Assembly (NCBI GenBank): GCA_964586695.1
Contig: CAZPGQ010000002.1
Location: forward strand, 6,337 to 70,336
Direction of reading: 5' to 3'
Source: an uncultured Candidatus Saccharibacteria bacterium
Lineage (GTDB): Bacteria; Patescibacteriota; Minisyncoccia; Phycocordibacterales; DATDWN01
Length of the DNA stretch: 64,000 bases
Position 1 is the stretch's first letter. Every line of letters begins with the position of its first letter. Positions 1 to 64,000 of this stretch are shown here, one piece after another. The position numbers and the translations under genes are program-made. Below the pieces are notes generated by a model. That model was not told the DNA's origin and did not search any database. It saw only the letters and a list, made by a program, of their open reading frames with translations.

Positions 1-3000
1 ACAGCTCCTCCGGTTGCACTCACTGCTCCAGTTGCATATGAATAATTTTCTATGATTCCACCACCAGCTCCCGCAGCAGTTCCGTTTGAACCAATAAGTC
101 CGCCAGCATATGCTGCACCGCCGGCTCCTGTAGCACCACCGGCACCACCCACTCCTCCGATTGAAGCTGTTCCACCTGCACCTCCAGCAACACCATTTGC
201 TCCGTTACCACTAGCACCACCGGTCGCAGTCACTGCTCGCGTAGAATAATTTGTAGTAATTTGTAAGTTATTACTTGCAGTGTTTGTTGTCTGTGCAACA
301 AGTCCACCAGCGTATGCTGCGCCTCCGGCTGAACTCGCACCACTCGCACCTGTTGCACCTCCAACTCCAGATCCTCCAGAAGCTGAACTACCAGCACTTC
401 CGCCAACACCTGATACACCTCCTGTTGCACTTACAGAACTAGTAATAGAATAATTATCTAGATAGTGAATAAATCCTGTTGTAACACTCGCAAGAGCAAC
501 AAGCCCACCTGCATCTGCTTCACCGCCAATTCCTCCCGCACCTCCTGCACCACCGGCGCCACCTATTGTTCCCCCTGTTGCACCTGCGCCTCCAGTACTA
601 CCAACAGCACCAACTCCACCTTGTGCACTGACAACTCCGGTTGAATATGAATTTGCAATACTACTGCCCGCAGGTGTTGTTGTAATTCTATGAATGCCAA
701 TAAGTCCACCTGCATATGCCGCACCGCCTGCTGGTGGAGTTCCAACTGCAGCTCCTCCTGCGCCCCCAGTAGCACCTGAAGCTGAAGATCCTCCTGCACC
801 AGAAGTTCCCTGAGTACCTGCATTTCCGCCAGTTGCACTAACACTGCCAGTTGCATAGTTAGAAAGATAGTCAATTGATCCAGTTGTTAAGTTGGATAAA
901 CCAATCAATCCACCTGCATCTGCTTCACCACCAACACCAGCGACTCCTCCCAATCCCCCGGCGGATCCTGTGTGAGTAGAACTTCCAGTTGAGCCATCAC
1001 CACCAGTACCACCTGTACCACCATTTCCACCCGTGCCACCCACAACACTGACATTACCAGTTGCATAAACATTTGAAATTCTCATTACTTGTGTAGTACC
1101 CGTGATACGACCAACCAACCCTCCTCCATATGTCGCGGCACCGGCACCACCATTTCCACCAACACCAGCAACAGCTGCCGTACCACTCGACTGACTTGCT
1201 CCTGATGTTCCACCAGCACCACCATTTCCACCATTACCACCAGTACCGCCTGTAACAGAAATATTTATATTTGAATATGAAGTATCTTGAATCGAACCAA
1301 GTGTTGATAGATAATCACCAACAAGTCCGCCGTATGCACGAATACCACCGGCACCTCCTGCGCCACCAACTGCACCAACACCACCGTTAAATGCACCAAC
1401 TCCTGTTCCTCCATTTCCGCCAGTACCACCATTACCTCCTGCCTGCTCACTTCCAGAAATACTTAAGTTAGTTGCGTATGAAGATGTAATAACACCAGAA
1501 CTAAATCCAATTAGACCACCCACAAACGCACCAGAAGATGCGCCTCCAACACCAAGTGTTGCAACAGCACCAGCTCCACCAGCACTTCCACCTGCTTTTC
1601 CTGAACCACCATTACCAGCATTACCACCATTTCCTGGAGTTCCACCTGTCACAGAGATATTACCTGTTCCCGCGCCGGCATCATAGCTGGCGTAAGAAGA
1701 AATAACATCTGCTGTTGCGTATCCCGCTAGACCTCCTGCATAAACAACTCCTGAAGCACCACCAGTACCAGGAACACTTCCGGCAACACCAGTACCTGAT
1801 GAACCTGAAATACCATTTGCACCGTTTGCCCCAGTACCGCCTGTTAATGTAAGTGTTGTTTTTGAATATGATCCATCTTGGATAACACCAGTGCTGTATC
1901 CAACAAGACCGCCAGCATAAACAGCACCACCTGCACCACCGTTTGATCCCGCTCCACCAATACCGTTAAGCGCTGTACCTGTACCAGTACCACCAGCACC
2001 ACCAAGCGCAGAAGCACCACCCGTACCACCAGTCGCTGTTACAGTTCCTGTTTTTGCATAACTATTTGTAATTGTTCCTAAAACATTTTGACCCGCAAGT
2101 CCCCCCGCTTGAACTGATGCTGCAAGAGTAATCGCACCAGCACCTCCGGCACCTGCTGCACCACCCACTCCACCAGCGTGGTTAGTTCCAGCAGAACCAT
2201 CTCCACCAACACCACCCACTCCTCCTGCACCTCCATTTCCACCAACAGCTGTAACACTAGTTGTTGCATATGAATCTGTAATACTTGCAGATAATGCAGT
2301 TACTCCATTTCTTCCAACAAGTCCTCCGACTGAAACTGCACCTCCGACACCACCCGCAGCACCAGCACCACCCGTCGCTGCAGTACCATTTGTAATTGTT
2401 CCAGACGCGCCCGCCGCACCACCAGCCCCACCCACGCCACCATTTCCACTTGTTGCAGTAACTGCTCCACCAATATGATAAGAATTTAATATATGTGAAG
2501 TATTATCACCAACAAGTCCACCAGTGAAGTTTACACCACCTGCACCACCCACTGTTCCTACAGTTCCTGCAGTTCCTGCTGAAGAAGATCCTCCCGCGCC
2601 TCCTGCGCCGCCGGCACCAGAATTTCCTCCGTTTCCAGATGTTCCTGTCACTGCACCGGTAGATGATGCATGAGAAATATTTCCTGTGGTTACAAGACCC
2701 ACAAGTCCACCTGTGTATGATGCACCGCCAAGACCTCCTGCGCCGCCGGCACCACCAGCACCACCCACTTGCGATGCACCACCTGTTGCACCTGCACCAC
2801 CCGCACCAGCATTACCTCCATTTCCTGCAACAACAGTAACATTACCTGTTGAATATGATGATTCAATCGAAACTCCAGTGTTTGTAAACCCAACAAGTCC
2901 ACCACCATATGCAAAACCTCCTGCTCCACCCGCACCACCTATGCCTCCTGCACCTCCAGCAACTGCACTTATAGCATTACTACCTACCCCACCGATACCA

Positions 3001-6000
3001 CCGGCACCACCTGTGTCTCCGGTAATTGTTACATTTCCTGTAGCATAAGAATCCTTTAATACAACTCCAGCTCCTGAAATAGAACCAATAAGACCTCCTG
3101 CATTTGATGCTGTTGCTTGAGTAATACCTCCAGCACCGCCGGCACCTCCAGAACTTCCAGCTGCACCGTTTACACCAGCAACTCCAGATCCTCCTGTGCC
3201 ACCTGTATCAGCATTGACAACAACATTATTGGTAGAAAATAGGTTATTGATATAAGCAACAGCAGAGTTACCCCCCAAAGCTCCTCCAACAAAAAGTGCA
3301 CCTGTTGCACCGCCGGCACCTCCAGCACCTCCTACTCCATTTCTTCCACTTCCTGAACCACCTGAACCACCAGCGCCACCTGAACCACCGTTTGCACCTC
3401 CACCACCAGAAGTAGCGGTAATCGTACCACCCTCACTACTTGAATTTGCAATATTTCCGTTCCCTTGACCAACAAGACCTCCTAAATATAAGTTTCCACT
3501 TGCTCCACCCGCTCCACCGGCACCACCAACTCCACCAGTGTGACCACCAGTTCCACTTGCACCGTTTCCTCCTGCGCCGCCGGCACCACCAGCACCACCA
3601 TCAACATTACTACTTGTAATATCTCCTACTACAATTGAATTATTTATAAGTCCTGGATTATCTCCTGCAAGTCCTCCTATATATGTTGCGCCTCCTGCGC
3701 CGCCGGCACCACCAGCACCACCTGTTGCTCCAGCACTTCCAGAAATATTACCGGATGCTCCAGCATTACCTCCGTTTCCACCAACACCTGGTGTTCCACC
3801 TGAGACAGTGATAGTAGTAATTGTATAATTGGTATTTCTAATAACACCAGTATTTGAACCGGCTATACCTCCACCATACCCCGCACCACCGGCACCACCA
3901 GCGCCTCCTACACCACCGGCACCACCTATTGCACCCGTAGAACTACCGCCCGCACCACCATTACCACCTGCACCACCATTACCACCTGCTCCACCTGCTG
4001 AATTAACCGTTCCTGTATTATTTGCAATATTAATTGTTCCTGCTATGACACCATTCCAACCCATAACACCCCCTGCATACGAGGCTCCTCCAGCACCTCC
4101 TGCACCTGCAGCTACTCCGGCAACACCAACAACTCCAGCGCCACTATTACCTCCATTTCCTGCATTTCCACCAGCACCACCAGCACCACCTGTTGCAGAA
4201 ACATTACCATTTGCATAAACATCTGATGCAACAGCACCAACACTAAATCCAATAAGTCCACCTGCTGCACCAACACCACCAACAGTTCCGACACCACCCG
4301 CAATACCAGTTCCTCCAGTAAATGCACCAGTTGATGTTCCTCCATTTGCGCCCGTAGCACCATTTGCACCTGCACCACCCGTTGCTGTTGCATTACCTGT
4401 TGCATAAGAACCTTGCACACTTCCATTTGTAGAATTAAATCCGATAAGCCCACCAGCATATCCAACACCTCCAAGGTTTGTTGCAGTAGCACCAGCTGCT
4501 CCACCAGCACCTCCAGCAGATGTTGCTCTATCACCACCAACACCACCACCACCATTCGCTCCACCGGCACCTCCAGTTGCTATCGCATTTCCAGTAGAAT
4601 ATGTCTCATGTATAGAACCTGTATTCATACCAACTGCTCCACCAGAATATCCAGCTGCTCCAACAACACCGGCACCTCCCACACCTCCAGCAGCACCCAC
4701 ACCTCCAGCTCCACCAGTCCCACCGATACCAGATGATCCTCCTGTTGAAGTAACAACAATATCAGCATATGAATCATTCACCACTCCAGCAGAATTAAAT
4801 GCAACAAGACCGCCTGCATATCCAATACCACCAGCACCGCTCGCACCACCTGTTCCACCCGCTGCACCAAGAGCTCCAGTACCACCGATACCACCAGCAC
4901 CACCTGTTGCACCTGTTCCACCATTACTACCGATTGAAGTAACAGAACCAGTTTCAAAATTTACCGAAGTTATACTTGCAGTATTTAAACCAGCAATACC
5001 ACCTGAATATGCAACTGCACCCGCACCTCCTGCTCCACCTGTAGCTCCTGCAGCACCAGTACTTGAAGCACCACCAGAAACATTACTGCCACCAAGACCC
5101 GCTGAACCACCATTCGCACCAGCAGATGCTGTTGCAGTTATTGTTCCACTTGCATAAGAATTAATAATTGTGTTTGTGTTGTTACCAACAACTCCAGATG
5201 CATACGCAATGGCACCAGCACCACCCGTGCCTCCAGTACCTCCTACTGCTCCTGCTCCAACAAAGGTTCCCACTGACGCACCTCCGGTACCACCGGAACC
5301 ACCAACCTGTGCAGTTCCTCCAAGTGAAGTAACATTACCTGTTGAATACGAAGTATCTTGAATCACACCAGCACTTTGTCCTGCTACACCTCCTGCAGTA
5401 GCAACACCACCAGCGCCTCCTGCTCCAGCAGCAGCACCAATACCACCCGCAAAGTTTGTTCCACCAACACCGCCAGTTCCTCCATTTCCAGCAGAACCAC
5501 CTGCACCACCAGTAACAAAAACATTTCCAGTATTGTAACTACTAGTAACTGTTCCTAGAATAATCTGTCCAACTACTCCTCCACCAAATGCTGCACCTCC
5601 TGCTCCACCAGCAGCTCCAGTCGATCCTGCTCCACCAGTGTTTGAAGTTCCCGCTCCACCATTCCCCCCGTTACCTCCGAGTCCACCAACACCACCAGTT
5701 GATGTAGCAATACCTGTTGAATATGAATTTTGAATTTCTCCGTTGTTAAGGTACCCAACAACACCACCTGCATAAGCGATACCACCTGCAGCTCCCGCTG
5801 AACCCGCAATACCAGCTACACCTGTTGTGAAAGTGTATCCATTACCACCATTTGCACCTGCTCCACCAGCACCAGATGTTCCTTCTACATTACTTGTTGA
5901 ATATGAGTCAGAAATTGTAGTTCCTGTATTGTGTCCAACAACTCCTCCCGCATAAATAATTCCTCCAACTGTTGCAGCACCAGCTGCACCTTGTGTTCCA

Positions 6001-9000
6001 CCTGTCCATGCACCACCAGCACCACCTGCGCCAGCAGATCCTCCTGCACCAGCTACACCAACTACACTACCGGTAGTATGGTAACTTTCTCTAACTGACA
6101 ACGTGCTGTTACCTGCAATTCCTCCAATATATAAAACTCCAGCTGCACCTCCAGTTCCGCCAGCAATACCAGCAAGTCCGTTCTGGGCCGCCACACCTGT
6201 GGCTCCTGCACCACCTGCACCACCAGTGCCAGACACAGCATTTGTAGAAGATGCAAATGCATTAACACCAAGATTACTTGCAACAACACCTCCAACATAT
6301 GCAGTACCACCAGCTCCACCTGCACCAGATGCACCCCCGGCACCAGATGTTCCCGCTGATCCCTTTGCACCACCGGATCCTCCAGTACCCCCAACTCCTC
6401 CAACTCCACCGACGACACTAACTAGTCCAGTCGTTGAATTTACATATCTAATCGCTCCATTATTTAATCCAACCAAGCCACCTGAATATGCTCCACCACC
6501 AGCACCACCAACAGACCCAGCTCCACCAGCACCACCTGTACCTGTAGTAGTAAGTGAAGCACTACCACCTGCTCCACCCGTAGTACCATTTTTACCCGCA
6601 GATCCTGTTGCCGTTACAACACCACTAGCGTAAACTTCTAAAGTTTCGCCTGAAATAATTCCTGATATACCATTTTGAGCAACGAGTCCTCCAGCGTATG
6701 CGATTGCTCCAGCACCACCAGCACCTCCAGTCGCAGTTGCACCAGATGCACCAGCAGCCACTGAACCCGCGGCAGAAGCACCACCCGCACTTCCCGCTGA
6801 ACCGTTACCTGGTGTACCACCAGTTGCCTGGACAACTCCTGTTGCATAACTTCCATTTTCAATAGTTCCTGAATTGTTTCCAACTAATCCACCTGCATAC
6901 GAAACACCACCAATTCCTCCAGCGGCACCGGCACCACCAATTCCTCCAATATTTGATCCTCCACCACCAGTTCCTGCATTACCCCCAGTACCAGATGTTC
7001 CTGCATTACCACCTGCACCACCTAGCGCAGTAACTTCTCCAGTAGTGAAAGAGGAACTCACTGTCCCGGCTTGTATCCATCCTACAAGTCCTCCAACATA
7101 AGAAACGCCTCCGGCTCCAGCTACTGCAGCTGCACCGCCTGCTCCACCAATTCCAGTTCCAACTCCAGTGACTGATCCATTTCCTCCATTTCCTGCATTT
7201 CCACTTGCACCTCCTGCTCCACCAGTACCAATAATTGTTGCCGTACTTGTTGCAGTTGCAATACTTCCTTGTTGTGAATATCCAACTACACCTCCCACAT
7301 ACACAGTACCGCCAATTGCAGCGGCATTACTAACAGCTGAACCACCTAAACCACCAGTGTTCGTCCCAGTTGTAGTGTTTCCACCGTTACCGCCAGCACC
7401 TCCTGCACCACCAGCACCTCCTGCACCAGTAACACTTCCCGCAACTCCAACATTTGTAATTGTTCCTGTGTTATATCCAACCAAACCACCGAGATATAAA
7501 ACACTACCCGCAGTACCAGCACCACCGTTAGTACCCGCAGTTGGTGATGCTCCATCCGATCCAGCTGAACCAGTACTACCTACAGTTCCCGCGGTACTTG
7601 TTGCACTAACAGATAAACCAGAAAGATATACATTTTGAATAAGGTTTGTTGAATATCCAAAAATTCCCACATAACTTGATGTCGTTGTGGCAATAAATAA
7701 ATTGCTTATGGTGAAATTATTTCCATCAAAAATTCCTGTAAATGTATTAACAGTTGAATTGCCCACTGGATCAAAACCGGCTCCAGAGTTCCAACCAGTT
7801 GTATTTGTGGCATCTATGTTGTTGTTTAATTTATAAGAACTTGATGTCGCAGTTTTCATTCCCTGTAGTCCATACACATCATAAATTATGAAAGGGTCTG
7901 TACTTATACCCAATCCGGTATATCGACGAAATGTACCTGCGCTTACAGAAAAACTTCCTGTCACGGTTAATGTATTTGTTTCAGGATTGGTCGCTGTAAA
8001 TGTCGCTGCAGATGTCTGAGAATAATTTCCAGACTGGCCACCAGAGTTTGTAATTGTAAGATCTTCACTTTGAACAATTGTCCCTGTATATCCACTGATA
8101 GTGATTGAGCCTGCAGTCGCAGAAGTATCTATGGTAATTACAGAAGATGCAGATCCAGAACTTGCATCAAAAAATACCGCAGTTGTTGCATCTGGAATAC
8201 CACCAAAACTTCCAGCCACACCGTTAGAAGATGCAGCCCATTTGTTTGAATCAGACCAATTTCCAGTACCTCCCACCCAGTAAGCATTTGGGTCAGTGAT
8301 GTAGTCTATCTCAATATTACCAATAATCTTTAAATCAAAAACTGCTGTCGGATTTATAAGCCCATTAAGAACTAGACTGTATCTTCCGTCACTACCGATT
8401 GTCGCAAAAGTTCCAACGTATGTACCATCAATTGTATAAACTTCTACCGTTACGGGAGAGCTGGAGCTAGCAGGTCGAGCAAACAATGTAATGTCACGTG
8501 TATTATCCAAAAGATGTTCAAATGTAACTCGCACATACTGCCCATCTAAAATACTCACATAATTTTGATCACGTGTTTTAACTAAATCATAAATATCCTC
8601 AATAACATTTTTAGCACTGTCCAATCTCATAGCATTTGAAATTAAAATAATTTCAAAAATCTGTGTAGACAAATGTGGAACTATCCATGCTACGTGATCT
8701 ATGTAACCGTTTCCATCTTCATCAGTTGCAACAAATTGCATTTCCTGAGCTCCGTTATTTTTCCACTGAATTTTAATTTTACTTTCATCACCCACTTTAA
8801 AAATTTCTGGTATAGCAGTTTGAACTGGAATGTTTATCATCGGTGTAATCAACTCCTGTTCCGGTGTTGCTGAAACTACTACTGTTTTTCCATTCTCTGA
8901 AATTTGCTCAACGATTGTTGGAATTTCTATTTGTGAAGATTGCGAACCTCCACCAGAAAGTGAATCATGGGTTTCAACTGAAGTTGTAGAATTCTGACTT

Positions 9001-9449
9001 ATAATATTTTCAGTAGAAGTTGAAACCTGTTCTTCGTTTAAAATTAAAACTGAAGTTGAGGTTGAAAATTGACCTTCATCTAAAACCGAATCAGAGTCAA
9101 GAATATTTTCATTATTTGAAATTTCATCCGTAGTTGTAGCAACAGAAATTTCTGTTGCTGTGGAATTTTGAATCTGCGTATCTATCTCAACTTGATTCTC
9201 GATTAGCGGATCTGCTGCCTGCTCAATATTTTCTTCAACAAGAATTGAAGGTTCAGTTATTTCTGGGATAGGCAATTCTGGAACTGCAGGCACTTCAGGA
9301 GCCACAACCTCTATTGGATCCACCTGGACCAATACTTCATTATCAGCATGGAGCTCCAATGGCAGCGCGACAAAGGCAAGTAGAAAAAATATCACTAAAG
9401 TATTTTTAGTGAAATATAATTTTAAATTTTTTATCCGTTCAAAAAACAT
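1..9449 (-). CDS. Giant secreted glycine-rich GLUG-repeat surface protein. 5'-partial (ORF runs off the left window edge), >3100 aa in window.
   Basis: Minus-strand ATG at 9449 encodes signal peptide MFFERIKNLKLYFTKNTLVIFFLLAFVALPLELHA. About 600 aa of non-repeat N-terminus follows, with GLUG-like stretches (GIFGYSTNLIQNVYLSGLSVSAT). Then about 7.6 kb of degenerate repeats of the form AGGLIG..ITNSYATGSVSA.GG separated by G/A/T/S linkers (e.g. ANGVAGGAGGTASIGGVGGAGGATGAGGAAYAGG read from revcomp of 100-200). No ORF ending at 9449 is listed in the track, so the frame stays open to the window edge. Confidence 0.8.
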   Translation of the reverse strand, partial: MFFERIKNLKLYFTKNTLVIFFLLAFVALPLELHADNEVLVQVDPIEVVAPEVPAVPELPIPEITEPSILVEENIEQAADPLIENQVEIDTQIQNSTATEISVATTTDEISNNENILDSDSVLDEGQFSTSTSVLILNEEQVSTSTENIISQNSTTSVETHDSLSGGGSQSSQIEIPTIVEQISENGKTVVVSATPEQELITPMINIPVQTAIPEIFKVGDESKIKIQWKNNGAQEMQFVATDEDGNGYIDHVAWIVPHLSTQIFEIILISNAMRLDSAKNVIEDIYDLVKTRDQNYVSILDGQYVRVTFEHLLDNTRDITLFARPASSSSPVTVEVYTIDGTYVGTFATIGSDGRYSLVLNGLINPTAVFDLKIIGNIEIDYITDPNAYWVGGTGNWSDSNKWAASSNGVAGSFGGIPDATTAVFFDASSGSASSVITIDTSATAGSITISGYTGTIVQSEDLTITNSGGQSGNYSQTSAATFTATNPETNTLTVTGSFSVSAGTFRRYTGLGISTDPFIIYDVYGLQGMKTATSSSYKLNNNIDATNTTGWNSGAGFDPVGNSTVNTFTGIFDGNNFTISNLFIATTTSSYVGIFGYSTNLIQNVYLSGLSVSATSTAGTVGSTGSAGSDGASPTAGTNGGAGTAGSVLYLGGLVGYNTGTITNVGVAGSVTGAGGAGGAGGAGGNGGNTTTGTNTGGLGGSAVSNAAAIGGTVYVGGVVGYSQQGSIATATSTATIIGTGGAGGASGNAGNGGNGSVTGVGTGIGGAGGAAAVAGAGGVSYVGGLVGWIQAGTVSSSFTTGEVTALGGAGGNAGTSGTGGNAGTGGGGSNIGGIGGAGAAGGIGGVSYAGGLVGNNSGTIENGSYATGVVQATGGTPGNGSAGSAGGASAAGSVAAGASGATATGGAGGAGAIAYAGGLVAQNGISGIISGETLEVYASGVVTATGSAGKNGTTGGAGGSASLTTTGTGGAGGAGSVGGAGGGAYSGGLVGLNNGAIRYVNSTTGLVSVVGGVGGVGGTGGSGGAKGSAGTSGAGGASGAGGAGGTAYVGGVVASNLGVNAFASSTNAVSGTGGAGGAGATGVAAQNGLAGIAGGTGGAAGVLYIGGIAGNSTLSVRESYHTTGSVVGVAGAGGSAGAGGAGGAWTGGTQGAAGAATVGGIIYAGGVVGHNTGTTISDSYSTSNVEGTSGAGGAGANGGNGYTFTTGVAGIAGSAGAAGGIAYAGGVVGYLNNGEIQNSYSTGIATSTGGVGGLGGNGGNGGAGTSNTGGAGSTGAAGGAGGAAFGGGVVGQIILGTVTSSYNTGNVFVTGGAGGSAGNGGTGGVGGTNFAGGIGAAAGAGGAGGVATAGGVAGQSAGVIQDTSYSTGNVTSLGGTAQVGGSGGTGGASVGTFVGAGAVGGTGGTGGAGAIAYASGVVGNNTNTIINSYASGTITATASAGANGGSAGLGGSNVSGGASSTGAAGATGGAGGAGAVAYSGGIAGLNTASITSVNFETGSVTSIGSNGGTGATGGAGGIGGTGALGAAGGTGGASGAGGIGYAGGLVAFNSAGVVNDSYADIVVTSTGGSSGIGGTGGAGGVGAAGGVGGAGVVGAAGYSGGAVGMNTGSIHETYSTGNAIATGGAGGANGGGGVGGDRATSAGGAGGAAGATATNLGGVGYAGGLIGFNSTNGSVQGSYATGNATATGGAGANGATGANGGTSTGAFTGGTGIAGGVGTVGGVGAAGGLIGFSVGAVASDVYANGNVSATGGAGGAGGNAGNGGNSGAGVVGVAGVAAGAGGAGGASYAGGVMGWNGVIAGTINIANNTGTVNSAGGAGGNGGAGGNGGAGGSSTGAIGGAGGVGGAGGAGGAGYGGGIAGSNTGVIRNTNYTITTITVSGGTPGVGGNGGNAGASGNISGSAGATGGAGGAGGAGGATYIGGLAGDNPGLINNSIVVGDITSSNVDGGAGGAGGAGGNGASGTGGHTGGVGGAGGAGGASGNLYLGGLVGQGNGNIANSSSEGGTITATSGGGGANGGSGGAGGSGGSGSGRNGVGGAGGAGGATGALFVGGALGGNSAVAYINNLFSTNNVVVNADTGGTGGSGVAGVNGAAGSSGGAGGAGGITQATASNAGGLIGSISGAGVVLKDSYATGNVTITGDTGGAGGIGGVGSNAISAVAGGAGGIGGAGGAGGFAYGGGLVGFTNTGVSIESSYSTGNVTVVAGNGGNAGAGGAGATGGASQVGGAGGAGGAGGLGGASYTGGLVGLVTTGNISHASSTGAVTGTSGNGGNSGAGGAGGAGGSSSAGTAGTVGTVGGAGGVNFTGGLVGDNTSHILNSYHIGGAVTATSGNGGVGGAGGAAGASGTITNGTAATGGAGAAGGVGGAVSVGGLVGRNGVTALSASITDSYATTSVTAVGGNGGAGGVGGVGGDGSAGTNHAGGVGGAAGAGGAGAITLAASVQAGGLAGQNVLGTITNSYAKTGTVTATGGTGGASALGGAGGTGTGTALNGIGGAGSNGGAGGAVYAGGLVGYSTGVIQDGSYSKTTLTLTGGTGANGANGISGSSGTGVAGSVPGTGGASGVVYAGGLAGYATADVISSYASYDAGAGTGNISVTGGTPGNGGNAGNGGSGKAGGSAGGAGAVATLGVGGASSGAFVGGLIGFSSGVITSSYATNLSISGSEQAGGNGGTGGNGGTGVGAFNGGVGAVGGAGGAGGIRAYGGLVGDYLSTLGSIQDTSYSNINISVTGGTGGNGGNGGAGGTSGASQSSGTAAVAGVGGNGGAGAATYGGGLVGRITGTTQVMRISNVYATGNVSVVGGTGGNGGTGGTGGDGSTGSSTHTGSAGGLGGVAGVGGEADAGGLIGLSNLTTGSIDYLSNYATGSVSATGGNAGTQGTSGAGGSSASGATGGAGGAAVGTPPAGGAAYAGGLIGIHRITTTPAGSSIANSYSTGVVSAQGGVGAVGSTGGAGATGGTIGGAGGAGGAGGIGGEADAGGLVALASVTTGFIHYLDNYSITSSVSATGGVSGVGGSAGSSASGGSGVGGATGASGASSAGGAAYAGGLVAQTTNTASNNLQITTNYSTRAVTATGGASGNGANGVAGGAGGTASIGGVGGAGGATGAGGAAYAGGLIGSNGTAAGAGGGIIENYSYATGAVSATGGA

Positions 9450-9903
9450 AGATTATTATTAATAATTTTAACAAACAGATTTTTTTATGTATATGAAAAA
9501 TGATTATATTTTTAGTCATATTCTTCTACTAAACTTTTTAATTTTATTAGTATTTTTTCACAGAAAAAATAGCTAGCTTTTTGCGGGAAAACAATTTAAA
9601 AATCAGCATTAACTATCCAATGAAATATTAGATTTGAAAATAATACTTGCATGAAACATCTACCCAGACGAAGCCATCACCTTTAAATTTATTATCGATA
9701 GAAATAGAAAATGTTTTTATGTATTTATATATACTATATTATTGGGCCGACACATTAATAAACCTTGATAATGATATATACGAAATTGACTATTTTATCT
9801 ATATTTATAGCTCCACTAGTTTAAAATTTATATTTTACTTGTAGATTTAATTTTTTGGTAAAAGTATGCCTAATTTAAATCTGTGTAACATTTTTGATTT
9901 TTG

Positions 9904-9974
9904 AGCCAAGAATGAGAATCGAACTCATGTTCCTGCTTTACGAAAGCAGTGTTCTACCACTGAACTACCCTGGC
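9904..9974 (-). tRNA. tRNA-Thr (anticodon CGU)
   Basis: Cloverleaf on minus strand: acceptor gccaggg/tcttggc (2 GU pairs), anticodon stem ctgct/agcag, loop ttCGTaa, T arm atgag-ttcgatt-ctcat. No encoded CCA. Confidence 0.75.
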
Positions 9975-10056
9975 TAATGAATACAATATAGTTCCAAAAT
10001 ATTGTATGTACCAAATTAAGTTATCCACAATCAAACTTAAAATTTGTTTAATTTTG

Positions 10057-10128
10057 AGCCGCTGGCGGGAATCGGACCCGCGCTCTCCGTCTTACCAAGA
10101 CGGTGCTTTACCACTAAGCCACAACGGC
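10057..10128 (-). tRNA. tRNA-Thr (anticodon GGU)
   Basis: Minus strand: acceptor gccgttg/cagcggc, anticodon stem ccgtc/gacgg, loop ttGGTaa, T arm gcggg-ttcgatt-cccgc. Confidence 0.75.
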
Positions 10129-10152
10129 ATTCGAACAATATAACACATAGTT

Positions 10153-10782
10153 TTATTTTTGGTCATACTCCTTTATCTTCCCCATTTCTATTTCTATCTT
10201 ATCCGCTTTCCTTAAATTTTTAATTTGTTTTTTTGTGAGTATTTGGTGGTGAGTTATTTTATCTAAATATTCTGGTATCTCAAAAAGATCGACTTCTGAT
10301 GTTCTCCAATTTATTTTATTAAAATGATTGAGATCAAAAGGATCAGAATATTCTCTCAAAGTTTTCAGACCATTATTGTTCAAAAAATATTCGTGAAAAT
10401 ACGACATTACCAACTCTCTTATGCTTTTATATACTGGCTCTCTGTACCTCAAAACTCCATGATTTGTTTTTGATATAGCTCCATAAAAACCCTCCTCATT
10501 CCAAATAGCAACGACATGGTCGTAGTCAAAAGGTTTTTTGGATGACCTCAAATCAAGTACTAGTGGTTTGAAACCATGATGTTCCAAAATTGCTGAAGCT
10601 AGTAACGCACCTTCCATGCAATGAGCTTTGTTCTCCAAAAGCACGCTTCTTGGAGACATACAGGTCTCACCTTTTTTTTCAAAATTAAAAGGTATTTTAT
10701 TCAAAAAATCTTGAATCTTTGCTGGTGTATTCAGTTTCTTAAATAATTTTTCTTCAGTTTTTGTATAACCAAAATTGTTCAT
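10153..10782 (-). CDS. Hypothetical protein with conserved Cys/His-containing core (CMSPRS...HCMEGALLASAILEHHGF...DYDH). Possible transglutaminase/papain-like fold, function unknown.
   Basis: 209-aa ORF with clean start. Motif recognition only. Confidence 0.5.
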   Translation of the reverse strand: MNNFGYTKTEEKLFKKLNTPAKIQDFLNKIPFNFEKKGETCMSPRSVLLENKAHCMEGALLASAILEHHGFKPLVLDLRSSKKPFDYDHVVAIWNEEGFYGAISKTNHGVLRYREPVYKSIRELVMSYFHEYFLNNNGLKTLREYSDPFDLNHFNKINWRTSEVDLFEIPEYLDKITHHQILTKKQIKNLRKADKIEIEMGKIKEYDQK

Positions 10783-10809
10783 ATATAGAACAATTTTAAC
10801 ATAAACAGA

Positions 10810-12258
10810 CTAATAATTTACTCCAAGCTCTTGAGATTTATAGGTGTCTTTTAGCCAATTTACTAGAGATAGTGTATCTTCATCTTTTGAGGATGAGCCG
10901 AGAATAACTACAGCAACTTTTCTGTCTTTACCATTAATTGGAACATTAAATATACTGGTTGCAACCTGCTTTAAATCTTCTGTTTCTCCGTGTTGGGTCA
11001 TAAGCACAGACTGATCTAGCAAAGTAGAATTATTCGTCCAAGAATAACTTTTATGTGAAGAACTTTCATCTATTTTATAACTTTTAACTGTTGTTACCTT
11101 TGATAAATATGAATGTTTCCTATAAAAATAACTCACTAATCTAAACATATCACTAGCAGTAGAGACATTCTCAGGATTCTTACTAATCACATCAGAGAAC
11201 TTTGTATCTGACATTTTTAGTGCTTTTGCTTTTATATTCATAAGACCAATAAACATACTCTTTCCAGCAGAATGTGCGATAGAGTCCCCTGCTACATCCT
11301 TACCGCCAATAAGAAGAGGCCTAAGCATTTGAGTTATTGTAAGCACGTCACCTTTCTCCATATCATAATTTAGACCAGCATGATCGCCAGAAATGTTTAC
11401 AGGAACTTTGCGGTCATCTCGATATATTTCGTCAGATATAACGGCAGTCATAATATTTGCCAATGAAGAAATTGGCATTTTCTCTTTAGAAGACTTTTCA
11501 GCAAATACAAAACCTGTATCTATATCAGCTACTACATAAGAACTGGCATCAACCTCTGGAAAGACACTTATACTACTAAAGTCTTTGTGGAATGACTCTA
11601 CAATAGCAACTGTATCCTGACCTTTTTCTGGTTCAATAATAAATACAGGAGTCCCAATTTTTACAAAATCAAAAACAATCTTCGAATTTTCATTTGAAAG
11701 CCTAATACAACCACCAGAATCTCCATCTCTAATGTTAACCCCGTTTGCATAATGTGGCATACCATGTATAAAAAAGTTTCCAAAAAACTGCATGCTGTAC
11801 GGCATATAAATATTACCTATTGAAACAGGATGACTAACTTCTTTGGTTAATACTTTATATACACCGATAGGAGTTTCGTATCTTGACCCTTCTTTACCTT
11901 TTGCCAAAATATTCAACTCTTGTTCAATTTTTCCGTCATTAATAAGCTTGATCTTCATTTCTGTTAAGTCAGCAAAAACAGCCTTACCTTCTGTAGGAAT
12001 ATCTATACCAGTTCCATCAATGCTAATAACCCTCTTTGATATAGAAGAGTTAATTGCATCCAATCTTTCTTGCTCAGCTAATTGCTGTTGTAACTTTTCA
12101 AACTCTACACTCTTTGCTTCTTCTGCCAATCTCTGTTTCTCATACTGAACATCAATATTGTGACTGCATATTGATAAACCAAATGATCCGAGACTTAAAA
12201 CAAAAAAAAGACTAGTGATAATGATTATGAAAGTCTTTCTTTTATTCCATATTTCCAT
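10810..12258 (-). CDS. Membrane-anchored L,D-transpeptidase (YkuD) domain protein with C-terminal PBP5/D-Ala-D-Ala carboxypeptidase-like region
   Basis: N-terminal TM, coiled-coil. YkuD catalytic signature FFIHGMPHY...DSGGCIRLS. C-terminal region carries the PBP5-like block PISSLANIMTAVI (resembles PASLTKIMTA but with N in place of K). Confidence 0.6.
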   Translation of the reverse strand: MEIWNKRKTFIIIITSLFFVLSLGSFGLSICSHNIDVQYEKQRLAEEAKSVEFEKLQQQLAEQERLDAINSSISKRVISIDGTGIDIPTEGKAVFADLTEMKIKLINDGKIEQELNILAKGKEGSRYETPIGVYKVLTKEVSHPVSIGNIYMPYSMQFFGNFFIHGMPHYANGVNIRDGDSGGCIRLSNENSKIVFDFVKIGTPVFIIEPEKGQDTVAIVESFHKDFSSISVFPEVDASSYVVADIDTGFVFAEKSSKEKMPISSLANIMTAVISDEIYRDDRKVPVNISGDHAGLNYDMEKGDVLTITQMLRPLLIGGKDVAGDSIAHSAGKSMFIGLMNIKAKALKMSDTKFSDVISKNPENVSTASDMFRLVSYFYRKHSYLSKVTTVKSYKIDESSSHKSYSWTNNSTLLDQSVLMTQHGETEDLKQVATSIFNVPINGKDRKVAVVILGSSSKDEDTLSLVNWLKDTYKSQELGVNY

Positions 12259-12320
12259 GTGTAAAAAATACTTTACTATGAAAAACCAGATTTGTCTAAT
12301 ATATTTTAGTATGGTAATTA

Positions 12321-12722
12321 TTAAAATGGAGACTGAGATTGGCTTAAATAGTTACAGATTGGTAAAAAAAGTGGTTGAGGTAATTTATCCCATTCGAACC
12401 AATCCCAAGATTCACATTTATTTGGTTCTTTGATTTCTGGCTCGCCACTATCATAGTCAGCAATAACAAATAGTGTGATGAAATGTTTACCTTCTTCCTT
12501 AAACATATCATTTGTGTAAATACTGTTCTTTAGATTTTTTATTTTCAAACCGGTCTCTTCCTCAACCTCACGCATCGCGCATTCTTCTGGTGTTTCCCAT
12601 AAATCTAATTTTCCACCAGGAAAACTCCATGTACCCGCGCCATGAGCCCCTTTTCTTTTACCAAGTAGAACCTTGTTACCTCTACGAATTATTACTCCAA
12701 CACCAATTCCAGGTTTTTCCAT
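12321..12722 (-). CDS. NUDIX hydrolase
   Basis: Nudix box GGKLDLWETPEECAMREVEEETGL. Confidence 0.8.
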   Translation of the reverse strand: MEKPGIGVGVIIRRGNKVLLGKRKGAHGAGTWSFPGGKLDLWETPEECAMREVEEETGLKIKNLKNSIYTNDMFKEEGKHFITLFVIADYDSGEPEIKEPNKCESWDWFEWDKLPQPLFLPICNYLSQSQSPF

Positions 12723-12727
12723 ATTGA

Positions 12728-13138
12728 TTATATTATTTTAATAAAATCTAATACTTTTGATTTTATTATATCCCTCAAGTTATTGTAAAATTCTTGACCA
12801 TCACCTACTGCACCCGACACATCCCATGTTTCCAGTTTGTTTGAATTCTTTAAATATTCAGGTAATTCGTCAAAAGAAATTAAGGACACTATTCTGTCTG
12901 AATTATAGACTGGATCAGGTGTAAGTTGATTTCTGACTTTTTTAGTAACATCTATACCCTCTTCAGTCATTGTATTTACTAATTTAGTATCAATTTCTGA
13001 AACCAACTGATTTTCATTTTGAACAGGAACATCTGTCCCAGCACTAAATGCAGTATGTTCTGAATTAAAATGTGAAAATAATGCTTCCGCCATCTGGCTC
13101 CTTCCAATATTTGATTTACACACAAACAGTATTTTCAT
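12728..13138 (-). CDS. Low-molecular-weight protein tyrosine phosphatase / ArsC-type arsenate reductase family protein
   Basis: P-loop ILFVCKSNIGRSQMAEA (C-X5-R-S) at the N-terminus. Confidence 0.7.
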   Translation of the reverse strand: MKILFVCKSNIGRSQMAEALFSHFNSEHTAFSAGTDVPVQNENQLVSEIDTKLVNTMTEEGIDVTKKVRNQLTPDPVYNSDRIVSLISFDELPEYLKNSNKLETWDVSGAVGDGQEFYNNLRDIIKSKVLDFIKII

Positions 13139-13147
13139 AATAAAATA

Positions 13148-13612
13148 CTATTTTAATGATGGAATTTTACCATTCATCATTATTTCCCATGAAGTAAATC
13201 CTTCTCCAAAAAGGCCACCAAATGTTCTAAACATGTCCGCAATATAAGTTACAGTAAATAGTATTATCAATATAAACATTATTTTCTTAATCCCTGAAAT
13301 TTTTGCTTTACTTCCTAGAAAAATTATCAACCCCATTAAACCCAAAGCTACCATATTTCCAATAAGATAATTTGGAAGTATGCTGGATACCAAAGAAAGT
13401 AGTCCAACTGGGGTAAATAAACCAAAAAATCCTGCAATGTGACCACCGGTAGACCCAACAAAACTGTCATTCAAATACTGATTATACAAAAGTATATAAA
13501 TCAAAGTTATTGAAAGCCACCATATTAACAATTCTTTACCGAAACTATCTTTAAACTTTACATTCATACTCTTTGCAAATACTTCTTCCTGGTTTAGATC
13601 ATAATTATTCAT
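13148..13612 (-). CDS. Polytopic membrane protein, function unknown
   Basis: 154 aa with about 4 hydrophobic helices. Confidence 0.5.
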   Translation of the reverse strand: MNNYDLNQEEVFAKSMNVKFKDSFGKELLIWWLSITLIYILLYNQYLNDSFVGSTGGHIAGFFGLFTPVGLLSLVSSILPNYLIGNMVALGLMGLIIFLGSKAKISGIKKIMFILIILFTVTYIADMFRTFGGLFGEGFTSWEIMMNGKIPSLK

Positions 13613-13733
13613 TTATAAATTATACCAAGTTAGAATTTAAAAGTCCTTATTTTAGGTGCTTTTATTTCAGCGTGACCTAATGGATGATGTTAGAACTAGT
13701 TTTGAAAGGATAAATGATGCAACAATCGTATTA

Positions 13734-14309
13734 CTACTGATTAGAAACTAATCTAAATGTTGAGAGAGCCTTTTTAAAGTTTTCTAATCTTTGGTCTGAA
13801 ATTACACAATAGTCATTTTTACCAGTCATTCCTGTATCTATAGAGTCACAACTCAACGAGAAGAAAACTGATTTACCATTTAACAAATTAGTGCTTGCAA
13901 CTACATTTCCACTCATTGAATATTGAACGACTATATTTTTACCATTTGCTAAAATATTACTACATCTAGTATCTACACTTTCAATACAAGTCAGCGAATT
14001 TTTAGAATCTTTTAACTGAATTGAAATAATTTTTTGACCAACATTATTTTGAAAATTATCTAATTTGTTTAACACCTCAACCCTTTCTTTGCTATATATA
14101 AATTCAAACCCATACTCACTATTTGTATATATTTCTGGTATACCATGCTTATCTATATCCTTCTGCATTCTGGCAATATCACTTTTTGTGGTTACTGGCC
14201 CACCCAAATAAGAGAGCAGGAAAGCAGCCATTAATACGATAATTATTAATGCACTTAAAACCAGAAAAATAATTTCGATTGCTTTTTTCATATACCAAAA
14301 TTCTACCAC
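13734..14309 (-). CDS. Membrane-anchored secreted protein with 4 Cys, function unknown. Likely start MKKAIEII at 14291.
   Basis: N-terminal TM anchor. Shares the Y-x-N-x-EYGFEF-x-Y motif with ORFs at 49076 and 51010. Confidence 0.5.
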   Translation of the reverse strand: MVEFWYMKKAIEIIFLVLSALIIIVLMAAFLLSYLGGPVTTKSDIARMQKDIDKHGIPEIYTNSEYGFEFIYSKERVEVLNKLDNFQNNVGQKIISIQLKDSKNSLTCIESVDTRCSNILANGKNIVVQYSMSGNVVASTNLLNGKSVFFSLSCDSIDTGMTGKNDYCVISDQRLENFKKALSTFRLVSNQ

Positions 14310-14364
14310 AGTTCTAATTCACTACACCCGTGTTTTGTGGCTAATTTATTTAGTGAAAAAGTTG

Positions 14365-14439
14365 CGCGGTCGACCGGACTTGAACCGGCAGCCTCTCCCG
14401 TGACAGGGGAGTGCTCTAACCAAATTGAGCTACGACCGC
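14365..14439 (-). tRNA. tRNA-Asp (anticodon GUC)
   Basis: Minus strand: acceptor gcggtcg/cgaccgc, anticodon stem ctccc/gggag, loop ctGTCac, T arm ccgg-ttcaagt-ccgg. Confidence 0.75.
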
Positions 14440-14530
14440 ATATATGCGAACAGATAAAACTGTAGCAGATTTTTAAGCTGAAATCAATTTATAAAAATAA
14501 GGATCAGTCCCCTATTTAAAGTGCACAAGA

Positions 14531-14557
14531 TTACGTCTTGTGTCGAGGGTGGGTTAC
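14531..14557 (-). repeat. Direct repeat of the last about 27 nt (T-arm 3' side + acceptor 3' strand + trailer) of the tRNA(CAU) gene at 14700-14772
   Basis: cgtcttgtgtcgagggtgggttac at 14533-14557 matches cgtttgtgtcgagggtgggttac at 14697-14720. The intervening about 140 bp is GC-rich with multiple hairpins (gcgac..gtcgc, cctggtc-tact-gaccagg, gaaagccg-taaca-cggctttc). Confidence 0.7.
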
Positions 14558-14699
14558 TTCCGCGACTATTTTTTCGCCGTCGCTCAAAAATGTCGTGTCC
14601 GCGACTCGCGACCTGGTCTACTGACCAGGTGCCCGCTCCGTCCATCGAACCCACACGAAAGCCGTAACACGGCTTTCTCCTCGCACAAAACTACGTTTG

Positions 14700-14772
14700 T
14701 GTCGAGGGTGGGTTACGATCCCACTGCCTTGGGCTTATGAGTCCCACGCTCTACCAATTGAGCTACCCCGAC
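14700..14772 (-). tRNA. tRNA with CAU anticodon (elongator Met or Ile2/lysidine type)
   Basis: Minus strand: G1-C72 acceptor gtcgggg/cctcgac, D arm gctc/gagc, loop ctCATaa (A31-G39 mismatch noted), T arm gtggg-atcgtaa-cccac. Confidence 0.65.
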
Positions 14773-14817
14773 AATCCATAAAATATAGCAGAAAATTGCA
14801 TAAAAACAAATATGTGC

Positions 14818-14846
14818 TTGCAAAGTGCTAAAAACAGTTGTAGAAT
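14818..14846 (+). promoter_or_regulatory. Sigma70-like promoter for the plus-strand tRNA (TTGCAA-17 nt-TAGAAT)
   Basis: ttgcaa at 14818-14823, 17-nt spacer, tagaat at 14841-14846, about 7 nt upstream of the tRNA 5' end. Confidence 0.5.
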
Positions 14847-14853
14847 GACCTGT

Positions 14854-14924
14854 AGCGGGATGGAGAAGCAGTATCTCGGTAGGCTCATAACCTGCAGACC
14901 CAGGTGCAAGTCCTGGTCCCGCAA
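14854..14924 (+). tRNA. tRNA-Met (anticodon CAU) with initiator-like features
   Basis: Acceptor agcggga/tcccgca with unpaired 1-72 (A-A). A11:U24 in D stem (gaga/tctc). Anticodon stem gtagg/cctgc, loop ctCATaa. T arm ccagg-tgcaagt-cctgg. Confidence 0.6.
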
Positions 14925-14925
14925 C

Positions 14926-14972
14926 AAGTATGAAAAAAGAACCCTTATGGGTTCTTTTTTCATACTTGTTGC
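14926..14972. terminator. Perfect 21-bp-arm palindrome (bidirectional terminator candidate)
   Basis: acaagtatgaaaaaagaaccc-ttat-gggttcttttttcatacttgt lies between the 3' end of the plus tRNA and the 3' end of minus gene 15115-16053. Confidence 0.6.
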
Positions 14973-15114
14973 GGACAGACATAGTGCCGAGCACTATGTC
15001 GTCAGGACTTGCAAGGCGGAGCGGGCACACACTCACCAGAGTGGGTCGAGAGCCGGGGAGGCGGAAATTTTGTTGCAACAAAATTATCCGTCGACGATGT
15101 CCTGGTCCAATTTT

Positions 15115-16053
15115 TTATATTATTTGAAATTCCTCAAACACATTCCTATAAAGGCCAATTACAATCTTTGCCTCTCTTTGATTTAAAATAAAACCTTCTC
15201 CATCATGACTTATTCTATTTCTTACTTTGTGTGCCTCCCAAGCATCATCTAGAGTTCTAAAATCACTTTTTTCTACAACCTTCAACTTGTCCCCTATTGT
15301 GTCGCCAGGCAAAGATAATTTATCCAAAAGATCACCTAACATTATATCTGCCTCAATAATAGCTATCTTCCAATCATTTTCGTTTAGTGAATCTGCGCTT
15401 GCCTCTATTCTTTGCCATTTTGGATTGTTAACTCTTTCTTCCTCTACGCTAACTGGATATAGCAACACTCTTTCATTTTCCAAAATTGGTTTTATTTTAA
15501 AATCTAGATAAAGAATATACAGGAAACACAATATACAAAATATTATTATTAATATCTTTATCAAACCGATCATTGAGAATAACCATATCAAGGTTTTCTC
15601 TAAAGCATTTGGTTCAGTATCTACATATGCAATATTGTTTTCATCTACCCAACCATCCACCCCAGAATCGTAGTCCACATACCAATATTTTTTACCACCT
15701 ATTTCGACTGGTCCCTGAAGTATCTTTCCCCTTGCACCCATTCTATGACTACCGATTTTTTTACCGCCAGGGCTGTCATAAACATCAGCCTTATTCATAT
15801 TTATAACACCTACGCCTATAGCATTCTGAAGTGAGGCTATAGGTCGCGTATGAGCCAACAAAATACTCTTTCCATCAATAAAACCCTTGAGTCCGGCAGA
15901 AAACCACCTATTTGAATTTATCTTAGAAGTAACCGAATTAAAGATAGCAGAAAAAATTATGAGAGCAATAATAAGAGTTGCTATTTCAGCAAACACTGTC
16001 GCTTTATCATTCTTAACTTCTGGTTTTGCTTCTGGTTTTTTTTCGTCTGCCAT
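15115..16053 (-). CDS. Two-TM membrane protein with periplasmic/extracellular SH3b-like domain and C-terminal HEPN-like (R-x4-H) cytoplasmic domain
   Basis: TM1 FAEIATLIIALIIFSAIF. SH3b-like MNKADVYDSPGGKKIGSHRMGARGKILQGPVEIGGKKYWYVDYDSGVDGWV. TM2 LIWLFSMIGLIKILIIIFCILCFLYILYL. C-terminal about 120 aa alpha-rich with AWEAHKVRNRISHDGEG. Confidence 0.55.
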   Translation of the reverse strand: MADEKKPEAKPEVKNDKATVFAEIATLIIALIIFSAIFNSVTSKINSNRWFSAGLKGFIDGKSILLAHTRPIASLQNAIGVGVINMNKADVYDSPGGKKIGSHRMGARGKILQGPVEIGGKKYWYVDYDSGVDGWVDENNIAYVDTEPNALEKTLIWLFSMIGLIKILIIIFCILCFLYILYLDFKIKPILENERVLLYPVSVEEERVNNPKWQRIEASADSLNENDWKIAIIEADIMLGDLLDKLSLPGDTIGDKLKVVEKSDFRTLDDAWEAHKVRNRISHDGEGFILNQREAKIVIGLYRNVFEEFQII

Positions 16054-16095
16054 ATGTAACTATTATACATCAGAAAAAAACTTAACTGTAGAACT

Positions 16096-17520
16096 TTATT
16101 CATTCAAAAACTTTTTACCAATTTCAAAAAGGATATCCTCGCAGTTATGTGGAGCCATAATTTGTAAACCTAGTGGTAATTTTACACCTAGTGATTCAAC
16201 TTCACCATTTGGGATAGAAATGGCTGGAATGCCTACAATATTTGCCGGTACTGTAAAAACATCTTCCAAATATAGTGATAATGGATCGTTAATTTTTTCT
16301 CCAATCTTGAATGCAGGACCAGGAGTTGTTGGAGTTATTATTGCATCAACTTCAGAAAAAGCTTTCTTAAAATCTTCAGAAATTTTCTGTCTTAAAATTA
16401 AAGCTTTATTGTAATAAGCATCATGATATCCAGCAGAAAGAACATATGTACCAATAAGAATTCTTCTTCTAGCTTCTGGACCAAAGCCTTGACCTCTAGT
16501 TTTTAAATAATCCTGCAAAAGATTGTCCCCATCAACATGGAGACCAAATTTTACTCCATCAAACCTAGAGAGATTGGATGAGACTTCTGCTGGCATAATA
16601 ATATAATATACAGCAAGTGAATACTCGATATTAGGAAGTTTGATATCTTTTATTTCATAGCCTAAATCTTTTAGTTTTTTAACCGCCTCTTCAAACTTAG
16701 ATTTTGATTCATCAGGAATTCCACCTTTTTCTAGAATATGATAAGGCACTCCAATAGTTAGACTATTTTCAATTTTTCTTTTCTCATATATATCATCACC
16801 AAAAGTTGTGCTATCAAAAGAATCTTTACCTTTTATTATGTTAAACAAAATCTCCGAATCAGTTACAGTCTTTGTAATAGGACCAATAACATCCAAAGAA
16901 GACCCCATGGCCATAAGCCCGTGTCTTGAAACAGAGCCGTATGTTGGTTTTAATCCTACAACTCCACAAAAAGATGATGGTTGCCTAACAGAGCCCCCAG
17001 TATCAGAACCAAGTGACGCCAAGGCGCCATTCATTGCCACAGCTGCTACTGAGCCACCGGAAGAACCCCCCGCAACACGAGAAGTATCTAGAGGATTTTT
17101 TGTTACACCAAAGGCTGAATTCTCTGTCGAACCACCCATAGCAAATTCATCCATATTTGCTCTTCCCAAAAACAAAGCTCCTGCTTCTTTTAACTTTTTA
17201 ATAACAGTTGCGTCATATGGAGACACAAAACCTTCTAAAATTTTTGATGCAGAGGTTGCTTTTTTACCATCAATTAAAATATTATCCTTTATTGCAAGCG
17301 GAACACCAAAAAGAGGTCCTATTTCCCCTTTTTCTATTTTTTCATCTAATTCCTGTGCCTGATCTATTACATCAGAATATACTTCTAGATAAGCATTGAT
17401 ATCAGAATTATTTTTTTTAATGTTTTCTAAATAAGCTTCTGCAAGCTCCTTTACAGTAAAGTCCTTTGACTTTAAATGCTTATTTAGATCTTTAATTGTT
17501 AACTTTGAAATATCAATCAT
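16096..17520 (-). CDS. gatA: Glutamyl-tRNA(Gln) amidotransferase subunit A
   Basis: Amidase signature GGSSGGSVAAVA...GSDTGGSVRQP. 474 aa. Confidence 0.9.
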   Translation of the reverse strand: MIDISKLTIKDLNKHLKSKDFTVKELAEAYLENIKKNNSDINAYLEVYSDVIDQAQELDEKIEKGEIGPLFGVPLAIKDNILIDGKKATSASKILEGFVSPYDATVIKKLKEAGALFLGRANMDEFAMGGSTENSAFGVTKNPLDTSRVAGGSSGGSVAAVAMNGALASLGSDTGGSVRQPSSFCGVVGLKPTYGSVSRHGLMAMGSSLDVIGPITKTVTDSEILFNIIKGKDSFDSTTFGDDIYEKRKIENSLTIGVPYHILEKGGIPDESKSKFEEAVKKLKDLGYEIKDIKLPNIEYSLAVYYIIMPAEVSSNLSRFDGVKFGLHVDGDNLLQDYLKTRGQGFGPEARRRILIGTYVLSAGYHDAYYNKALILRQKISEDFKKAFSEVDAIITPTTPGPAFKIGEKINDPLSLYLEDVFTVPANIVGIPAISIPNGEVESLGVKLPLGLQIMAPHNCEDILFEIGKKFLNE

Positions 17521-17795
17521 AAAATTTTCTTAACTTTAAGGTACCTGCCTTCTCTAGATGGTGCATTATTTAAAAGTTTTTCAGTATACTCATCTGAATT
17601 ATTAGTTATAACATCATCCCTCATGACATTTCTTAATTTTGAGACGTCAGCTTTTGCATCTCCAGTAGAATTCTGTATCTGTCCGACATAGCCCAAAATT
17701 GAGTCTATTTGTGATGTTAGACCCTCAGCCTCTTCGTCAGATACCTCTATACGGGCAAGATCAGCAAGTTTCTTTATTTCGTCTTTTGTAATCAT
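17517..17795 (-). CDS. gatC: Asp/Glu-tRNA amidotransferase subunit C
   Basis: 92 aa. IDSILGYVGQIQ motif. 4-nt overlap with gatA. Confidence 0.8.
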   Translation of the reverse strand: MITKDEIKKLADLARIEVSDEEAEGLTSQIDSILGYVGQIQNSTGDAKADVSKLRNVMRDDVITNNSDEYTEKLLNNAPSREGRYLKVKKIL

Positions 17796-17800
17796 AGTAT

Positions 17801-19831
<2,031 letters not shown>

Positions 19832-19842
19832 TTAAATTAGCA

Positions 19843-20754
19843 CTACCAAGTAGCCGTTACGGCAGAATTTGAACTAACTTGCCACGACCATGTTGGTCTC
19901 TGAGGATCATAAAATGGATCAGAAACAGAATAGCCACTTTCTGAACTACAATGAGAAATTAATTTATAGTTAACACCATCTGATTTATATAAATAAGCAT
20001 TATGCCAAGTACTAGGAAGACATATGGCCACCTTCGTTATCTCGACCCCCCTTGGGTCGTGTGGATATGTTGGCATAAAATTCGGAGCCAAGCCAGGTAT
20101 CCAATCCGGGGTAGAATACCACAGATCACCAACTTCAGAACTCTTCCACACCATACTAGTGTTTGGGTACGTACCATTTGCACTTTTATAAGCTTCTATT
20201 GCAGACTGAAGTTTTAACAATGTAGCTTTTCTTATTGAATCATTATCCTGCTTGTTTTCATATGTAATTGAAACCCCCCTTTCGTATCTTCTTGGTGATG
20301 TTGTATCACAAGTGTTATACCCCCTAGAGTCTATTGTTGTATAACCATTAGCTTTCTTTGTTACAGTTACAATGGCACAACCTTTTGTATAGGTTAGATA
20401 AAAAGTACTTGTTGCATTTGCAATTCCTCCACCACCAATAACACTACTCTGTGTTGGATTAGTAGGGACAGTTTGTAAACCAGTCTTTATAGTCTGGAAA
20501 TTACAAAAAATAGTTCCTGGTGTTGCTGTAGCAAAAGGGCTTAAATCTGCACTGCTTAAGTCCCAATGTTTTGCACACTCCAGACCACTGTCCGCCGCAA
20601 AAAACGCATATTGTGACTCTTCATTAGAGGTTGCAAGTTTTAATTGCTTTACAGCAACATCACTTAGCATAAAACCTATAACCAAAAGCATGGATGTAAC
20701 TACAACTGCAACTACCAATGTAAAACCTTTGTTTTTTTTCATTTTACTGACCAT
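19843..20754 (-). CDS. Pilin-like protein with non-canonical prepilin leader (KGFTLVVAVVV, no Glu5). Probable minor pilin / pilus-tip component.
   Basis: N-terminal KKNKGFTLVV hydrophobic helix. Cys-rich 303 aa. First gene of the pseudopilin run. Confidence 0.5.
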   Translation of the reverse strand: MVSKMKKNKGFTLVVAVVVTSMLLVIGFMLSDVAVKQLKLATSNEESQYAFFAADSGLECAKHWDLSSADLSPFATATPGTIFCNFQTIKTGLQTVPTNPTQSSVIGGGGIANATSTFYLTYTKGCAIVTVTKKANGYTTIDSRGYNTCDTTSPRRYERGVSITYENKQDNDSIRKATLLKLQSAIEAYKSANGTYPNTSMVWKSSEVGDLWYSTPDWIPGLAPNFMPTYPHDPRGVEITKVAICLPSTWHNAYLYKSDGVNYKLISHCSSESGYSVSDPFYDPQRPTWSWQVSSNSAVTATW

Positions 20755-21328
20755 TAAATAATGATTCTTTTATCTGAAATGATTTTGCTAAATTACCAGT
20801 ATTCCAACTCATTGTAACAATTATTTCAACTTCTGTTGAAGATATTGGTGAAATTTGTACTTCTCTTTTAAAATTAGATGACGTCCAACTTGCTCCAGAT
20901 GTATAACTAAATGCTCCAGTTGTAGAATTCTGTTTTAGATTTTGACACGTTCCAAAACCTCCGGCACAATTTGCAACAGTTTTTGTATAAACGTCTACAG
21001 TACAAGTCTTTTGTGATACACCAGTTCCTCCATACCAACATGCGTCAGATGTGACCTCTGATAATCCATGTAGCCAATTCACCATTGAACATGAGCCTGT
21101 TGAGATACAATATGTATCATTGAGTGCATTTTCATCTTTTAAATTTTTAATAAACTCTACAGCTTCTTGAGCCAGATAAAATGCGGTTACCTGATCTTTT
21201 ACAATAAGAGAACTTTTTAAGCTACCCTGCACAGCAGTAAATGTTGCCAATATAGAAACAGTCAAAATACTTATAGCCACCAGAGACTCAACTATCGTAA
21301 AACCTTTGTTGTTTTTTAAAATTTTCAT
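20744..21328 (-). CDS. Type IV pseudopilin / minor pilin
   Basis: Prepilin cleavage/methylation motif NKGFTIVESLVAISIL. Confidence 0.7.
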   Translation of the reverse strand: MKILKNNKGFTIVESLVAISILTVSILATFTAVQGSLKSSLIVKDQVTAFYLAQEAVEFIKNLKDENALNDTYCISTGSCSMVNWLHGLSEVTSDACWYGGTGVSQKTCTVDVYTKTVANCAGGFGTCQNLKQNSTTGAFSYTSGASWTSSNFKREVQISPISSTEVEIIVTMSWNTGNLAKSFQIKESLFNGQ

Positions 21329-21333
21329 AGATT

Positions 21334-21930
21334 TTATTGTGTATCAAAAAGTCTTTGTGAAACCGCAGTTTGTATTGCAAAAGTAGATTTAATAGTTGGC
21401 TTTGAACCCACATAACCTTTAATAATTATGACTATCATAGGTTGTGCAAAATTAAGACTTGAATATTTTGCTGAACCATAAACATAAAACTTTAAACTCT
21501 CAATGGTAACGTCTGAACTAGTCAAATAAGATGGTGTAGCAGAGCCTCCAACGTATCTTGTAATACGATTACTCTCAAGCTTATAGATATAATTTACACC
21601 AGATGATGAATACAAAGATATTGAGGATGCTCCATTTACCATATCAGGACAGTCACTTGGCAGAGTCAAAACTACTGGATTAGTGGCTGGATCAGAATCA
21701 CAATGATAAAGATAACCAAAACGCATTACTCTTGTCATTGATTCCAAAGTAATATTTAGATTGTCCATAATGGATCGCATACTTTGTGATTTCCGATTTC
21801 CTTCTATAACACTGTATATAGACCCCATACTTATAGTCATAATAACTATAAATATAGTTGAAGAAACCATGATTTCTATCAGAGTAAATCCTCTTTTTTT
21901 ATTTATTTTTTTTATCTTATTGAATATCAT
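21334..21930 (-). CDS. Type IV pseudopilin / minor pilin
   Basis: KRGFTLIEIMVSSTIFIV prepilin N-terminus. Confidence 0.7.
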   Translation of the reverse strand: MIFNKIKKINKKRGFTLIEIMVSSTIFIVIMTISMGSIYSVIEGNRKSQSMRSIMDNLNITLESMTRVMRFGYLYHCDSDPATNPVVLTLPSDCPDMVNGASSISLYSSSGVNYIYKLESNRITRYVGGSATPSYLTSSDVTIESLKFYVYGSAKYSSLNFAQPMIVIIIKGYVGSKPTIKSTFAIQTAVSQRLFDTQ

Positions 21931-21942
21931 TATAAATATTTA

Positions 21943-22533
21943 CTATTGGAAATTTACCTGACCTGTTTTTTCTACCGTTATTGTAACAGTCTTACTTTTT
22001 GGAGACCTTAAAATAATTTTACCTGTATTTTTAGTAACTATATAATTATTACTACTATCAACAAAGTATATTATCGAATCTGGATCAGGACGAAGAAAAC
22101 CTATGTACATCCTTGTAGCGTTTGGAGGTGGACAAATCAAATCCCCACAAATACCATCAATTACAACATTACTTTTATATGCCCCCTTTTCAATACACTC
22201 TGTAGTACTAGTACCACAACCTGTTCCAACATCATAACGACCGTTAACATTTTTATCCACAAACAAATAGTAATCTGGACTTGAAGTGTCAAAATAAACG
22301 GCATAAGAATAATTAAAATTACCCCCAGAAACAGATGCCTCCCTAACATTTATTGCATAAGCTTGTGCTTGTTTTATTAATGACGCTATATCCTGAGCTG
22401 ATGCTGTCAAAGCCAATCTATCATTAAAATCAGAATAATTAAACAGCACAAAACTAGATATTATGGTTACTATTGATATAGAAACCAAAAGCTCAATTAA
22501 AGTGAAACCTCTTAAAGATTTTATGGTTTTCAT
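21943..22533 (-). CDS. Type IV pseudopilin / minor pilin
   Basis: LRGFTLIELLVSISIV prepilin N-terminus. Confidence 0.7.
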   Translation of the reverse strand: MKTIKSLRGFTLIELLVSISIVTIISSFVLFNYSDFNDRLALTASAQDIASLIKQAQAYAINVREASVSGGNFNYSYAVYFDTSSPDYYLFVDKNVNGRYDVGTGCGTSTTECIEKGAYKSNVVIDGICGDLICPPPNATRMYIGFLRPDPDSIIYFVDSSNNYIVTKNTGKIILRSPKSKTVTITVEKTGQVNFQ

Positions 22534-22535
22534 AA

Positions 22536-23372
22536 TTAACTCAATAGTTCTTTTATACCCAACACATCAATTCCACTAAAAAATACAATAACCATAGCCA
22601 GTATAAGAAATGGAGCAAACGGAATTTCGGAACTAACACTAACTCCATTATTTTTAGATAATTTGCTCCTTAATAGAATAAATACGCTGTATATTGCACC
22701 TATCCAAAAGGCCAATACTACAGCATTTAAACCAGAAGAAAGCCCCATAAATGCACCGATACCAAAAACAAGCTTAGCATCACCAAATCCCATCCAAAGA
22801 CCAGATGACACGAGCCACAACAAGGCAAATGGTGTAAATAAGATAAGAGGCGCAGACAAATCTAGATAATCCAAGAAAGAAAGATCAAAGTCTTTACAAT
22901 AAGCAAAGATAAAGAAACGAATCAGTGAAAGGAAAATAAAAGTGTATACCAGCTTATCTGGAATTATTTTATGCTTAATATCATATATACACATAACCAA
23001 CAAAAGAGAAAAGACCACTATATAGTAAATAGAAAATAAAACAGAATAAACAAGAGCATTTTCCAAACCAACATACATTGGCCAAAGCATATACTGTCTT
23101 AGACCAATCAATACAAATATTAAGCCAGCAGAAGCTTCGACAATAGGATACTGAATTGAAATCTCACTATGACAAGTTCGACATTTACCCCTTTGAAACA
23201 AAAAACTAAAGAGTGGTATTAGCTCGTACCATTCTAATGTTTTGTTACAATCGAAACATTTTGATCTTCCTGAAGCGAAAGAAAGCCCGCTGTTATATCG
23301 CAAACCTATTACATTAACAAAACTGCCGACAATAGTACCGAAAACAAAAAGTAGTATGAACAATAGCTCCAT
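22536..23372 (-). CDS. pilD: Prepilin peptidase (A24 family)
   Basis: N-terminal Zn-binding CxxC...CxxC (CFDCNKT...CRTCHSE), polytopic membrane, DIKHKIIPD catalytic region. Confidence 0.8.
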
Positions 23373-23415
23373 ATAACTATTATATTATTAAAATCAAACA
23401 TTTGCACCAAAGATA

Positions 23416-23835
23416 CTAACAAGCGGTGATGCGACCTGCGCCAGCTGGTCTAGGTATCTGCTTAGAACTACCCACACTATCAACACACCAAACCTGCGCG
23501 CCACCGACAGAAGATTTGAGTGGGACCCAAGCGGCCCAAGCAACAATACTAGGCCAGCAAACCCCAACACTACCACCACTAGCATTTTTTGCTGCTTGAA
23601 ACAACTCATTCATTCTAGACTCTGCACAAATTGACCTAAAACCAATATCATTTACGTCATACCAATTTTCTCCTTCCCCTCTCATTGCGGATAAATTACT
23701 TTTTATTGCAGAATCTGCTGCATTATTTCTACCTGTCGTAAAAAAATTCAGCACAACTGATGACAATATACCGATAATCGCAATAACCACCAACAATTCG
23801 ATAAGTGTAAAACCTCTAATAGTTTTATATGTCAT
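23416..23835 (-). CDS. Type IV pilin (PilA-like), paralog 1
   Basis: IRGFTLIELLVVIAIIGILSSVVL N-terminus. C-terminal Cys pair. Confidence 0.8.
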   Translation of the reverse strand: MTYKTIRGFTLIELLVVIAIIGILSSVVLNFFTTGRNNAADSAIKSNLSAMRGEGENWYDVNDIGFRSICAESRMNELFQAAKNASGGSVGVCWPSIVAWAAWVPLKSSVGGAQVWCVDSVGSSKQIPRPAGAGRITAC

Positions 23836-23914
23836 TTTATAATTTTAACAAGAATTGGCTCAATTATTATTAATAATAAACTATTTTTTTTAAAAAATAT
23901 AGTTTATTGGCAAC

Positions 23915-23939
23915 AAAAAACCGCAAATAGCGGTTTTTT
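23915..23939. terminator. Rho-independent terminator hairpin downstream of pilin paralog 2
   Basis: aaaaaaccgcaaatagcggtttttt (palindromic, T-runs both sides). Confidence 0.6.
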
Positions 23940-23963
23940 GTACATTATAAAACGTAAAATAAA

Positions 23964-24443
23964 CTAAGTGTTTGCAATTACACAATCTGCATCTGTATTT
24001 GCGTCAAAAGTAGCAGTAGTAATTTGCATTGAGTTACCTGAATTATCCACACACCAAGCATTAGCGGGATCAGTCTTCAGAGGAGATGCTATTACATACC
24101 AAGTAGAATCCCCGGCGCAAATCACTTCAACATTACCATTCTTTACTATAGCATCATCAATCTGTTTCTGGACAGTTGGGTCGTCGGAAACTGAACTTGG
24201 CTGTCCAGCTGCCCCACAAGTGGCATTATAGTAAGCGCCAACAGGACCATAGTTACCACTAGTATCATAAAATACCTCAGCAGCCGCTCTAATACCTGCG
24301 ATGTCAGCCTTTATAGCAGCGTCAGAACCCTTTGCTCTTGCTGTATTGAGGGATGCCAAAACAACTGATGACAATATACCGATAATCGCAATAACCACCA
24401 ACAATTCGATAAGTGTAAAACCTCTGTTAAGTCTATTTTTCAT
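23964..24443 (-). CDS. Type IV pilin (PilA-like), paralog 2
   Basis: MKNRLNRGFTLIELLVVIAIIGILSSVVLASLNTAR... N-terminus. First about 60 aa near-identical to paralog 3. Confidence 0.8.
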   Translation of the reverse strand: MKNRLNRGFTLIELLVVIAIIGILSSVVLASLNTARAKGSDAAIKADIAGIRAAAEVFYDTSGNYGPVGAYYNATCGAAGQPSSVSDDPTVQKQIDDAIVKNGNVEVICAGDSTWYVIASPLKTDPANAWCVDNSGNSMQITTATFDANTDADCVIANT

Positions 24444-24516
24444 TATTTTAAAATGATTATTATAATTAGTTACTTAATAATAAATCATTTATTTTATAAA
24501 GTATAGTTTATTATTA

Positions 24517-24542
24517 ACAAAAAACCGCAATTTGCGGTTTTT
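24517..24542. terminator. Rho-independent terminator hairpin downstream of pilin paralog 3
   Basis: aaaaaaccgcaatttgcggtttttt, near-identical to the hairpin at 23915. Confidence 0.6.
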
Positions 24543-24568
24543 TGCACATCATGAAATGTGGAAATATA

Positions 24569-25051
24569 TTAACTATTTGCTAATACACAGTCAGAATCTC
24601 CAGTACCTGTGAAAGTAGCCATTGTAATCTGCATTGAATTACCTGAACTATCCACACACCAACCATTAGCTGTACTTGTCTTTAGAGGAACAGCAACAAC
24701 ATAGAGTGAAGGAGAACCAACACATATCGCATCTGTACCACCATTCTTTGCAACAGCATCATCAATTTGTTTCTGTACTATTGGATCTGCTGAAACTGAA
24801 CCAGCAGTAGGTGAAACGCCACAAGATCCATCAAAAAATAGAGCGGCTGAACCGTAGTTACCATTAGCTGTATCATAAAAAACCTCTGCAGCGGCTCTGA
24901 TACCTGCAACGTCCGCTTTGATAGCAGCATCTGATCCCTTACTTCTAGCTGTGTTTAGTGAAGCCAAAACAACTGATGACAATATACCGATAATCGCAAT
25001 AACCACCAACAATTCGATAAGTGTAAAACCTCTGTTAAGTCTATTTTTCAT
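24569..25051 (-). CDS. Type IV pilin (PilA-like), paralog 3
   Basis: Same conserved N-terminus, divergent C-terminal half. Confidence 0.8.
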   Translation of the reverse strand: MKNRLNRGFTLIELLVVIAIIGILSSVVLASLNTARSKGSDAAIKADVAGIRAAAEVFYDTANGNYGSAALFFDGSCGVSPTAGSVSADPIVQKQIDDAVAKNGGTDAICVGSPSLYVVAVPLKTSTANGWCVDSSGNSMQITMATFTGTGDSDCVLANS

Positions 25052-25211
25052 AATTAAATTTTATAATTTTTATTACTAATTTTTTATAATATAACCTCCA
25101 TAATTATTCGACCATCGCTCTCTTTTCAGAGATTACCGTTTTATATAAACGAATAGATATATTATACGGCTGTATTAGAACTAATAAAAGTACCCCTGTG
25201 GATAAGCCACT

Positions 25212-26423
25212 CTATGCAGCAGAAGCAATATTGTATATAGGCATCAAAACAGCGGCCAGAAGCACTCCAACTCCGAGACCAAGAGAAACAATCATCACAG
25301 GCTCTATAAGACTAACCAGAGTGTCGACAGCTGTCATAACTTCTCTTTGGTAGAAATTTGATAGGGATTTAAGAATTTTACCCAATTCCCCCGTCTCCTC
25401 TCCAACCTTAACCATCTGGGTAAGAATATTTGGGATTTCTTTATGCTGCGCAAAAGCATTTGATAGAGATGTTCCTTCTTTAACCTTCTGTAGTGCATCA
25501 TTTAGAATATCTCTAAACATTATATTGTCTACAATTGAAGAAGTTATTTCTAAAGCCTTTAAAATTGGTATTCCACTAATAATCATAGTATTTAAGTTGT
25601 CTGCAATACGTGACAAGTAAAGTTTCCTGTACAAATCTCCTACATATGGAACATTAAGTTTAAGGGTATCAAAATATGCAGCTCCTTCTTCTGTCTGCGC
25701 ATACTTCCACGACATAAAACCCAAAACAACCAACCCAATTGCCATATAAATGCCATAATTTATGAAAAGACTACTTAAATTTAAAACTATAGATGTATAT
25801 ACAGGCACAGGTTGACCAGAGTCAGTTATCATCAAAGCAATTTTAGGAATTATGACTGTTAGCATCAGAACCATAACAGCCAAAAATGTAAATATAATAA
25901 ATGCTGGATATATTAATGCACTTTTTGCTTTTGATGTTACAGCATATGTTCGATCAAGATAGTCTGCTAAGTAGTTAAATATTTCATCCAACTTTCCAGA
26001 CTCTTCACCAGACTTAACCATATTTACGTAAAAACCAGAAAATGTATCTGGATATTTTGACAAAGCCATTGAGATAGAACTTCCACCTTGTATATCATCT
26101 GAAACTTGAGACAAATATTTTGAAAGCAACTTATTGTCAACCTGTGCAGAAAGTAATCTAAAAACTCTTAATGCTGATATTTGAGCTGAAAACAAAGTTG
26201 CTATCTGTCTAGACAATATGACTATATCTTTATTTGAAACTTTATTAAAAATAGCCAAATTGGATAAGTCAAAACCTTTTTGTGACTCATCTACAGAGTT
26301 TATTTGTGTAATAACCAGACCATTACTTTGTAGTTGCTTTATGGCAACATCCACATTAAAAGCCTCTACAGTTCCTTCTGTGGGTGAACCAGTTTTATTT
26401 ATGGCTTTATATTTGAATATCAT
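25212..26423 (-). CDS. pilC: Type IV pilus inner-membrane platform protein (GspF/PilC family)
   Basis: 403 aa, duplicated T2SSF-like domains with 3 TM segments. Confidence 0.8.
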   Translation of the reverse strand: MIFKYKAINKTGSPTEGTVEAFNVDVAIKQLQSNGLVITQINSVDESQKGFDLSNLAIFNKVSNKDIVILSRQIATLFSAQISALRVFRLLSAQVDNKLLSKYLSQVSDDIQGGSSISMALSKYPDTFSGFYVNMVKSGEESGKLDEIFNYLADYLDRTYAVTSKAKSALIYPAFIIFTFLAVMVLMLTVIIPKIALMITDSGQPVPVYTSIVLNLSSLFINYGIYMAIGLVVLGFMSWKYAQTEEGAAYFDTLKLNVPYVGDLYRKLYLSRIADNLNTMIISGIPILKALEITSSIVDNIMFRDILNDALQKVKEGTSLSNAFAQHKEIPNILTQMVKVGEETGELGKILKSLSNFYQREVMTAVDTLVSLIEPVMIVSLGLGVGVLLAAVLMPIYNIASAA

Positions 26424-26427
26424 AAAT

Positions 26428-27495
26428 TTATATCATTCTATCTAGACCTTTTGGATTCTGAGTGTGTAGATAAGCATTTTCAATAGAAATCTCCCCCGCC
26501 CTCACCAAGTCACTCAAGTATCTATTTAAATCAATCATTCCCTGATCTGAACTAGTTTCTATAACAGAATTTATTTCGTGTATACGATTCTCTCTGATTA
26601 GATTTGCAACAGCACTATTGTTTATAAGCAACTCTACAGCAGGAATAAGCCCTCCTGAAATTCTTGGTATTAAACGCTGAGAGAAAATTCCAAGTAAACT
26701 TGAAGATAACTGACTTCTAATCTGTGACTGCTGTCTTGTATCAAATGAGTCTATGATACGGTCTATAGTTTGCGCAGCATTGTTAGTGTGAAGTGTAGAA
26801 AAAACCAAATGTCCAGTTTCTGCAGCGGTAACAGCTGTAGAAATATCTTCAGGAGTTCTCATTTCACCTATCATAATCACATTTATGTCCTGTCTAAAAG
26901 TACCCTGAAGTGCTGTATGAAAATCTGGTGTATCTTCCAAAACTTCCCTCTGATCTATAATAGATTTTTTTGATTCGAATATGTACTCGACAGGGTCTTC
27001 TATAGTAACTATATGTTCTAGACGCTCTTGATTTATGATTTCAATCATAGAGGCAAGTGTTGTACTTTTTCCCTGACCAGTAGGACCCACAACAAGAAAG
27101 AAACCCTGCTTTTTGCTTGTAAAATTCGTAAGAATAGAAGGCAATTTTAATTCTTCAAGTGTTTTTACATGTCGAGGTATAATTCGAAGCGCTATACTTA
27201 TCTTACTCAACTGAATAAATGCATTACCTCTAAATCTTGCAATTGTTCCACTGTTATATGCAAAGTCTACTTCTTTCTTTGTAACAAATATTTCCTTTTT
27301 AGAATCGTCTATCATTTCATCCAGAACCCCCTTTACATCCTGTTTTGACATAACGCCCTGGTTTACAAGAGGAATCAAAATACCAGAAACACGAATAGCA
27401 GGAACTCTACCCTCTCCAATATGTATGTCCGAAGCACCTTCTTTCAAAAGAATTGCAATCAAAGTGTCTAATTGTTTTTTATAATCTGTTGCCAT
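26428..27495 (-). CDS. pilT: Type IV pilus retraction ATPase (PilT family)
   Basis: 355 aa. Walker A GPTGQGKSTTLASMI. Size and architecture of PilT rather than PilB. Confidence 0.8.
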   Translation of the reverse strand: MATDYKKQLDTLIAILLKEGASDIHIGEGRVPAIRVSGILIPLVNQGVMSKQDVKGVLDEMIDDSKKEIFVTKKEVDFAYNSGTIARFRGNAFIQLSKISIALRIIPRHVKTLEELKLPSILTNFTSKKQGFFLVVGPTGQGKSTTLASMIEIINQERLEHIVTIEDPVEYIFESKKSIIDQREVLEDTPDFHTALQGTFRQDINVIMIGEMRTPEDISTAVTAAETGHLVFSTLHTNNAAQTIDRIIDSFDTRQQSQIRSQLSSSLLGIFSQRLIPRISGGLIPAVELLINNSAVANLIRENRIHEINSVIETSSDQGMIDLNRYLSDLVRAGEISIENAYLHTQNPKGLDRMI

Positions 27496-27882
27496 TTATT
27501 TTTGTTTATTTTTATAGACAGAAAGCACCTGATCAACAACTTCCGATGGAATAGTAGTTGCTTTTATTATATAACCATCAACACCAAGCACCTTTGCTTT
27601 ATCAAAATCATCTGCCTGATTTGTTAACATAATTATTGTTGATTCTGGCAATAATTTTTCCTCTCTAATTTTTTTAAGAAGCTCTAAACCATCCATACCA
27701 GGCATTATTATATCCATAAGTATAATGTTATAGACATTTGAGCGAATTTTTTCTAGAGCAGACAGACTATTTGATGACGTATCTATCTCAAGACCTGACT
27801 TCTTAAACTTCATGGAATACATATCGAGAAGAAACTTGTCATCATCAATAAGTAGTATTTTTATTTGTGGGTTATCTGACAT
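27496..27882 (-). CDS. CheY-like response regulator receiver (stand-alone REC, PilH-like)
   Basis: KILLIDDDKFLL...ILMDIIMPGMDGLELLKKIR. 128 aa, no output domain. Confidence 0.75.
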   Translation of the reverse strand: MSDNPQIKILLIDDDKFLLDMYSMKFKKSGLEIDTSSNSLSALEKIRSNVYNIILMDIIMPGMDGLELLKKIREEKLLPESTIIMLTNQADDFDKAKVLGVDGYIIKATTIPSEVVDQVLSVYKNKQK

Positions 27883-27890
27883 TTTTTTGA

Positions 27891-29609
27891 TTATAACATA
27901 TTGACCTCTTCAAAAGGAATCAGCTTGTGCATTGCTTTTATAATTGCATCTTCTTTCATTGTGATCATTCCATTTGCTCTAACTAGTTTTGCAATTTCTA
28001 TTTCATTTGCACCTTTCAAGATCAAACTTTCTAGGTCTTTACCCATTTCCATAACTTCCATAACAGCAACTCTTCCTCTTGTTCCATTTGGGCATTCTGG
28101 ACTTTCACCTGCCTTATAAACTTTATCAGTGAATTCTATTTCATCTTTAAATTTCTTTGGCAGGTCTTCGAATTGTTTATCTATCATAACTTTTATACTA
28201 CCTTCTACCGCCATTGGCACACCAGCATCTGGACACAATCCCAACGCTAGGCGCTGTGCTATAGCCAAAATAAGCGTAGGGGCAATAAGATATGGATCAA
28301 TACCCATATCTATAAGTCTTGGAATCACGCCAACAGCTGTGTTCGTGTGGATTGTCGAAAGCACCAAGTGACCCGTCAAAGCAGCCTGTATGGCTAGCTG
28401 AGCTGTCTCTTTGTCTCGAATCTCACCCACCATTATAATGTCTGGGTCTTGACGAAGTGTTGTACGAAGTCCAGATGCAAATGTATAACCAATCTCTGAT
28501 TGAACTTGGGATTGAGATATACCCTCAATGTTATATTCGATAGGATCTTCAAGAGAAAGAACATTTTGATGTTCCCTATCAAGCTCGTTTAACATTGAAT
28601 AAAGAGTTGTTGTTTTTCCTGAACCTGTTGGACCAGAAATTAATATAAGGCCATACGGTTTATCAATCGCATCCCTGATAAGTTTTATATTTTTTGGACT
28701 CAAACCTAATTGTTCCAAAGTTTTTATACCCTTTTCTTGATCCAAAAGACGCATCACAACCTTCTCTCCAAAATATGTAGGGAATGTAGAAACACGAAAG
28801 TCTATCTTCCTACCTTCAATACGTGTAGTAAAACGACCGTCCTGTGGCTTCCTTCTTTCATCCAATCTCATTTCACTCAAAATTTTGATACGAGCAACCA
28901 CCGCAGAATGAACTTTTGAAGGCAACGTCAGACTTGTGTTCATAACGCCATCAACACGAAAACGAACCTTAACCTGTTCTCTCCACGGTTCAATGTGAAT
29001 ATCTGAAGCATTACCGTCTGAAGCATATCGTAGTATTGTTGCTACGATTCTTGTTACTGGTGCATCTTCTGAAATTTCACTTTCATTTGGAGTTTCATTT
29101 TCAGCATTTGCTCTTTCTTCCGCTCTCGTGGTTTCCAGTGCTAGTTCTGTTTCTAGCTCACTTAATGTCTTAGAAACCTCTGCTGTTATGCCTTTGTATT
29201 GTGAAGAAATTTTATTAAAATCTGCCTCAGAAATTAAGAAGATTTTAAACGGCATACCAATTTTTGTTGATATGAAATTTAATGCATCACGAGCCTCTAT
29301 GTCATCAGGATCAACCATTCCAACCTCTAGTACCCCGTTTGTAACAGCCAAAGGAACAAAACGATAGTGCGAGACTGAATCTTCTGGAATATAAGAAAGA
29401 ATTTTTTCTGAAACATCCTTACCACTCAAATTTTTTGTTGGTATATCAAAATACTCCCCTTTTGCCAAGAGAATATCGTGAGGAGAAACTCCATTTTTAA
29501 TCAAAGATTCTTCTATTGTTATACCTTCGTTAACAGAATAATCAGTAATCTTATTGACATCACTTTGATTAACTATTTTCTTTTGTACTAATATCTGAAT
29601 TATATCCAT
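27891..29609 (-). CDS. pilB: Type IV pilus assembly ATPase (GspE/PilB family)
   Basis: 572 aa. N-terminal GSPII_E_N-like region. Walker A ISGPTGSGKTTTLYSML. Confidence 0.85.
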   Translation of the reverse strand: MDIIQILVQKKIVNQSDVNKITDYSVNEGITIEESLIKNGVSPHDILLAKGEYFDIPTKNLSGKDVSEKILSYIPEDSVSHYRFVPLAVTNGVLEVGMVDPDDIEARDALNFISTKIGMPFKIFLISEADFNKISSQYKGITAEVSKTLSELETELALETTRAEERANAENETPNESEISEDAPVTRIVATILRYASDGNASDIHIEPWREQVKVRFRVDGVMNTSLTLPSKVHSAVVARIKILSEMRLDERRKPQDGRFTTRIEGRKIDFRVSTFPTYFGEKVVMRLLDQEKGIKTLEQLGLSPKNIKLIRDAIDKPYGLILISGPTGSGKTTTLYSMLNELDREHQNVLSLEDPIEYNIEGISQSQVQSEIGYTFASGLRTTLRQDPDIIMVGEIRDKETAQLAIQAALTGHLVLSTIHTNTAVGVIPRLIDMGIDPYLIAPTLILAIAQRLALGLCPDAGVPMAVEGSIKVMIDKQFEDLPKKFKDEIEFTDKVYKAGESPECPNGTRGRVAVMEVMEMGKDLESLILKGANEIEIAKLVRANGMITMKEDAIIKAMHKLIPFEEVNML

Positions 29610-29611
29610 AT

Positions 29612-29953
29612 TTAAGGTCTAGATGCAGTTTGTGTTTTTGGAGCTCTATAAGTCCCATCCTCAGCACCTATAGGAGCAAATGGATTTGGTCTACCCTGCT
29701 CTTCAGGCGAAATAATAGACGAAAAATCGACTAAACTTAGAAAAGCTTCATTTGAAAAAATTGTTTTATCAATTTTTAAATCCTTAAGTTTAGTAACTAA
29801 TGCTACAACATCCTCACTAGTCGTTTCAGCCTCAATAGATTCATTAAGAACAACACCTTCTGTAGATTTGTTGTATAAACCGTAACCCAAATAGGCCACA
29901 AAAATAATAGTTATTGATACAGCTATTAATTTTTGAACGAGTGATGTGAGCAT
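29612..29953 (-). CDS. Small single-TM pilus-assembly accessory protein (PilP-like position), function uncertain
   Basis: 113 aa, N-terminal TM, operon context. Confidence 0.4.
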   Translation of the reverse strand: MLTSLVQKLIAVSITIIFVAYLGYGLYNKSTEGVVLNESIEAETTSEDVVALVTKLKDLKIDKTIFSNEAFLSLVDFSSIISPEEQGRPNPFAPIGAEDGTYRAPKTQTASRP

Positions 29954-29954
29954 A

Positions 29955-30509
29955 TTATTTTAGAGAATAGGTATTTACTTCTAATGAAACTTTGACCAAA
30001 GAATCCAACTTTGTACTATCTGACAATTCTACGTCCAGGCCAACAACATCTATGACTCTTAAACTAGTCTCTATATCATTCAAAAAACCTAATGCATCCT
30101 CATATTTACCAACAATATTAAAAGTCGCCGAGGTTGTCCTATATGTTGGTGTGAGTAAACCAGTTATATCATCTTGTCTAACATCGGATCTGTTGTCTGT
30201 AGTGGTAAACCCATCAAACGAAAGGTTCCTTTGGTTTGCCATACCTGTTAAATCATTAACAAAAGTAACTGGATCAAACTTATCTGGCACAGCCTTAGTC
30301 AGTCTATCCATATCTTCCTGTGATATCGTATTGTAATCCTGCAATATCTGATCTCTTTTATCATTTAAACCAGTAGCCTCTTGAATTACAGTTTTATAAT
30401 CTTTATTCATTTTTGCTAGTAATTTTACTTTACCAGCAAGAGGTACTATATAAAAATAGTACATAAAGATTGAAATTATAACGACTAATATTGGTGTTAA
30501 TGATTTCAT
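29955..30509 (-). CDS. PilO-like bitopic pilus assembly protein
   Basis: 184 aa, N-terminal TM followed by coiled coil. Context between pilN-like and pilB. Confidence 0.45.
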   Translation of the reverse strand: MKSLTPILVVIISIFMYYFYIVPLAGKVKLLAKMNKDYKTVIQEATGLNDKRDQILQDYNTISQEDMDRLTKAVPDKFDPVTFVNDLTGMANQRNLSFDGFTTTDNRSDVRQDDITGLLTPTYRTTSATFNIVGKYEDALGFLNDIETSLRVIDVVGLDVELSDSTKLDSLVKVSLEVNTYSLK

Positions 30510-31151
30510 TTATGGTTCAATTTGTGACTCATCAGTTACAGTTGATTCAACCTGATCAACAGCAGTATCCTCTGCCTTCATATAAGAAATAACAGTAGTG
30601 TCTATACCAGATGTAAAAGTAATTTTCACATTACCATTGTCTTGTAATGAAAAATCGCCAAATGTAGGATTTACTATGTACGGATTCTGAGAAAAAATAT
30701 TTGATTGCTCGACTACTGCGTTATATGTCTGTGCCTCACCCGCCATTGTTAATGTTGGAATATTATTCTGCTTATTATAACTTAACTTTGTTAGTCTAAC
30801 TTTCTTTACAATTAAATCTTGCATGAGGTACAAAATTTCTGAAGTAGACACGTGATTATTTATAATTCTTCTTGCAGAAGTTATCTTAGCATCTACATCA
30901 ACCAACTCTTGCACTTTTTCGACTTGATAGACAGCTTTAGCTTTTTTTAAATCTTCATCTGCTTTACTTATCTGACTCAATAAAATCATTTTGTATAAAA
31001 ACAAGCCTCCAAAAGTAGCTAGAGAGATAACAAATATAGTATTAGAAATTATAGATATAATATTAATATCTCTTACAACATTTGAACTATGACCAGGTTC
31101 ATTTATTATAGATTTCTTAGGAATGAACGATGTTTGGAATGTTGGTTGCAT
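30510..31151 (-). CDS. pilN: PilN-like bitopic pilus assembly protein
   Basis: 213 aa, TM (IFVISLATFGGLFLY) followed by coiled coil. Immediately downstream of pilM. Confidence 0.5.
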   Translation of the reverse strand: MQPTFQTSFIPKKSIINEPGHSSNVVRDINIISIISNTIFVISLATFGGLFLYKMILLSQISKADEDLKKAKAVYQVEKVQELVDVDAKITSARRIINNHVSTSEILYLMQDLIVKKVRLTKLSYNKQNNIPTLTMAGEAQTYNAVVEQSNIFSQNPYIVNPTFGDFSLQDNGNVKITFTSGIDTTVISYMKAEDTAVDQVESTVTDESQIEP

Positions 31152-31237
31152 AAGTTATAAGTAATTATATTACAGTATATATAAAAAGACTATATGCTAT
31201 TGGTGGAAAACTAATTATAAACTATATAAATTAAAAA

Positions 31238-32350
31238 TTAATCTAACTCTTGTAACTTTCTCAACGCAATACCGACAGCAACAGCAAATTCTGGACCGGT
31301 TTCTTTTAATACTTTTTCTAAAAATGCTGGGGCAACTACTTTTGAAAATGGGTCTCCAGCAACAACTTCTGTCTGAAAAATATTTTTTGCAACATCAACA
31401 ACCCCTTTTAATGCACTACCTCCGCCAACAAGCATAACTTTACTTACGTTTTTGTTGTATTTTTTTTGATAAGCCATAACAACGTGACTTGCTTCAGAAA
31501 AAATATAATTAAGCGTAAAAGAAGCGACATCTTTGAGAGCTATACCGTTAATATCCCCTAAAAGTCCCTTCTCTCTCTTTAAATACTCTGCATCTTCGAT
31601 TGAAATTCCTATGGATTTTGAAAGTTCATCAGTTATATTGTGAGATCCCCTATCTATCATATGCGAAGATCTAAGTACACCTTTCTCAACAATGTATAAT
31701 TTTGTTGTAGATGCCCCCATATCAATTATCATTACTGGAGAGACTTCTTCGTCCAAAACCGAACGCATTGTACTAAAAATCTCTATCTCAAAAAACCCAG
31801 CAATAAGTCCAGTTTTTGTAACTATATCTTTGTATCGATTGATTGTGTCATTATGTAAAGCAACTATTAAAACCTCCATTTTCTGCATTGTTTCCCCTTC
31901 ATTCTCAACAGGTATTGGATCTATATTTTTTTCCTTTGGTACTACATACCAATCCAAAGTTACCTCTGAAATTGGAACTGGAATGTATTTTCTAGCTTCT
32001 ATTGGAACCATTTGCTCTAGCTGTTTTTTATCAACAACTGGCATATCTATCACGGTCATCAAGCTTGATGAAAACTGAATTGCAACACCGCAATCTCTTG
32101 TTGTAATATTGACCTCCTTCTCCTTTAAAATATCATTTACAGCTTCTATGATCTTTTCCGTCGAAAGATTTGTTGACTCTCCCACTCCCTTGCCAGAATA
32201 AGGTCCTAGAGCAAGTTCACCGTAAGTTTCTAGAACGGCATGACCATTCCTTTTACTTATTTGAACTATTTTTATTGAAGAGGAGCCTATATCTACACCA
32301 AGAACGCTGGCGCTTTGTTTATTAAATAGTTTTGTAAAGAAATTAGCCAT
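31238..32350 (-). CDS. pilM: Type IV pilus assembly ATPase-like actin-fold protein
   Basis: 370 aa. N-terminal VLGVDIGSSSIKIVQI actin-like phosphate-1 motif. Confidence 0.75.
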   Translation of the reverse strand: MANFFTKLFNKQSASVLGVDIGSSSIKIVQISKRNGHAVLETYGELALGPYSGKGVGESTNLSTEKIIEAVNDILKEKEVNITTRDCGVAIQFSSSLMTVIDMPVVDKKQLEQMVPIEARKYIPVPISEVTLDWYVVPKEKNIDPIPVENEGETMQKMEVLIVALHNDTINRYKDIVTKTGLIAGFFEIEIFSTMRSVLDEEVSPVMIIDMGASTTKLYIVEKGVLRSSHMIDRGSHNITDELSKSIGISIEDAEYLKREKGLLGDINGIALKDVASFTLNYIFSEASHVVMAYQKKYNKNVSKVMLVGGGSALKGVVDVAKNIFQTEVVAGDPFSKVVAPAFLEKVLKETGPEFAVAVGIALRKLQELD

Positions 32351-32403
32351 AGAGAATTTTGTTCCTATTCAAGTTAGTATAACACATTTATTGGCTGTAT
32401 AAT

Positions 32404-33066
32404 ATGTATATGTTGAAAAATATACAAAATATAATGGATTTTGTATTAGACAGCATACTTCCTCCTAGGAAAGATTTTGATATTGTTAAGAGACTTAATC
32501 CAGAAAAAATTTACAAATTACCAAAACCTGAAAAAGTTGTTGGTGAAGATTGGATTCACCCATTATTTCAATATAAGGATAAAAGAGTCAAAGCTATAGT
32601 ATGGGAATTAAAATACAGAGAAAACACTCTTCCAATCGATACAATAGGCAAAATACTATATGAAGAGATAATATCAACTATTTCGGATATATTTATCTTT
32701 GACAATGATGCCAGTTTTGTCTTAATACCAGTTCCAATAACAAAGTACAGAAGAATTGAGAGGGGTTATAATCAAAGTGAAATAATAGCAAAATCAATAA
32801 TACAATATGATCTAAACCACATTCTATTATATGCTCCACAGTGGTTAGAAAAAACAATAGACACTCCAAGACAAAGCCGTAGCGAGACAAAATATGACAG
32901 AGTGATGAATCTTCTGGATTCATTTAAGGCAAACCATATGGTTAAGGGGAAATATGTAATATTAGTTGATGACGTAGTAACAACTGCCAGTACTTTAAAA
33001 GAAGCTCGTAAAGAGCTTCTTTTAAATGGATCTAAGCAAGTTTTAGCTTTTACAATAGCGCACTAA
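32404..33066 (+). CDS. comF: ComF-family phosphoribosyltransferase-domain protein (competence protein F-like, lacks N-terminal zinc finger)
   Basis: C-terminal PRTase motif KYVILVDDVVTTASTL. Divergent from the pilus operon. Confidence 0.65.
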   Translation: MYMLKNIQNIMDFVLDSILPPRKDFDIVKRLNPEKIYKLPKPEKVVGEDWIHPLFQYKDKRVKAIVWELKYRENTLPIDTIGKILYEEIISTISDIFIFDNDASFVLIPVPITKYRRIERGYNQSEIIAKSIIQYDLNHILLYAPQWLEKTIDTPRQSRSETKYDRVMNLLDSFKANHMVKGKYVILVDDVVTTASTLKEARKELLLNGSKQVLAFTIAH

Positions 33067-33070
33067 ATAT

Positions 33071-36000
33071 TCACTTGAAAGTCTTATCAAGGAAGTTTTT
33101 TATCTTTCCAACAACACTAGTTGAGCTTTTTCCAGTAGAAGACTGATTTGAATCAACAGTGGATGGTATTGCTTCTGTTGTCTTTTGTACAGAGATTGAG
33201 TTAACAATATTAACTGTAGCTGATTTGGACACAGGTTTCATATTTGCACCTCTACAAGTTATCACATAAGTAGAAGTTCTAGCAGGAGAAACTACTTGGG
33301 ATCCTGATAAATTCTTGCTACCAGCCCAACTACCAGAAGCCGTACAAGAAGTATATGACTTTGATGACCACTTAATAGTTGATGATCCTCCAAGTGTAAT
33401 GGACGAAGGTGATGCAGTGATCGTAACCAATTGAGATGAAGGTTCTACTTTGTTTACTGTTGTGGGTTTAACAGTAGTTGCTCCAGTTGATGACGTTGAT
33501 GATAATGTAGTAAATGAAAGAGTGTTTTCTCCTGACAAAACCCTTAGATTACCAGATGCATCAACAGCTTTTATCTTAAACATGTATGTAGTTTTTGGAT
33601 TTAAGTTAACAACAGTCATTGAGTGAACAGTTGATAACTCTGAATTTAGTCCTGTAATACAACCTGTAGATGGACAATTTCCAACAAACTCTATCTGACC
33701 AGTGGTTGGTTCATTTGTCTTCCAATATATTTTAACAGAATTCTTTGTAATACTTGTCTTAGCTACATTTGTTATAGTTGGAGCGACTGTATCAGTAGGT
33801 GAAGCTGTAGTTGTTTGTCCTGAACTTGTAACATTAACTGTTACAGAAGAAACGTACGTGACCAAACCATCACCGAAACATATCATTGTATATTTTGTTG
33901 TTTCTTTAGGAGAAACTATCTCTGAACCAGAAGTGTTAGTACTTGTTGTCCATGCAGTTGCCTTACAACCAGTGTATGCCGTAGAAGTCCATGAAATAGT
34001 AGATGATTCACCAGCTTTTATGGAAGTTGGAGAAGCTGAGATAGATAATGAAGGAAATACGTTGTTGGAACCTGTTCCTCCGGTACTTCCTCCAGTAGTT
34101 GTGCCTCCACCAGTTGTTCCAGTGCCTCCTGTTGTTCCACCAGTAGTACCACCAGTACTTCCCCCTGTATTACCTGTCGTTCCAGTTCCTGTGCCACCTG
34201 TATTTCCTCCAGTGTTTCCACCAGTTGTATTAGCAGGAGTAACATTTATAGAAGCAGACTGAACAGAAGACGCACCACCAGACCCACTACAAGATATTGA
34301 GTAGACTGAATCACTTGTTGGATTAACTGTAACTGTTCCAGATGTTCCCTTTGTGCCTGACCATGCCCCACTTGCTGTACAAGTAGTTGCATTGTTTGAT
34401 GACCAAGTAATAGTAGAAGGATCTCCAGAAACCACCACAGATGGTGAAGCGGATATGCTTGCTGTAGATATAAGCGCTGCTGTAACACTAACCGTTGCAG
34501 ACTGAGAAACTAAAGTTGTATTTGCTCCACTACATGCAAGTGTGTATGTTGTATTAGCTGTCGGACTTATAGAAACTGAACCAGATGTTCCCTTTACTCC
34601 AGTCCAACCTCCACTAGCTGTACAAGTTGTTGCGTTAGTTGTTGACCAATTTAACGATACAGGACTACCTACAGTGACAGATGAAGGTGAGGCAGAGATT
34701 GTAACTGTTGCAAGAGGACTCAGAGTAGTGACATTGATTGTGACTGACTTAGAAATTGATGTTTGACCAGTTCCACTACATGTAAGTGTGTATGTAGAGT
34801 TTGCTGTTGGGCTTACAGATACAGAACCAGATGTTCCTTTTGTACCTGACCATGCTCCGCTTGCTGTACAAGTAGTAAATACGGTTGATGACCAAGTGAG
34901 AGTTGATGAATTACCTGAGTTTATGTTTGTAGGTGAAGCAGAAATACTTACGGTTGGAGTTGGAACAACAGGAGGAATAACTGTAACTGTAACTGATTTT
35001 GAAACCGCTGTAACATTTGCTCCGCTACATGTAAGAGTGTAAGTAGAATCAGTTGTTGGACTCACTGATACAGAACCTGATGTTCCCTTTGTACCCGACC
35101 ACGCTCCTGATGCAGTACATGTTGTGGCGTTTGCTGTTGACCAAGTGAGAGTTGATGAATTACCAGAGTTTATGTTTGTGGGTGATGCTGAAATATTAAC
35201 TGTAGCTAAAGGTGGAGCTGTAACTACAATTGTTGCCGATTTAGAAATTGGAGTCGCATTCGCTCCACTACATGTAAGTGTATATGTAGAGTTTGCTGTT
35301 GGGCTTACAGATACAGAACCAGATGTTCCCTTTGTCCCTGACCATGCTCCACTTGCTGTACAAGTTGTTGCATTGGTTGATGACCAAGTAAGTGTAGATG
35401 AATTACCAGAAACAATTGTTGCTGGAGAAGTAGAAATACTAACAGTTGCTGGAGGAGGAGTAGAAACGTTGATAGTTGTAGACTGAGAAACACCAGTTGT
35501 ATTTGCGCCACTACATGTAAGTGTATATGTAGAGTTTGCTGTTGGGCTTACAGATACAGAACCAGATGTCCCCTTTGTTCCAGACCACGCTCCACTTGCT
35601 GTACAAGTTGTTGCATTGGTTGTTGACCAAGTAAGCGTTGATGAATTACCAGAGTTTATACTTGCTGGTGAAGCAGAAATGTTAACTGTTGCTAGAGGTG
35701 AAGTAATCAAGCTAATTTTTATATTCTGCGAAGCTGAAACTCCCCCAGAACCAACACAAGTCAATGTATATGAAGCTTGAGCATCCGGAGGTGTAACACT
35801 TTGACTACCAGAAGTTCCCTTTGTTCCTGTCCAATCGCCAGAAGCCGTACAAGATACCGCATTCGTTGTTGACCAAGTAATAGTTGATGAACTTCCAGCT
35901 ACAACTGAAGTTGGAGAGGCAGACATAGATATTGTTGGTGCTGAACCAGTACCAACAGAAACAGTAACTGACTGTGATGCAGAATTTATATTTGTTCCAT

Positions 36001-38647
36001 TACAAGTCAATGTATAAGTAGTGTTTGCTGTTGGGTTAACTGTTGCTGTTCCAGATGTAGCCTTTGTTCCAGTCCATCCTCCACTTGCTGTACAAGTTGT
36101 TGCTATAGTTGAAGACCAAGTGATTGTTGCAGAGCCACCAGATGAAACTGAGGTTGGAGAAACAGACATAGAAACCGTAGCTGTTTGATTTGTAGAAACT
36201 ATTGGACCCCCAACAAGACCTGTAGGTTTAACTATAGGTGTGAGTGGTGCAGTAGAAATAGAAGTATATGGACATGTTATTCCATTGATTTCTGGACGAG
36301 AAGTCGTGTCTGAACAAGTTGCTGGTGTTCCAGCAACAGCATAACCATATTGAGCAAAACTTTGGGTATTGGTTAGCCCAGCTACAGGAGTAGATAGAAG
36401 AGAAATACAGTTTGGTCCATATTGAAGCGAATAGTAACCCTGCGGAACTATAGCATTTGCATCTGCCTCTTTGTAGAACACTCTGAAGTTATTCCCTGCT
36501 ACTTGATTATAGTCTGTAACAAATAATTCATCCTTTTGAATAACGCTTCTTACTGGATTTGCGGAAAATACCATACTAATGTTTTTTGTAGCTGGACCAG
36601 ATGCATCAAATTTTACATTTTTTACTAGAGTCAGTCTTGGTAGGTTATATATCGCACTACAAGAAGATGTCCACATCGTACCGTAATATATATTATTGGT
36701 ATAGTTTCTAAGATATGTATTCTCTATTATTTGTGTACCTTGCACATCTGTACTTGGTGATATTCCAACGTTCATACCCTGAATATCAGAATTCTTAATT
36801 GTTATATTGTTTCCATAATAATCACCACCATTGTAACCAAGCCCACAACAAGAAGCCTGATTAGGTGGTATATTTCCGCCTCTTATTACCAAACCATCAA
36901 AAGTTACGTTGTAGCTTGGGTACTGCCAAATACCATTGTCGGAAACATGCCAAATCTTAAGATCTTTAATGAGATTTACCCCTGATGCTCTTGGTGTTCG
37001 ATATTCAGCACCCAACCACCAGAATGTAAATCCAACCGTTCCGGCACCATATATTTCGTTATTTGAGTCCTCTGGAATAACAATAGAGTTACCTTGAACT
37101 ACAGTATACTGGCCTGCAACAGTAGTATCTGCACCCTTGTACTTTGGTATTTTTACATTACCTAAATATTCATGCCAGTATGCAATCCCCCATGATCTAA
37201 AATTTGCAACAACATTGTTTCGCAAAATGTTGTTTGGTCCTCTAAGCCATATTCCTCCTCCTTCGAAACCAAATTCTGTGCCTCTTTCATTACCTCTTCC
37301 TCCAGCTCCGTCAGTTCTAACAACAAAGTTATGATCAAAGACATTCATTGTTTCATTTCCATCCTCTGTCATAATTCCAGCACCAGGATAGTTGTATACA
37401 ACATTGTCCTGTATCAATCCAAAGTGACTATCGTGAATAGTAATACCCCACTTAAACTTGTGGACAGTTGAACCTCCATCTACAGCATTTCCAATCAGTG
37501 TGAACTGATAGCCATTTGAAGGAGTGGTCATTGGACCCATATTGTGGTGCATATGCAGAGGATATCTACCCTTTTGGTTTGTACCGATAGCTACAGGATC
37601 ATATGTTGTACGTCCCATATCCTTGAATGTTGCGTAACGTATATCTGTGTCTGACATATGCATCATCGCCATATGACCTCGTGTGCCAGTAGGATTAGCA
37701 GAGCTAAATGTTATATTTCTAGTTAAGTTTCCTACGTGTGGCAAGAAAGTGATGCTTCCAGCAACATCCCTAGCACCTTTATGGTTATAAGCAAGGGCTC
37801 GATCTAGAGTAATTGTTGAACCAGATATACCCTGTATTGTAAATTCTTCCCATTGAGGTACCTTTGGATAAAATCTACTATCAACATCAGCCTGTCTGTA
37901 GTGTCTTGTATCTGGGATAAAAATTCTGTCCCCAACTTGCCATCCAGTTGGAGCCTGTGCCAAAGAAATAGTACTTTGTCCTGCCATTGGCTCTGATGCA
38001 ACTTTTACAAAAGTTGGATTCTTTGTTGAACCAGCAATTCTAACCTTTCCAAGAGATAGAAAACCTGTTCCCCATTGTTCAGGATCAAGATTTGTATCTA
38101 TTGCAGTGTTAGCGATAACAACCTCTGCTGTAACAGATGGATTAACAGGTGTAGAAACAGTACCTATTTCTAGATAACCGTTAGACATAACCTGTAAGTT
38201 TGTAACTGTAAGTTTTGTATTTATATCTGTTCGGAACTTTAGAGTACCATTTATGGATACAGTGTAAGCTGTACCAGAAGTAGAATCATATGTAATAGTC
38301 TGACCAGTAGGAATAACCACAATATCAGCAGAAGTTGGAAGAACACCCCCAGACCACACTGTCGGATCAGACCAAACACCGGATTTCAAAGATGTAACTT
38401 GTGGTTTTGTAAAATCTTGCGCAAAGTCAGGGATATGATCACCACTCATAACCAAAGCATTAGGCAAAGCAGCTGCATATGCAGTGGAAATATATGTAGT
38501 ATAAATCGCTGAAGTAAGAGAGAAAGTAGTAATGAGTGCTATAGCAACAAACCCGGCCCAGTGAACATGATGATGATAATCTTTTTCATGCCAATTCTTA
38601 TAAAAATCACTGTTGTCAGTGAACCACGAATGTATTGTATTGATCAT
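33071..38647 (-). CDS. Giant (1858 aa) cell-surface protein: N-terminal TM/signal anchor, right-handed parallel beta-helix (pectate-lyase-like) region, Gly/Thr-rich linker, about 10 tandem 85-aa Ig-like repeats with conserved Cys pair, FN3-like domains
   Basis: Repeat unit ...TLTWSSTNATTCTASGAWSGTKGTSGSVSVSPTANSTYTLTCSGAN... is near-identical at DNA level across 34.2-35.7 kb. Beta-helix signatures NVVANFRSWGIAYW and HMSDTDIRYATFKDMGRT. Confidence 0.8.
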   Translation of the reverse strand: MINTIHSWFTDNSDFYKNWHEKDYHHHVHWAGFVAIALITTFSLTSAIYTTYISTAYAAALPNALVMSGDHIPDFAQDFTKPQVTSLKSGVWSDPTVWSGGVLPTSADIVVIPTGQTITYDSTSGTAYTVSINGTLKFRTDINTKLTVTNLQVMSNGYLEIGTVSTPVNPSVTAEVVIANTAIDTNLDPEQWGTGFLSLGKVRIAGSTKNPTFVKVASEPMAGQSTISLAQAPTGWQVGDRIFIPDTRHYRQADVDSRFYPKVPQWEEFTIQGISGSTITLDRALAYNHKGARDVAGSITFLPHVGNLTRNITFSSANPTGTRGHMAMMHMSDTDIRYATFKDMGRTTYDPVAIGTNQKGRYPLHMHHNMGPMTTPSNGYQFTLIGNAVDGGSTVHKFKWGITIHDSHFGLIQDNVVYNYPGAGIMTEDGNETMNVFDHNFVVRTDGAGGRGNERGTEFGFEGGGIWLRGPNNILRNNVVANFRSWGIAYWHEYLGNVKIPKYKGADTTVAGQYTVVQGNSIVIPEDSNNEIYGAGTVGFTFWWLGAEYRTPRASGVNLIKDLKIWHVSDNGIWQYPSYNVTFDGLVIRGGNIPPNQASCCGLGYNGGDYYGNNITIKNSDIQGMNVGISPSTDVQGTQIIENTYLRNYTNNIYYGTMWTSSCSAIYNLPRLTLVKNVKFDASGPATKNISMVFSANPVRSVIQKDELFVTDYNQVAGNNFRVFYKEADANAIVPQGYYSLQYGPNCISLLSTPVAGLTNTQSFAQYGYAVAGTPATCSDTTSRPEINGITCPYTSISTAPLTPIVKPTGLVGGPIVSTNQTATVSMSVSPTSVSSGGSATITWSSTIATTCTASGGWTGTKATSGTATVNPTANTTYTLTCNGTNINSASQSVTVSVGTGSAPTISMSASPTSVVAGSSSTITWSTTNAVSCTASGDWTGTKGTSGSQSVTPPDAQASYTLTCVGSGGVSASQNIKISLITSPLATVNISASPASINSGNSSTLTWSTTNATTCTASGAWSGTKGTSGSVSVSPTANSTYTLTCSGANTTGVSQSTTINVSTPPPATVSISTSPATIVSGNSSTLTWSSTNATTCTASGAWSGTKGTSGSVSVSPTANSTYTLTCSGANATPISKSATIVVTAPPLATVNISASPTNINSGNSSTLTWSTANATTCTASGAWSGTKGTSGSVSVSPTTDSTYTLTCSGANVTAVSKSVTVTVIPPVVPTPTVSISASPTNINSGNSSTLTWSSTVFTTCTASGAWSGTKGTSGSVSVSPTANSTYTLTCSGTGQTSISKSVTINVTTLSPLATVTISASPSSVTVGSPVSLNWSTTNATTCTASGGWTGVKGTSGSVSISPTANTTYTLACSGANTTLVSQSATVSVTAALISTASISASPSVVVSGDPSTITWSSNNATTCTASGAWSGTKGTSGTVTVNPTSDSVYSISCSGSGGASSVQSASINVTPANTTGGNTGGNTGGTGTGTTGNTGGSTGGTTGGTTGGTGTTGGGTTTGGSTGGTGSNNVFPSLSISASPTSIKAGESSTISWTSTAYTGCKATAWTTSTNTSGSEIVSPKETTKYTMICFGDGLVTYVSSVTVNVTSSGQTTTASPTDTVAPTITNVAKTSITKNSVKIYWKTNEPTTGQIEFVGNCPSTGCITGLNSELSTVHSMTVVNLNPKTTYMFKIKAVDASGNLRVLSGENTLSFTTLSSTSSTGATTVKPTTVNKVEPSSQLVTITASPSSITLGGSSTIKWSSKSYTSCTASGSWAGSKNLSGSQVVSPARTSTYVITCRGANMKPVSKSATVNIVNSISVQKTTEAIPSTVDSNQSSTGKSSTSVVGKIKNFLDKTFK

Positions 38648-38737
38648 ATGCTCAACATTATCTCACTCAGAGAAATAAAAGTCTATGAAATATGAGAACT
38701 TATCCACAAAACATTCGGCATATTTAAAATTCCAATG

Positions 38738-38826
38738 CGGAGACGGACGGATTCGAACCGTCGGTGCCGTTTAAAGGGCACACCTCTTTAGCAAAGAGGC
38801 ACGTTAGACCACTCTGACACGTCTCC
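38738..38826 (-). tRNA. tRNA-Ser (anticodon GCU), class II
   Basis: Acceptor ggagacg/cgtctcc, anticodon stem cctct/agagg, loop ttGCTaa, long variable arm, T arm ttcgaat. Confidence 0.75.
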
Positions 38827-38891
38827 AATATAGTGCAGATTATCACAAATAGGCATTTTTTAAAATGTTGTGATATATTTACTTTTATCTT

Positions 38892-38978
38892 GGAGAGATG
38901 GATGAGTGGCTTAAATCAACGGTTTACTAAACCGTCATCCCTTAATTGGGATCGCGAGTTCGAATCTCGCTCTCTCCG
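38892..38978 (+). tRNA. Class II (Ser-type) tRNA whose anticodon reads ACU as drawn (unusual A34). Needs tRNAscan-SE verification.
   Basis: Acceptor ggagaga/tctctcc, D stem gat/atc, anticodon stem acggt/accgt, loop ttACTaa, variable stem atccc/gggat, T arm gcgag-ttcgaat-ctcgc. Confidence 0.6.
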
Positions 38979-39125
38979 CAAGTAAAAATTACTTGTAATT
39001 TTTATCGAAGGAGAGGAGGACTAGCTTTTTGTATTCAAAAAGCGTTAGTCGATTCGAAAAGGTTCTTTAGATATTTTTAGAGCTTGCGAATAAAAATATC
39101 AAAAACCTGCACTGAAACTGTAAGT

Positions 39126-39147
39126 TTCGAATCTCGCTCTCTCCGCA
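39126..39147 (+). repeat. Direct repeat of the 3'-terminal 22 nt of the tRNA at 38892-38978, located about 145 bp downstream
   Basis: ttcgaatctcgctctctccgca occurs at 38959-38980 and again at 39126-39147. Confidence 0.7.
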
Positions 39148-39197
39148 GGAGAAATTTATTATGATAAAATAATGCCATTATTATTATCATAAATAAA

Positions 39198-39467
39198 ATG
39201 TTCAAAATCATAGGAGATATTTTTATTCCCCACCCCTATCTTGCACTAATACCAGCTATTATTTTTGGTTTTATATATTTTAAAAATAAGCAATCAGCAC
39301 TCCTTTGGCCAATTTCACTTTGGACACTGTATGCAATATACGAGGAGCTAAATTTACTCAGAATCACTTGTTCTGGGGAATGTAATATAAGAATAGATTT
39401 GTTTTTGATCTACCCTATTCTTGCAGTTGTATCTATCTGGGGAATTATAAAAAGTTTTAACAAATAA
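39198..39467 (+). CDS. Small (89 aa) three-helix membrane protein, function unknown
   Basis: Hydrophobic ORF followed by GC hairpin terminator ggcgcggg...ccgcgccc (39476-39500). Confidence 0.4.
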   Translation: MFKIIGDIFIPHPYLALIPAIIFGFIYFKNKQSALLWPISLWTLYAIYEELNLLRITCSGECNIRIDLFLIYPILAVVSIWGIIKSFNK

Positions 39468-39788
39468 ACGAAAGGGCGCGGGTAAATTCACCGCGCCCAC
39501 CGTATCAATCAACTTCCCGACATCTTTTGGGAATTTTGCTGATATCCTCGATCCTCTGCTTCCTCTCCCGCATCTGCTTGTCTGTTTCACCCGGGGCCCT
39601 TTCTGGCGGAGGAGCAGACTCTTCAGAATCTCGATTGGTTAGAATTTCCAAGATGAGCTCCTCTCAAGGTTTCGGTCCGGCACAATCCGCATTTAATTAT
39701 ACCACCATACCAAACTACGTCAATAGATACCAAAATAGTAATAAATGTGGATAATATTTGTAGTATAATGTTCTCCTAACCTAACCAA

Positions 39789-40946
39789 ATGAACTACTAC
39801 AAAAAATCACTGGATCTACACAAAAAACTTAAAGGCAAACTAGAAGTTATTTCAAAAACAAAAATAAAAAACAAAGATGACCTTTCGACTGTATACACTC
39901 CGGGTGTAGCAGAAGTATCCAGAACTCTCTCAAAAAACCCTGCTCTCGCCAGAACTTACTCAATGAAAGCAAACTCTGTCGCTGTTATATCTGACGGCTC
40001 TGCAGTACTTGGTCTTGGGAATATTGGCCCATATGGGGCGCTACCGGTAATGGAAGGCAAGGCGGTTTTGTTCAAAGAATTTGCTGGAGTGGATGCCTAC
40101 CCTATTTGTCTTGATACACAAGACACAGAAGAAATAATAAAAACAATAAAAAACATTGCCCCAGGTTTCGGAGGAATAAATCTGGAAGATATTTCTGCAC
40201 CAAGATGTTTTGAAATTGAAGAAAGACTAAAAAAAGAACTAGATATCCCTGTCATGCACGATGACCAACATGGAACAGCTATTGTGGTTCTTGCTTCTCT
40301 TATTAACGCCCTAAAGATAGTTAAGAAAGAAAAAACCAAAGTCAGAGTTGTTATAAACGGCGCTGGCTCTGCAGCAATAGCGATAGCCAAACTTCTTATG
40401 GAATACGGTTTTAATGGTCACAATATGATCATGGTAGACAGTGTGGGAATAATCTACCGTGGTCGCGAAGGCATGAACCCTCACAAATCCTTTATCGCAG
40501 AAAAAACAAACTTAAAAAAAGTATCCGGATTACTTGAACATGCGTTGGTGGGTGCAGATATTTTTATTGGAGTTTCTGTTGCTGATTCTCTAAAACCAGA
40601 ATGGGTAGAAACAATGTCAGAAGATCCTATTGTCATCGCGCTAGCAAACCCTAATCCAGAAATAAGTATGGAAAAAGCCAAAAAAACAAAGATCAAAGTT
40701 TTTGGGACTGGTCGTTCCGACTACCCTAACCAAATAAACAACGTTCTGGTTTTTCCTGGTATCTTTCGGGGAGTCTTAGACAGTGGAGCAAAACAGATAA
40801 CTGAAAAAATGAAGCTGGCTTCGGCAGAGGCTATAGCGAAACTAGTCTCAAAAAAAGAGCTATCTGCTTCTTATATAATCCCAAATCCTTTTGATAAAAG
40901 AGTAGCAAAAGCTGTTGCAAATGCAGTTAAAAAGGTTTCCAAGTAA
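39789..40946 (+). CDS. maeA: NAD(P)-dependent malic enzyme (short form)
   Basis: 385 aa. VYTPGVA...[12 protein letters not shown]...[10 protein letters not shown] motifs of the malic enzyme N-terminal and NAD-binding domains. Confidence 0.8.
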
Positions 40947-41062
40947 ATAAGGACGGGTGTTTTAATTTATGTTCTAATGTTACAATCTTGAAAGGAAGAT
41001 GCGGGTTTATCGTCTTCATGAAAGTACGGTTATTGCCGTCATTTATAATTTAAAATTTACCA

Positions 41063-42064
41063 ATGAATATCAAAAAAATCGCAAGTATAGCCATAGCAGG
41101 TGTTATGGCTATGGGCCCTGTTATGACATACGCACAAACAGCGACCACAACTTCAAATACGCAAGTTCAAACAATGATGAGCCAGATACAAACATTACAG
41201 GCTCAAATACAAGCTTTAAAAAATTTACAAGCCCAAGTTGCATCTACAACAGCAAGTATATCTGCGACACTAGGTCAAATGAGAAATCTTCGACAAGGAA
41301 TGAGTGGTGAAGATGTGAAAGCTCTTCAAGCAATATTAGCTTCTGATCCAAATATCTATTCTGGAGAAATTACAGGATTCTTTGGAAATCTTACTGCCGA
41401 AGCTCTTAAAAAATACCAGAAGAAGTTTGGTATTGACGCAGTTGGATATGTTGGACCAAAAACTCTAAAGAAAATCTCTGAACACATGAATGAGATTGGA
41501 CTTTCATCAGAAAACCGAGAATCAAATAATTCAGAAAAGAAGAAAGGAGATGATGACAAAAAACAATTATGTGTAAAGGTGGCGCCTGGCCAATTAATTG
41601 CGCCCGGTCAGCAAAAAAGAGATGATGATAGAAAAGGTGATGACGACAGAAATGAGAGAGAAAGAAAGAATAACATTTTATCAAAACTACCTCTTTGTAA
41701 AGATCTTCCTAAAGGAATAGACGACAAAATTAATGGTGAAAATCATGGTACAGTAACACCAAGAGACACTACCGCTCCAGTAATATCTTCTGTTGGAACA
41801 AGCAATATTCTTGCAACTACGACAAACATTGTTTGGACAACAAATGAAAACTCAAACAGCAGAGTTTGGTTTGGAACAACAAACCCAGTAAACTACAAGG
41901 CTGATCCAAACATAAGAACTGGAGATCTATTTGTAACAAACCATGTTATTCCTCTATCAGGACTTTCTACTTCAACAACTTACTACTTTGTAGTTGGTTC
42001 AATTGATCCAAAAGGAAATGTAGCAACATCTAGTCAGAGTTCATTCACTACTCTAGCTCAATAA
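41063..42064 (+). CDS. Secreted protein with peptidoglycan-binding domain (PG_binding_1), charged linker and C-terminal FN3-like domain
   Basis: Signal peptide. GEDVKALQAILASDPNIYSGEITGFFGNLTAEALKKYQKKFGIDAVGYVGPKT. C-terminal TAPVIS...TYYFVVGSID. Confidence 0.65.
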   Translation: MNIKKIASIAIAGVMAMGPVMTYAQTATTTSNTQVQTMMSQIQTLQAQIQALKNLQAQVASTTASISATLGQMRNLRQGMSGEDVKALQAILASDPNIYSGEITGFFGNLTAEALKKYQKKFGIDAVGYVGPKTLKKISEHMNEIGLSSENRESNNSEKKKGDDDKKQLCVKVAPGQLIAPGQQKRDDDRKGDDDRNERERKNNILSKLPLCKDLPKGIDDKINGENHGTVTPRDTTAPVISSVGTSNILATTTNIVWTTNENSNSRVWFGTTNPVNYKADPNIRTGDLFVTNHVIPLSGLSTSTTYYFVVGSIDPKGNVATSSQSSFTTLAQ

Positions 42065-42134
42065 GCTTAATTAGATCTGATTTCACAAAAACAACCCTAG
42101 CGGGTTGTTTTTGTTTTCATGATAAAATGCTTAT

Positions 42135-44294
42135 ATGCGCGCAGATTCTACACTAAAGGAAAATTTTAGACTTACAGAATTACAAAGAAAAGCTTTGGCT
42201 AAAATAGGTATTTCTACAGTCGAAGATATGTTGTATCACTTCCCTGTTCGATACGGGGACACAGCCCAAGTGTCATATGTAGATAGCCTAACAAAAGGGA
42301 CAGACTCAGTTATTTTTGGAACCATTTCAGGACTCAAAACTAGTAAAGCTTTTATCAAAAAAATTCCAATGTCAGAAGCTGTGGTGGAAGATGAAACTGG
42401 AAAAATAAAACTGGTTTGGTTCAACCAGCCATACATAGCAAAAATGATGCGCGAAGGTGCACTAGTTCGTGTCGAAGGAAAAGTTACCGAAAGAAAAAAT
42501 GAGCTCTATATGAGTAACCCCAAAATAGAAATGATTAACCAGTTACCAAATGCAGTTGGTGATTCTCTTTTTGGTAAGGCTGAAGGTGACGAACACTCAA
42601 TGTATCCAGTCTACCCAGAAAGCAAAGGTGTGACTTCCTACTGGATGTACCACACAATACAGAAAATATTTTCTGCTGGAGTTCTAGATAACATCTCCGA
42701 CCCCATACCAGAAGATATTTTGAAAAAGTACAACTTACCTGGAATAAAAACGGCACTCATATGGGTTCACACACCAAAAAACGAAAACGATGCCCTGTCT
42801 GCAAGAAAAAGATTTGCTTTTCAAGAAATATTTTTCATCCAACTAGAAAAACAAAAAGAGAAAAAACTTTGGGCAGAGAAAAGTAGTTTCAATATTCAAA
42901 CAAGCGAAAAAGATGTTATGGATTTTGTTAAACGTTTTCCATTTGAAGCAACAGCTTCACAAATGGATGCGATAAAATCTATAACATCTGACTTTCGTCG
43001 AGGTCACCCAATGTCCAGACTCCTAGAGGGAGACGTGGGGTCTGGGAAAACAGCAGTCGCAGCAACAACAATATATGCAGTAACTAATGCCAGACCAAAT
43101 GGAAAGGATTATGGTAACCTCCAAACAGCATATATGGTACCGACTGAGATCCTTGCAAAACAACATTATGAAAATTTTATAAGTTACTTTAATCACCTCC
43201 CTATAAAAATAGGTCTGGTTACTGGGAGTGAATGTAAAATATTCCCTAGTAAAAGTGACCCAACAAAACCAACCAAAATTTCCAAAGCTCAGTTACTAAA
43301 ATGGGTTGCAAATGGCGAGGTGCCAATACTTATTGGCACTCATGCACTCATACAAAAATCCGTAACATTTAAACACCTAGCTTTTGTTGTTATCGACGAA
43401 CAACATCGTTTTGGAACTCTGCAAAGACAGAAACTGACAACCAAAAACGAGATGCTCCCCCACCTACTTTCAATGACAGCGACCCCTATTCCCCGAACAC
43501 TGGCTCTTACTATATACGGCGACCTCGATATAACAGTTCTAGAAGGAATGCCTCATGGAAGAAAACCAATTATTACAAAAGTTGTTCCGACAGTTGATCG
43601 GAAAAATACATATGAGGAAATCAGAAATGAACTAAAAGCTGGGAGACAGCTGTATGTTATCTGCCCACGTATCGATGAACCGGATCCAACAAAAGAAATG
43701 GCAGTAATGGCTAAGTCAGTAACCCTCGAAGCCGAAAGATTGAAAAAAGAAGTATTCAAAGAGTACACCATCGACATTTTACACAGCAAAATGACCCCGG
43801 CAGAAAAAGAATCTGTGATGACAAAGTTTGAGCAAGGCAAAACAAAAATACTTGTAGCTACTTCTGTGGTTGAAGTTGGTGTGAATGTACCAAATGCAAC
43901 TGTTATTATTATCGAGGGGGCAGAAAGATTTGGTCTCTCACAACTCCATCAGTTACGAGGTCGTGTCATACGTTCCAACCATCAGGCCTACTGCTATGTA
44001 TTTCCAGAAAGTAATGGTCAAAAAACCAAAGATAGACTGAAAGCACTAACTACTGCAAAAAATGGTTTTGAACTTGCAGAGTTCGACCTACAACAGCGAG
44101 GAGCGGGCGAACTATACGGACGAAAACAATGGGGTATCTCCGACCTAGCTATGGAGGCAATAAAAAATATAAAAATGGTAGAAGCTTCTAGAAACGAAGC
44201 GTTGAGACTCGTAGATGAAGATGTTGAGTTTAAAAAATATCCAATGATACAAGAGTACTTTAAAAACCAGACTAACAAAATACATTTTGAATAA
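42135..44294 (+). CDS. recG: ATP-dependent DNA helicase RecG
   Basis: 719 aa. N-terminal wedge domain. Helicase motif I GDVGSGKTAVAA, DEQHRFG, QLRGRVIR. Confidence 0.85.
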   Translation: MRADSTLKENFRLTELQRKALAKIGISTVEDMLYHFPVRYGDTAQVSYVDSLTKGTDSVIFGTISGLKTSKAFIKKIPMSEAVVEDETGKIKLVWFNQPYIAKMMREGALVRVEGKVTERKNELYMSNPKIEMINQLPNAVGDSLFGKAEGDEHSMYPVYPESKGVTSYWMYHTIQKIFSAGVLDNISDPIPEDILKKYNLPGIKTALIWVHTPKNENDALSARKRFAFQEIFFIQLEKQKEKKLWAEKSSFNIQTSEKDVMDFVKRFPFEATASQMDAIKSITSDFRRGHPMSRLLEGDVGSGKTAVAATTIYAVTNARPNGKDYGNLQTAYMVPTEILAKQHYENFISYFNHLPIKIGLVTGSECKIFPSKSDPTKPTKISKAQLLKWVANGEVPILIGTHALIQKSVTFKHLAFVVIDEQHRFGTLQRQKLTTKNEMLPHLLSMTATPIPRTLALTIYGDLDITVLEGMPHGRKPIITKVVPTVDRKNTYEEIRNELKAGRQLYVICPRIDEPDPTKEMAVMAKSVTLEAERLKKEVFKEYTIDILHSKMTPAEKESVMTKFEQGKTKILVATSVVEVGVNVPNATVIIIEGAERFGLSQLHQLRGRVIRSNHQAYCYVFPESNGQKTKDRLKALTTAKNGFELAEFDLQQRGAGELYGRKQWGISDLAMEAIKNIKMVEASRNEALRLVDEDVEFKKYPMIQEYFKNQTNKIHFE

Positions 44295-44299
44295 AAGTT

Positions 44300-44620
44300 A
44301 AATATTGGAAAAGCCCGCGGAAAGCCTCAAAGTTGCGGACTTTTCCTACGGGCTAGAGAAGAACTACCTTATGGACGAGTGTCGTGGATCCGTGGTCTTT
44401 CGGCGTCATACTCGTGCCTTCTGGCACGACCATTGTAACCCTGTGGTTATACCAACGGCCAACAGGAATGCTTCTCCTGTACACACCATAGATGACAACC
44501 TGACGAAGCACTGTAATGGTCCCCACCTCCTGGAAGTAGTCACCAATCTTGAGGTCGCCGAACTTTTCATCCCGAAATCTCTTACAGTTATCCTGCATAT
44601 GCCTCCCTACAGTCCATAAT
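44300..44620. other. GC-rich orphan segment of unknown nature (no confident ORF or RNA assignment). Possible remnant of an integrated element beside the tRNA-fragment cluster.
   Basis: Base composition visibly richer in G+C than flanks. Overlapping short ORFs on both strands (44305-44619 +, 44353-44598 -) without recognisable motifs. Confidence 0.4.
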
Positions 44621-44641
44621 ATTTATTAAGAATATATTGTC

Positions 44642-44672
44642 AAACTCTTGTGCGCCTGCCTGGAATCTGAAC
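44642..44672 (-). pseudogene. Degenerate tRNA 3' fragment (T arm + acceptor 3' strand ...caggcgcac)
   Basis: Minus-strand cccagaagttcagattccaggcaggcgcac resembles the 3' end of the tRNA at 44835-44908. Confidence 0.5.
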
Positions 44673-44719
44673 TTCTGGGAAACCCACGGTTTTCCCAATC
44701 CTTCCTCCACGGGAAACTC

Positions 44720-44744
44720 CCGTTTCCCGACCCCTTCCCTGGTT
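44720..44744 (+). pseudogene. Plus-strand tRNA 3' fragment (T arm cctgg-ttcgagt-ccagg + taggca) followed by terminator hairpin aaacgcctttcggcgttt
   Basis: Orientation opposite to the other copies. Confidence 0.45.
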
Positions 44745-44776
44745 CGAGTCCAGGTAGGCAAAAACGCCTTTCGGCG

Positions 44777-44826
44777 TTTATTCTGTGCGCCTGCCTGGAC
44801 TCGAACCAGGGACCCCAGAGGTATAT
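44777..44826 (-). pseudogene. tRNA 3' half (anticodon-loop 3' side through acceptor end). Variant copy with compensatory T-stem swap.
   Basis: Minus-strand tatacctctggggtccctggttcgagtccaggcaggcgcac. T stem cctgg/ccagg versus ccagg/cctgg in the intact gene. Confidence 0.6.
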
Positions 44827-44834
44827 GGGGAAGA

Positions 44835-44908
44835 AAACTCCGTGCGCCTGCCAGGATTCGAACCTGGGACCCCAGAGGTATAAGCTCTGTGCTCTAACCA
44901 ACTGAGCT
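44835..44908 (-). tRNA. tRNA-Ile (anticodon UAU) by loop reading
   Basis: Acceptor gcgcctg/caggcgc, D arm gctc-agttggtta-gagc, anticodon stem cagag/ctctg, loop ctTATac, T arm ccagg-ttcgaat-cctgg. Confidence 0.65.
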
Positions 44909-44988
44909 ACAGGCGCACGCAATTTTCTTCCATCCCATATAGCTGGTTCGATCGGATGTAATGAAAGCAAGCTTTCGCCACATCCTCA

Positions 44989-45027
44989 CTGCCAGCTATA
45001 AGCTCTGTGCTCTAACCAACTGAGCTA
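44989..45027 (-). pseudogene. tRNA 5' half (positions 1 to about 37, ends inside anticodon loop cttata), identical to the 5' half of the tRNA at 44835-44908
   Basis: Minus-strand tgcgcctgtagctcagttggttagagcacagagcttata. Followed by an 80-nt segment bounded by gctgg...ccagc instead of a 3' half. Confidence 0.65.
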
Positions 45028-45043
45028 CAGGCGCATTTATGTT

Positions 45044-45340
45044 ATGATTAACTCATATAAATTAGCACACTTTATGAAAAATAAAAACACACATAAAAAG
45101 TTGTGGTTCAAATCAAAAATGTATGGCTGGGGCTGGCAACCATGTAGCTGGGAAGGTTGGGCTGTCCTCGCTCTTTATATAACAACACTAACTGTTAACT
45201 TTATAAACACAAATAAAATCTATACTACAACTCCTAACACTATTGCAGATTTTACTCCTGTTTTTGTAATTAATACCTTTTTCCTTCTGACTATTTGTTA
45301 TATCAAAGGTGAAAAACCAAGGTGGAGATGGGGCAAATAA
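45044..45340 (+). CDS. Small membrane protein, function unknown
   Basis: 98-aa ORF with two hydrophobic helices. Ends at terminator hairpin. Confidence 0.4.
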   Translation: MINSYKLAHFMKNKNTHKKLWFKSKMYGWGWQPCSWEGWAVLALYITTLTVNFINTNKIYTTTPNTIADFTPVFVINTFFLLTICYIKGEKPRWRWGK

Positions 45341-45344
45341 CTAA

Positions 45345-45378
45345 AACAAAACCCGAGAAATCTCGGGTTTTGTTTTAG
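45345..45378. terminator. Bidirectional rho-independent terminator
   Basis: aaaacaaaacccgagaaatctcgggttttgtttt between convergent ORF 45044-45340 and ftsH. Confidence 0.7.
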
Positions 45379-45383
45379 TTATT

Positions 45384-47318
45384 TTAAACTTGGTGTTCTA
45401 TATCAAGCTTTTTCTTTGGAGTAATACCGTGAGCAACAAGTATACTTTCAAAATCTGCTCGTTCTATAGTTTCTTTATCCATTAGAACAGCTGCTATAGC
45501 ATCTAGAAGTTTTTTGTTTTCAGTAATAGTTTTTTCTGCTTTATCTTTTGCTTCGTTCATTATTCGAGAGACTTCCGCGTCTATGTCAGCAGAAACTTTT
45601 TCTGAGAAAGATTTCTCCTCTACTCCCCGACCAAACAAAGCCTTACCTTCTTGACCTTCTAGCGCAACAGGACCAACCATATCTGACATTCCGTATTTTG
45701 TAACCATGTCTCGCGCAAGAGCGGTAGAAACTTGTAAGTCGTTTGATGGACCAGTTGTAAGATCACCAAACATCATTTTTTCTGTAACATACCCACCTAA
45801 AGAAACTGCAATATCGTCTAGAAATTCTTTCTTTGATTGAAGTTTATTTTCTTCTAATGGCAACTTGAAAACATATCCTAATGCACGTCCTCTAGAAATA
45901 ATTGTGATCTTATGAACTGGATCAGCATAAGGAAGTATTGATGCAAGAACAGCATGACCAGCTTCGTGATAAGCAGTTATTTCTTTTTCTTTCTTTGACA
46001 ATAGATGACTTCTTCGTTCAGGACCAATTATTACCTTTTCGATTGAACGAATCAAATCAAACTGGGCAACAGTAGTCCGGTTTTCTCGCGCTGCAAGTAT
46101 CGCACCTTCGTTCATAAGAGAGTACAGATCTGCTCCACTAAACCCTGGTGTTCTTTCTGCAATAACTTTTAGATTTACATCTTCTGCAAAAGGTTTCTTT
46201 TTGCTATGTACTTTCAAAATCTCCTCTCTGTCGTGTCTGTCTGGAAGGTCCAAAGTAACTCGTCTGTCAAAACGTCCTGGTCGAAGTAGTGCAGGATCCA
46301 AAACATCTGGTCTGTTTGTTGCCGCCATAACAATAACTTTTTCATTTGGCTCAAAACCATCCATCTCAACAAGTATCTGGTTTAGTGTCTGCTCTCTTTC
46401 ATCATTTCCACCGCCAGCACCAACACCTCTTACACGACCAACAGCATCTATCTCATCTACGAAAATAATAGCTGAAGAATTTTTCTTAGCCATCAAAAAT
46501 AGATCTCTTACTCGTGATGCTCCAACACCAACAAACATTTCTACGAACTCTGAACCAGAAATAGAAAAGAAAGCTACCCCAGCCTCACCAGCCACAGCAC
46601 GTGCAAGTAGTGTCTTTCCTGTTCCAGGAGCACCCATAAGCAATATTCCTTTTGGAATACGTGCACCAATGTCTAGAAACTTTTTTGGATTTCGCAAGAA
46701 ATCTACAATTTCTGTGAGTTCTTCTTTTGCTTCTTTTGCACCCGCAACATCCTTGAATGTAACTCTTTGTGAAGAATCATTCGGATCTATCATTCTTGCC
46801 TTTGACTGTCCAAAAGTTAGTGCTTGCATGCCTGCACCCTTTACCTGACGAGTAATAAACCAAATAAAAATAGCGATAAAAAGTATTGGAAAAATAATTG
46901 GTGATAAATTCAAAATCCAATAGCCAACTCCATTTTCATTTTTAATATTAATATTTACTGCAGAAACTTGTTCTTTTGTTACACCGTAGTTAACTAGTGT
47001 TTGAGAAAGAGCCTCGCCATCTTCTTTTTTTGAAATTTTCTTTTCACCAGCTTTGTATTCGATATCCAGAGCGTCTCCTTTTACAACCACGGTCTTTACT
47101 GTCCCTGCTTTTATATCAGTAGAAAGTTGTGAGATAGAAATCTGCTCTGCTTTTTTTGAAGAAGAACTCGATACAAAAGAGTACACTGAAGAAATAAGTA
47201 CAAATATCAAGATCACAGTCAAAACATAGCTGATTATTGATCCGTTTTCTGGATCTCCCCCTGTTCCCTTTTTCTTGATTATTAATTTTGTCTTTTGTGG
47301 AGTTTCTTCTGGTTTCAT
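45384..47318 (-). CDS. ftsH: ATP-dependent zinc metalloprotease FtsH. Start taken at internal ATG (MKPEETPQK...). The track ORF extends to 47420 via an upstream alternative start.
   Basis: TM helices. AAA Walker [22 protein letters not shown]. Zn motif AYHEAGHAV. Confidence 0.85.
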
Positions 47319-47385
47319 AGTAGCCACAGTATACACGAAAAAAGTTAAAATAAAAGCTAAAAAATATGTTATAGTTAGCCGTAAG

Positions 47386-47829
47386 ATGTCATTAATCACA
47401 AACAAAAAGGCACACTTCAACTATGAAATTGGAGAAAAATATACCGCTGGTATAGAGCTTTTTGGTTATGAGGTAAAGTCTGTCCGCAAGGGCCAAGGTT
47501 CCCTAGATGGGTCATATGTGACTGTTCGTGGCGGAGAAGCCTTTCTAATTAACGCTTTTATTCCACCATTCCAAGAGAAGAATGCTCCAAAGGACTACGA
47601 CCCAAACCGAACTCGAAAACTACTTTTGACCAAAAAAGAGATACTAGAGCTAGGAAATATAGAGAAAACAAAGGGATTGACAATAGTGCCTATTTCGGTG
47701 TATAATAAGGGTAGAGTTTTGAAAGTCGAGCTTGGTGTCGGAAAAGGCAAAAAGAAGTTCGACAAAAGAGAGACTTTGAAAAAACAGGATTCTGAAAGAG
47801 ATCTGAGACGAGATTTTAGCGACAGATAG
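47386..47829 (+). CDS. smpB: SsrA-binding protein SmpB. Start at MSLITNKKAHFNYEI (track ORF 47275 carries a spurious N-terminal extension).
   Basis: KKAHFNYEI...YTAGIELFGYEVKSVR...GEAFLINAFIPPF...KGLTIVPISVYNKGRVLKVELGVGKGKK. Confidence 0.8.
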   Translation: MSLITNKKAHFNYEIGEKYTAGIELFGYEVKSVRKGQGSLDGSYVTVRGGEAFLINAFIPPFQEKNAPKDYDPNRTRKLLLTKKEILELGNIEKTKGLTIVPISVYNKGRVLKVELGVGKGKKKFDKRETLKKQDSERDLRRDFSDR

Positions 47830-47984
47830 TTAGCTATCATTCGGCTAAAGTAAGTTTACTTATTACTCATACCTTTTTCTTGTACCAGAATAATTTTCTG
47901 CTGAAAATTTTCTTTCTGCTCACCTTTTCACAGGTTCCGCAGACACAAGAAAAAGCTACGAGTAATAAAATTAAGTTTATTTTA

Positions 47985-48378
47985 GGGGGATGACAGGCAT
48001 AGACAAGTAAGTCCTTTGACAATGTGCACGACAGAACTGAAGTAATTCTTTAAACTGCTTCAAAGCATAGATGCTAAAAACACCTTTGCAAAAGCAATCC
48101 CTTCACCATTTATGGCGAATGGATTCGCTCTCGCTTTCGCTTAATCTTTTAGATTAAACCAAAACGGCGGCTATTCCTCGAAGTCTGTTACAGGAAATAG
48201 TTGATATATCATCGGACTTGAGAACGTCTTAGTTTCGAGGCGGACTGACACAAAGAAAACTAAAATACAATTCATTTTGTTGGTTTAAAGAATTGTATTT
48301 GAAAAATAAAACCAACTACGTCGTGTAGAAACATTGCCAAAACTTATTTGCACGGCGGTTCAAATCCGCCCTTCTCCA
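47985..48378 (+). ncRNA. ssrA: tmRNA (ssrA): tRNA-Ala-like ends plus tag reading frame ANGFALAFA-stop
   Basis: 5' GGGGGAUGACAGGCAUAGAC. 3' T arm ggcgg-ttcaaat-ccgcc + acceptor cttctcc + A, with G3-U70 wobble pairing to the 5' end. In-frame gcg aat gga ttc gct ctc gct ttc gct TAA at 48115-48144. Immediately downstream of smpB, and followed by a terminator. Confidence 0.7.
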
Positions 48379-48382
48379 CAAA

Positions 48383-48415
48383 TATCAAAAAACCGCCAAG
48401 TGGCGGTTTTTTGTG
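48383..48415 (+). terminator. Rho-independent terminator after ssrA
   Basis: aaaaaaccgccaagtggcggtttttt. Confidence 0.7.
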
Positions 48416-48416
48416 A

Positions 48417-48977
48417 CTAAACTTTTAGATATGAAGGCTTTTGGAGCATGCTTGCATCCTTTGACCAAGGGTGGCACATCCAACTTGCACTATACAAACC
48501 TGAACCAAGAACTTTTGCAGCAACAATTTCCTTTGGAATTATTGCTGGGAAATCTGAAAGAGACTTTGGGCGAGTAACTGTTCCTGTATCCTTACCTTCT
48601 GTCCAAGTGTATAGATTTACACCATCATAAACCATAATGTTATTTGTAGAGCCTGAAGCAGTTCGTGATCGGAATTCCGCTCGCATCTTACCGTCAGCAA
48701 GATAAACTGTGTTTGTACTTCTTACTACGTTAACTTCCTCGTAGTCGCACTGATAGTTACCAAGCTTTGGAAGAATATTTGTAAATGTTTCTGTTGGAGC
48801 AACACTGACTGGTTTTGATACAGCAGGCTTAGCAGGTGTTTTTTCTGCCACAACACTTTTTGTTGTATCTTCTGTATTAACACTTTCTACTGGAGCATTA
48901 CCTTTTGAAACTATTAACCAAACCACCAAAACAACACCGACAACCACCAAAGAACCCCACAATATATTTTTATTCAT
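48417..48977 (-). CDS. Membrane-anchored secreted protein, function unknown
   Basis: 186 aa, N-terminal TM (LWGSLVVVGVVLVVWLIV), Pro/Lys-rich linker. Confidence 0.5.
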   Translation of the reverse strand: MNKNILWGSLVVVGVVLVVWLIVSKGNAPVESVNTEDTTKSVVAEKTPAKPAVSKPVSVAPTETFTNILPKLGNYQCDYEEVNVVRSTNTVYLADGKMRAEFRSRTASGSTNNIMVYDGVNLYTWTEGKDTGTVTRPKSLSDFPAIIPKEIVAAKVLGSGLYSASWMCHPWSKDASMLQKPSYLKV

Positions 48978-49075
48978 ATTAAAAATTATTTAATAAAAGT
49001 CGTAACTGTGAATATAATTATATACCCCACAGCAACAAAAACAATGTTGCTTGTGCTATAATCTGGAAAATAGAG

Positions 49076-49714
49076 ATGAAAAAATATATTTTAATAATAA
49101 TTCTTGTAGCTATATTGATTCTTGCCTTTTTGTTTTATAAAAAGTCCAACTCAAAACCAGCAGAAACGAATATTGCTTCATATAGAAACTCTTCTTTGGG
49201 AATTTCTTTTCAATATCCCAAAAAGCTAAAGGTGACTGGGACAACTTCTTCTATTAAAATCCATCACGAAGTTCCCTTTGAGCACCACGACTATTGCGAC
49301 TTTAAAGGTGAAGCTACAACCACAATAAAAACTTTGACAGACTTCAATGTAGAAATGCATTTGGTGAACCAAAGCATAATTAAGGCTATGAAAACCGAAA
49401 GCCCTTACATACCAGAAGAAAATTTTCTAAACGGTAAAATAGTCGTCTCCCCTGGTTTTATTGACCCTGTCACTTTTGGAAACCTAAAAGGCTACAGTAT
49501 ATTTGAAGGCGCAGAAGGTTGTGGCCACACTATATATTATTTTGAAATCGAAAGTGAAAAGACACTTGTTGTTACAGATGACTTCATAACTATATTCTCT
49601 GGAGCAATAGACACAGAAAACATGGATAGAGCTTTAGCTGTCCCAGATGTCATCAATAAACAGTCTGCGACCTCCATATTTGAATCAATAGTAAACAGCC
49701 TGAAGGTAGAGTAG
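49076..49714 (+). CDS. Membrane-anchored secreted protein with Y-x-N-x-x-G-x-SFQYP motif, function unknown
   Basis: 212 aa, N-terminal TM, ASYRNSSLGISFQYPKK. Confidence 0.5.
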   Translation: MKKYILIIILVAILILAFLFYKKSNSKPAETNIASYRNSSLGISFQYPKKLKVTGTTSSIKIHHEVPFEHHDYCDFKGEATTTIKTLTDFNVEMHLVNQSIIKAMKTESPYIPEENFLNGKIVVSPGFIDPVTFGNLKGYSIFEGAEGCGHTIYYFEIESEKTLVVTDDFITIFSGAIDTENMDRALAVPDVINKQSATSIFESIVNSLKVE

Positions 49715-49774
49715 CCAAAAAGCAATAAATATGCTATATTTTCGTGACTAGATTATTAATTTAACTCATTCAAT

Positions 49775-50281
49775 ATTTCACACATACGGATAAATAACCA
49801 AATAACTGCGCCAACACTCCGTGTAATTATGGAAGATGGTACAAACCTTGGAGAACTCTCTTTTAAAGACGCATTGGACAAGGCTCGCGAAGCTGGTCTG
49901 GACCTTATAGAGATTTCACCAAAAGCCGTCCCTCCAGTTGCAAAAATCATGGATTATGGTAAATTTCAGTATGCCGAAAACAAGAAGCTAAAGGTGGCTA
50001 AAACCAAGGCTCACACTGTAGAAATCAAGAATATACAGGTAAAAGTTGGCACTGGAGAGCACGATCTTGAACTCAAAGCTAAGAAAGCCTCAGAGTGGCT
50101 AAAGGAAGGAAATCGTATAAAAGTAGACCTATTTCTACCCGGTAGAACTAAGTATATGGATATAAAGTTCCTAGAGGAAAGAATGGCAAGAGTCTTAAAG
50201 CTCATAACGGAACAGTACAAAATAGCTGATCCAGCCAAGAAAAGCCCTAAAGGACTGAGTGTCATAATAGAGAAGGCATAA
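49775..50281 (+). CDS. infC: Translation initiation factor IF-3, probable non-AUG (AUU/AUA) start upstream of the track ATG at 49829
   Basis: In-frame upstream extension ...ISHIRINNQITAPTLRVIMEDGTNLGEL matches the IF-3 N-terminus. C-terminal domain KIMDYGKFQYAE... Confidence 0.8.
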   Translation: MSHIRINNQITAPTLRVIMEDGTNLGELSFKDALDKAREAGLDLIEISPKAVPPVAKIMDYGKFQYAENKKLKVAKTKAHTVEIKNIQVKVGTGEHDLELKAKKASEWLKEGNRIKVDLFLPGRTKYMDIKFLEERMARVLKLITEQYKIADPAKKSPKGLSVIIEKA

Positions 50282-50300
50282 AAAAATCACGAGAAATAAA

Positions 50301-50489
50301 ATGAGCACAAAAACAAACAAATCATTCACAAAGAGACTAAAGGTCAGTAAAAATGGCAAGATAAAAGCTCGTGCTACAGGCCGAAACCACTTTAGAGCAA
50401 AGGAGTCTCGAAGAGCTCAGCTAGCATCTAACAGAGATGTTACTTTCAATATGAGCAACAAGGATATAGCTTTCTACATAAAGAAATAA
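50301..50489 (+). CDS. rpmI: 50S ribosomal protein L35
   Basis: 62 aa, KRLKVSKNGKIKARATGRNHF. Confidence 0.8.
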   Translation: MSTKTNKSFTKRLKVSKNGKIKARATGRNHFRAKESRRAQLASNRDVTFNMSNKDIAFYIKK

Positions 50490-50513
50490 TTTTAATATAA
50501 ATAACAAACCAAC

Positions 50514-50858
50514 ATGACAAGAGTAAAAGGAGCGGTAAATGCACTAAAATCAAGACGAAATATACTCAGACGAGTAAAGGGTTTTAGAAATGGAAGATCA
50601 ACAAAGGAACGACAGGCACAGGAAGCTATCTTCCACGCAGGAGCTTCTGCTTTTGCTCACCGAAAGGACAAAAAGGGTGATGCTCGAAACATGTGGAACG
50701 TAAAGATCTCATACGCCCTAAAGGAAATGGGAACTTCATACAGCAAAGTTATGGGAGGACTAAAGAAGAAAGGAATCCTACTAGACCGAAAGATTCTTGC
50801 GACACTAGTTGAGGAGAATCCAGAAACATTTAAGAAAGTAGTAGCCCTAGCAAAGTAG
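50514..50858 (+). CDS. rplT: 50S ribosomal protein L20
   Basis: MTRVKGAVNALKSRRNILRRVKGF...GTSYSKVMGGLKKKGILLDRKILA. Confidence 0.85.
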   Translation: MTRVKGAVNALKSRRNILRRVKGFRNGRSTKERQAQEAIFHAGASAFAHRKDKKGDARNMWNVKISYALKEMGTSYSKVMGGLKKKGILLDRKILATLVEENPETFKKVVALAK

Positions 50859-50974
50859 GATCTCCAAATTTGGCGAATTCCTCGTTCCCAAATTTAAAAT
50901 CTTCGTCACCTTATGCTCGATAAGGCTCCTCAAATTTTAAATTTCTCACATCGGATTTCACTCAAATTTTGAAA

Positions 50975-51003
50975 TCCTAAACAAAAAACCGCCATCTGGC
51001 GGT
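50975..51003. terminator. Rho-independent terminator after rplT (bidirectional with 51010-52092)
   Basis: aaaaaaccgccatctggcggtttttt. Confidence 0.7.
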
Positions 51004-51009
51004 TTTTTG

Positions 51010-52092
51010 TTATTTAATGAATTTAAATGTGGAGAGAATTTTATCAAAAAACTCCTGATTATTTTCTGGATGTATATAGAAAACATGTGTAACATCTTCG
51101 ACGGTATGAGATACTATTCTATAAAAACTATAATGGGTTGGAATTGTATACTCATAATCAAAAATTGTCCATTTAATGTTATTTATAATTGATTCTTTTT
51201 CAGCAATTTTTTTACCTCCAAATACTAATAACTTACTAGTGTTTTTAATAATCGAAAAAGTTGTTAAAGATCGACTAAGTCCACCATTATCTACTCCAAC
51301 ATCCATCCTAAATAGGATATCCTGGTTATTTATTAAATTATCGATTTCAATATCTTCTATATAAGGATCATTAAATACCGGATACTTAAACTCAAATCCA
51401 TACTCCTCATTTCGATAAGTATTCCAGTTAGAAATGTCAGTAGTTGTTGAGTTAAAAAATTTAAATGTTGAGAGAATCTTAATTATATATTTATCATAAT
51501 CATAAAATGAGTTACCGTTCTGATAGAACTTAGATACTTCAAACTTAAACACATTTTTATTATCTGAAAAATAGTATGAAAATCCATCACTTCCATCTGC
51601 ACTGTTTATACTTTTTACTACACTATTACCATTGATTATTAATTTTGATTTTGAATCAATAAACTCTGTATTGTAATTTTCTAACCATTTATCAATATTC
51701 ATTCCATTAGAATCTGTGATTGAAACATATATGCCCTTATAAGGTTTATTTAGATCTTGCATATCTATAACCCTAAACAAATCTTCCTTGCCATCAATAG
51801 TCCAATCTTTTGGGTACTTAAACTCAAATCCATACTGTTCATTTCTATATGTTTTCCAATTACTAACATCACTACTGGATTCTACAACATTGTAAGGTTT
51901 TAAAGAATATGCACATTTAGGACCTAGCTCATAACCCAAATAATCCTCCTCAAAACAAGGGTTATTAAAAACTACAAAACCGATTACGACCATAATTAAT
52001 ACAATTAATACAAAAAGTGAGGCGACAATTATTATGAACTTACGATTGTTTTTATGTTCTGGTGGTAGAGCTAAAGGAGTTTGTGGTTCCAT
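51010..52092 (-). CDS. Membrane-anchored secreted protein with internally duplicated domain (SNWKTYRNEQYGFEFKYP / SNWNTYRNEEYGFEFKYP ... ILSTFKF)
   Basis: 360 aa, N-terminal TM, two repeated about 150-aa modules. Confidence 0.55.
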   Translation of the reverse strand: MEPQTPLALPPEHKNNRKFIIIVASLFVLIVLIMVVIGFVVFNNPCFEEDYLGYELGPKCAYSLKPYNVVESSSDVSNWKTYRNEQYGFEFKYPKDWTIDGKEDLFRVIDMQDLNKPYKGIYVSITDSNGMNIDKWLENYNTEFIDSKSKLIINGNSVVKSINSADGSDGFSYYFSDNKNVFKFEVSKFYQNGNSFYDYDKYIIKILSTFKFFNSTTTDISNWNTYRNEEYGFEFKYPVFNDPYIEDIEIDNLINNQDILFRMDVGVDNGGLSRSLTTFSIIKNTSKLLVFGGKKIAEKESIINNIKWTIFDYEYTIPTHYSFYRIVSHTVEDVTHVFYIHPENNQEFFDKILSTFKFIK

Positions 52093-52099
52093 ATATTAA

Positions 52100-53494
52100 T
52101 TATACATCCAATTTGTATGAGACTCCACGTTCAGGATAAATAGCATCAACCTCAAGTTCGTCTCGGAGTCTTTGAGAAAGATATGTCGAAGATTTTGGCT
52201 CACCCATTACCACAAAAACTTTCTTTACTGTCTTTGCTGTGTTTTCTACCAGTCCAACTATTCCATCTGAATCCTTGTGAGAAGAGTAGCCAGATATCAT
52301 TTCTATTCTCGCCCTTACTGGGATCATTTGACCTTTTATTTCTATCTCTTTTGGTTTGTCTTGTATCCGTCTGCCCAGAGTCCCAATAGCTTGGTAGCCC
52401 ATAAGTAGCACAGTGCTTTTTGGATCAGGTAAGAAATGTAACTCATGCCACACCACTCGCCCACCGGATGACATACCTGAGCCAGCGATAACTATCTTTG
52501 GACTTTCTGCTCGCTCTATTTCCTGTGAGTCTCTAGAACCATGAGTGATGGTGAGTTTTGGAAAGTTGAAAATGTTGTCACCACCTTTTATTTCTTTTTG
52601 TACTCCATCGTTAAAATCCTTTATATGCTGAGCATAAATATTTGTAACTTTCTGACCAAGTGGAGAGTCCAGATATATAGGAACAGATGGTATTTTTTTA
52701 TCCTCTACCAGATTATTTAACTCATAAAGTATTACCTGAGTTCGTTCTATAGAAAATGCAGGTATAACAAGAGTTCCCCCACTCTGGATTGTCTCTGTGA
52801 CTATCTGTCTGAAACGTGCGTCTCTTTCTTCTTTTGACTCATGATTTCTATCCCCATAAACACTATCAACGATAAGATAGTCTGCATCGGTTATGGCTTC
52901 TGTATCTTTGAGTAGAGGTGTTGGAGAATTACCTGAGTCACCAGTGAAAACTATTTTCTTGCCATTATATTTAAACTCATACATAGAAGAACCAAGTATA
53001 TGTCCAGCATCCTTCAGATAAACAGAGAAATCTTCTCCAACTTTTGTTTCTGTGTGATATGGAATAGTTTTCCAAAGTGAAAAAGCTGTGTCGAGGTCAG
53101 CCAAAGTATAAAGCGGTTCTTCGGCAACTTTGTCCTGTGGGGCATTTAATCCCAGCTGTTTTGCATTCATTTCCATGACCTTTAGTGCGTCAGCAAGCAT
53201 TGGCATAGCTATTTCTTTTGTTTCTGGAGTTGAATATATAGTTCCACGGAAACCCTCTCTTACTATCTTCCCCACTCTTCCTATGTGGTCGAGATGAGCA
53301 TGAGTTATAAAAAGAAAATCCACAGATTTAACATCATAGTCAAAAGGTTTTTTATTTTCATCAAAAGCGTCTGGCGTTCCCTGAAGTAAACCGCAATCTA
53401 CAGCAATTTTTGTCTTTGGTGATTCCAAAAGAAAGTTAGCACCTGTCACTGTTCCAACTCCTCCATAAAAAGTTATTCTCAAATTATCGCTCAT
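52100..53494 (-). CDS. MBL-fold beta-CASP-type metallohydrolase (RNase J / CPSF-like)
   Basis: HxHxDH motif ITHAHLDHIG. N-terminal TFYGGVGTVTGANFLL. Confidence 0.55.
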   Translation of the reverse strand: MSDNLRITFYGGVGTVTGANFLLESPKTKIAVDCGLLQGTPDAFDENKKPFDYDVKSVDFLFITHAHLDHIGRVGKIVREGFRGTIYSTPETKEIAMPMLADALKVMEMNAKQLGLNAPQDKVAEEPLYTLADLDTAFSLWKTIPYHTETKVGEDFSVYLKDAGHILGSSMYEFKYNGKKIVFTGDSGNSPTPLLKDTEAITDADYLIVDSVYGDRNHESKEERDARFRQIVTETIQSGGTLVIPAFSIERTQVILYELNNLVEDKKIPSVPIYLDSPLGQKVTNIYAQHIKDFNDGVQKEIKGGDNIFNFPKLTITHGSRDSQEIERAESPKIVIAGSGMSSGGRVVWHELHFLPDPKSTVLLMGYQAIGTLGRRIQDKPKEIEIKGQMIPVRARIEMISGYSSHKDSDGIVGLVENTAKTVKKVFVVMGEPKSSTYLSQRLRDELEVDAIYPERGVSYKLDV

Positions 53495-53912
53495 TTGTTT
53501 TTATAAATTTAAGTGAATATAAGATACCAACATAACCTCCGAAAAGATCCATGATTATATCAAAGATAGTATCTTTGATATAAGAAGCCCCATCTGACAA
53601 AAAAGTGATGTCAGCATAAATTTCAAAAAATTCCCAACCAACTCCAACAACCAACACGGAAAGCAAAAACAAACCTATAGCTTTTGCTTTATTTTGAGTA
53701 AATAGAGAAAAATAATAACACAAAATAGCAAAAGCCATTGATACAGCAAATCCTCCACCAAAGTGCATTAGCTTATCAAACCACCAGTAGTTCCAAGACA
53801 GATACAATTTTTCATCCACAAAATAGAAAAAGGCTATTACTAGCAATAAAGATACAAGTCTTTTAAAAAGTCTCTTTTGAAACATGGATTTATTGTAACC
53901 TAAAAATGCCAT
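53484..53912 (-). CDS. Small polytopic membrane protein (VanZ-like?), function unknown
   Basis: 142 aa, 4 hydrophobic segments. Confidence 0.4.
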   Translation of the reverse strand: MAFLGYNKSMFQKRLFKRLVSLLLVIAFFYFVDEKLYLSWNYWWFDKLMHFGGGFAVSMAFAILCYYFSLFTQNKAKAIGLFLLSVLVVGVGWEFFEIYADITFLSDGASYIKDTIFDIIMDLFGGYVGILYSLKFIKTNER

Positions 53913-54159
53913 AAACTAAAACATCCACATTGAAGTGGATGGTCTAGTGGGATCACAGACGATATTTCCCTACCGAAAAAGTAGGTGGGTGCCCGCAAAT
54001 GTATTCGTCAGAACCAAAAATAAATCAGGCTCATCGTGACACAAAGATATAAGGCTCCCGAAATGTTATTTAGGAGGAAAATATCATGAGTGACCCTGGT
54101 AACATTATAACTCTGTTTTTTTGCTACGGAACTTGCAGGAATTACAAAATGGGTTGGAA

Positions 54160-54762
54160 TTATTCTAGAATACCGTCTAGATTTACATCGTACAGTATCT
54201 GCTCCTGAACAAGACGGTAATTTATCATTTCCTCTGGCTTGAACCAGTGTTTTATCTCATCTTCTGCATCTTTTGCTGAACCAGAACAATGCAAGACATT
54301 TCTGATAGATCTCTCATCTGCATCTGACATAGCATATGAATCCAAAACAAAATCCCCTCTTATTGTACCTACATCTGAAGAAAGAGGTTCTGTACCGCCA
54401 GTAATTTTTTTAACAATTTTTTGTGCATGTGCACCCTCCAACACCATAGCAACAAGAGGTCCGGAAGTCATGAACGGCCAAAGTTTATTGAGAAGTTTTT
54501 CTGTTACTTCTAAAGGGTCATTTGTTGGAGGAGTTAACCCCTTATCCAAATATCCTTTTATTGTTTTCTCTCCAGTTATACGTCTCCACTCTGGATCAAG
54601 TGTGTAATGCTTTATGATTTGCTCTTTATCAGCAACGATCATTTTCATAGCAACTAATTTCAACCCCACTCTTTCAAAACGAGAAATGACTTCACCAATC
54701 AGGCCCCTCTGTACTCCGTCTGGCTTTACTGCCACAAAAGTTCTTTCTTTTTTTGGATGCAT
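54160..54762 (-). CDS. ndk: Nucleoside diphosphate kinase (with insertion)
   Basis: ERTFVAVKPDGVQRGLIGEVISRFERVGLKLVAMK and active-site NVLHCSGS. Confidence 0.75.
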   Translation of the reverse strand: MHPKKERTFVAVKPDGVQRGLIGEVISRFERVGLKLVAMKMIVADKEQIIKHYTLDPEWRRITGEKTIKGYLDKGLTPPTNDPLEVTEKLLNKLWPFMTSGPLVAMVLEGAHAQKIVKKITGGTEPLSSDVGTIRGDFVLDSYAMSDADERSIRNVLHCSGSAKDAEDEIKHWFKPEEMINYRLVQEQILYDVNLDGILE

Positions 54763-54769
54763 ATCTTTA

Positions 54770-55552
54770 TTATTTAGTTAATATTATGGGATCTCCTTCT
54801 GTGATGGCGACTGTATGTTCAAAGTGAGCAGCATTAGTTCCATCTGCTGTTTTATATGTATAACCATCACGAGCAAGAACTATTTTATCTGTACCCAAAG
54901 TAAGCATAGGTTCTATCGCAATAACCATTCCAGGCTTTAACAATTCTCCTGTGCCTTTCTTTCCTTCATTTGGTACATATGGGTCTTCGTGAACTTTATA
55001 TCCCACACCATGTCCAGCCAAGCCTTCTGAAAGACCGTAACCCAAACCCCTGGCGAATGTTCCTATTGCCTCCCCTATATCACCAACCCTAGAGCCCCCT
55101 CTGGCGGCCTTAATTCCGAGGTACAAAGCCTCTTTTGTGTGCTCTAGCAACTTTCTATCTTCCTCTAGAACACTGCCAACTGGCACCGTTATAGCACTGT
55201 CTGTAATAAGTCCTTGATGAACCAGACCGAGATCCAGAGAAACGATGTCACCATCCTGCAAAATAAGAGGATCTTCATTTGGTATTCCGTGAACTATTTC
55301 ATTGTTTACAGAAACACATAGTGCTGCTGGATAAGGTCTTTTTGCACCGTGTGGTGTGTAGTTCAAAAATGCAGCAGTGTCCCCACCTTCATGAATTAAT
55401 TTTTGCGCATAGTCTTCTAGATGCTGTGTCGAAACTCCCGGAGCTACCTTTTTTGCAACTTCAGCAAGAATATATGCGTGGCGTTTGCCACCCTCTCTCA
55501 TTATCTCTATTTCCTCCTGTGTTTTTATATTTATAGCCATTTTATAATCCAA
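54770..55552 (-). CDS. map: Methionine aminopeptidase type I
   Basis: Metal-binding residues in DIVSLDLG...HGVGYKVHEDP...IAIEPM. Confidence 0.85.
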   Translation of the reverse strand: MDYKMAINIKTQEEIEIMREGGKRHAYILAEVAKKVAPGVSTQHLEDYAQKLIHEGGDTAAFLNYTPHGAKRPYPAALCVSVNNEIVHGIPNEDPLILQDGDIVSLDLGLVHQGLITDSAITVPVGSVLEEDRKLLEHTKEALYLGIKAARGGSRVGDIGEAIGTFARGLGYGLSEGLAGHGVGYKVHEDPYVPNEGKKGTGELLKPGMVIAIEPMLTLGTDKIVLARDGYTYKTADGTNAAHFEHTVAITEGDPIILTK

Positions 55553-56132
55553 GTTTAGACATCAACTCTTTGTTCACCTCTACGATAGACTGTTCACCAT
55601 TTACAGTTATAAAGTTGTAAAATTCATTATTCTTAAAATACTCTACTGCAGAAAGTACATTATTCTCAAACCAATCCAATCTTTTTTCAATTTGCTCCAA
55701 CTTATCATCTCCTCTTTCTCTTGCGAGCAACTTTTCTCTTGCCCACTCACGAGAAACTTCAATCATAATCACATACGGCTTTTCCCTGTTATAAAACTTC
55801 ATTGCAGAATTAAGTATTGGCGCCTCATGTGCTCGCCTAGAAAGACCGTCGAGTATCATATGTTCATCACCACTAACATGTCTAACAAAATATTCTGACC
55901 AAAGCCAAATAGGCAAGAACTCTGGAAGAAGACCCCCACCATCAATTAACTCTTTCGTCTTCATAGATGTAAATGAAGCCTCTGTCATAAACTCTCGAAA
56001 GCGTCTACCAGTTTCAATATATAAAGTCTTTCTTTCCGGATCAACACTTTGTAAATGATCGATAAGAATTCTTGCTTGTGTTCCCTTTCCGGCTCCTGAT
56101 GGACCGAAAAATATGAAAGTTTTTGGTGTCAT
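55542..56132 (-). CDS. adk: Adenylate kinase (start at MTPKTFIFFGPSGAGKGTQ)
   Basis: P-loop GPSGAGKGTQA. LID/NMP-binding regions. Confidence 0.8.
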   Translation of the reverse strand: MTPKTFIFFGPSGAGKGTQARILIDHLQSVDPERKTLYIETGRRFREFMTEASFTSMKTKELIDGGGLLPEFLPIWLWSEYFVRHVSGDEHMILDGLSRRAHEAPILNSAMKFYNREKPYVIMIEVSREWAREKLLARERGDDKLEQIEKRLDWFENNVLSAVEYFKNNEFYNFITVNGEQSIVEVNKELMSKLGL

Positions 56133-56195
56133 AAGATGAGTATAGCAAAATTTATACAAACGATAAACGACGGCCACTCCTCCAAGTGGACGTCG

Positions 56196-57176
56196 TTAGA
56201 AACGAATTTCAGACTGAACTGCTTTGCCATTCCAAGGGACTTCTTCTCGAGGAATATCGAAGAGGCCGTACTGGAAGTGTGGACCCACCCAGACACCTAG
56301 GGCTGGGACTGACAAAAGATCCCCGAGGTCTGCTGGTCGAACAACTGGTTCGACGATAGTTTCTTCCGTTTTTGGCACGATGACCGCATGCGGAAGAATC
56401 TCGAGGTTAACCTGTACGGGGTTTCTCCGCCACAGAGGGACTCTCGTCAGAAAACCGACAATCTCCTTGAACCGCTTTACTTGTTCGTAGGAAATGGAAG
56501 CTTCCCTTTCGAGTAGTGAGTGATGGAGTCTCTCAGCCCACTTTCGGTGACCAGCAGATTCGAAGCGGAACTTTTCAGGTCCATCGTTCCATGCAGATCG
56601 CCAACTACGAGCCATGAACGAAAGCTCGTGTGGCACAATCTCACAGGATCCAACCAGCGAAGCCAGCCTCTGGGCCAACTGCCAGTCGGTGTCTGTGTAC
56701 AGGAAGTACTTGTGGTGGTCACCTTTAGTCCTAGACTCACCAGAAATACTCGGCCCTGGAAAATATGGAACCAACTGCCAACGAAGAGCTATGCAACCCT
56801 TTATGACAGTTTGACGGTACAGATAAGTCAGCTTCTCAGGATGCAGACCTTGTCTTATCTTCCTTTGCAGACTCTTGGCCTTGAACAGGAAGTCACCAAT
56901 CGGAGTTCCGGCAGAATACTCTACATTTTTCCGACTGGAGAATTTACGAGCCCAATAGTCGAGCTCCGCAAGCAGGTCACTGTCTGACAGAAGTGTAACC
57001 TGCGGTAGGTAGTACAGACGAACCTCGTCGGACTTTTCAGGGTCAGACTTTGGGTCGTAGTCTGGGAATAGTGCTTGTAGCCTTTTCCCAAACTTAGTAT
57101 TTTCCTTTGCTGGTGTCGGGGTAATATTTCGTAAAGCCTTCATGGGCGATACGAAAGACAAAACTCTCGCAGCCAT
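56196..57176 (-). CDS. GC-rich foreign ORF (326 aa from MAARVLSFVSP...) inserted between secY and adk. Function unknown.
   Basis: Composition visibly richer in G+C than all neighbours (many overlapping spurious ORFs in the track). RBS aagagg 6 nt upstream of ATG 57176. No recognisable catalytic motif by eye. Confidence 0.6.
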   Translation of the reverse strand: MAARVLSFVSPMKALRNITPTPAKENTKFGKRLQALFPDYDPKSDPEKSDEVRLYYLPQVTLLSDSDLLAELDYWARKFSSRKNVEYSAGTPIGDFLFKAKSLQRKIRQGLHPEKLTYLYRQTVIKGCIALRWQLVPYFPGPSISGESRTKGDHHKYFLYTDTDWQLAQRLASLVGSCEIVPHELSFMARSWRSAWNDGPEKFRFESAGHRKWAERLHHSLLEREASISYEQVKRFKEIVGFLTRVPLWRRNPVQVNLEILPHAVIVPKTEETIVEPVVRPADLGDLLSVPALGVWVGPHFQYGLFDIPREEVPWNGKAVQSEIRF

Positions 57177-57219
57177 GAAAACCTCTTTCTGAAATTCGTG
57201 TGAAGAACAGCCTGAATGA

Positions 57220-57278
57220 ATGTTAAACAAACACAAAAACAGTGTCAAAGAATTTTCGTTCTTTGACACTGTTTTTGA
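57220..57278 (-). promoter_or_regulatory. Hairpin-plus-promoter module: 18-bp-arm palindrome (57235-57276) whose 3' arm carries TTGACA (-35), 17-nt spacer, TAACAT (-10), upstream of the GC-rich ORF
   Basis: aaaaacagtgtcaaagaa-ttttc-gttctttgacactgttttt. -35 at 57243-57248 and -10 at 57220-57225 on the minus strand. Confidence 0.5.
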
Positions 57279-57424
57279 TTTTCCGCAATGCTGTGTTCAA
57301 AATTCTGAGGATTTTTGTTGAAGTTCGAAGTTTGCAGATTTTACTTTCGACCAAGCTGTACACTGAGTACTGCGCGTGGAGGAAGTAAAATCGAGAACAA
57401 AGAAATTCGGCGAAAAGACCAGAA

Positions 57425-58696
57425 TTAATATTCTCGGATAGAAACTTGTGCATCAACTCGCTTAATCAGGTCGATTACCACTGATACAACGATAAGCAAT
57501 GCTGTACCACCAACTGAAACTGCTGTGATTCCTGTAACACCTCGCATAATAAGAGGTAGAACTGCAATGAAACCTAGGAACAACGCGCCAACTAAAGTTA
57601 GTCGAGTAAGTATTCGAGCAATATGTTCTGAAGTTGATTTTCCTGGTCGAACTCCTGGAATAAACGCTCCGTTCTTCTGTAGGTTAGTTGAAATCTGATC
57701 TGGATCAAATGTAACTGCTGTGTAGAAATATGTGAAGATAAACACAAGCAAGAAATATGCAATAGCGTAGAACCAACTGTTAGCAAGAACTGTTAGGACT
57801 GCAGATGAAATTGTTTGAACTATTGAGTTAGAAGAGTTTTCCAAGAATCTCAAAATCATCTGTGGGAAAAGAAGAATAGAAAGTGCAAAGATAATTGGGA
57901 TAACTCCTGCTTGGTTTATTCGTAGTGGTAGGTATGTAGATGTTCCACCGTATACCCTGTTTCCTCTTACCTGCTTTGCATATGTAACTGGTATTGGTCT
58001 TTCTGCTTCTGTGATGATAACCACTGCAACAATAACAATAACTGCAATAACTGCGAATGCTAGATAAACAGGAATCTGTGATGGATCAAATGAGAAAGCT
58101 AACTGTGAAATTACTGTAGGAAGAGACGCTACGATACCAGAGAAAATAATCAGACTCATTCCGTTTCCAATACCGTACTCTGTGATTAGTTCACCAACCC
58201 ACATCAACAGAACTGATCCAGCTGTTATTACTAAAATATTTGTAACCAAAGCAAGAGGAGGAAGGTGTGCTATTACACTCTGACTCTCTAGAAGTTTTAT
58301 AAAACTGAAAGACTGAAGTACAGCAAGAGGAACAGTGATTAATCTAGAATATTGCGCGAACTTCATTCTTCCTGCCTCACCTTCTTCCTGATACATCTCC
58401 TTTAGTCGTGGAGACATGATAGTCAAAAGTTGCATTATGATAGACCCTGTAATGTAAGGACCTACTCCAAGCATCACTATAGAAAGCTGTGAAAGTCCTC
58501 CTCCAGAGAAAATGTTAAGCAAACCAAAAAACTCATTACTTGTAAAAAACTGTGCAAGTCTTCCACGATCAACTCCTGGAACAGGAATAGAAGCTAAAAC
58601 TCTAAAAAGAGCTAAAGCAAAAAGTGTGAAAAATATTCTTCGTCTCAGGATTCTATCTGCAAAGACGAGTGAAAATTTATTAAAGAATTCTTTCAT
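57425..58696 (-). CDS. secY: Preprotein translocase subunit SecY
   Basis: 423 aa, 10 TM, conserved SecY blocks. Confidence 0.9.
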   Translation of the reverse strand: MKEFFNKFSLVFADRILRRRIFFTLFALALFRVLASIPVPGVDRGRLAQFFTSNEFFGLLNIFSGGGLSQLSIVMLGVGPYITGSIIMQLLTIMSPRLKEMYQEEGEAGRMKFAQYSRLITVPLAVLQSFSFIKLLESQSVIAHLPPLALVTNILVITAGSVLLMWVGELITEYGIGNGMSLIIFSGIVASLPTVISQLAFSFDPSQIPVYLAFAVIAVIVIVAVVIITEAERPIPVTYAKQVRGNRVYGGTSTYLPLRINQAGVIPIIFALSILLFPQMILRFLENSSNSIVQTISSAVLTVLANSWFYAIAYFLLVFIFTYFYTAVTFDPDQISTNLQKNGAFIPGVRPGKSTSEHIARILTRLTLVGALFLGFIAVLPLIMRGVTGITAVSVGGTALLIVVSVVIDLIKRVDAQVSIREY

Positions 58697-58701
58697 AGTA
58701 T

Positions 58702-59142
58702 TTATTTTACACTACCACCAGCTTTCTCGATAGCAGTCTTAGCAGTAGCTGAGACAAGACATCCTTCAAAACTTAGTTTTTTATCTAGTGCTCCTGTTGC
58801 CAAAATCTTTACCTTTGGAAGGTTTCCTTTAGACATTGTTAGTACGTTGTACTTTACCAATGATTCTGGAGAAACAACATCTCCGTTTTTACATAGTTTG
58901 TTCAATAGACCCAAGTTTACTGTAGAGAATTTTGACTGGATACTTGTGTTCAAGTTCTTTCCTCGTCCTCGAAGCTTTGGAAGTCTCTTTATGAAGTCTC
59001 GGATTTCTGGTCGCTTCTTGTGACCTGCTCGAGCATTCTGTCCCTTTGTACCTCGTCCAGAAGTTTTTCCACGAGTTCCACCTCTTCCCATCTGTCGGTG
59101 CTTCTTGTTCTTTGTTACTCTTTTTAGTTCGTGACTTTGCAT
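58702..59142 (-). CDS. rplO: 50S ribosomal protein L15
   Basis: GRGGTRGKTSGRGTKGQNARAG. Confidence 0.85.
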   Translation of the reverse strand: MQSHELKRVTKNKKHRQMGRGGTRGKTSGRGTKGQNARAGHKKRPEIRDFIKRLPKLRGRGKNLNTSIQSKFSTVNLGLLNKLCKNGDVVSPESLVKYNVLTMSKGNLPKVKILATGALDKKLSFEGCLVSATAKTAIEKAGGSVK

Positions 59143-59153
59143 ATATTTTTAAA

Positions 59154-59735
59154 TTATTTAGCTGGCTTCAACATCTGAAGAGCTTTTATTGTAGCCTTTG
59201 CGTTGTTTATCTTGTTCTTTGATCTTGAGAAAAACTTAGCACTAACCTCTTTGATTCCTGCCATCTCTAGAACAACACGAGCAGATGAACCTGCTAGAAC
59301 TCCCTTTCCTGGAGCTCTCATGATAAGAACTTGTGATCCAGAAAACTTTGCCTTTACATCATGTGGAACTGAACCATGCTTTGTTAAGTTCACCTTGATC
59401 ATATTCTTTCGAGCGTCTCGAACTGCTTTGTCGATAGCGACAGGAGTGTCTCCAGCCTTACCCATTCCAACTCCAACTCTTCCTTTGTGATCACCAATAA
59501 CTACACCAACTGAAAATGAGAATCTTCGTCCTCCAGTAACAACACGAGTCACTCTTCGGATTCCGATAAGTTTCTGATCGAATTCAGGTTTAACACGAGC
59601 CTCTCTTCTTGGAGCGCCTTTTCGTGAGTTCTTCTTGAACTCTCTTCCTCCTCGGTTATCCTGTGCAGGAATAGTAGCCTCTACTGGTAGAGTTGTTGCT
59701 GTAACTTCTTCTGTTTTTATTACGTCTGTATCCAT
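59154..59735 (-). CDS. rpsE: 30S ribosomal protein S5
   Basis: VTRVVTGGRRFSFSVGVVIGDHKGRVGVGMGKAGDTPVAIDKA. Confidence 0.85.
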   Translation of the reverse strand: MDTDVIKTEEVTATTLPVEATIPAQDNRGGREFKKNSRKGAPRREARVKPEFDQKLIGIRRVTRVVTGGRRFSFSVGVVIGDHKGRVGVGMGKAGDTPVAIDKAVRDARKNMIKVNLTKHGSVPHDVKAKFSGSQVLIMRAPGKGVLAGSSARVVLEMAGIKEVSAKFFSRSKNKINNAKATIKALQMLKPAK

Positions 59736-59744
59736 ATGTTTTTA

Positions 59745-60095
59745 TTAAAACTTAAGTCCTCCAGCTCTTGCTCCATCAGCCAAAGCTTTAACTGCACCTG
59801 TATAAATAAATCCTCCTCGATCAAAAACTATCTTCTCGACTTTTAATGCGATAGCTTTCTTTGCCATTTCTTCACCAACCTTTACTGACTTCTCCATCAT
59901 TCCCTTTCCTTTTACATCTCGTGAGTGAACAGAAGCAAGAGTCTTACCACTTGAGTCATCAATAAGCTGAGCAGAGATATGCTTGTTTGATTTGAAAATA
60001 GAAAGACGTGGCATTTCTTTTGTACCAGAAATCTTTGATCGTATTCGAGCATGTCGTCTTGTTCTACTTGCTACTTTTGAGTTTGTTGTTTTCAT
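59745..60095 (-). CDS. rplR: 50S ribosomal protein L18 (start at MKTTNSKVASRTRRHARIR; the track extends to 60155)
   Basis: RTRRHARIRSKISGT...FDRGGFIYTGAVKALADGARAGGLKF. Confidence 0.8.
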   Translation of the reverse strand: MKTTNSKVASRTRRHARIRSKISGTKEMPRLSIFKSNKHISAQLIDDSSGKTLASVHSRDVKGKGMMEKSVKVGEEMAKKAIALKVEKIVFDRGGFIYTGAVKALADGARAGGLKF

Positions 60096-60111
60096 AATTT
60101 TATTTTGGAGA

Positions 60112-60645
60112 TTATGCTGTCTTCTTACCTTGCTTTCGTTTAATAACCTCACCATCGTATCTCATTCCCTTACCCTTGTATGGTTCAGGCTTCTTCATAG
60201 ATCGTAAGTTTGCAGCAAATTCACCGACAACTTCTTTATCAATTCCAGAAACTGTTATAACGTTCTTCTCTGCTGTAACTTTCAAAGTAGCTGGGATAGG
60301 TACATTTACTGGGTGTGAGAAACCAAGAGCAAGAACAAGGTTAGTTCCCTTTACTTCTGACTTGTATCCAATACCTTCTAGAATAAGTTTCTTTACAAAA
60401 GGAGTTGTAACACCTGCCACCATGTTCATAACATGAGAAGCATATGTTCCCCAAAGTGCTCGGTTTTCAAGAGACATTGTCTTTGGAGCTAGAGTAACGT
60501 TTCCATCTGCGATTGTTACATCGATATCATTTTTAAAATTCTTTGAAAGAGATCCTTGTGCACCTTTCACAGTCAAAACACCGTTAACTAAAGTAACTTC
60601 TGTTCCTGCTGGTATCGCTATTATTTTTTTTCCGATTCGTGACAT
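60112..60645 (-). CDS. rplF: 50S ribosomal protein L6
   Basis: MSRIGKKIIAIPAGTEVTL... two alpha/beta repeats. Confidence 0.85.
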   Translation of the reverse strand: MSRIGKKIIAIPAGTEVTLVNGVLTVKGAQGSLSKNFKNDIDVTIADGNVTLAPKTMSLENRALWGTYASHVMNMVAGVTTPFVKKLILEGIGYKSEVKGTNLVLALGFSHPVNVPIPATLKVTAEKNVITVSGIDKEVVGEFAANLRSMKKPEPYKGKGMRYDGEVIKRKQGKKTA

Positions 60646-60659
60646 ATATTTATAATTGA

Positions 60660-61049
60660 TTACCAGATCTTAAATAAAGCCTCTCCTCCAAGGTGTGCCT
60701 CTCTAGCAGCCTTGTCTGTCATGATTCCTTTTGGAGTTGAAAGTATAAGTGCGCCATAACCATTTTTAACTTTCTTGATTTCTTTTGACTTACTGTAAAC
60801 TCGCTTTGAAGTTTTTGAAACTCTTTCTACGCCAGTTATCTTTGGACCATTAGCGTCGTATGAAAGACCAACTTCGATAAACTTTGCAACTTTCTTTCCT
60901 TTCTTTCCAAAAGATTTTATAAAACCTTCCTTCATAAGAACGTCTAGAATAGCAAGCTTTATTTTTGACTGCGGAAATACAACTGACTCTTTCTTTGAAT
61001 CAGAAGCGTTCTTTAGTCTCACTATCATGTCTGCGATTGGATCGTGCAT
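60660..61049 (-). CDS. rpsH: 30S ribosomal protein S8
   Basis: MHDPIADMIVRLKNA...KEGFIKSF. Confidence 0.85.
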   Translation of the reverse strand: MHDPIADMIVRLKNASDSKKESVVFPQSKIKLAILDVLMKEGFIKSFGKKGKKVAKFIEVGLSYDANGPKITGVERVSKTSKRVYSKSKEIKKVKNGYGALILSTPKGIMTDKAAREAHLGGEALFKIW

Positions 61050-61119
61050 TTTATTTGTTATTATATCTGGGTAGTTTCTTGCTCCTAGTGGAGGAAGACT
61101 TGCCTAGACTTCTTTTATC

Positions 61120-61305
61120 TTACCAAGAACTTTTCTTGATTCCTGGGATCTTACCTTCGTTAGCCAACTCTCTGAAGCAGATTCTGCAAAGACCAAAGTC
61201 TCGCATGAATCCTCTTCCACGACCACATCGAAAACATCGGTTAGTAGCTTTTGTACTAAATTTTGGTTTCTTTGCAGCTCGTGCTTTTACAGATGTTTTT
61301 GCCAT
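61120..61305 (-). CDS. rpsZ: 30S ribosomal protein S14 type Z (zinc-binding)
   Basis: 61 aa, [23 protein letters not shown]. Confidence 0.85.
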
Positions 61306-61343
61306 TGATTTTGTAAATAAAAAAGCTTTTTCAAGCTGGGGTT

Positions 61344-61409
61344 ATACTACCAATAAGGCAGAAAAAAGTCAACGAAAACGAACCAGCCGGCACCAAAGTG
61401 GTGCCGGCT
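61344..61409 (-). promoter_or_regulatory. Module A: terminator hairpin agccggcac-caaagt-ggtgccggct (61385-61409) followed by cgttttcgTTGACTttttt-17nt-TAGTAT promoter driving rpsN
   Basis: -35 TTGACT at 61367-61372 and -10 TAGTAT at 61344-61349 (minus strand). Small hairpin agctt-gaaa-aagct + T-run in the 5' UTR. Confidence 0.5.
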
Positions 61410-61483
61410 ATGATGGTCACTGACGACCATCGAGGAACTTGGAACGGGAAGCGACATACTTCTCCAGATCTTGAAGGGCTCTC

Positions 61484-61840
61484 TCAATATCTACCGGATC
61501 CCGATAGTGGCTGAGAACATCTGATATCAATTCGGGAATTTGTTCCATCGACAAATATCCGAATTGTCATAACGTATCCAGACACACTGTCAGAGGATTC
61601 TACAACGTAGTACCCATCAAGCACCCTCCACTCTTCCACCTTGAAGCGTGGTTCTGTGAGGAGCTTACGGTACTTACTTGAGAGCTTCTCCTCCCTCTTT
61701 TCCCTTAACCAGCGCCTGTACCCCTGACCGATTTTCTTTATACCCACCCAGTATCTCTTGGCGAGCACCGTCAGTGTACTTGTAGGGATTGCACATCCCA
61801 TACCAAGTGCAAATCCGAGCAGTATTCCACTCAAATCCAT
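61484..61840 (-). CDS. GC-rich foreign ORF 1 (118 aa): N-terminal TM helix + basic/beta-rich C-terminal domain. Function unknown.
   Basis: MDLSGILLGFALGMGCAIPTSTLTVLA... ; G-rich RBS ggggggg upstream; followed by module A. Confidence 0.5.
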   Translation of the reverse strand: MDLSGILLGFALGMGCAIPTSTLTVLAKRYWVGIKKIGQGYRRWLREKREEKLSSKYRKLLTEPRFKVEEWRVLDGYYVVESSDSVSGYVMTIRIFVDGTNSRIDIRCSQPLSGSGRY

Positions 61841-61879
61841 ATCCCGCCCCCCCTAAACAAGGGTATTCTGAATTATAAA

Positions 61880-61928
61880 AAAGTCAACGAAAACGAATCA
61901 GCCGGCACACCCATAGGGCATGCCGGCT
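61880..61928 (-). promoter_or_regulatory. Module B: hairpin agccggcac-acccatagggca-tgccggct plus gattcgttttcgTTGACTttttt, between foreign ORF2 and ORF1 (near-repeat of module A)
   Basis: Shared about 30-nt core ...agccggca...tgccggct(g)gttcgttttcgttgactttttt with module A. Confidence 0.5.
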
Positions 61929-61934
61929 TAGTAC

Positions 61935-62372
61935 TCAGAACCTTGAATCGAGAATTCGACCCAAGTAGATCGTTGTGAATGATATCACATCCTGAGCCGA
62001 CGCGTTTGCGTCGTATAACCGGATGCTCTTTCCCCAGCTAATGTTCCAGTGGATGTCACCCTTGGAACTTGATGACATATCCACCTCGATGTGGATAAGG
62101 GGGATCATATGTTCAGCCACCACAATATGGTGAGCGCCACCCTCTTCAGCACGAACCTGCACCACAAACTGACTACCGAAGTAGCCAGAGATCGCATTTG
62201 CGATCCTATTGGTGATGTTGTCTTGTGTCGACCGGAGCTTGTGGCTCCGTCGCTCTTTGCGGTACCTGACCAGCTTCTTCTGCTGACGGCTCTTGGCATC
62301 ATCGGCGCCAAGTTTCCAGCCAACGAAGAACACGAACAAATACGAAACGATGAGGTTCAGAAAGATGTACAT
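61935..62372 (-). CDS. GC-rich foreign ORF 2 (146 aa from MYIFLNLIVSYLFVFFVGW): N-terminal TM helix + Arg/Lys-rich and His-rich C-terminal domain. Function unknown.
   Basis: Track ORF begins at a TTG (62477) that is actually the -35 box. The ATG at 62372 is preceded by aaggata. Confidence 0.5.
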   Translation of the reverse strand: MYIFLNLIVSYLFVFFVGWKLGADDAKSRQQKKLVRYRKERRSHKLRSTQDNITNRIANAISGYFGSQFVVQVRAEEGGAHHIVVAEHMIPLIHIEVDMSSSSKGDIHWNISWGKSIRLYDANASAQDVISFTTIYLGRILDSRF

Positions 62373-62447
62373 CTTACTATCCTTGTAGGGAGTAAACGTC
62401 CCTTGACGTATTGAGGAATTTGGGTACCTCAATTTACCACTATGTAT

Positions 62448-62477
62448 ATTATACCACACTTTATATATAAAAGTCAA
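62448..62477 (-). promoter_or_regulatory. Consensus sigma70-type promoter TTGACT-18nt-TATAAT for the inserted cassette
   Basis: Minus strand cTTGACTtttatatataaagtgtggTATAATatacat, directly after the rplE terminator. Confidence 0.55.
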
Positions 62478-62495
62478 GCATATAAGAGTATTAGA

Positions 62496-62521
62496 AAAAC
62501 CGCTCGATTGAGCGGTTTTTC
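62496..62521. terminator. Rho-independent terminator after rplE
   Basis: aaaaaccgctcgattgagcggttttt. Confidence 0.65.
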
Positions 62522-62527
62522 TTAGTA

Positions 62528-63073
62528 TTATTTCTTTGTGTCTGCTTTCTTAAATGGGAATCCTAGGTGGTTTAGGAAAGCTCTAGTTTCCTTTGGATTC
62601 TTTATGTTTGTTACTACTGTAACCGCAAGTCCAAACACATCCTTTAGTTCTTCATCTGAACATTCTGGGAAGATAGTGTTTTCCTTTATTCCCATAGTGT
62701 AGTTACCCATCTCATCCATGTTTGTTCCCAAACCTCGGAAGTCCTTTGTTCGAGGAATAGCGATGTTAATGAGCTTGTCTAGGAAGTCATACATTCTCGC
62801 ACCCCTTAGAGTTATCTGCATACCAACGATATCACCCTGTCGTGTTTTAAATGAAGCGATAGAAATCTTTGCACCTTTCTTTACTGGCTTTTGGCCTGTG
62901 ATTTTTGAAAGTCTGTCTACGATAAGTTCTATTTTCTTTTTATCCTTTACAGATCCAACACCAGCAGAAACAACCAGCTTCTCTATTTTTGGAGCCTGCA
63001 TCTTGTTCTTGTATCCGAACTCACCCTTTAGAGCGTCGAATGCTGTTGTTACTTTTGATTTTGTTGATTCCAT
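62528..63073 (-). CDS. rplE: 50S ribosomal protein L5
   Basis: 181 aa, ...QAPKIEKLVVSAGVGS...GMQITLRGARMYDFLDKLINIAIPR. Confidence 0.85.
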   Translation of the reverse strand: MESTKSKVTTAFDALKGEFGYKNKMQAPKIEKLVVSAGVGSVKDKKKIELIVDRLSKITGQKPVKKGAKISIASFKTRQGDIVGMQITLRGARMYDFLDKLINIAIPRTKDFRGLGTNMDEMGNYTMGIKENTIFPECSDEELKDVFGLAVTVVTNIKNPKETRAFLNHLGFPFKKADTKK

Positions 63074-63094
63074 GTTGGTTTAAGTTACTTTATC

Positions 63095-63313
63095 TTATTT
63101 AGCCTTCTTTACGTTTGAAGCTTGTATTGGCATAGTCTTGTCTACTATTTGTCCTTTTTCTCCTGCTTTTCGAGGCTTCTGGTGAACCTTTAGAACGTTT
63201 ACTCCAGAAACAACTATTCTTCCCTCTTTTGGCATAGACTTAAGAACTGTACCAGTCTTTCCCTTGTCTTTTCCTGTTAGAACTATTACTTTGTCGTCTT
63301 TTTTTACGTGCAT
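63095..63313 (-). CDS. rplX: 50S ribosomal protein L24
   Basis: MHVKKDDKVIVLTGKDKGKTGTV (KOW motif). Confidence 0.85.
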   Translation of the reverse strand: MHVKKDDKVIVLTGKDKGKTGTVLKSMPKEGRIVVSGVNVLKVHQKPRKAGEKGQIVDKTMPIQASNVKKAK

Positions 63314-63323
63314 ATATTTAAAA

Positions 63324-63701
63324 TTAAACTACTTCAGGAGCTAGAGAAATAATCTTCTGGTATCCAACTTCACCGATCTCTCGAGGGATGGGTCCGAATA
63401 CACGTCCAGCAACTGGCTCTTTCTTCTTGTCATCCTTCATAACGATAACAACTGCGTTCTCATCGAATCGTAGGTATGTTCCATCCTTTCTTCGGAAAGG
63501 AGCCTTTTGTCGAACAACGATACCGTAAACAACATCCTTCTTCTTTGTTCCCTTTCGAGGCTCTGCCTTCTGAACTGAAAGTACAACCAATTCACCGATA
63601 CTAGCGTATCTTTTCTTTGAGCTTCCAAGCACCTTGAAAATTCTTCCGAGCTTTGCTCCAGTGTTGTCAGCTATTTTAACTATTGATCTTGGTTGTATCA
63701 T
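63324..63701 (-). CDS. rplN: 50S ribosomal protein L14
   Basis: MIQPRSIVKIADNTGAK... Confidence 0.9.
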   Translation of the reverse strand: MIQPRSIVKIADNTGAKLGRIFKVLGSSKKRYASIGELVVLSVQKAEPRKGTKKKDVVYGIVVRQKAPFRRKDGTYLRFDENAVVIVMKDDKKKEPVAGRVFGPIPREIGEVGYQKIISLAPEVV

Positions 63702-63716
63702 GGCTTTTAATGTTAT

Positions 63717-63977
63717 TTATATTACTCGGAATTTCTTGTCCTTTGAGATAGGAGCACACTCTTCGATAGTTACTTTGTCTCCAACTTTCTTTGTGTTTCC
63801 CTTGTCGTCTGCTTTGAATCTCTTGTCGATAGAGATGTATTTATCATACTTTGGGTGTTTTACAAAGCGAGAAACTTCAACAACGATAGTGTCTTTCATC
63901 TTGTCAGAAACAACTGTTCCAACTAGTTGTTTTCGTCCCTTCTTTACTTCTTCTGTTTTTTTAATAGTCTTTGTCAT
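63717..63977 (-). CDS. rpsQ: 30S ribosomal protein S17
   Basis: KQLVGTVVSDKMKDTIVVEVSRFVKHPKYDKYI. Confidence 0.85.
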   Translation of the reverse strand: MTKTIKKTEEVKKGRKQLVGTVVSDKMKDTIVVEVSRFVKHPKYDKYISIDKRFKADDKGNTKKVGDKVTIEECAPISKDKKFRVI

Positions 63978-64000
63978 GGTTTTTATTTAACTTCTGTAGG

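Follow-up and report, generated by a model that had tools for sequence, protein, structure and literature searches.

What are two small genes doing between rplE and rpsN in the spc ribosomal operon of an uncultured bacterium, and how did they come to lie there? In the 64,000 nt of DNA analyzed here, which we call the window, the gap between the two ribosomal genes measures 1,222 nt (61306–62527, exactly as delimited in a first-pass annotation of the sequence); all genes of the locus, and all features described in the following, are on the minus strand. The left anchor of the gap is rplE, encoding L5 (62528–63073; Pfam Ribosomal_L5 and L5_C), the right anchor is rpsN, encoding an S14 protein of the 61-residue zinc-ribbon type (61120–61305; Pfam Ribosomal_S14), with rpsH beyond it (60660–61049); the wider neighborhood consists of ribosomal genes, secY, adk and map. 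The gap contains ORF-A (145 aa, 61935–62372) and ORF-B (118 aa, 61484–61840). For ORF-A, whose ATG is at 62372, the annotation had given one residue too many (146), while the length of ORF-B stands. It had also correctly recognized two non-ribosomal genes of atypical composition: over 200-nt intervals, the GC content of the gap is 0.45–0.54 compared with 0.35–0.40 in the flanks, and GC3 amounts to 0.59 in ORF-A and 0.49 in ORF-B, as opposed to 0.19–0.37 in host genes. Two independent assemblies, L006 (Logan DRR623196) and L163 (JACCDG010067879.1), reproduce the A+B arrangement, which rules out a chimeric assembly, and a further locus, L005 (SRR10036056), has rplE followed by A. The annotation took the segment for a self-contained mobile cassette that had split a contiguous core operon. 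We consider it fairly likely, instead, that the 1.2-kb segment represents what currently occupies an old accessory-gene slot, extending from the rplE terminator to the rpsN promoter, in a clade of Paceibacteria (CPR).

The split of the spc operon between rplE and rpsN is old, because gene-free gaps in relatives already have a terminator and an rpsN promoter. Relatives at 67–85% L5 identity (L018–L023) possess a terminator after rplE and the sequence TTGAC(T/A)-17-TAG(T/G)AT before rpsN; in L023, the gap measures 121 nt and has no ORF, yet both signals are present. The gaps of L021 and L023 are empty of genes, and other relatives carry a lipoprotein or an ECF sigma/anti-sigma pair. More generally, the gap spans at least 600 nt in 15 of 43 species representatives of the Patescibacteria, versus 10–50 nt in other phyla. 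The notion that a cassette divided a contiguous operon is therefore not supported, as relatives including L023 are already divided.

Within the species, the content of the gap turns over between strains, as emerged from the comparison of presence and absence that the annotation had proposed. The L5 protein of the window is 100% identical in 11 other assemblies with differing slot content. Strains whose L5 and S14 proteins are identical carry A together with B, only B, or a gene C that is unrelated to them, and A and B therefore do not form an obligate pair; A occurs without B in L002, L003, L220 and L224, and B without A in six conspecific loci. The flanks of the slot are 96.5–99.7% identical at the nucleotide level among conspecific loci, and this identity is unevenly distributed. 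The tract comprising B and rpsN (61892–61100) shows two mismatches in about 700 nt relative to L010, while rpsH-rplF differs by 5–6%, and L006 departs from the window only by a 3.3% divergence in rplE. The histories of individual genes are discordant as well: between the window and L001, dS is 0.54 for A and 1.50 for L5; relative to L002 and L003, it is 0.59 for A and 0.26 for L5. In L221, L5 is 88.5% identical and the leader of the slot gene (see below) nearly so, but the A homolog shares only 35% identity and precedes another hairpin, H3, in place of the hairpin H1 found in the window. Such mosaic flanks point to homologous recombination as the route of exchange.

ORF-A belongs to a small, unnamed family of single-pass membrane proteins. 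It is predicted to adopt an N-out/C-in topology, with a transmembrane anchor, a long basic helix and a cytoplasmic domain that is modeled as a five-stranded sheet with a C-terminal helix (AlphaFold pLDDT 80). The gene is under purifying selection, with a dN/dS of 0.22–0.26 over 74–86 substitutions. Among 1.84 billion representative sequences, we found six clusters of real remote homologs (profile E = 1.9e-17 to 5e-4); the genomic context is visible for four of them, and in all four the gene lies between rplE and rpsN. As its remote homologs occupy the same place, ORF-A is a long-term resident of the slot and not a newcomer; the lineages that harbor the family there span 74–88% L5 identity. Its hallmarks are an N-terminal transmembrane segment ending in GW, a basic helix with the motif (S/T)Q-x-N-x3-RI-x-N and a sheet with the motifs VDM(F) and GG-x-I-x-W; R41, N52, R56, I57, N59, V97 and D98 are invariant. 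A search of PDB sequences with the family profile gave no match, and matches in fold searches were generic. Across this deep divergence, GC3 of the slot genes is 0.55–0.71, compared with 0.29–0.44 in their hosts. The annotation had named the same genes at the same site in relatives, with host-like composition, as an observation that would speak against a cassette; the same family is indeed found at the same site, whereas its composition is never host-like. Simple vertical residence does not explain this persistent GC excess, which counts against our explanation.

Genes of the A family are preceded by a structured 5′ leader (62373–62447), seen in an alignment of eight loci, in which a GGUAAAU motif, hairpin 1 (62410–62433, loop GUACC), hairpin 2 (62396–62409) and the Shine-Dalgarno sequence AAGGA follow each other in this order. 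The first helix is paired in 96% of the cells of the alignment and exhibits compensatory changes in three of its seven pairs, and the covariation score exceeds that of all 500 shuffles. An Rfam scan of positions 55900–63200 yielded only sub-threshold, terminator-like matches, none of which reached the gathering score.

ORF-B likewise has a transmembrane anchor and a basic helix, here with a four-stranded sheet, although its structural model is weak (pLDDT 56), too weak for a fold search. Homology searches, which the annotation had suggested for both ORFs, lead to the small unnamed family for A, whereas B is a species-restricted ORFan, with one homolog cluster in a word-indexed search of 5.8 billion sequences; its dN/dS of 0.30 is derived from only eight changes. 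By BLASTP and hhalign, B displays no homology to the A family (hhalign probability 0.2), and gene C shares with it the TM-GW motif only (hhalign probability 37%). Overlapping the 3′ end of B, an alternative-frame ORF of 45 codons (61417–61554) ends 13 nt before hairpin H2. In L004, this stretch shows about 19% divergence and contains a stop codon, and an open run of 45 codons would arise by chance with a probability of about 0.1; that it is a frame-shifted remnant of a C-terminal helix is speculative. ORF-A and ORF-B themselves are intact in all copies examined. The description of a transmembrane helix with a basic tail, as given in the annotation, holds for A and B, and we infer that A, B, C and the slot proteins of L018 and L020 share one architecture, in which an N-out/C-in anchor is combined with a basic helix and a small domain in the cytoplasm. 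Scans of A, B, C and a further ORF between secY and adk against Pfam, NCBIfam, PHROGs and PADLOC returned nothing above noise; PADLOC-DB gave no match at E ≤ 0.1 for these four or for the slot ORF of L018, and a tblastn comparison of the two window ORFs, A and B, with 50,697 phage records was likewise negative.

The residents of the slot are embedded in a regular series of putative expression signals. An intrinsic terminator with a 13-bp stem and a U run follows rplE (62493–62522; −20.3 kcal/mol, z = −9.6) and is kept in all conspecific loci and in L018. Next comes the promoter P1 (62448–62477), TTGACT-18-TG-n-TATAAT, which agrees with the consensus at 11 of 12 positions plus the TG, is the best promoter match in the 10 kb scanned and is conserved upstream of A, C and the L018 slot genes; judging by its sequence, it probably drives the first slot gene. 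The hairpins H1 (61900–61928; −25.4 kcal/mol, z = −5.0) and H2 (61384–61410; −24.0 kcal/mol, z = −4.1) would terminate transcription of ORF-A and ORF-B, respectively, and the stem of H1, AGCCGGC...GCCGGCT, is also found downstream of the A homologs in L002, L220 and L224. With U-rich tails of UUUUUCU, GAUUCGUUUUCGUU and GGUUCGUUUUCGUU, all three hairpins conform to the pattern of a GC-rich stem-loop plus U-rich tract expected of an intrinsic terminator, the U tracts 3′ of H1 and H2 being interrupted.

Exact-repeat and direct-repeat searches uncovered two copies of a junction core, TTCGTTTTCGTTGACTTTTTT. The first (61877–61897) forms the left boundary of a 515-nt unit containing B, and the second, together with the putative rpsN promoter, occupies 61344–61382, with TTGACT at 61367–61372, a 17-nt spacer and TG-n-TAGTAT (TAGTAT at 61344–61349). 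In loci that carry A only, the junction core leads directly into the −10 box of rpsN, and the rpsN promoter is conserved before rpsN in L018–L023 and L220. The 19-mer CGTTTTCGTTGACTTTTTT occurs exactly twice in the 64 kb, where 0.06 matches would be expected even with three mismatches; the full direct repeat, i.e. hairpin plus TTGACT, is 32 nt long, and its copies are 97% identical, 515 nt apart and placed one after each ORF. In these respects the annotation read the locus well: its terminator on rplE, its textbook TTGACT-18-TATAAT promoter, its near-identical hairpin module after each ORF and its last module providing the −35 box of rpsN are all recovered. A weak hairpin in the rpsN leader, AGCUUgaaaAAGCU followed by a U run (61324–61337; −4.5 kcal/mol), has small counterparts in L018, L021 and L220.

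Promoter and terminator activity is deduced here from sequence, and two observations on promoters count against our explanation: promoter-like sites are not enriched over the 10 kb (20 found versus 17.9 in shuffles), and B has no obvious −10 box in loci where it occurs alone. As for the annotation's suggestion to look for further modules, two copies exist in the 64 kb and others elsewhere in the genome are possible. The junction motif pattern CKWTTTCGTTGACTTTTTT is too unspecific for scans of whole collections: it gave two chance matches in a viral collection, and among the metagenome matches listed, which were almost all due to chance, the true ones were L120, whose contig is that of L013, and L163. 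Many dispersed copies of GCCGGCTGRTTCGTTTTCGTTGACTTTTTT, if found, would favor site-specific mobility. We rejected the module as the end of a mobile element; what it combines is an ancestral terminator and the rpsN −35 box, an arrangement also kept in L020, L220 and L224.

A second slot within the window shows the same pattern, which counts in favor of the slot explanation. Between secY and adk lies a GC-rich, hairpin-bracketed ORF of 326 aa (56196–57176; GC3 0.49), for which the family scans gave no match. Its counterpart at this position in L220 is 35% identical to it (E = 1e-31), whereas the conspecific loci L009 and L011 have unrelated ORFs there.

Together, these observations suggest how such a slot might work. 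Genes placed in it would cause no polarity, because spc is already divided there in related species. Each resident is laid out as a transcription unit of its own, composed of a promoter-like site, a leader, an ORF and a GC hairpin with a U-rich tail, and the repeated module consists of one unit's terminator fused to the −35 box of the promoter that follows. The residence of the A family in the slot dates back to the divergence of lineages whose L5 proteins are about 74% identical, and ORF-B, restricted to this species, sits behind A in a 515-nt unit that the 32-nt direct repeat delimits. Identity to other strains shifts abruptly along the region. Slot content would be swapped by homologous recombination, anchored in the highly conserved ribosomal genes, in P1 and the leader on the left and in the hairpin/TTGACT junction on the right; dedicated mobility machinery would not be needed. 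As to function, the slot proteins may be interchangeable, strain-variable and membrane-tethered proteins under frequency-dependent selection, for example in immunity to, or exclusion of, phages or competitors. We put this forward tentatively and with less than even confidence, since a protective or membrane-tethering role is a guess, and the empty PADLOC, PHROG and phage searches and the generic fold matches count against it.

How does this explanation compare with others? In view of the atypical composition, the own expression signals, the strain-dependent content and the 32-nt direct repeat around B, which resembles what integration at a core site leaves behind and thereby also counts against our explanation, a recent mobile or selfish cassette, be it a transposon, an integron-like element or a phage moron, is an obvious candidate. 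It would have landed in a hitherto contiguous rplE-rpsN-rpsH operon, equipped with a promoter and a terminator of its own. We nevertheless regard it as improbable: the split is clade-wide and exists even with a gene-free gap, the A family is found at the site across the lineages named above, and A and B occur separately in conspecific strains. A transposon, insertion sequence or MITE is rejected, as no terminal inverted repeats flank 61306–62527 and no recombinase or transposase domain is found in the ten larger non-ribosomal ORFs scanned. The same scan argues against an integron cassette array, which would have an adjacent IntI recombinase gene with attI, whereas here rplE adjoins upstream; the hairpins, with their (near-)perfect GC stems and U tails, resemble terminators and not attC sites, which are imperfect, with extrahelical bases and RYYYAAC/GTTRRRY core sites, the C in GTTGACT occupies an R position of GTTRRRY, and promoter-like sites are present, while integron cassettes lack promoters. 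Lastly, the module is found only twice in 64 kb, and a phage or prophage location for a moron is contradicted by the neighboring genes and the lack of phage matches.

The long positional conservation of the A family next to ribosomal genes and secY also invites a quite different interpretation, namely that the slot proteins are conserved partners of translation or secretion, such as membrane tethers for ribosomes or SecY-associated processes, retained in the ribosomal cluster so as to be co-regulated through the leader RNA, and that A, B and C have rapidly diverged from one ancestral gene. The covarying 5′ leader common to A and C, the TM-GW motif in C and the common architecture with its highly basic, potentially RNA-binding helix would fit, but B does not resemble the A family, A is dispensable to some strains whose ribosomal proteins are identical, and other lineages have an empty gap or quite different genes; moreover, inertia alone can fix a position in a rarely rearranged cluster. 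On balance, we find this rather unlikely. That A and B occur independently of each other largely refutes a functional pair, as in a toxin with its immunity protein, a holin with a partner or two membrane effectors, and we consider it very improbable. Each gene has its own terminator, the positive-inside rule predicts a cytoplasmic C-terminal domain for both, and the lack of obligate co-occurrence speaks against toxin-immunity and toxin-antitoxin systems. The annotation's holin or toxin idea fares no better, given a predicted folded cytoplasmic domain of about 80 residues (80–100 for the soluble part) where a holin has a short charged C-terminus, no endolysin nearby and no PHROG, PADLOC or phage match. 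That the segment is non-functional, either as decaying pseudogenes or as an assembly artifact, is hardly credible: while B has a poor model, too few substitutions to judge selection and possibly a frame-shifted C-terminus, A has a confident fold and a dN/dS of about 0.25, the ORFs are intact and the arrangement recurs in independent assemblies.

The accessory-gene slot thus proposed has partial parallels in known systems. Morons, a concept associated with Hendrix and Juhala, are reportedly autonomous promoter-ORF-terminator units of deviant composition between conserved genes of lambdoid and other phage genomes. The slot genes resemble them in consisting of one ORF with a sigma-70-like promoter and an intrinsic terminator (by sequence, 11/12 positions plus TG for the promoter), in their composition (GC3 0.49–0.59 versus 0.19–0.37), in their presence or absence in close relatives and in the lack of mobility genes; by contrast, their host is a bacterial ribosomal cluster, one family is anciently tied to the site and phage homologs are lacking. 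Flexible genomic islets of the replacement type, such as O-antigen and pilin glycosylation loci, are flanked by core genes. They share with the slot a fixed site, conserved but mosaic flanks and non-homologous alternatives in conspecifics, yet the slot is very small, with 0.7–1.2 kb for one or two genes, sits within a ribosomal operon and encodes cytoplasm-facing products. Like integron arrays, the slot has stacked ORFs, each with a hairpin and a conserved junction, and variable hairpins (H1, H2, H3), but it differs in having no integrase among the ORFs scanned, terminator-like stems and promoter-like sites within the units. At the protein level, ZipA, a bitopic membrane tether, and YqjD/ElaB, which are ribosome-binding membrane proteins, are similar in topology or concept only: all have a single anchor and a charged or basic segment, and ZipA also has an N-out/C-in orientation and a small cytoplasmic alpha+beta domain. 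Finally, a published study of the ribosomal cluster found insertions mostly between operons, as a first step to disconnecting them. There, too, few genes are inserted into a conserved cluster, and rplE-rpsN-rpsH is replaced by homologous recombination with neighbors undisturbed; here, however, the break is inside spc at rplE|rpsN, is stable across the clade and hosts polymorphic ORFan membrane proteins. Our literature search found no description of the rplE|rpsN slot in Patescibacteria.

A wider view, speculative and probably too far-reaching, is that the super-operon is a string of docking slots (tuf|rpsJ, rplB|rpsS, rplE|rpsN, secY|adk and after map), in which ultra-conserved ribosomal genes serve as homology arms for a traffic of GC-rich, lineage-restricted ORFans across strain and species borders without mobility genes. 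The GC excess would then be the signature of this traffic, caused by GC-biased gene conversion or a GC-richer gene pool, and the A family with its leader would be a new translation-wired, membrane-tethered factor.

These findings bear on the biology of CPR bacteria in several ways. They point to a new protein family of very narrow distribution, which keeps to one genomic address and comes with a candidate regulatory leader RNA, and they pose a compositional puzzle, with genes that are GC-rich in AT-rich hosts over long divergence. The clade-stable break in spc would provide a safe harbor for strain-variable genes within the most conserved bacterial cluster. To our knowledge, most known mobile elements are missing from CPR bacteria, which are uncultured; their accessory genes may therefore travel to an important extent by recombination that uses ribosomal genes as anchors. 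Consequently, where ribosomal genes from such contigs are concatenated for phylogenomics, recombination mosaics should be expected at this locus.

Within the window, the ribosomal cluster on the minus strand runs rpsQ, rplN, rplX, rplE, a gap, rpsN, rpsH, rplF, rplR, rpsE, rplO and secY; rpmD was not found between rpsE and rplO, where its absence is usual in CPR bacteria. The gap between rplE (62528-63073) and rpsN (61120-61305), referred to here as the slot, spans exactly 1,222 nt (61306-62527) and holds two genes on the same strand, ORF-A (61935-62372) and ORF-B (61484-61840). The first-pass annotation gave the correct length for ORF-B (118 aa), while ORF-A has 145 aa instead of 146. In 200-nt windows, GC is 0.45-0.54 inside the gap and 0.35-0.40 around it, and third-position GC (GC3) reaches 0.59 in A and 0.49 in B, compared with 0.19-0.37 in the other genes of the window. 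On the minus strand, rplE is followed by a strong hairpin with a U run (62493-62522) and then by a promoter-like site, TTGACT-18-TGgTATAAT (P1, 62477-62448), the best such match in 10 kb; GC hairpins follow A (61900-61928) and B (61384-61410), and TTGACT-17-TGgTAGTAT lies ahead of rpsN (61372-61344). The inserted segment noticed in the first-pass annotation is thus real, with its gap, ORFs, G+C enrichment and signals all present.

The same annotation had proposed that the insert split a contiguous operon. In bacteria of other phyla retrieved by our L5 search, rplE and rpsN are indeed only 10-50 nt apart. The closest species representatives by L5 protein, however, are Patescibacteria of the Paceibacteria/Parcubacteria group (best match a 'Minisyncoccia bacterium' MAG, 85% identity), and at least 600 nt separate the two genes in 15 of the 43 Patescibacteria representatives that have both on the locus. 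The gap contents of these representatives are diverse and include TM proteins, a lipoprotein and ECF sigma/anti-sigma pairs. In five of five relatives (L018, L019, L020, L021 and L023; 67-85% L5 identity), a hairpin closes rplE, and TTGAC(T/A)-17-TAG(T/G)AT with a small leader hairpin precedes rpsN. Since relatives carry both signals, even L023 with its gene-free 121-nt gap, the predicted transcriptional split at rplE|rpsN is a property of the clade, of which the present insert is not the cause.

What the slot contains varies between strains. Eleven other assemblies have an L5 identical to that of the window, and S14 is likewise identical wherever their contigs reach rpsN. The A+B arrangement recurs in L006, and L163 has the same A-to-B junction; on the short contig L005, A follows rplE. 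Six loci with identical L5 carry only B (L004, L010, L012, L013, L015, L016) and four only C, an unrelated gene of 134 aa (L009, L011, L014, L017), while the slightly more distant strains L001-L003 (L5 86-94%) carry only a variant, A'. Given these B-only and A'-only strains, A and B are not an obligate pair. The left junction of the slot is always behind either the terminator of rplE or the leader of P1, and the right one always at TTCGTTGACTTTTTT. There is also a third hairpin (H3), located behind C in some loci, behind a divergent member of the A family in L221, and ahead of B in the B-only loci.

At the nucleotide level, the flanks of conspecific strains show 96.5-99.7% identity, in a mosaic pattern. 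For instance, the window differs from L010 by 2 mismatches in ~700 nt spanning B and rpsN, then by 5-6% in rpsH-rplF, ~1% beyond these genes and 4-5% in secY; it is identical to L006 throughout except in rplE, which is 3.3% diverged. Likewise, dS relative to L001 is lower for A (0.54) than for L5 (1.50), and relative to L002/L003 higher (0.59 and 0.26, respectively), and in L221, L5 is 88.5% identical and the leader nearly so, with a slot gene of only 35% identity. These mosaic flanks and discordant gene histories point to homologous recombination on conserved flanks as the process by which slot content changes.

Each of the two slot ORFs in the window is followed by a copy of a hairpin/TTGACT module. 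Its 19-mer core occurs exactly twice in the 64 kb (0.06 matches expected even at three mismatches), and the full direct repeat comprises 32 nt at 97% identity with 515-nt spacing; no inverted repeats were found flanking 61306-62527. An AGCCGGC...GCCGGCT stem followed by G(A/G)TTCG...TTGACT also precedes rpsN in L020, L220 and L224. Because it recurs there, at an L5 identity of only 74-76%, we read the module as an inherited regulatory junction in which the upstream slot gene's terminator would be joined to the -35 element of the rpsN promoter; two copies are present in the window because two genes are stacked. The stack could have arisen from A-type and B-type chromosomes through two crossovers, the first within the 21-32-nt junction and the second downstream of it. 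As an alternative origin of the stack, site-specific integration at the junction is conceivable; the slot neighbours are all ribosomal genes, and no recombinase or transposase domain was detected in the ten larger non-ribosomal window ORFs scanned.

ORF-A is a genuine gene that has long resided in the slot. Its three variants share 74-77% protein identity with dN/dS of 0.22-0.26. When 1.84 billion cluster representatives were searched exhaustively with a profile, only six further real A-family clusters emerged (E 2e-17 to 5e-4), to which a word-indexed second search with a wider family profile added nothing. A seventh match, a eukaryotic channel aligning only on the TM and basic stretch, was judged spurious from its sequence. 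All four remote members with visible context (L220, L221, L222, L224) lie between rplE and rpsN and have in common a promoter and a ~75-nt leader, in which GGUAAAU is followed by a hairpin with a GUACC loop and a second hairpin. In the window, this leader, which C shares, occupies 62373-62447 (minus strand). With compensatory changes at 3 of the 7 pairs of the first helix and no match in Rfam, it is a candidate for a new cis-regulatory RNA. As every A homolog exceeds its host in GC (GC3 0.55-0.71 versus 0.29-0.44), the deviant composition is a persistent feature of the family and more than the mark of a recent arrival.

For A, AlphaFold (pLDDT 80) models residues 2-68 as a helix, predicted to comprise a membrane anchor and a long basic helical part, followed by a sheet of five strands and a helix at the C-terminus; structure searches yielded only generic two-layer alpha+beta matches of at most 12% identity. 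The B model is poor (pLDDT 56), and in sequence neither B nor C significantly resembles the A family, save for the TM-GW motif of C. The slot proteins of L018 and L020, like A, B and C, have a hydrophobic helix at residues 1-26, with no Lys/Arg before it and 7-12 in the next 30 residues. By the positive-inside rule, they are therefore predicted to be N-out/C-in with a cytoplasmic folded part, which speaks against their being holins or secreted effectors. An alternative-frame 45-codon ORF (61417-61554, minus strand) overlaps ORF-B at the 3' end and terminates 13 nt short of the hairpin behind it. It reads as a helical peptide; in L004 the stretch has diverged by ~19% and is broken by a stop. 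Speculatively, ancestral B may have been longer, with this frame as the relic of a C-terminal helix since lost.

The secY|adk interval (56196-57269, minus strand) forms a second GC-rich slot for accessory genes. Its 326-aa ORF (56196-57176, ATG at 57176) has no family match and is flanked by hairpins, the one ahead having a 19-bp stem containing TTGACA. The ORF is 35% identical to its counterpart in L220, and the conspecific L009 and L011 have unrelated ORFs here, all of them GC-rich. Relatives have further ORFs at tuf|rpsJ, rplB|rpsS and after map; those in L009 (2409-2975, 6413-6751 and 17087-17386) and L012 (323-718) are hypothetical and likewise GC-rich (GC3 0.44-0.58), suggesting that the ribosomal super-operon has several accessory slots. 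A MITE-like element of ~125 nt with inverted termini, TCTG.GGTCTTTT ... AAAAATCCTC.CAGA, is found once in the window (57300-57425, minus strand), after secY as in L011 (6351-6501), and after rpsN in L222 (804-915, 80% identity); L004 has a similar-ended element after rpsN (~1660-1790). In L224, which carries an A-family gene, a Cas1 gene (56-727) lies ~1 kb upstream of rpsS.

Elsewhere in the window, a GC-rich 104-aa ORF (44305-44619, plus strand; GC 0.50, GC3 0.55) adjoins tRNA-Ile(TAT); it has no PADLOC match and may be a further ORFan of the slot-gene compositional class. The GC-rich block at the window start is unrelated to the slot, being due to a giant Gly/Ala/Thr-rich repetitive ORF (1 to ~7600, minus strand) that runs past the window edge (GC ~0.50, GC skew ~-0.4, hundreds of degenerate 9-nt-phased repeats). 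Also on the minus strand are a 1,858-aa protein with ~7 tandem 243-nt (81-aa) domain repeats (33071-38647) and, within a type IV pilus cluster (20744-32350), three tandem pilin-like genes (23416-25051; 608-nt period, 68-89% identity). The ARAGORN calls (38737-38979, 14699-14925, 44842-44916) comprise two divergent tRNA-Ser genes, one (GCT) and one whose anticodon, ACT, is unusual, a divergent tRNA-Met gene pair and the tRNA-Ile(TAT).

With the split found across the clade, the locus is not the operon-splitting selfish element first suggested, and assignments to integrons, transposons, holins or toxin pairs were each rejected on their defining features. Like phage morons, the slot units combine a predicted promoter, an ORF, a predicted terminator and deviant composition, but they reside in a ribosomal cluster and have no phage link; the locus behaves as a miniature replacement-type genomic islet. 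In Gammaproteobacteria and Bacilli, changes to the ribosomal cluster normally take the form of insertions between operons, and the rplE-rpsN-rpsH segment is exchangeable by recombination (PMC8046335). Our literature search found no description of an rplE|rpsN slot in CPR bacteria. The locus yields a new small protein family, along with a candidate leader RNA and a compositional anomaly.
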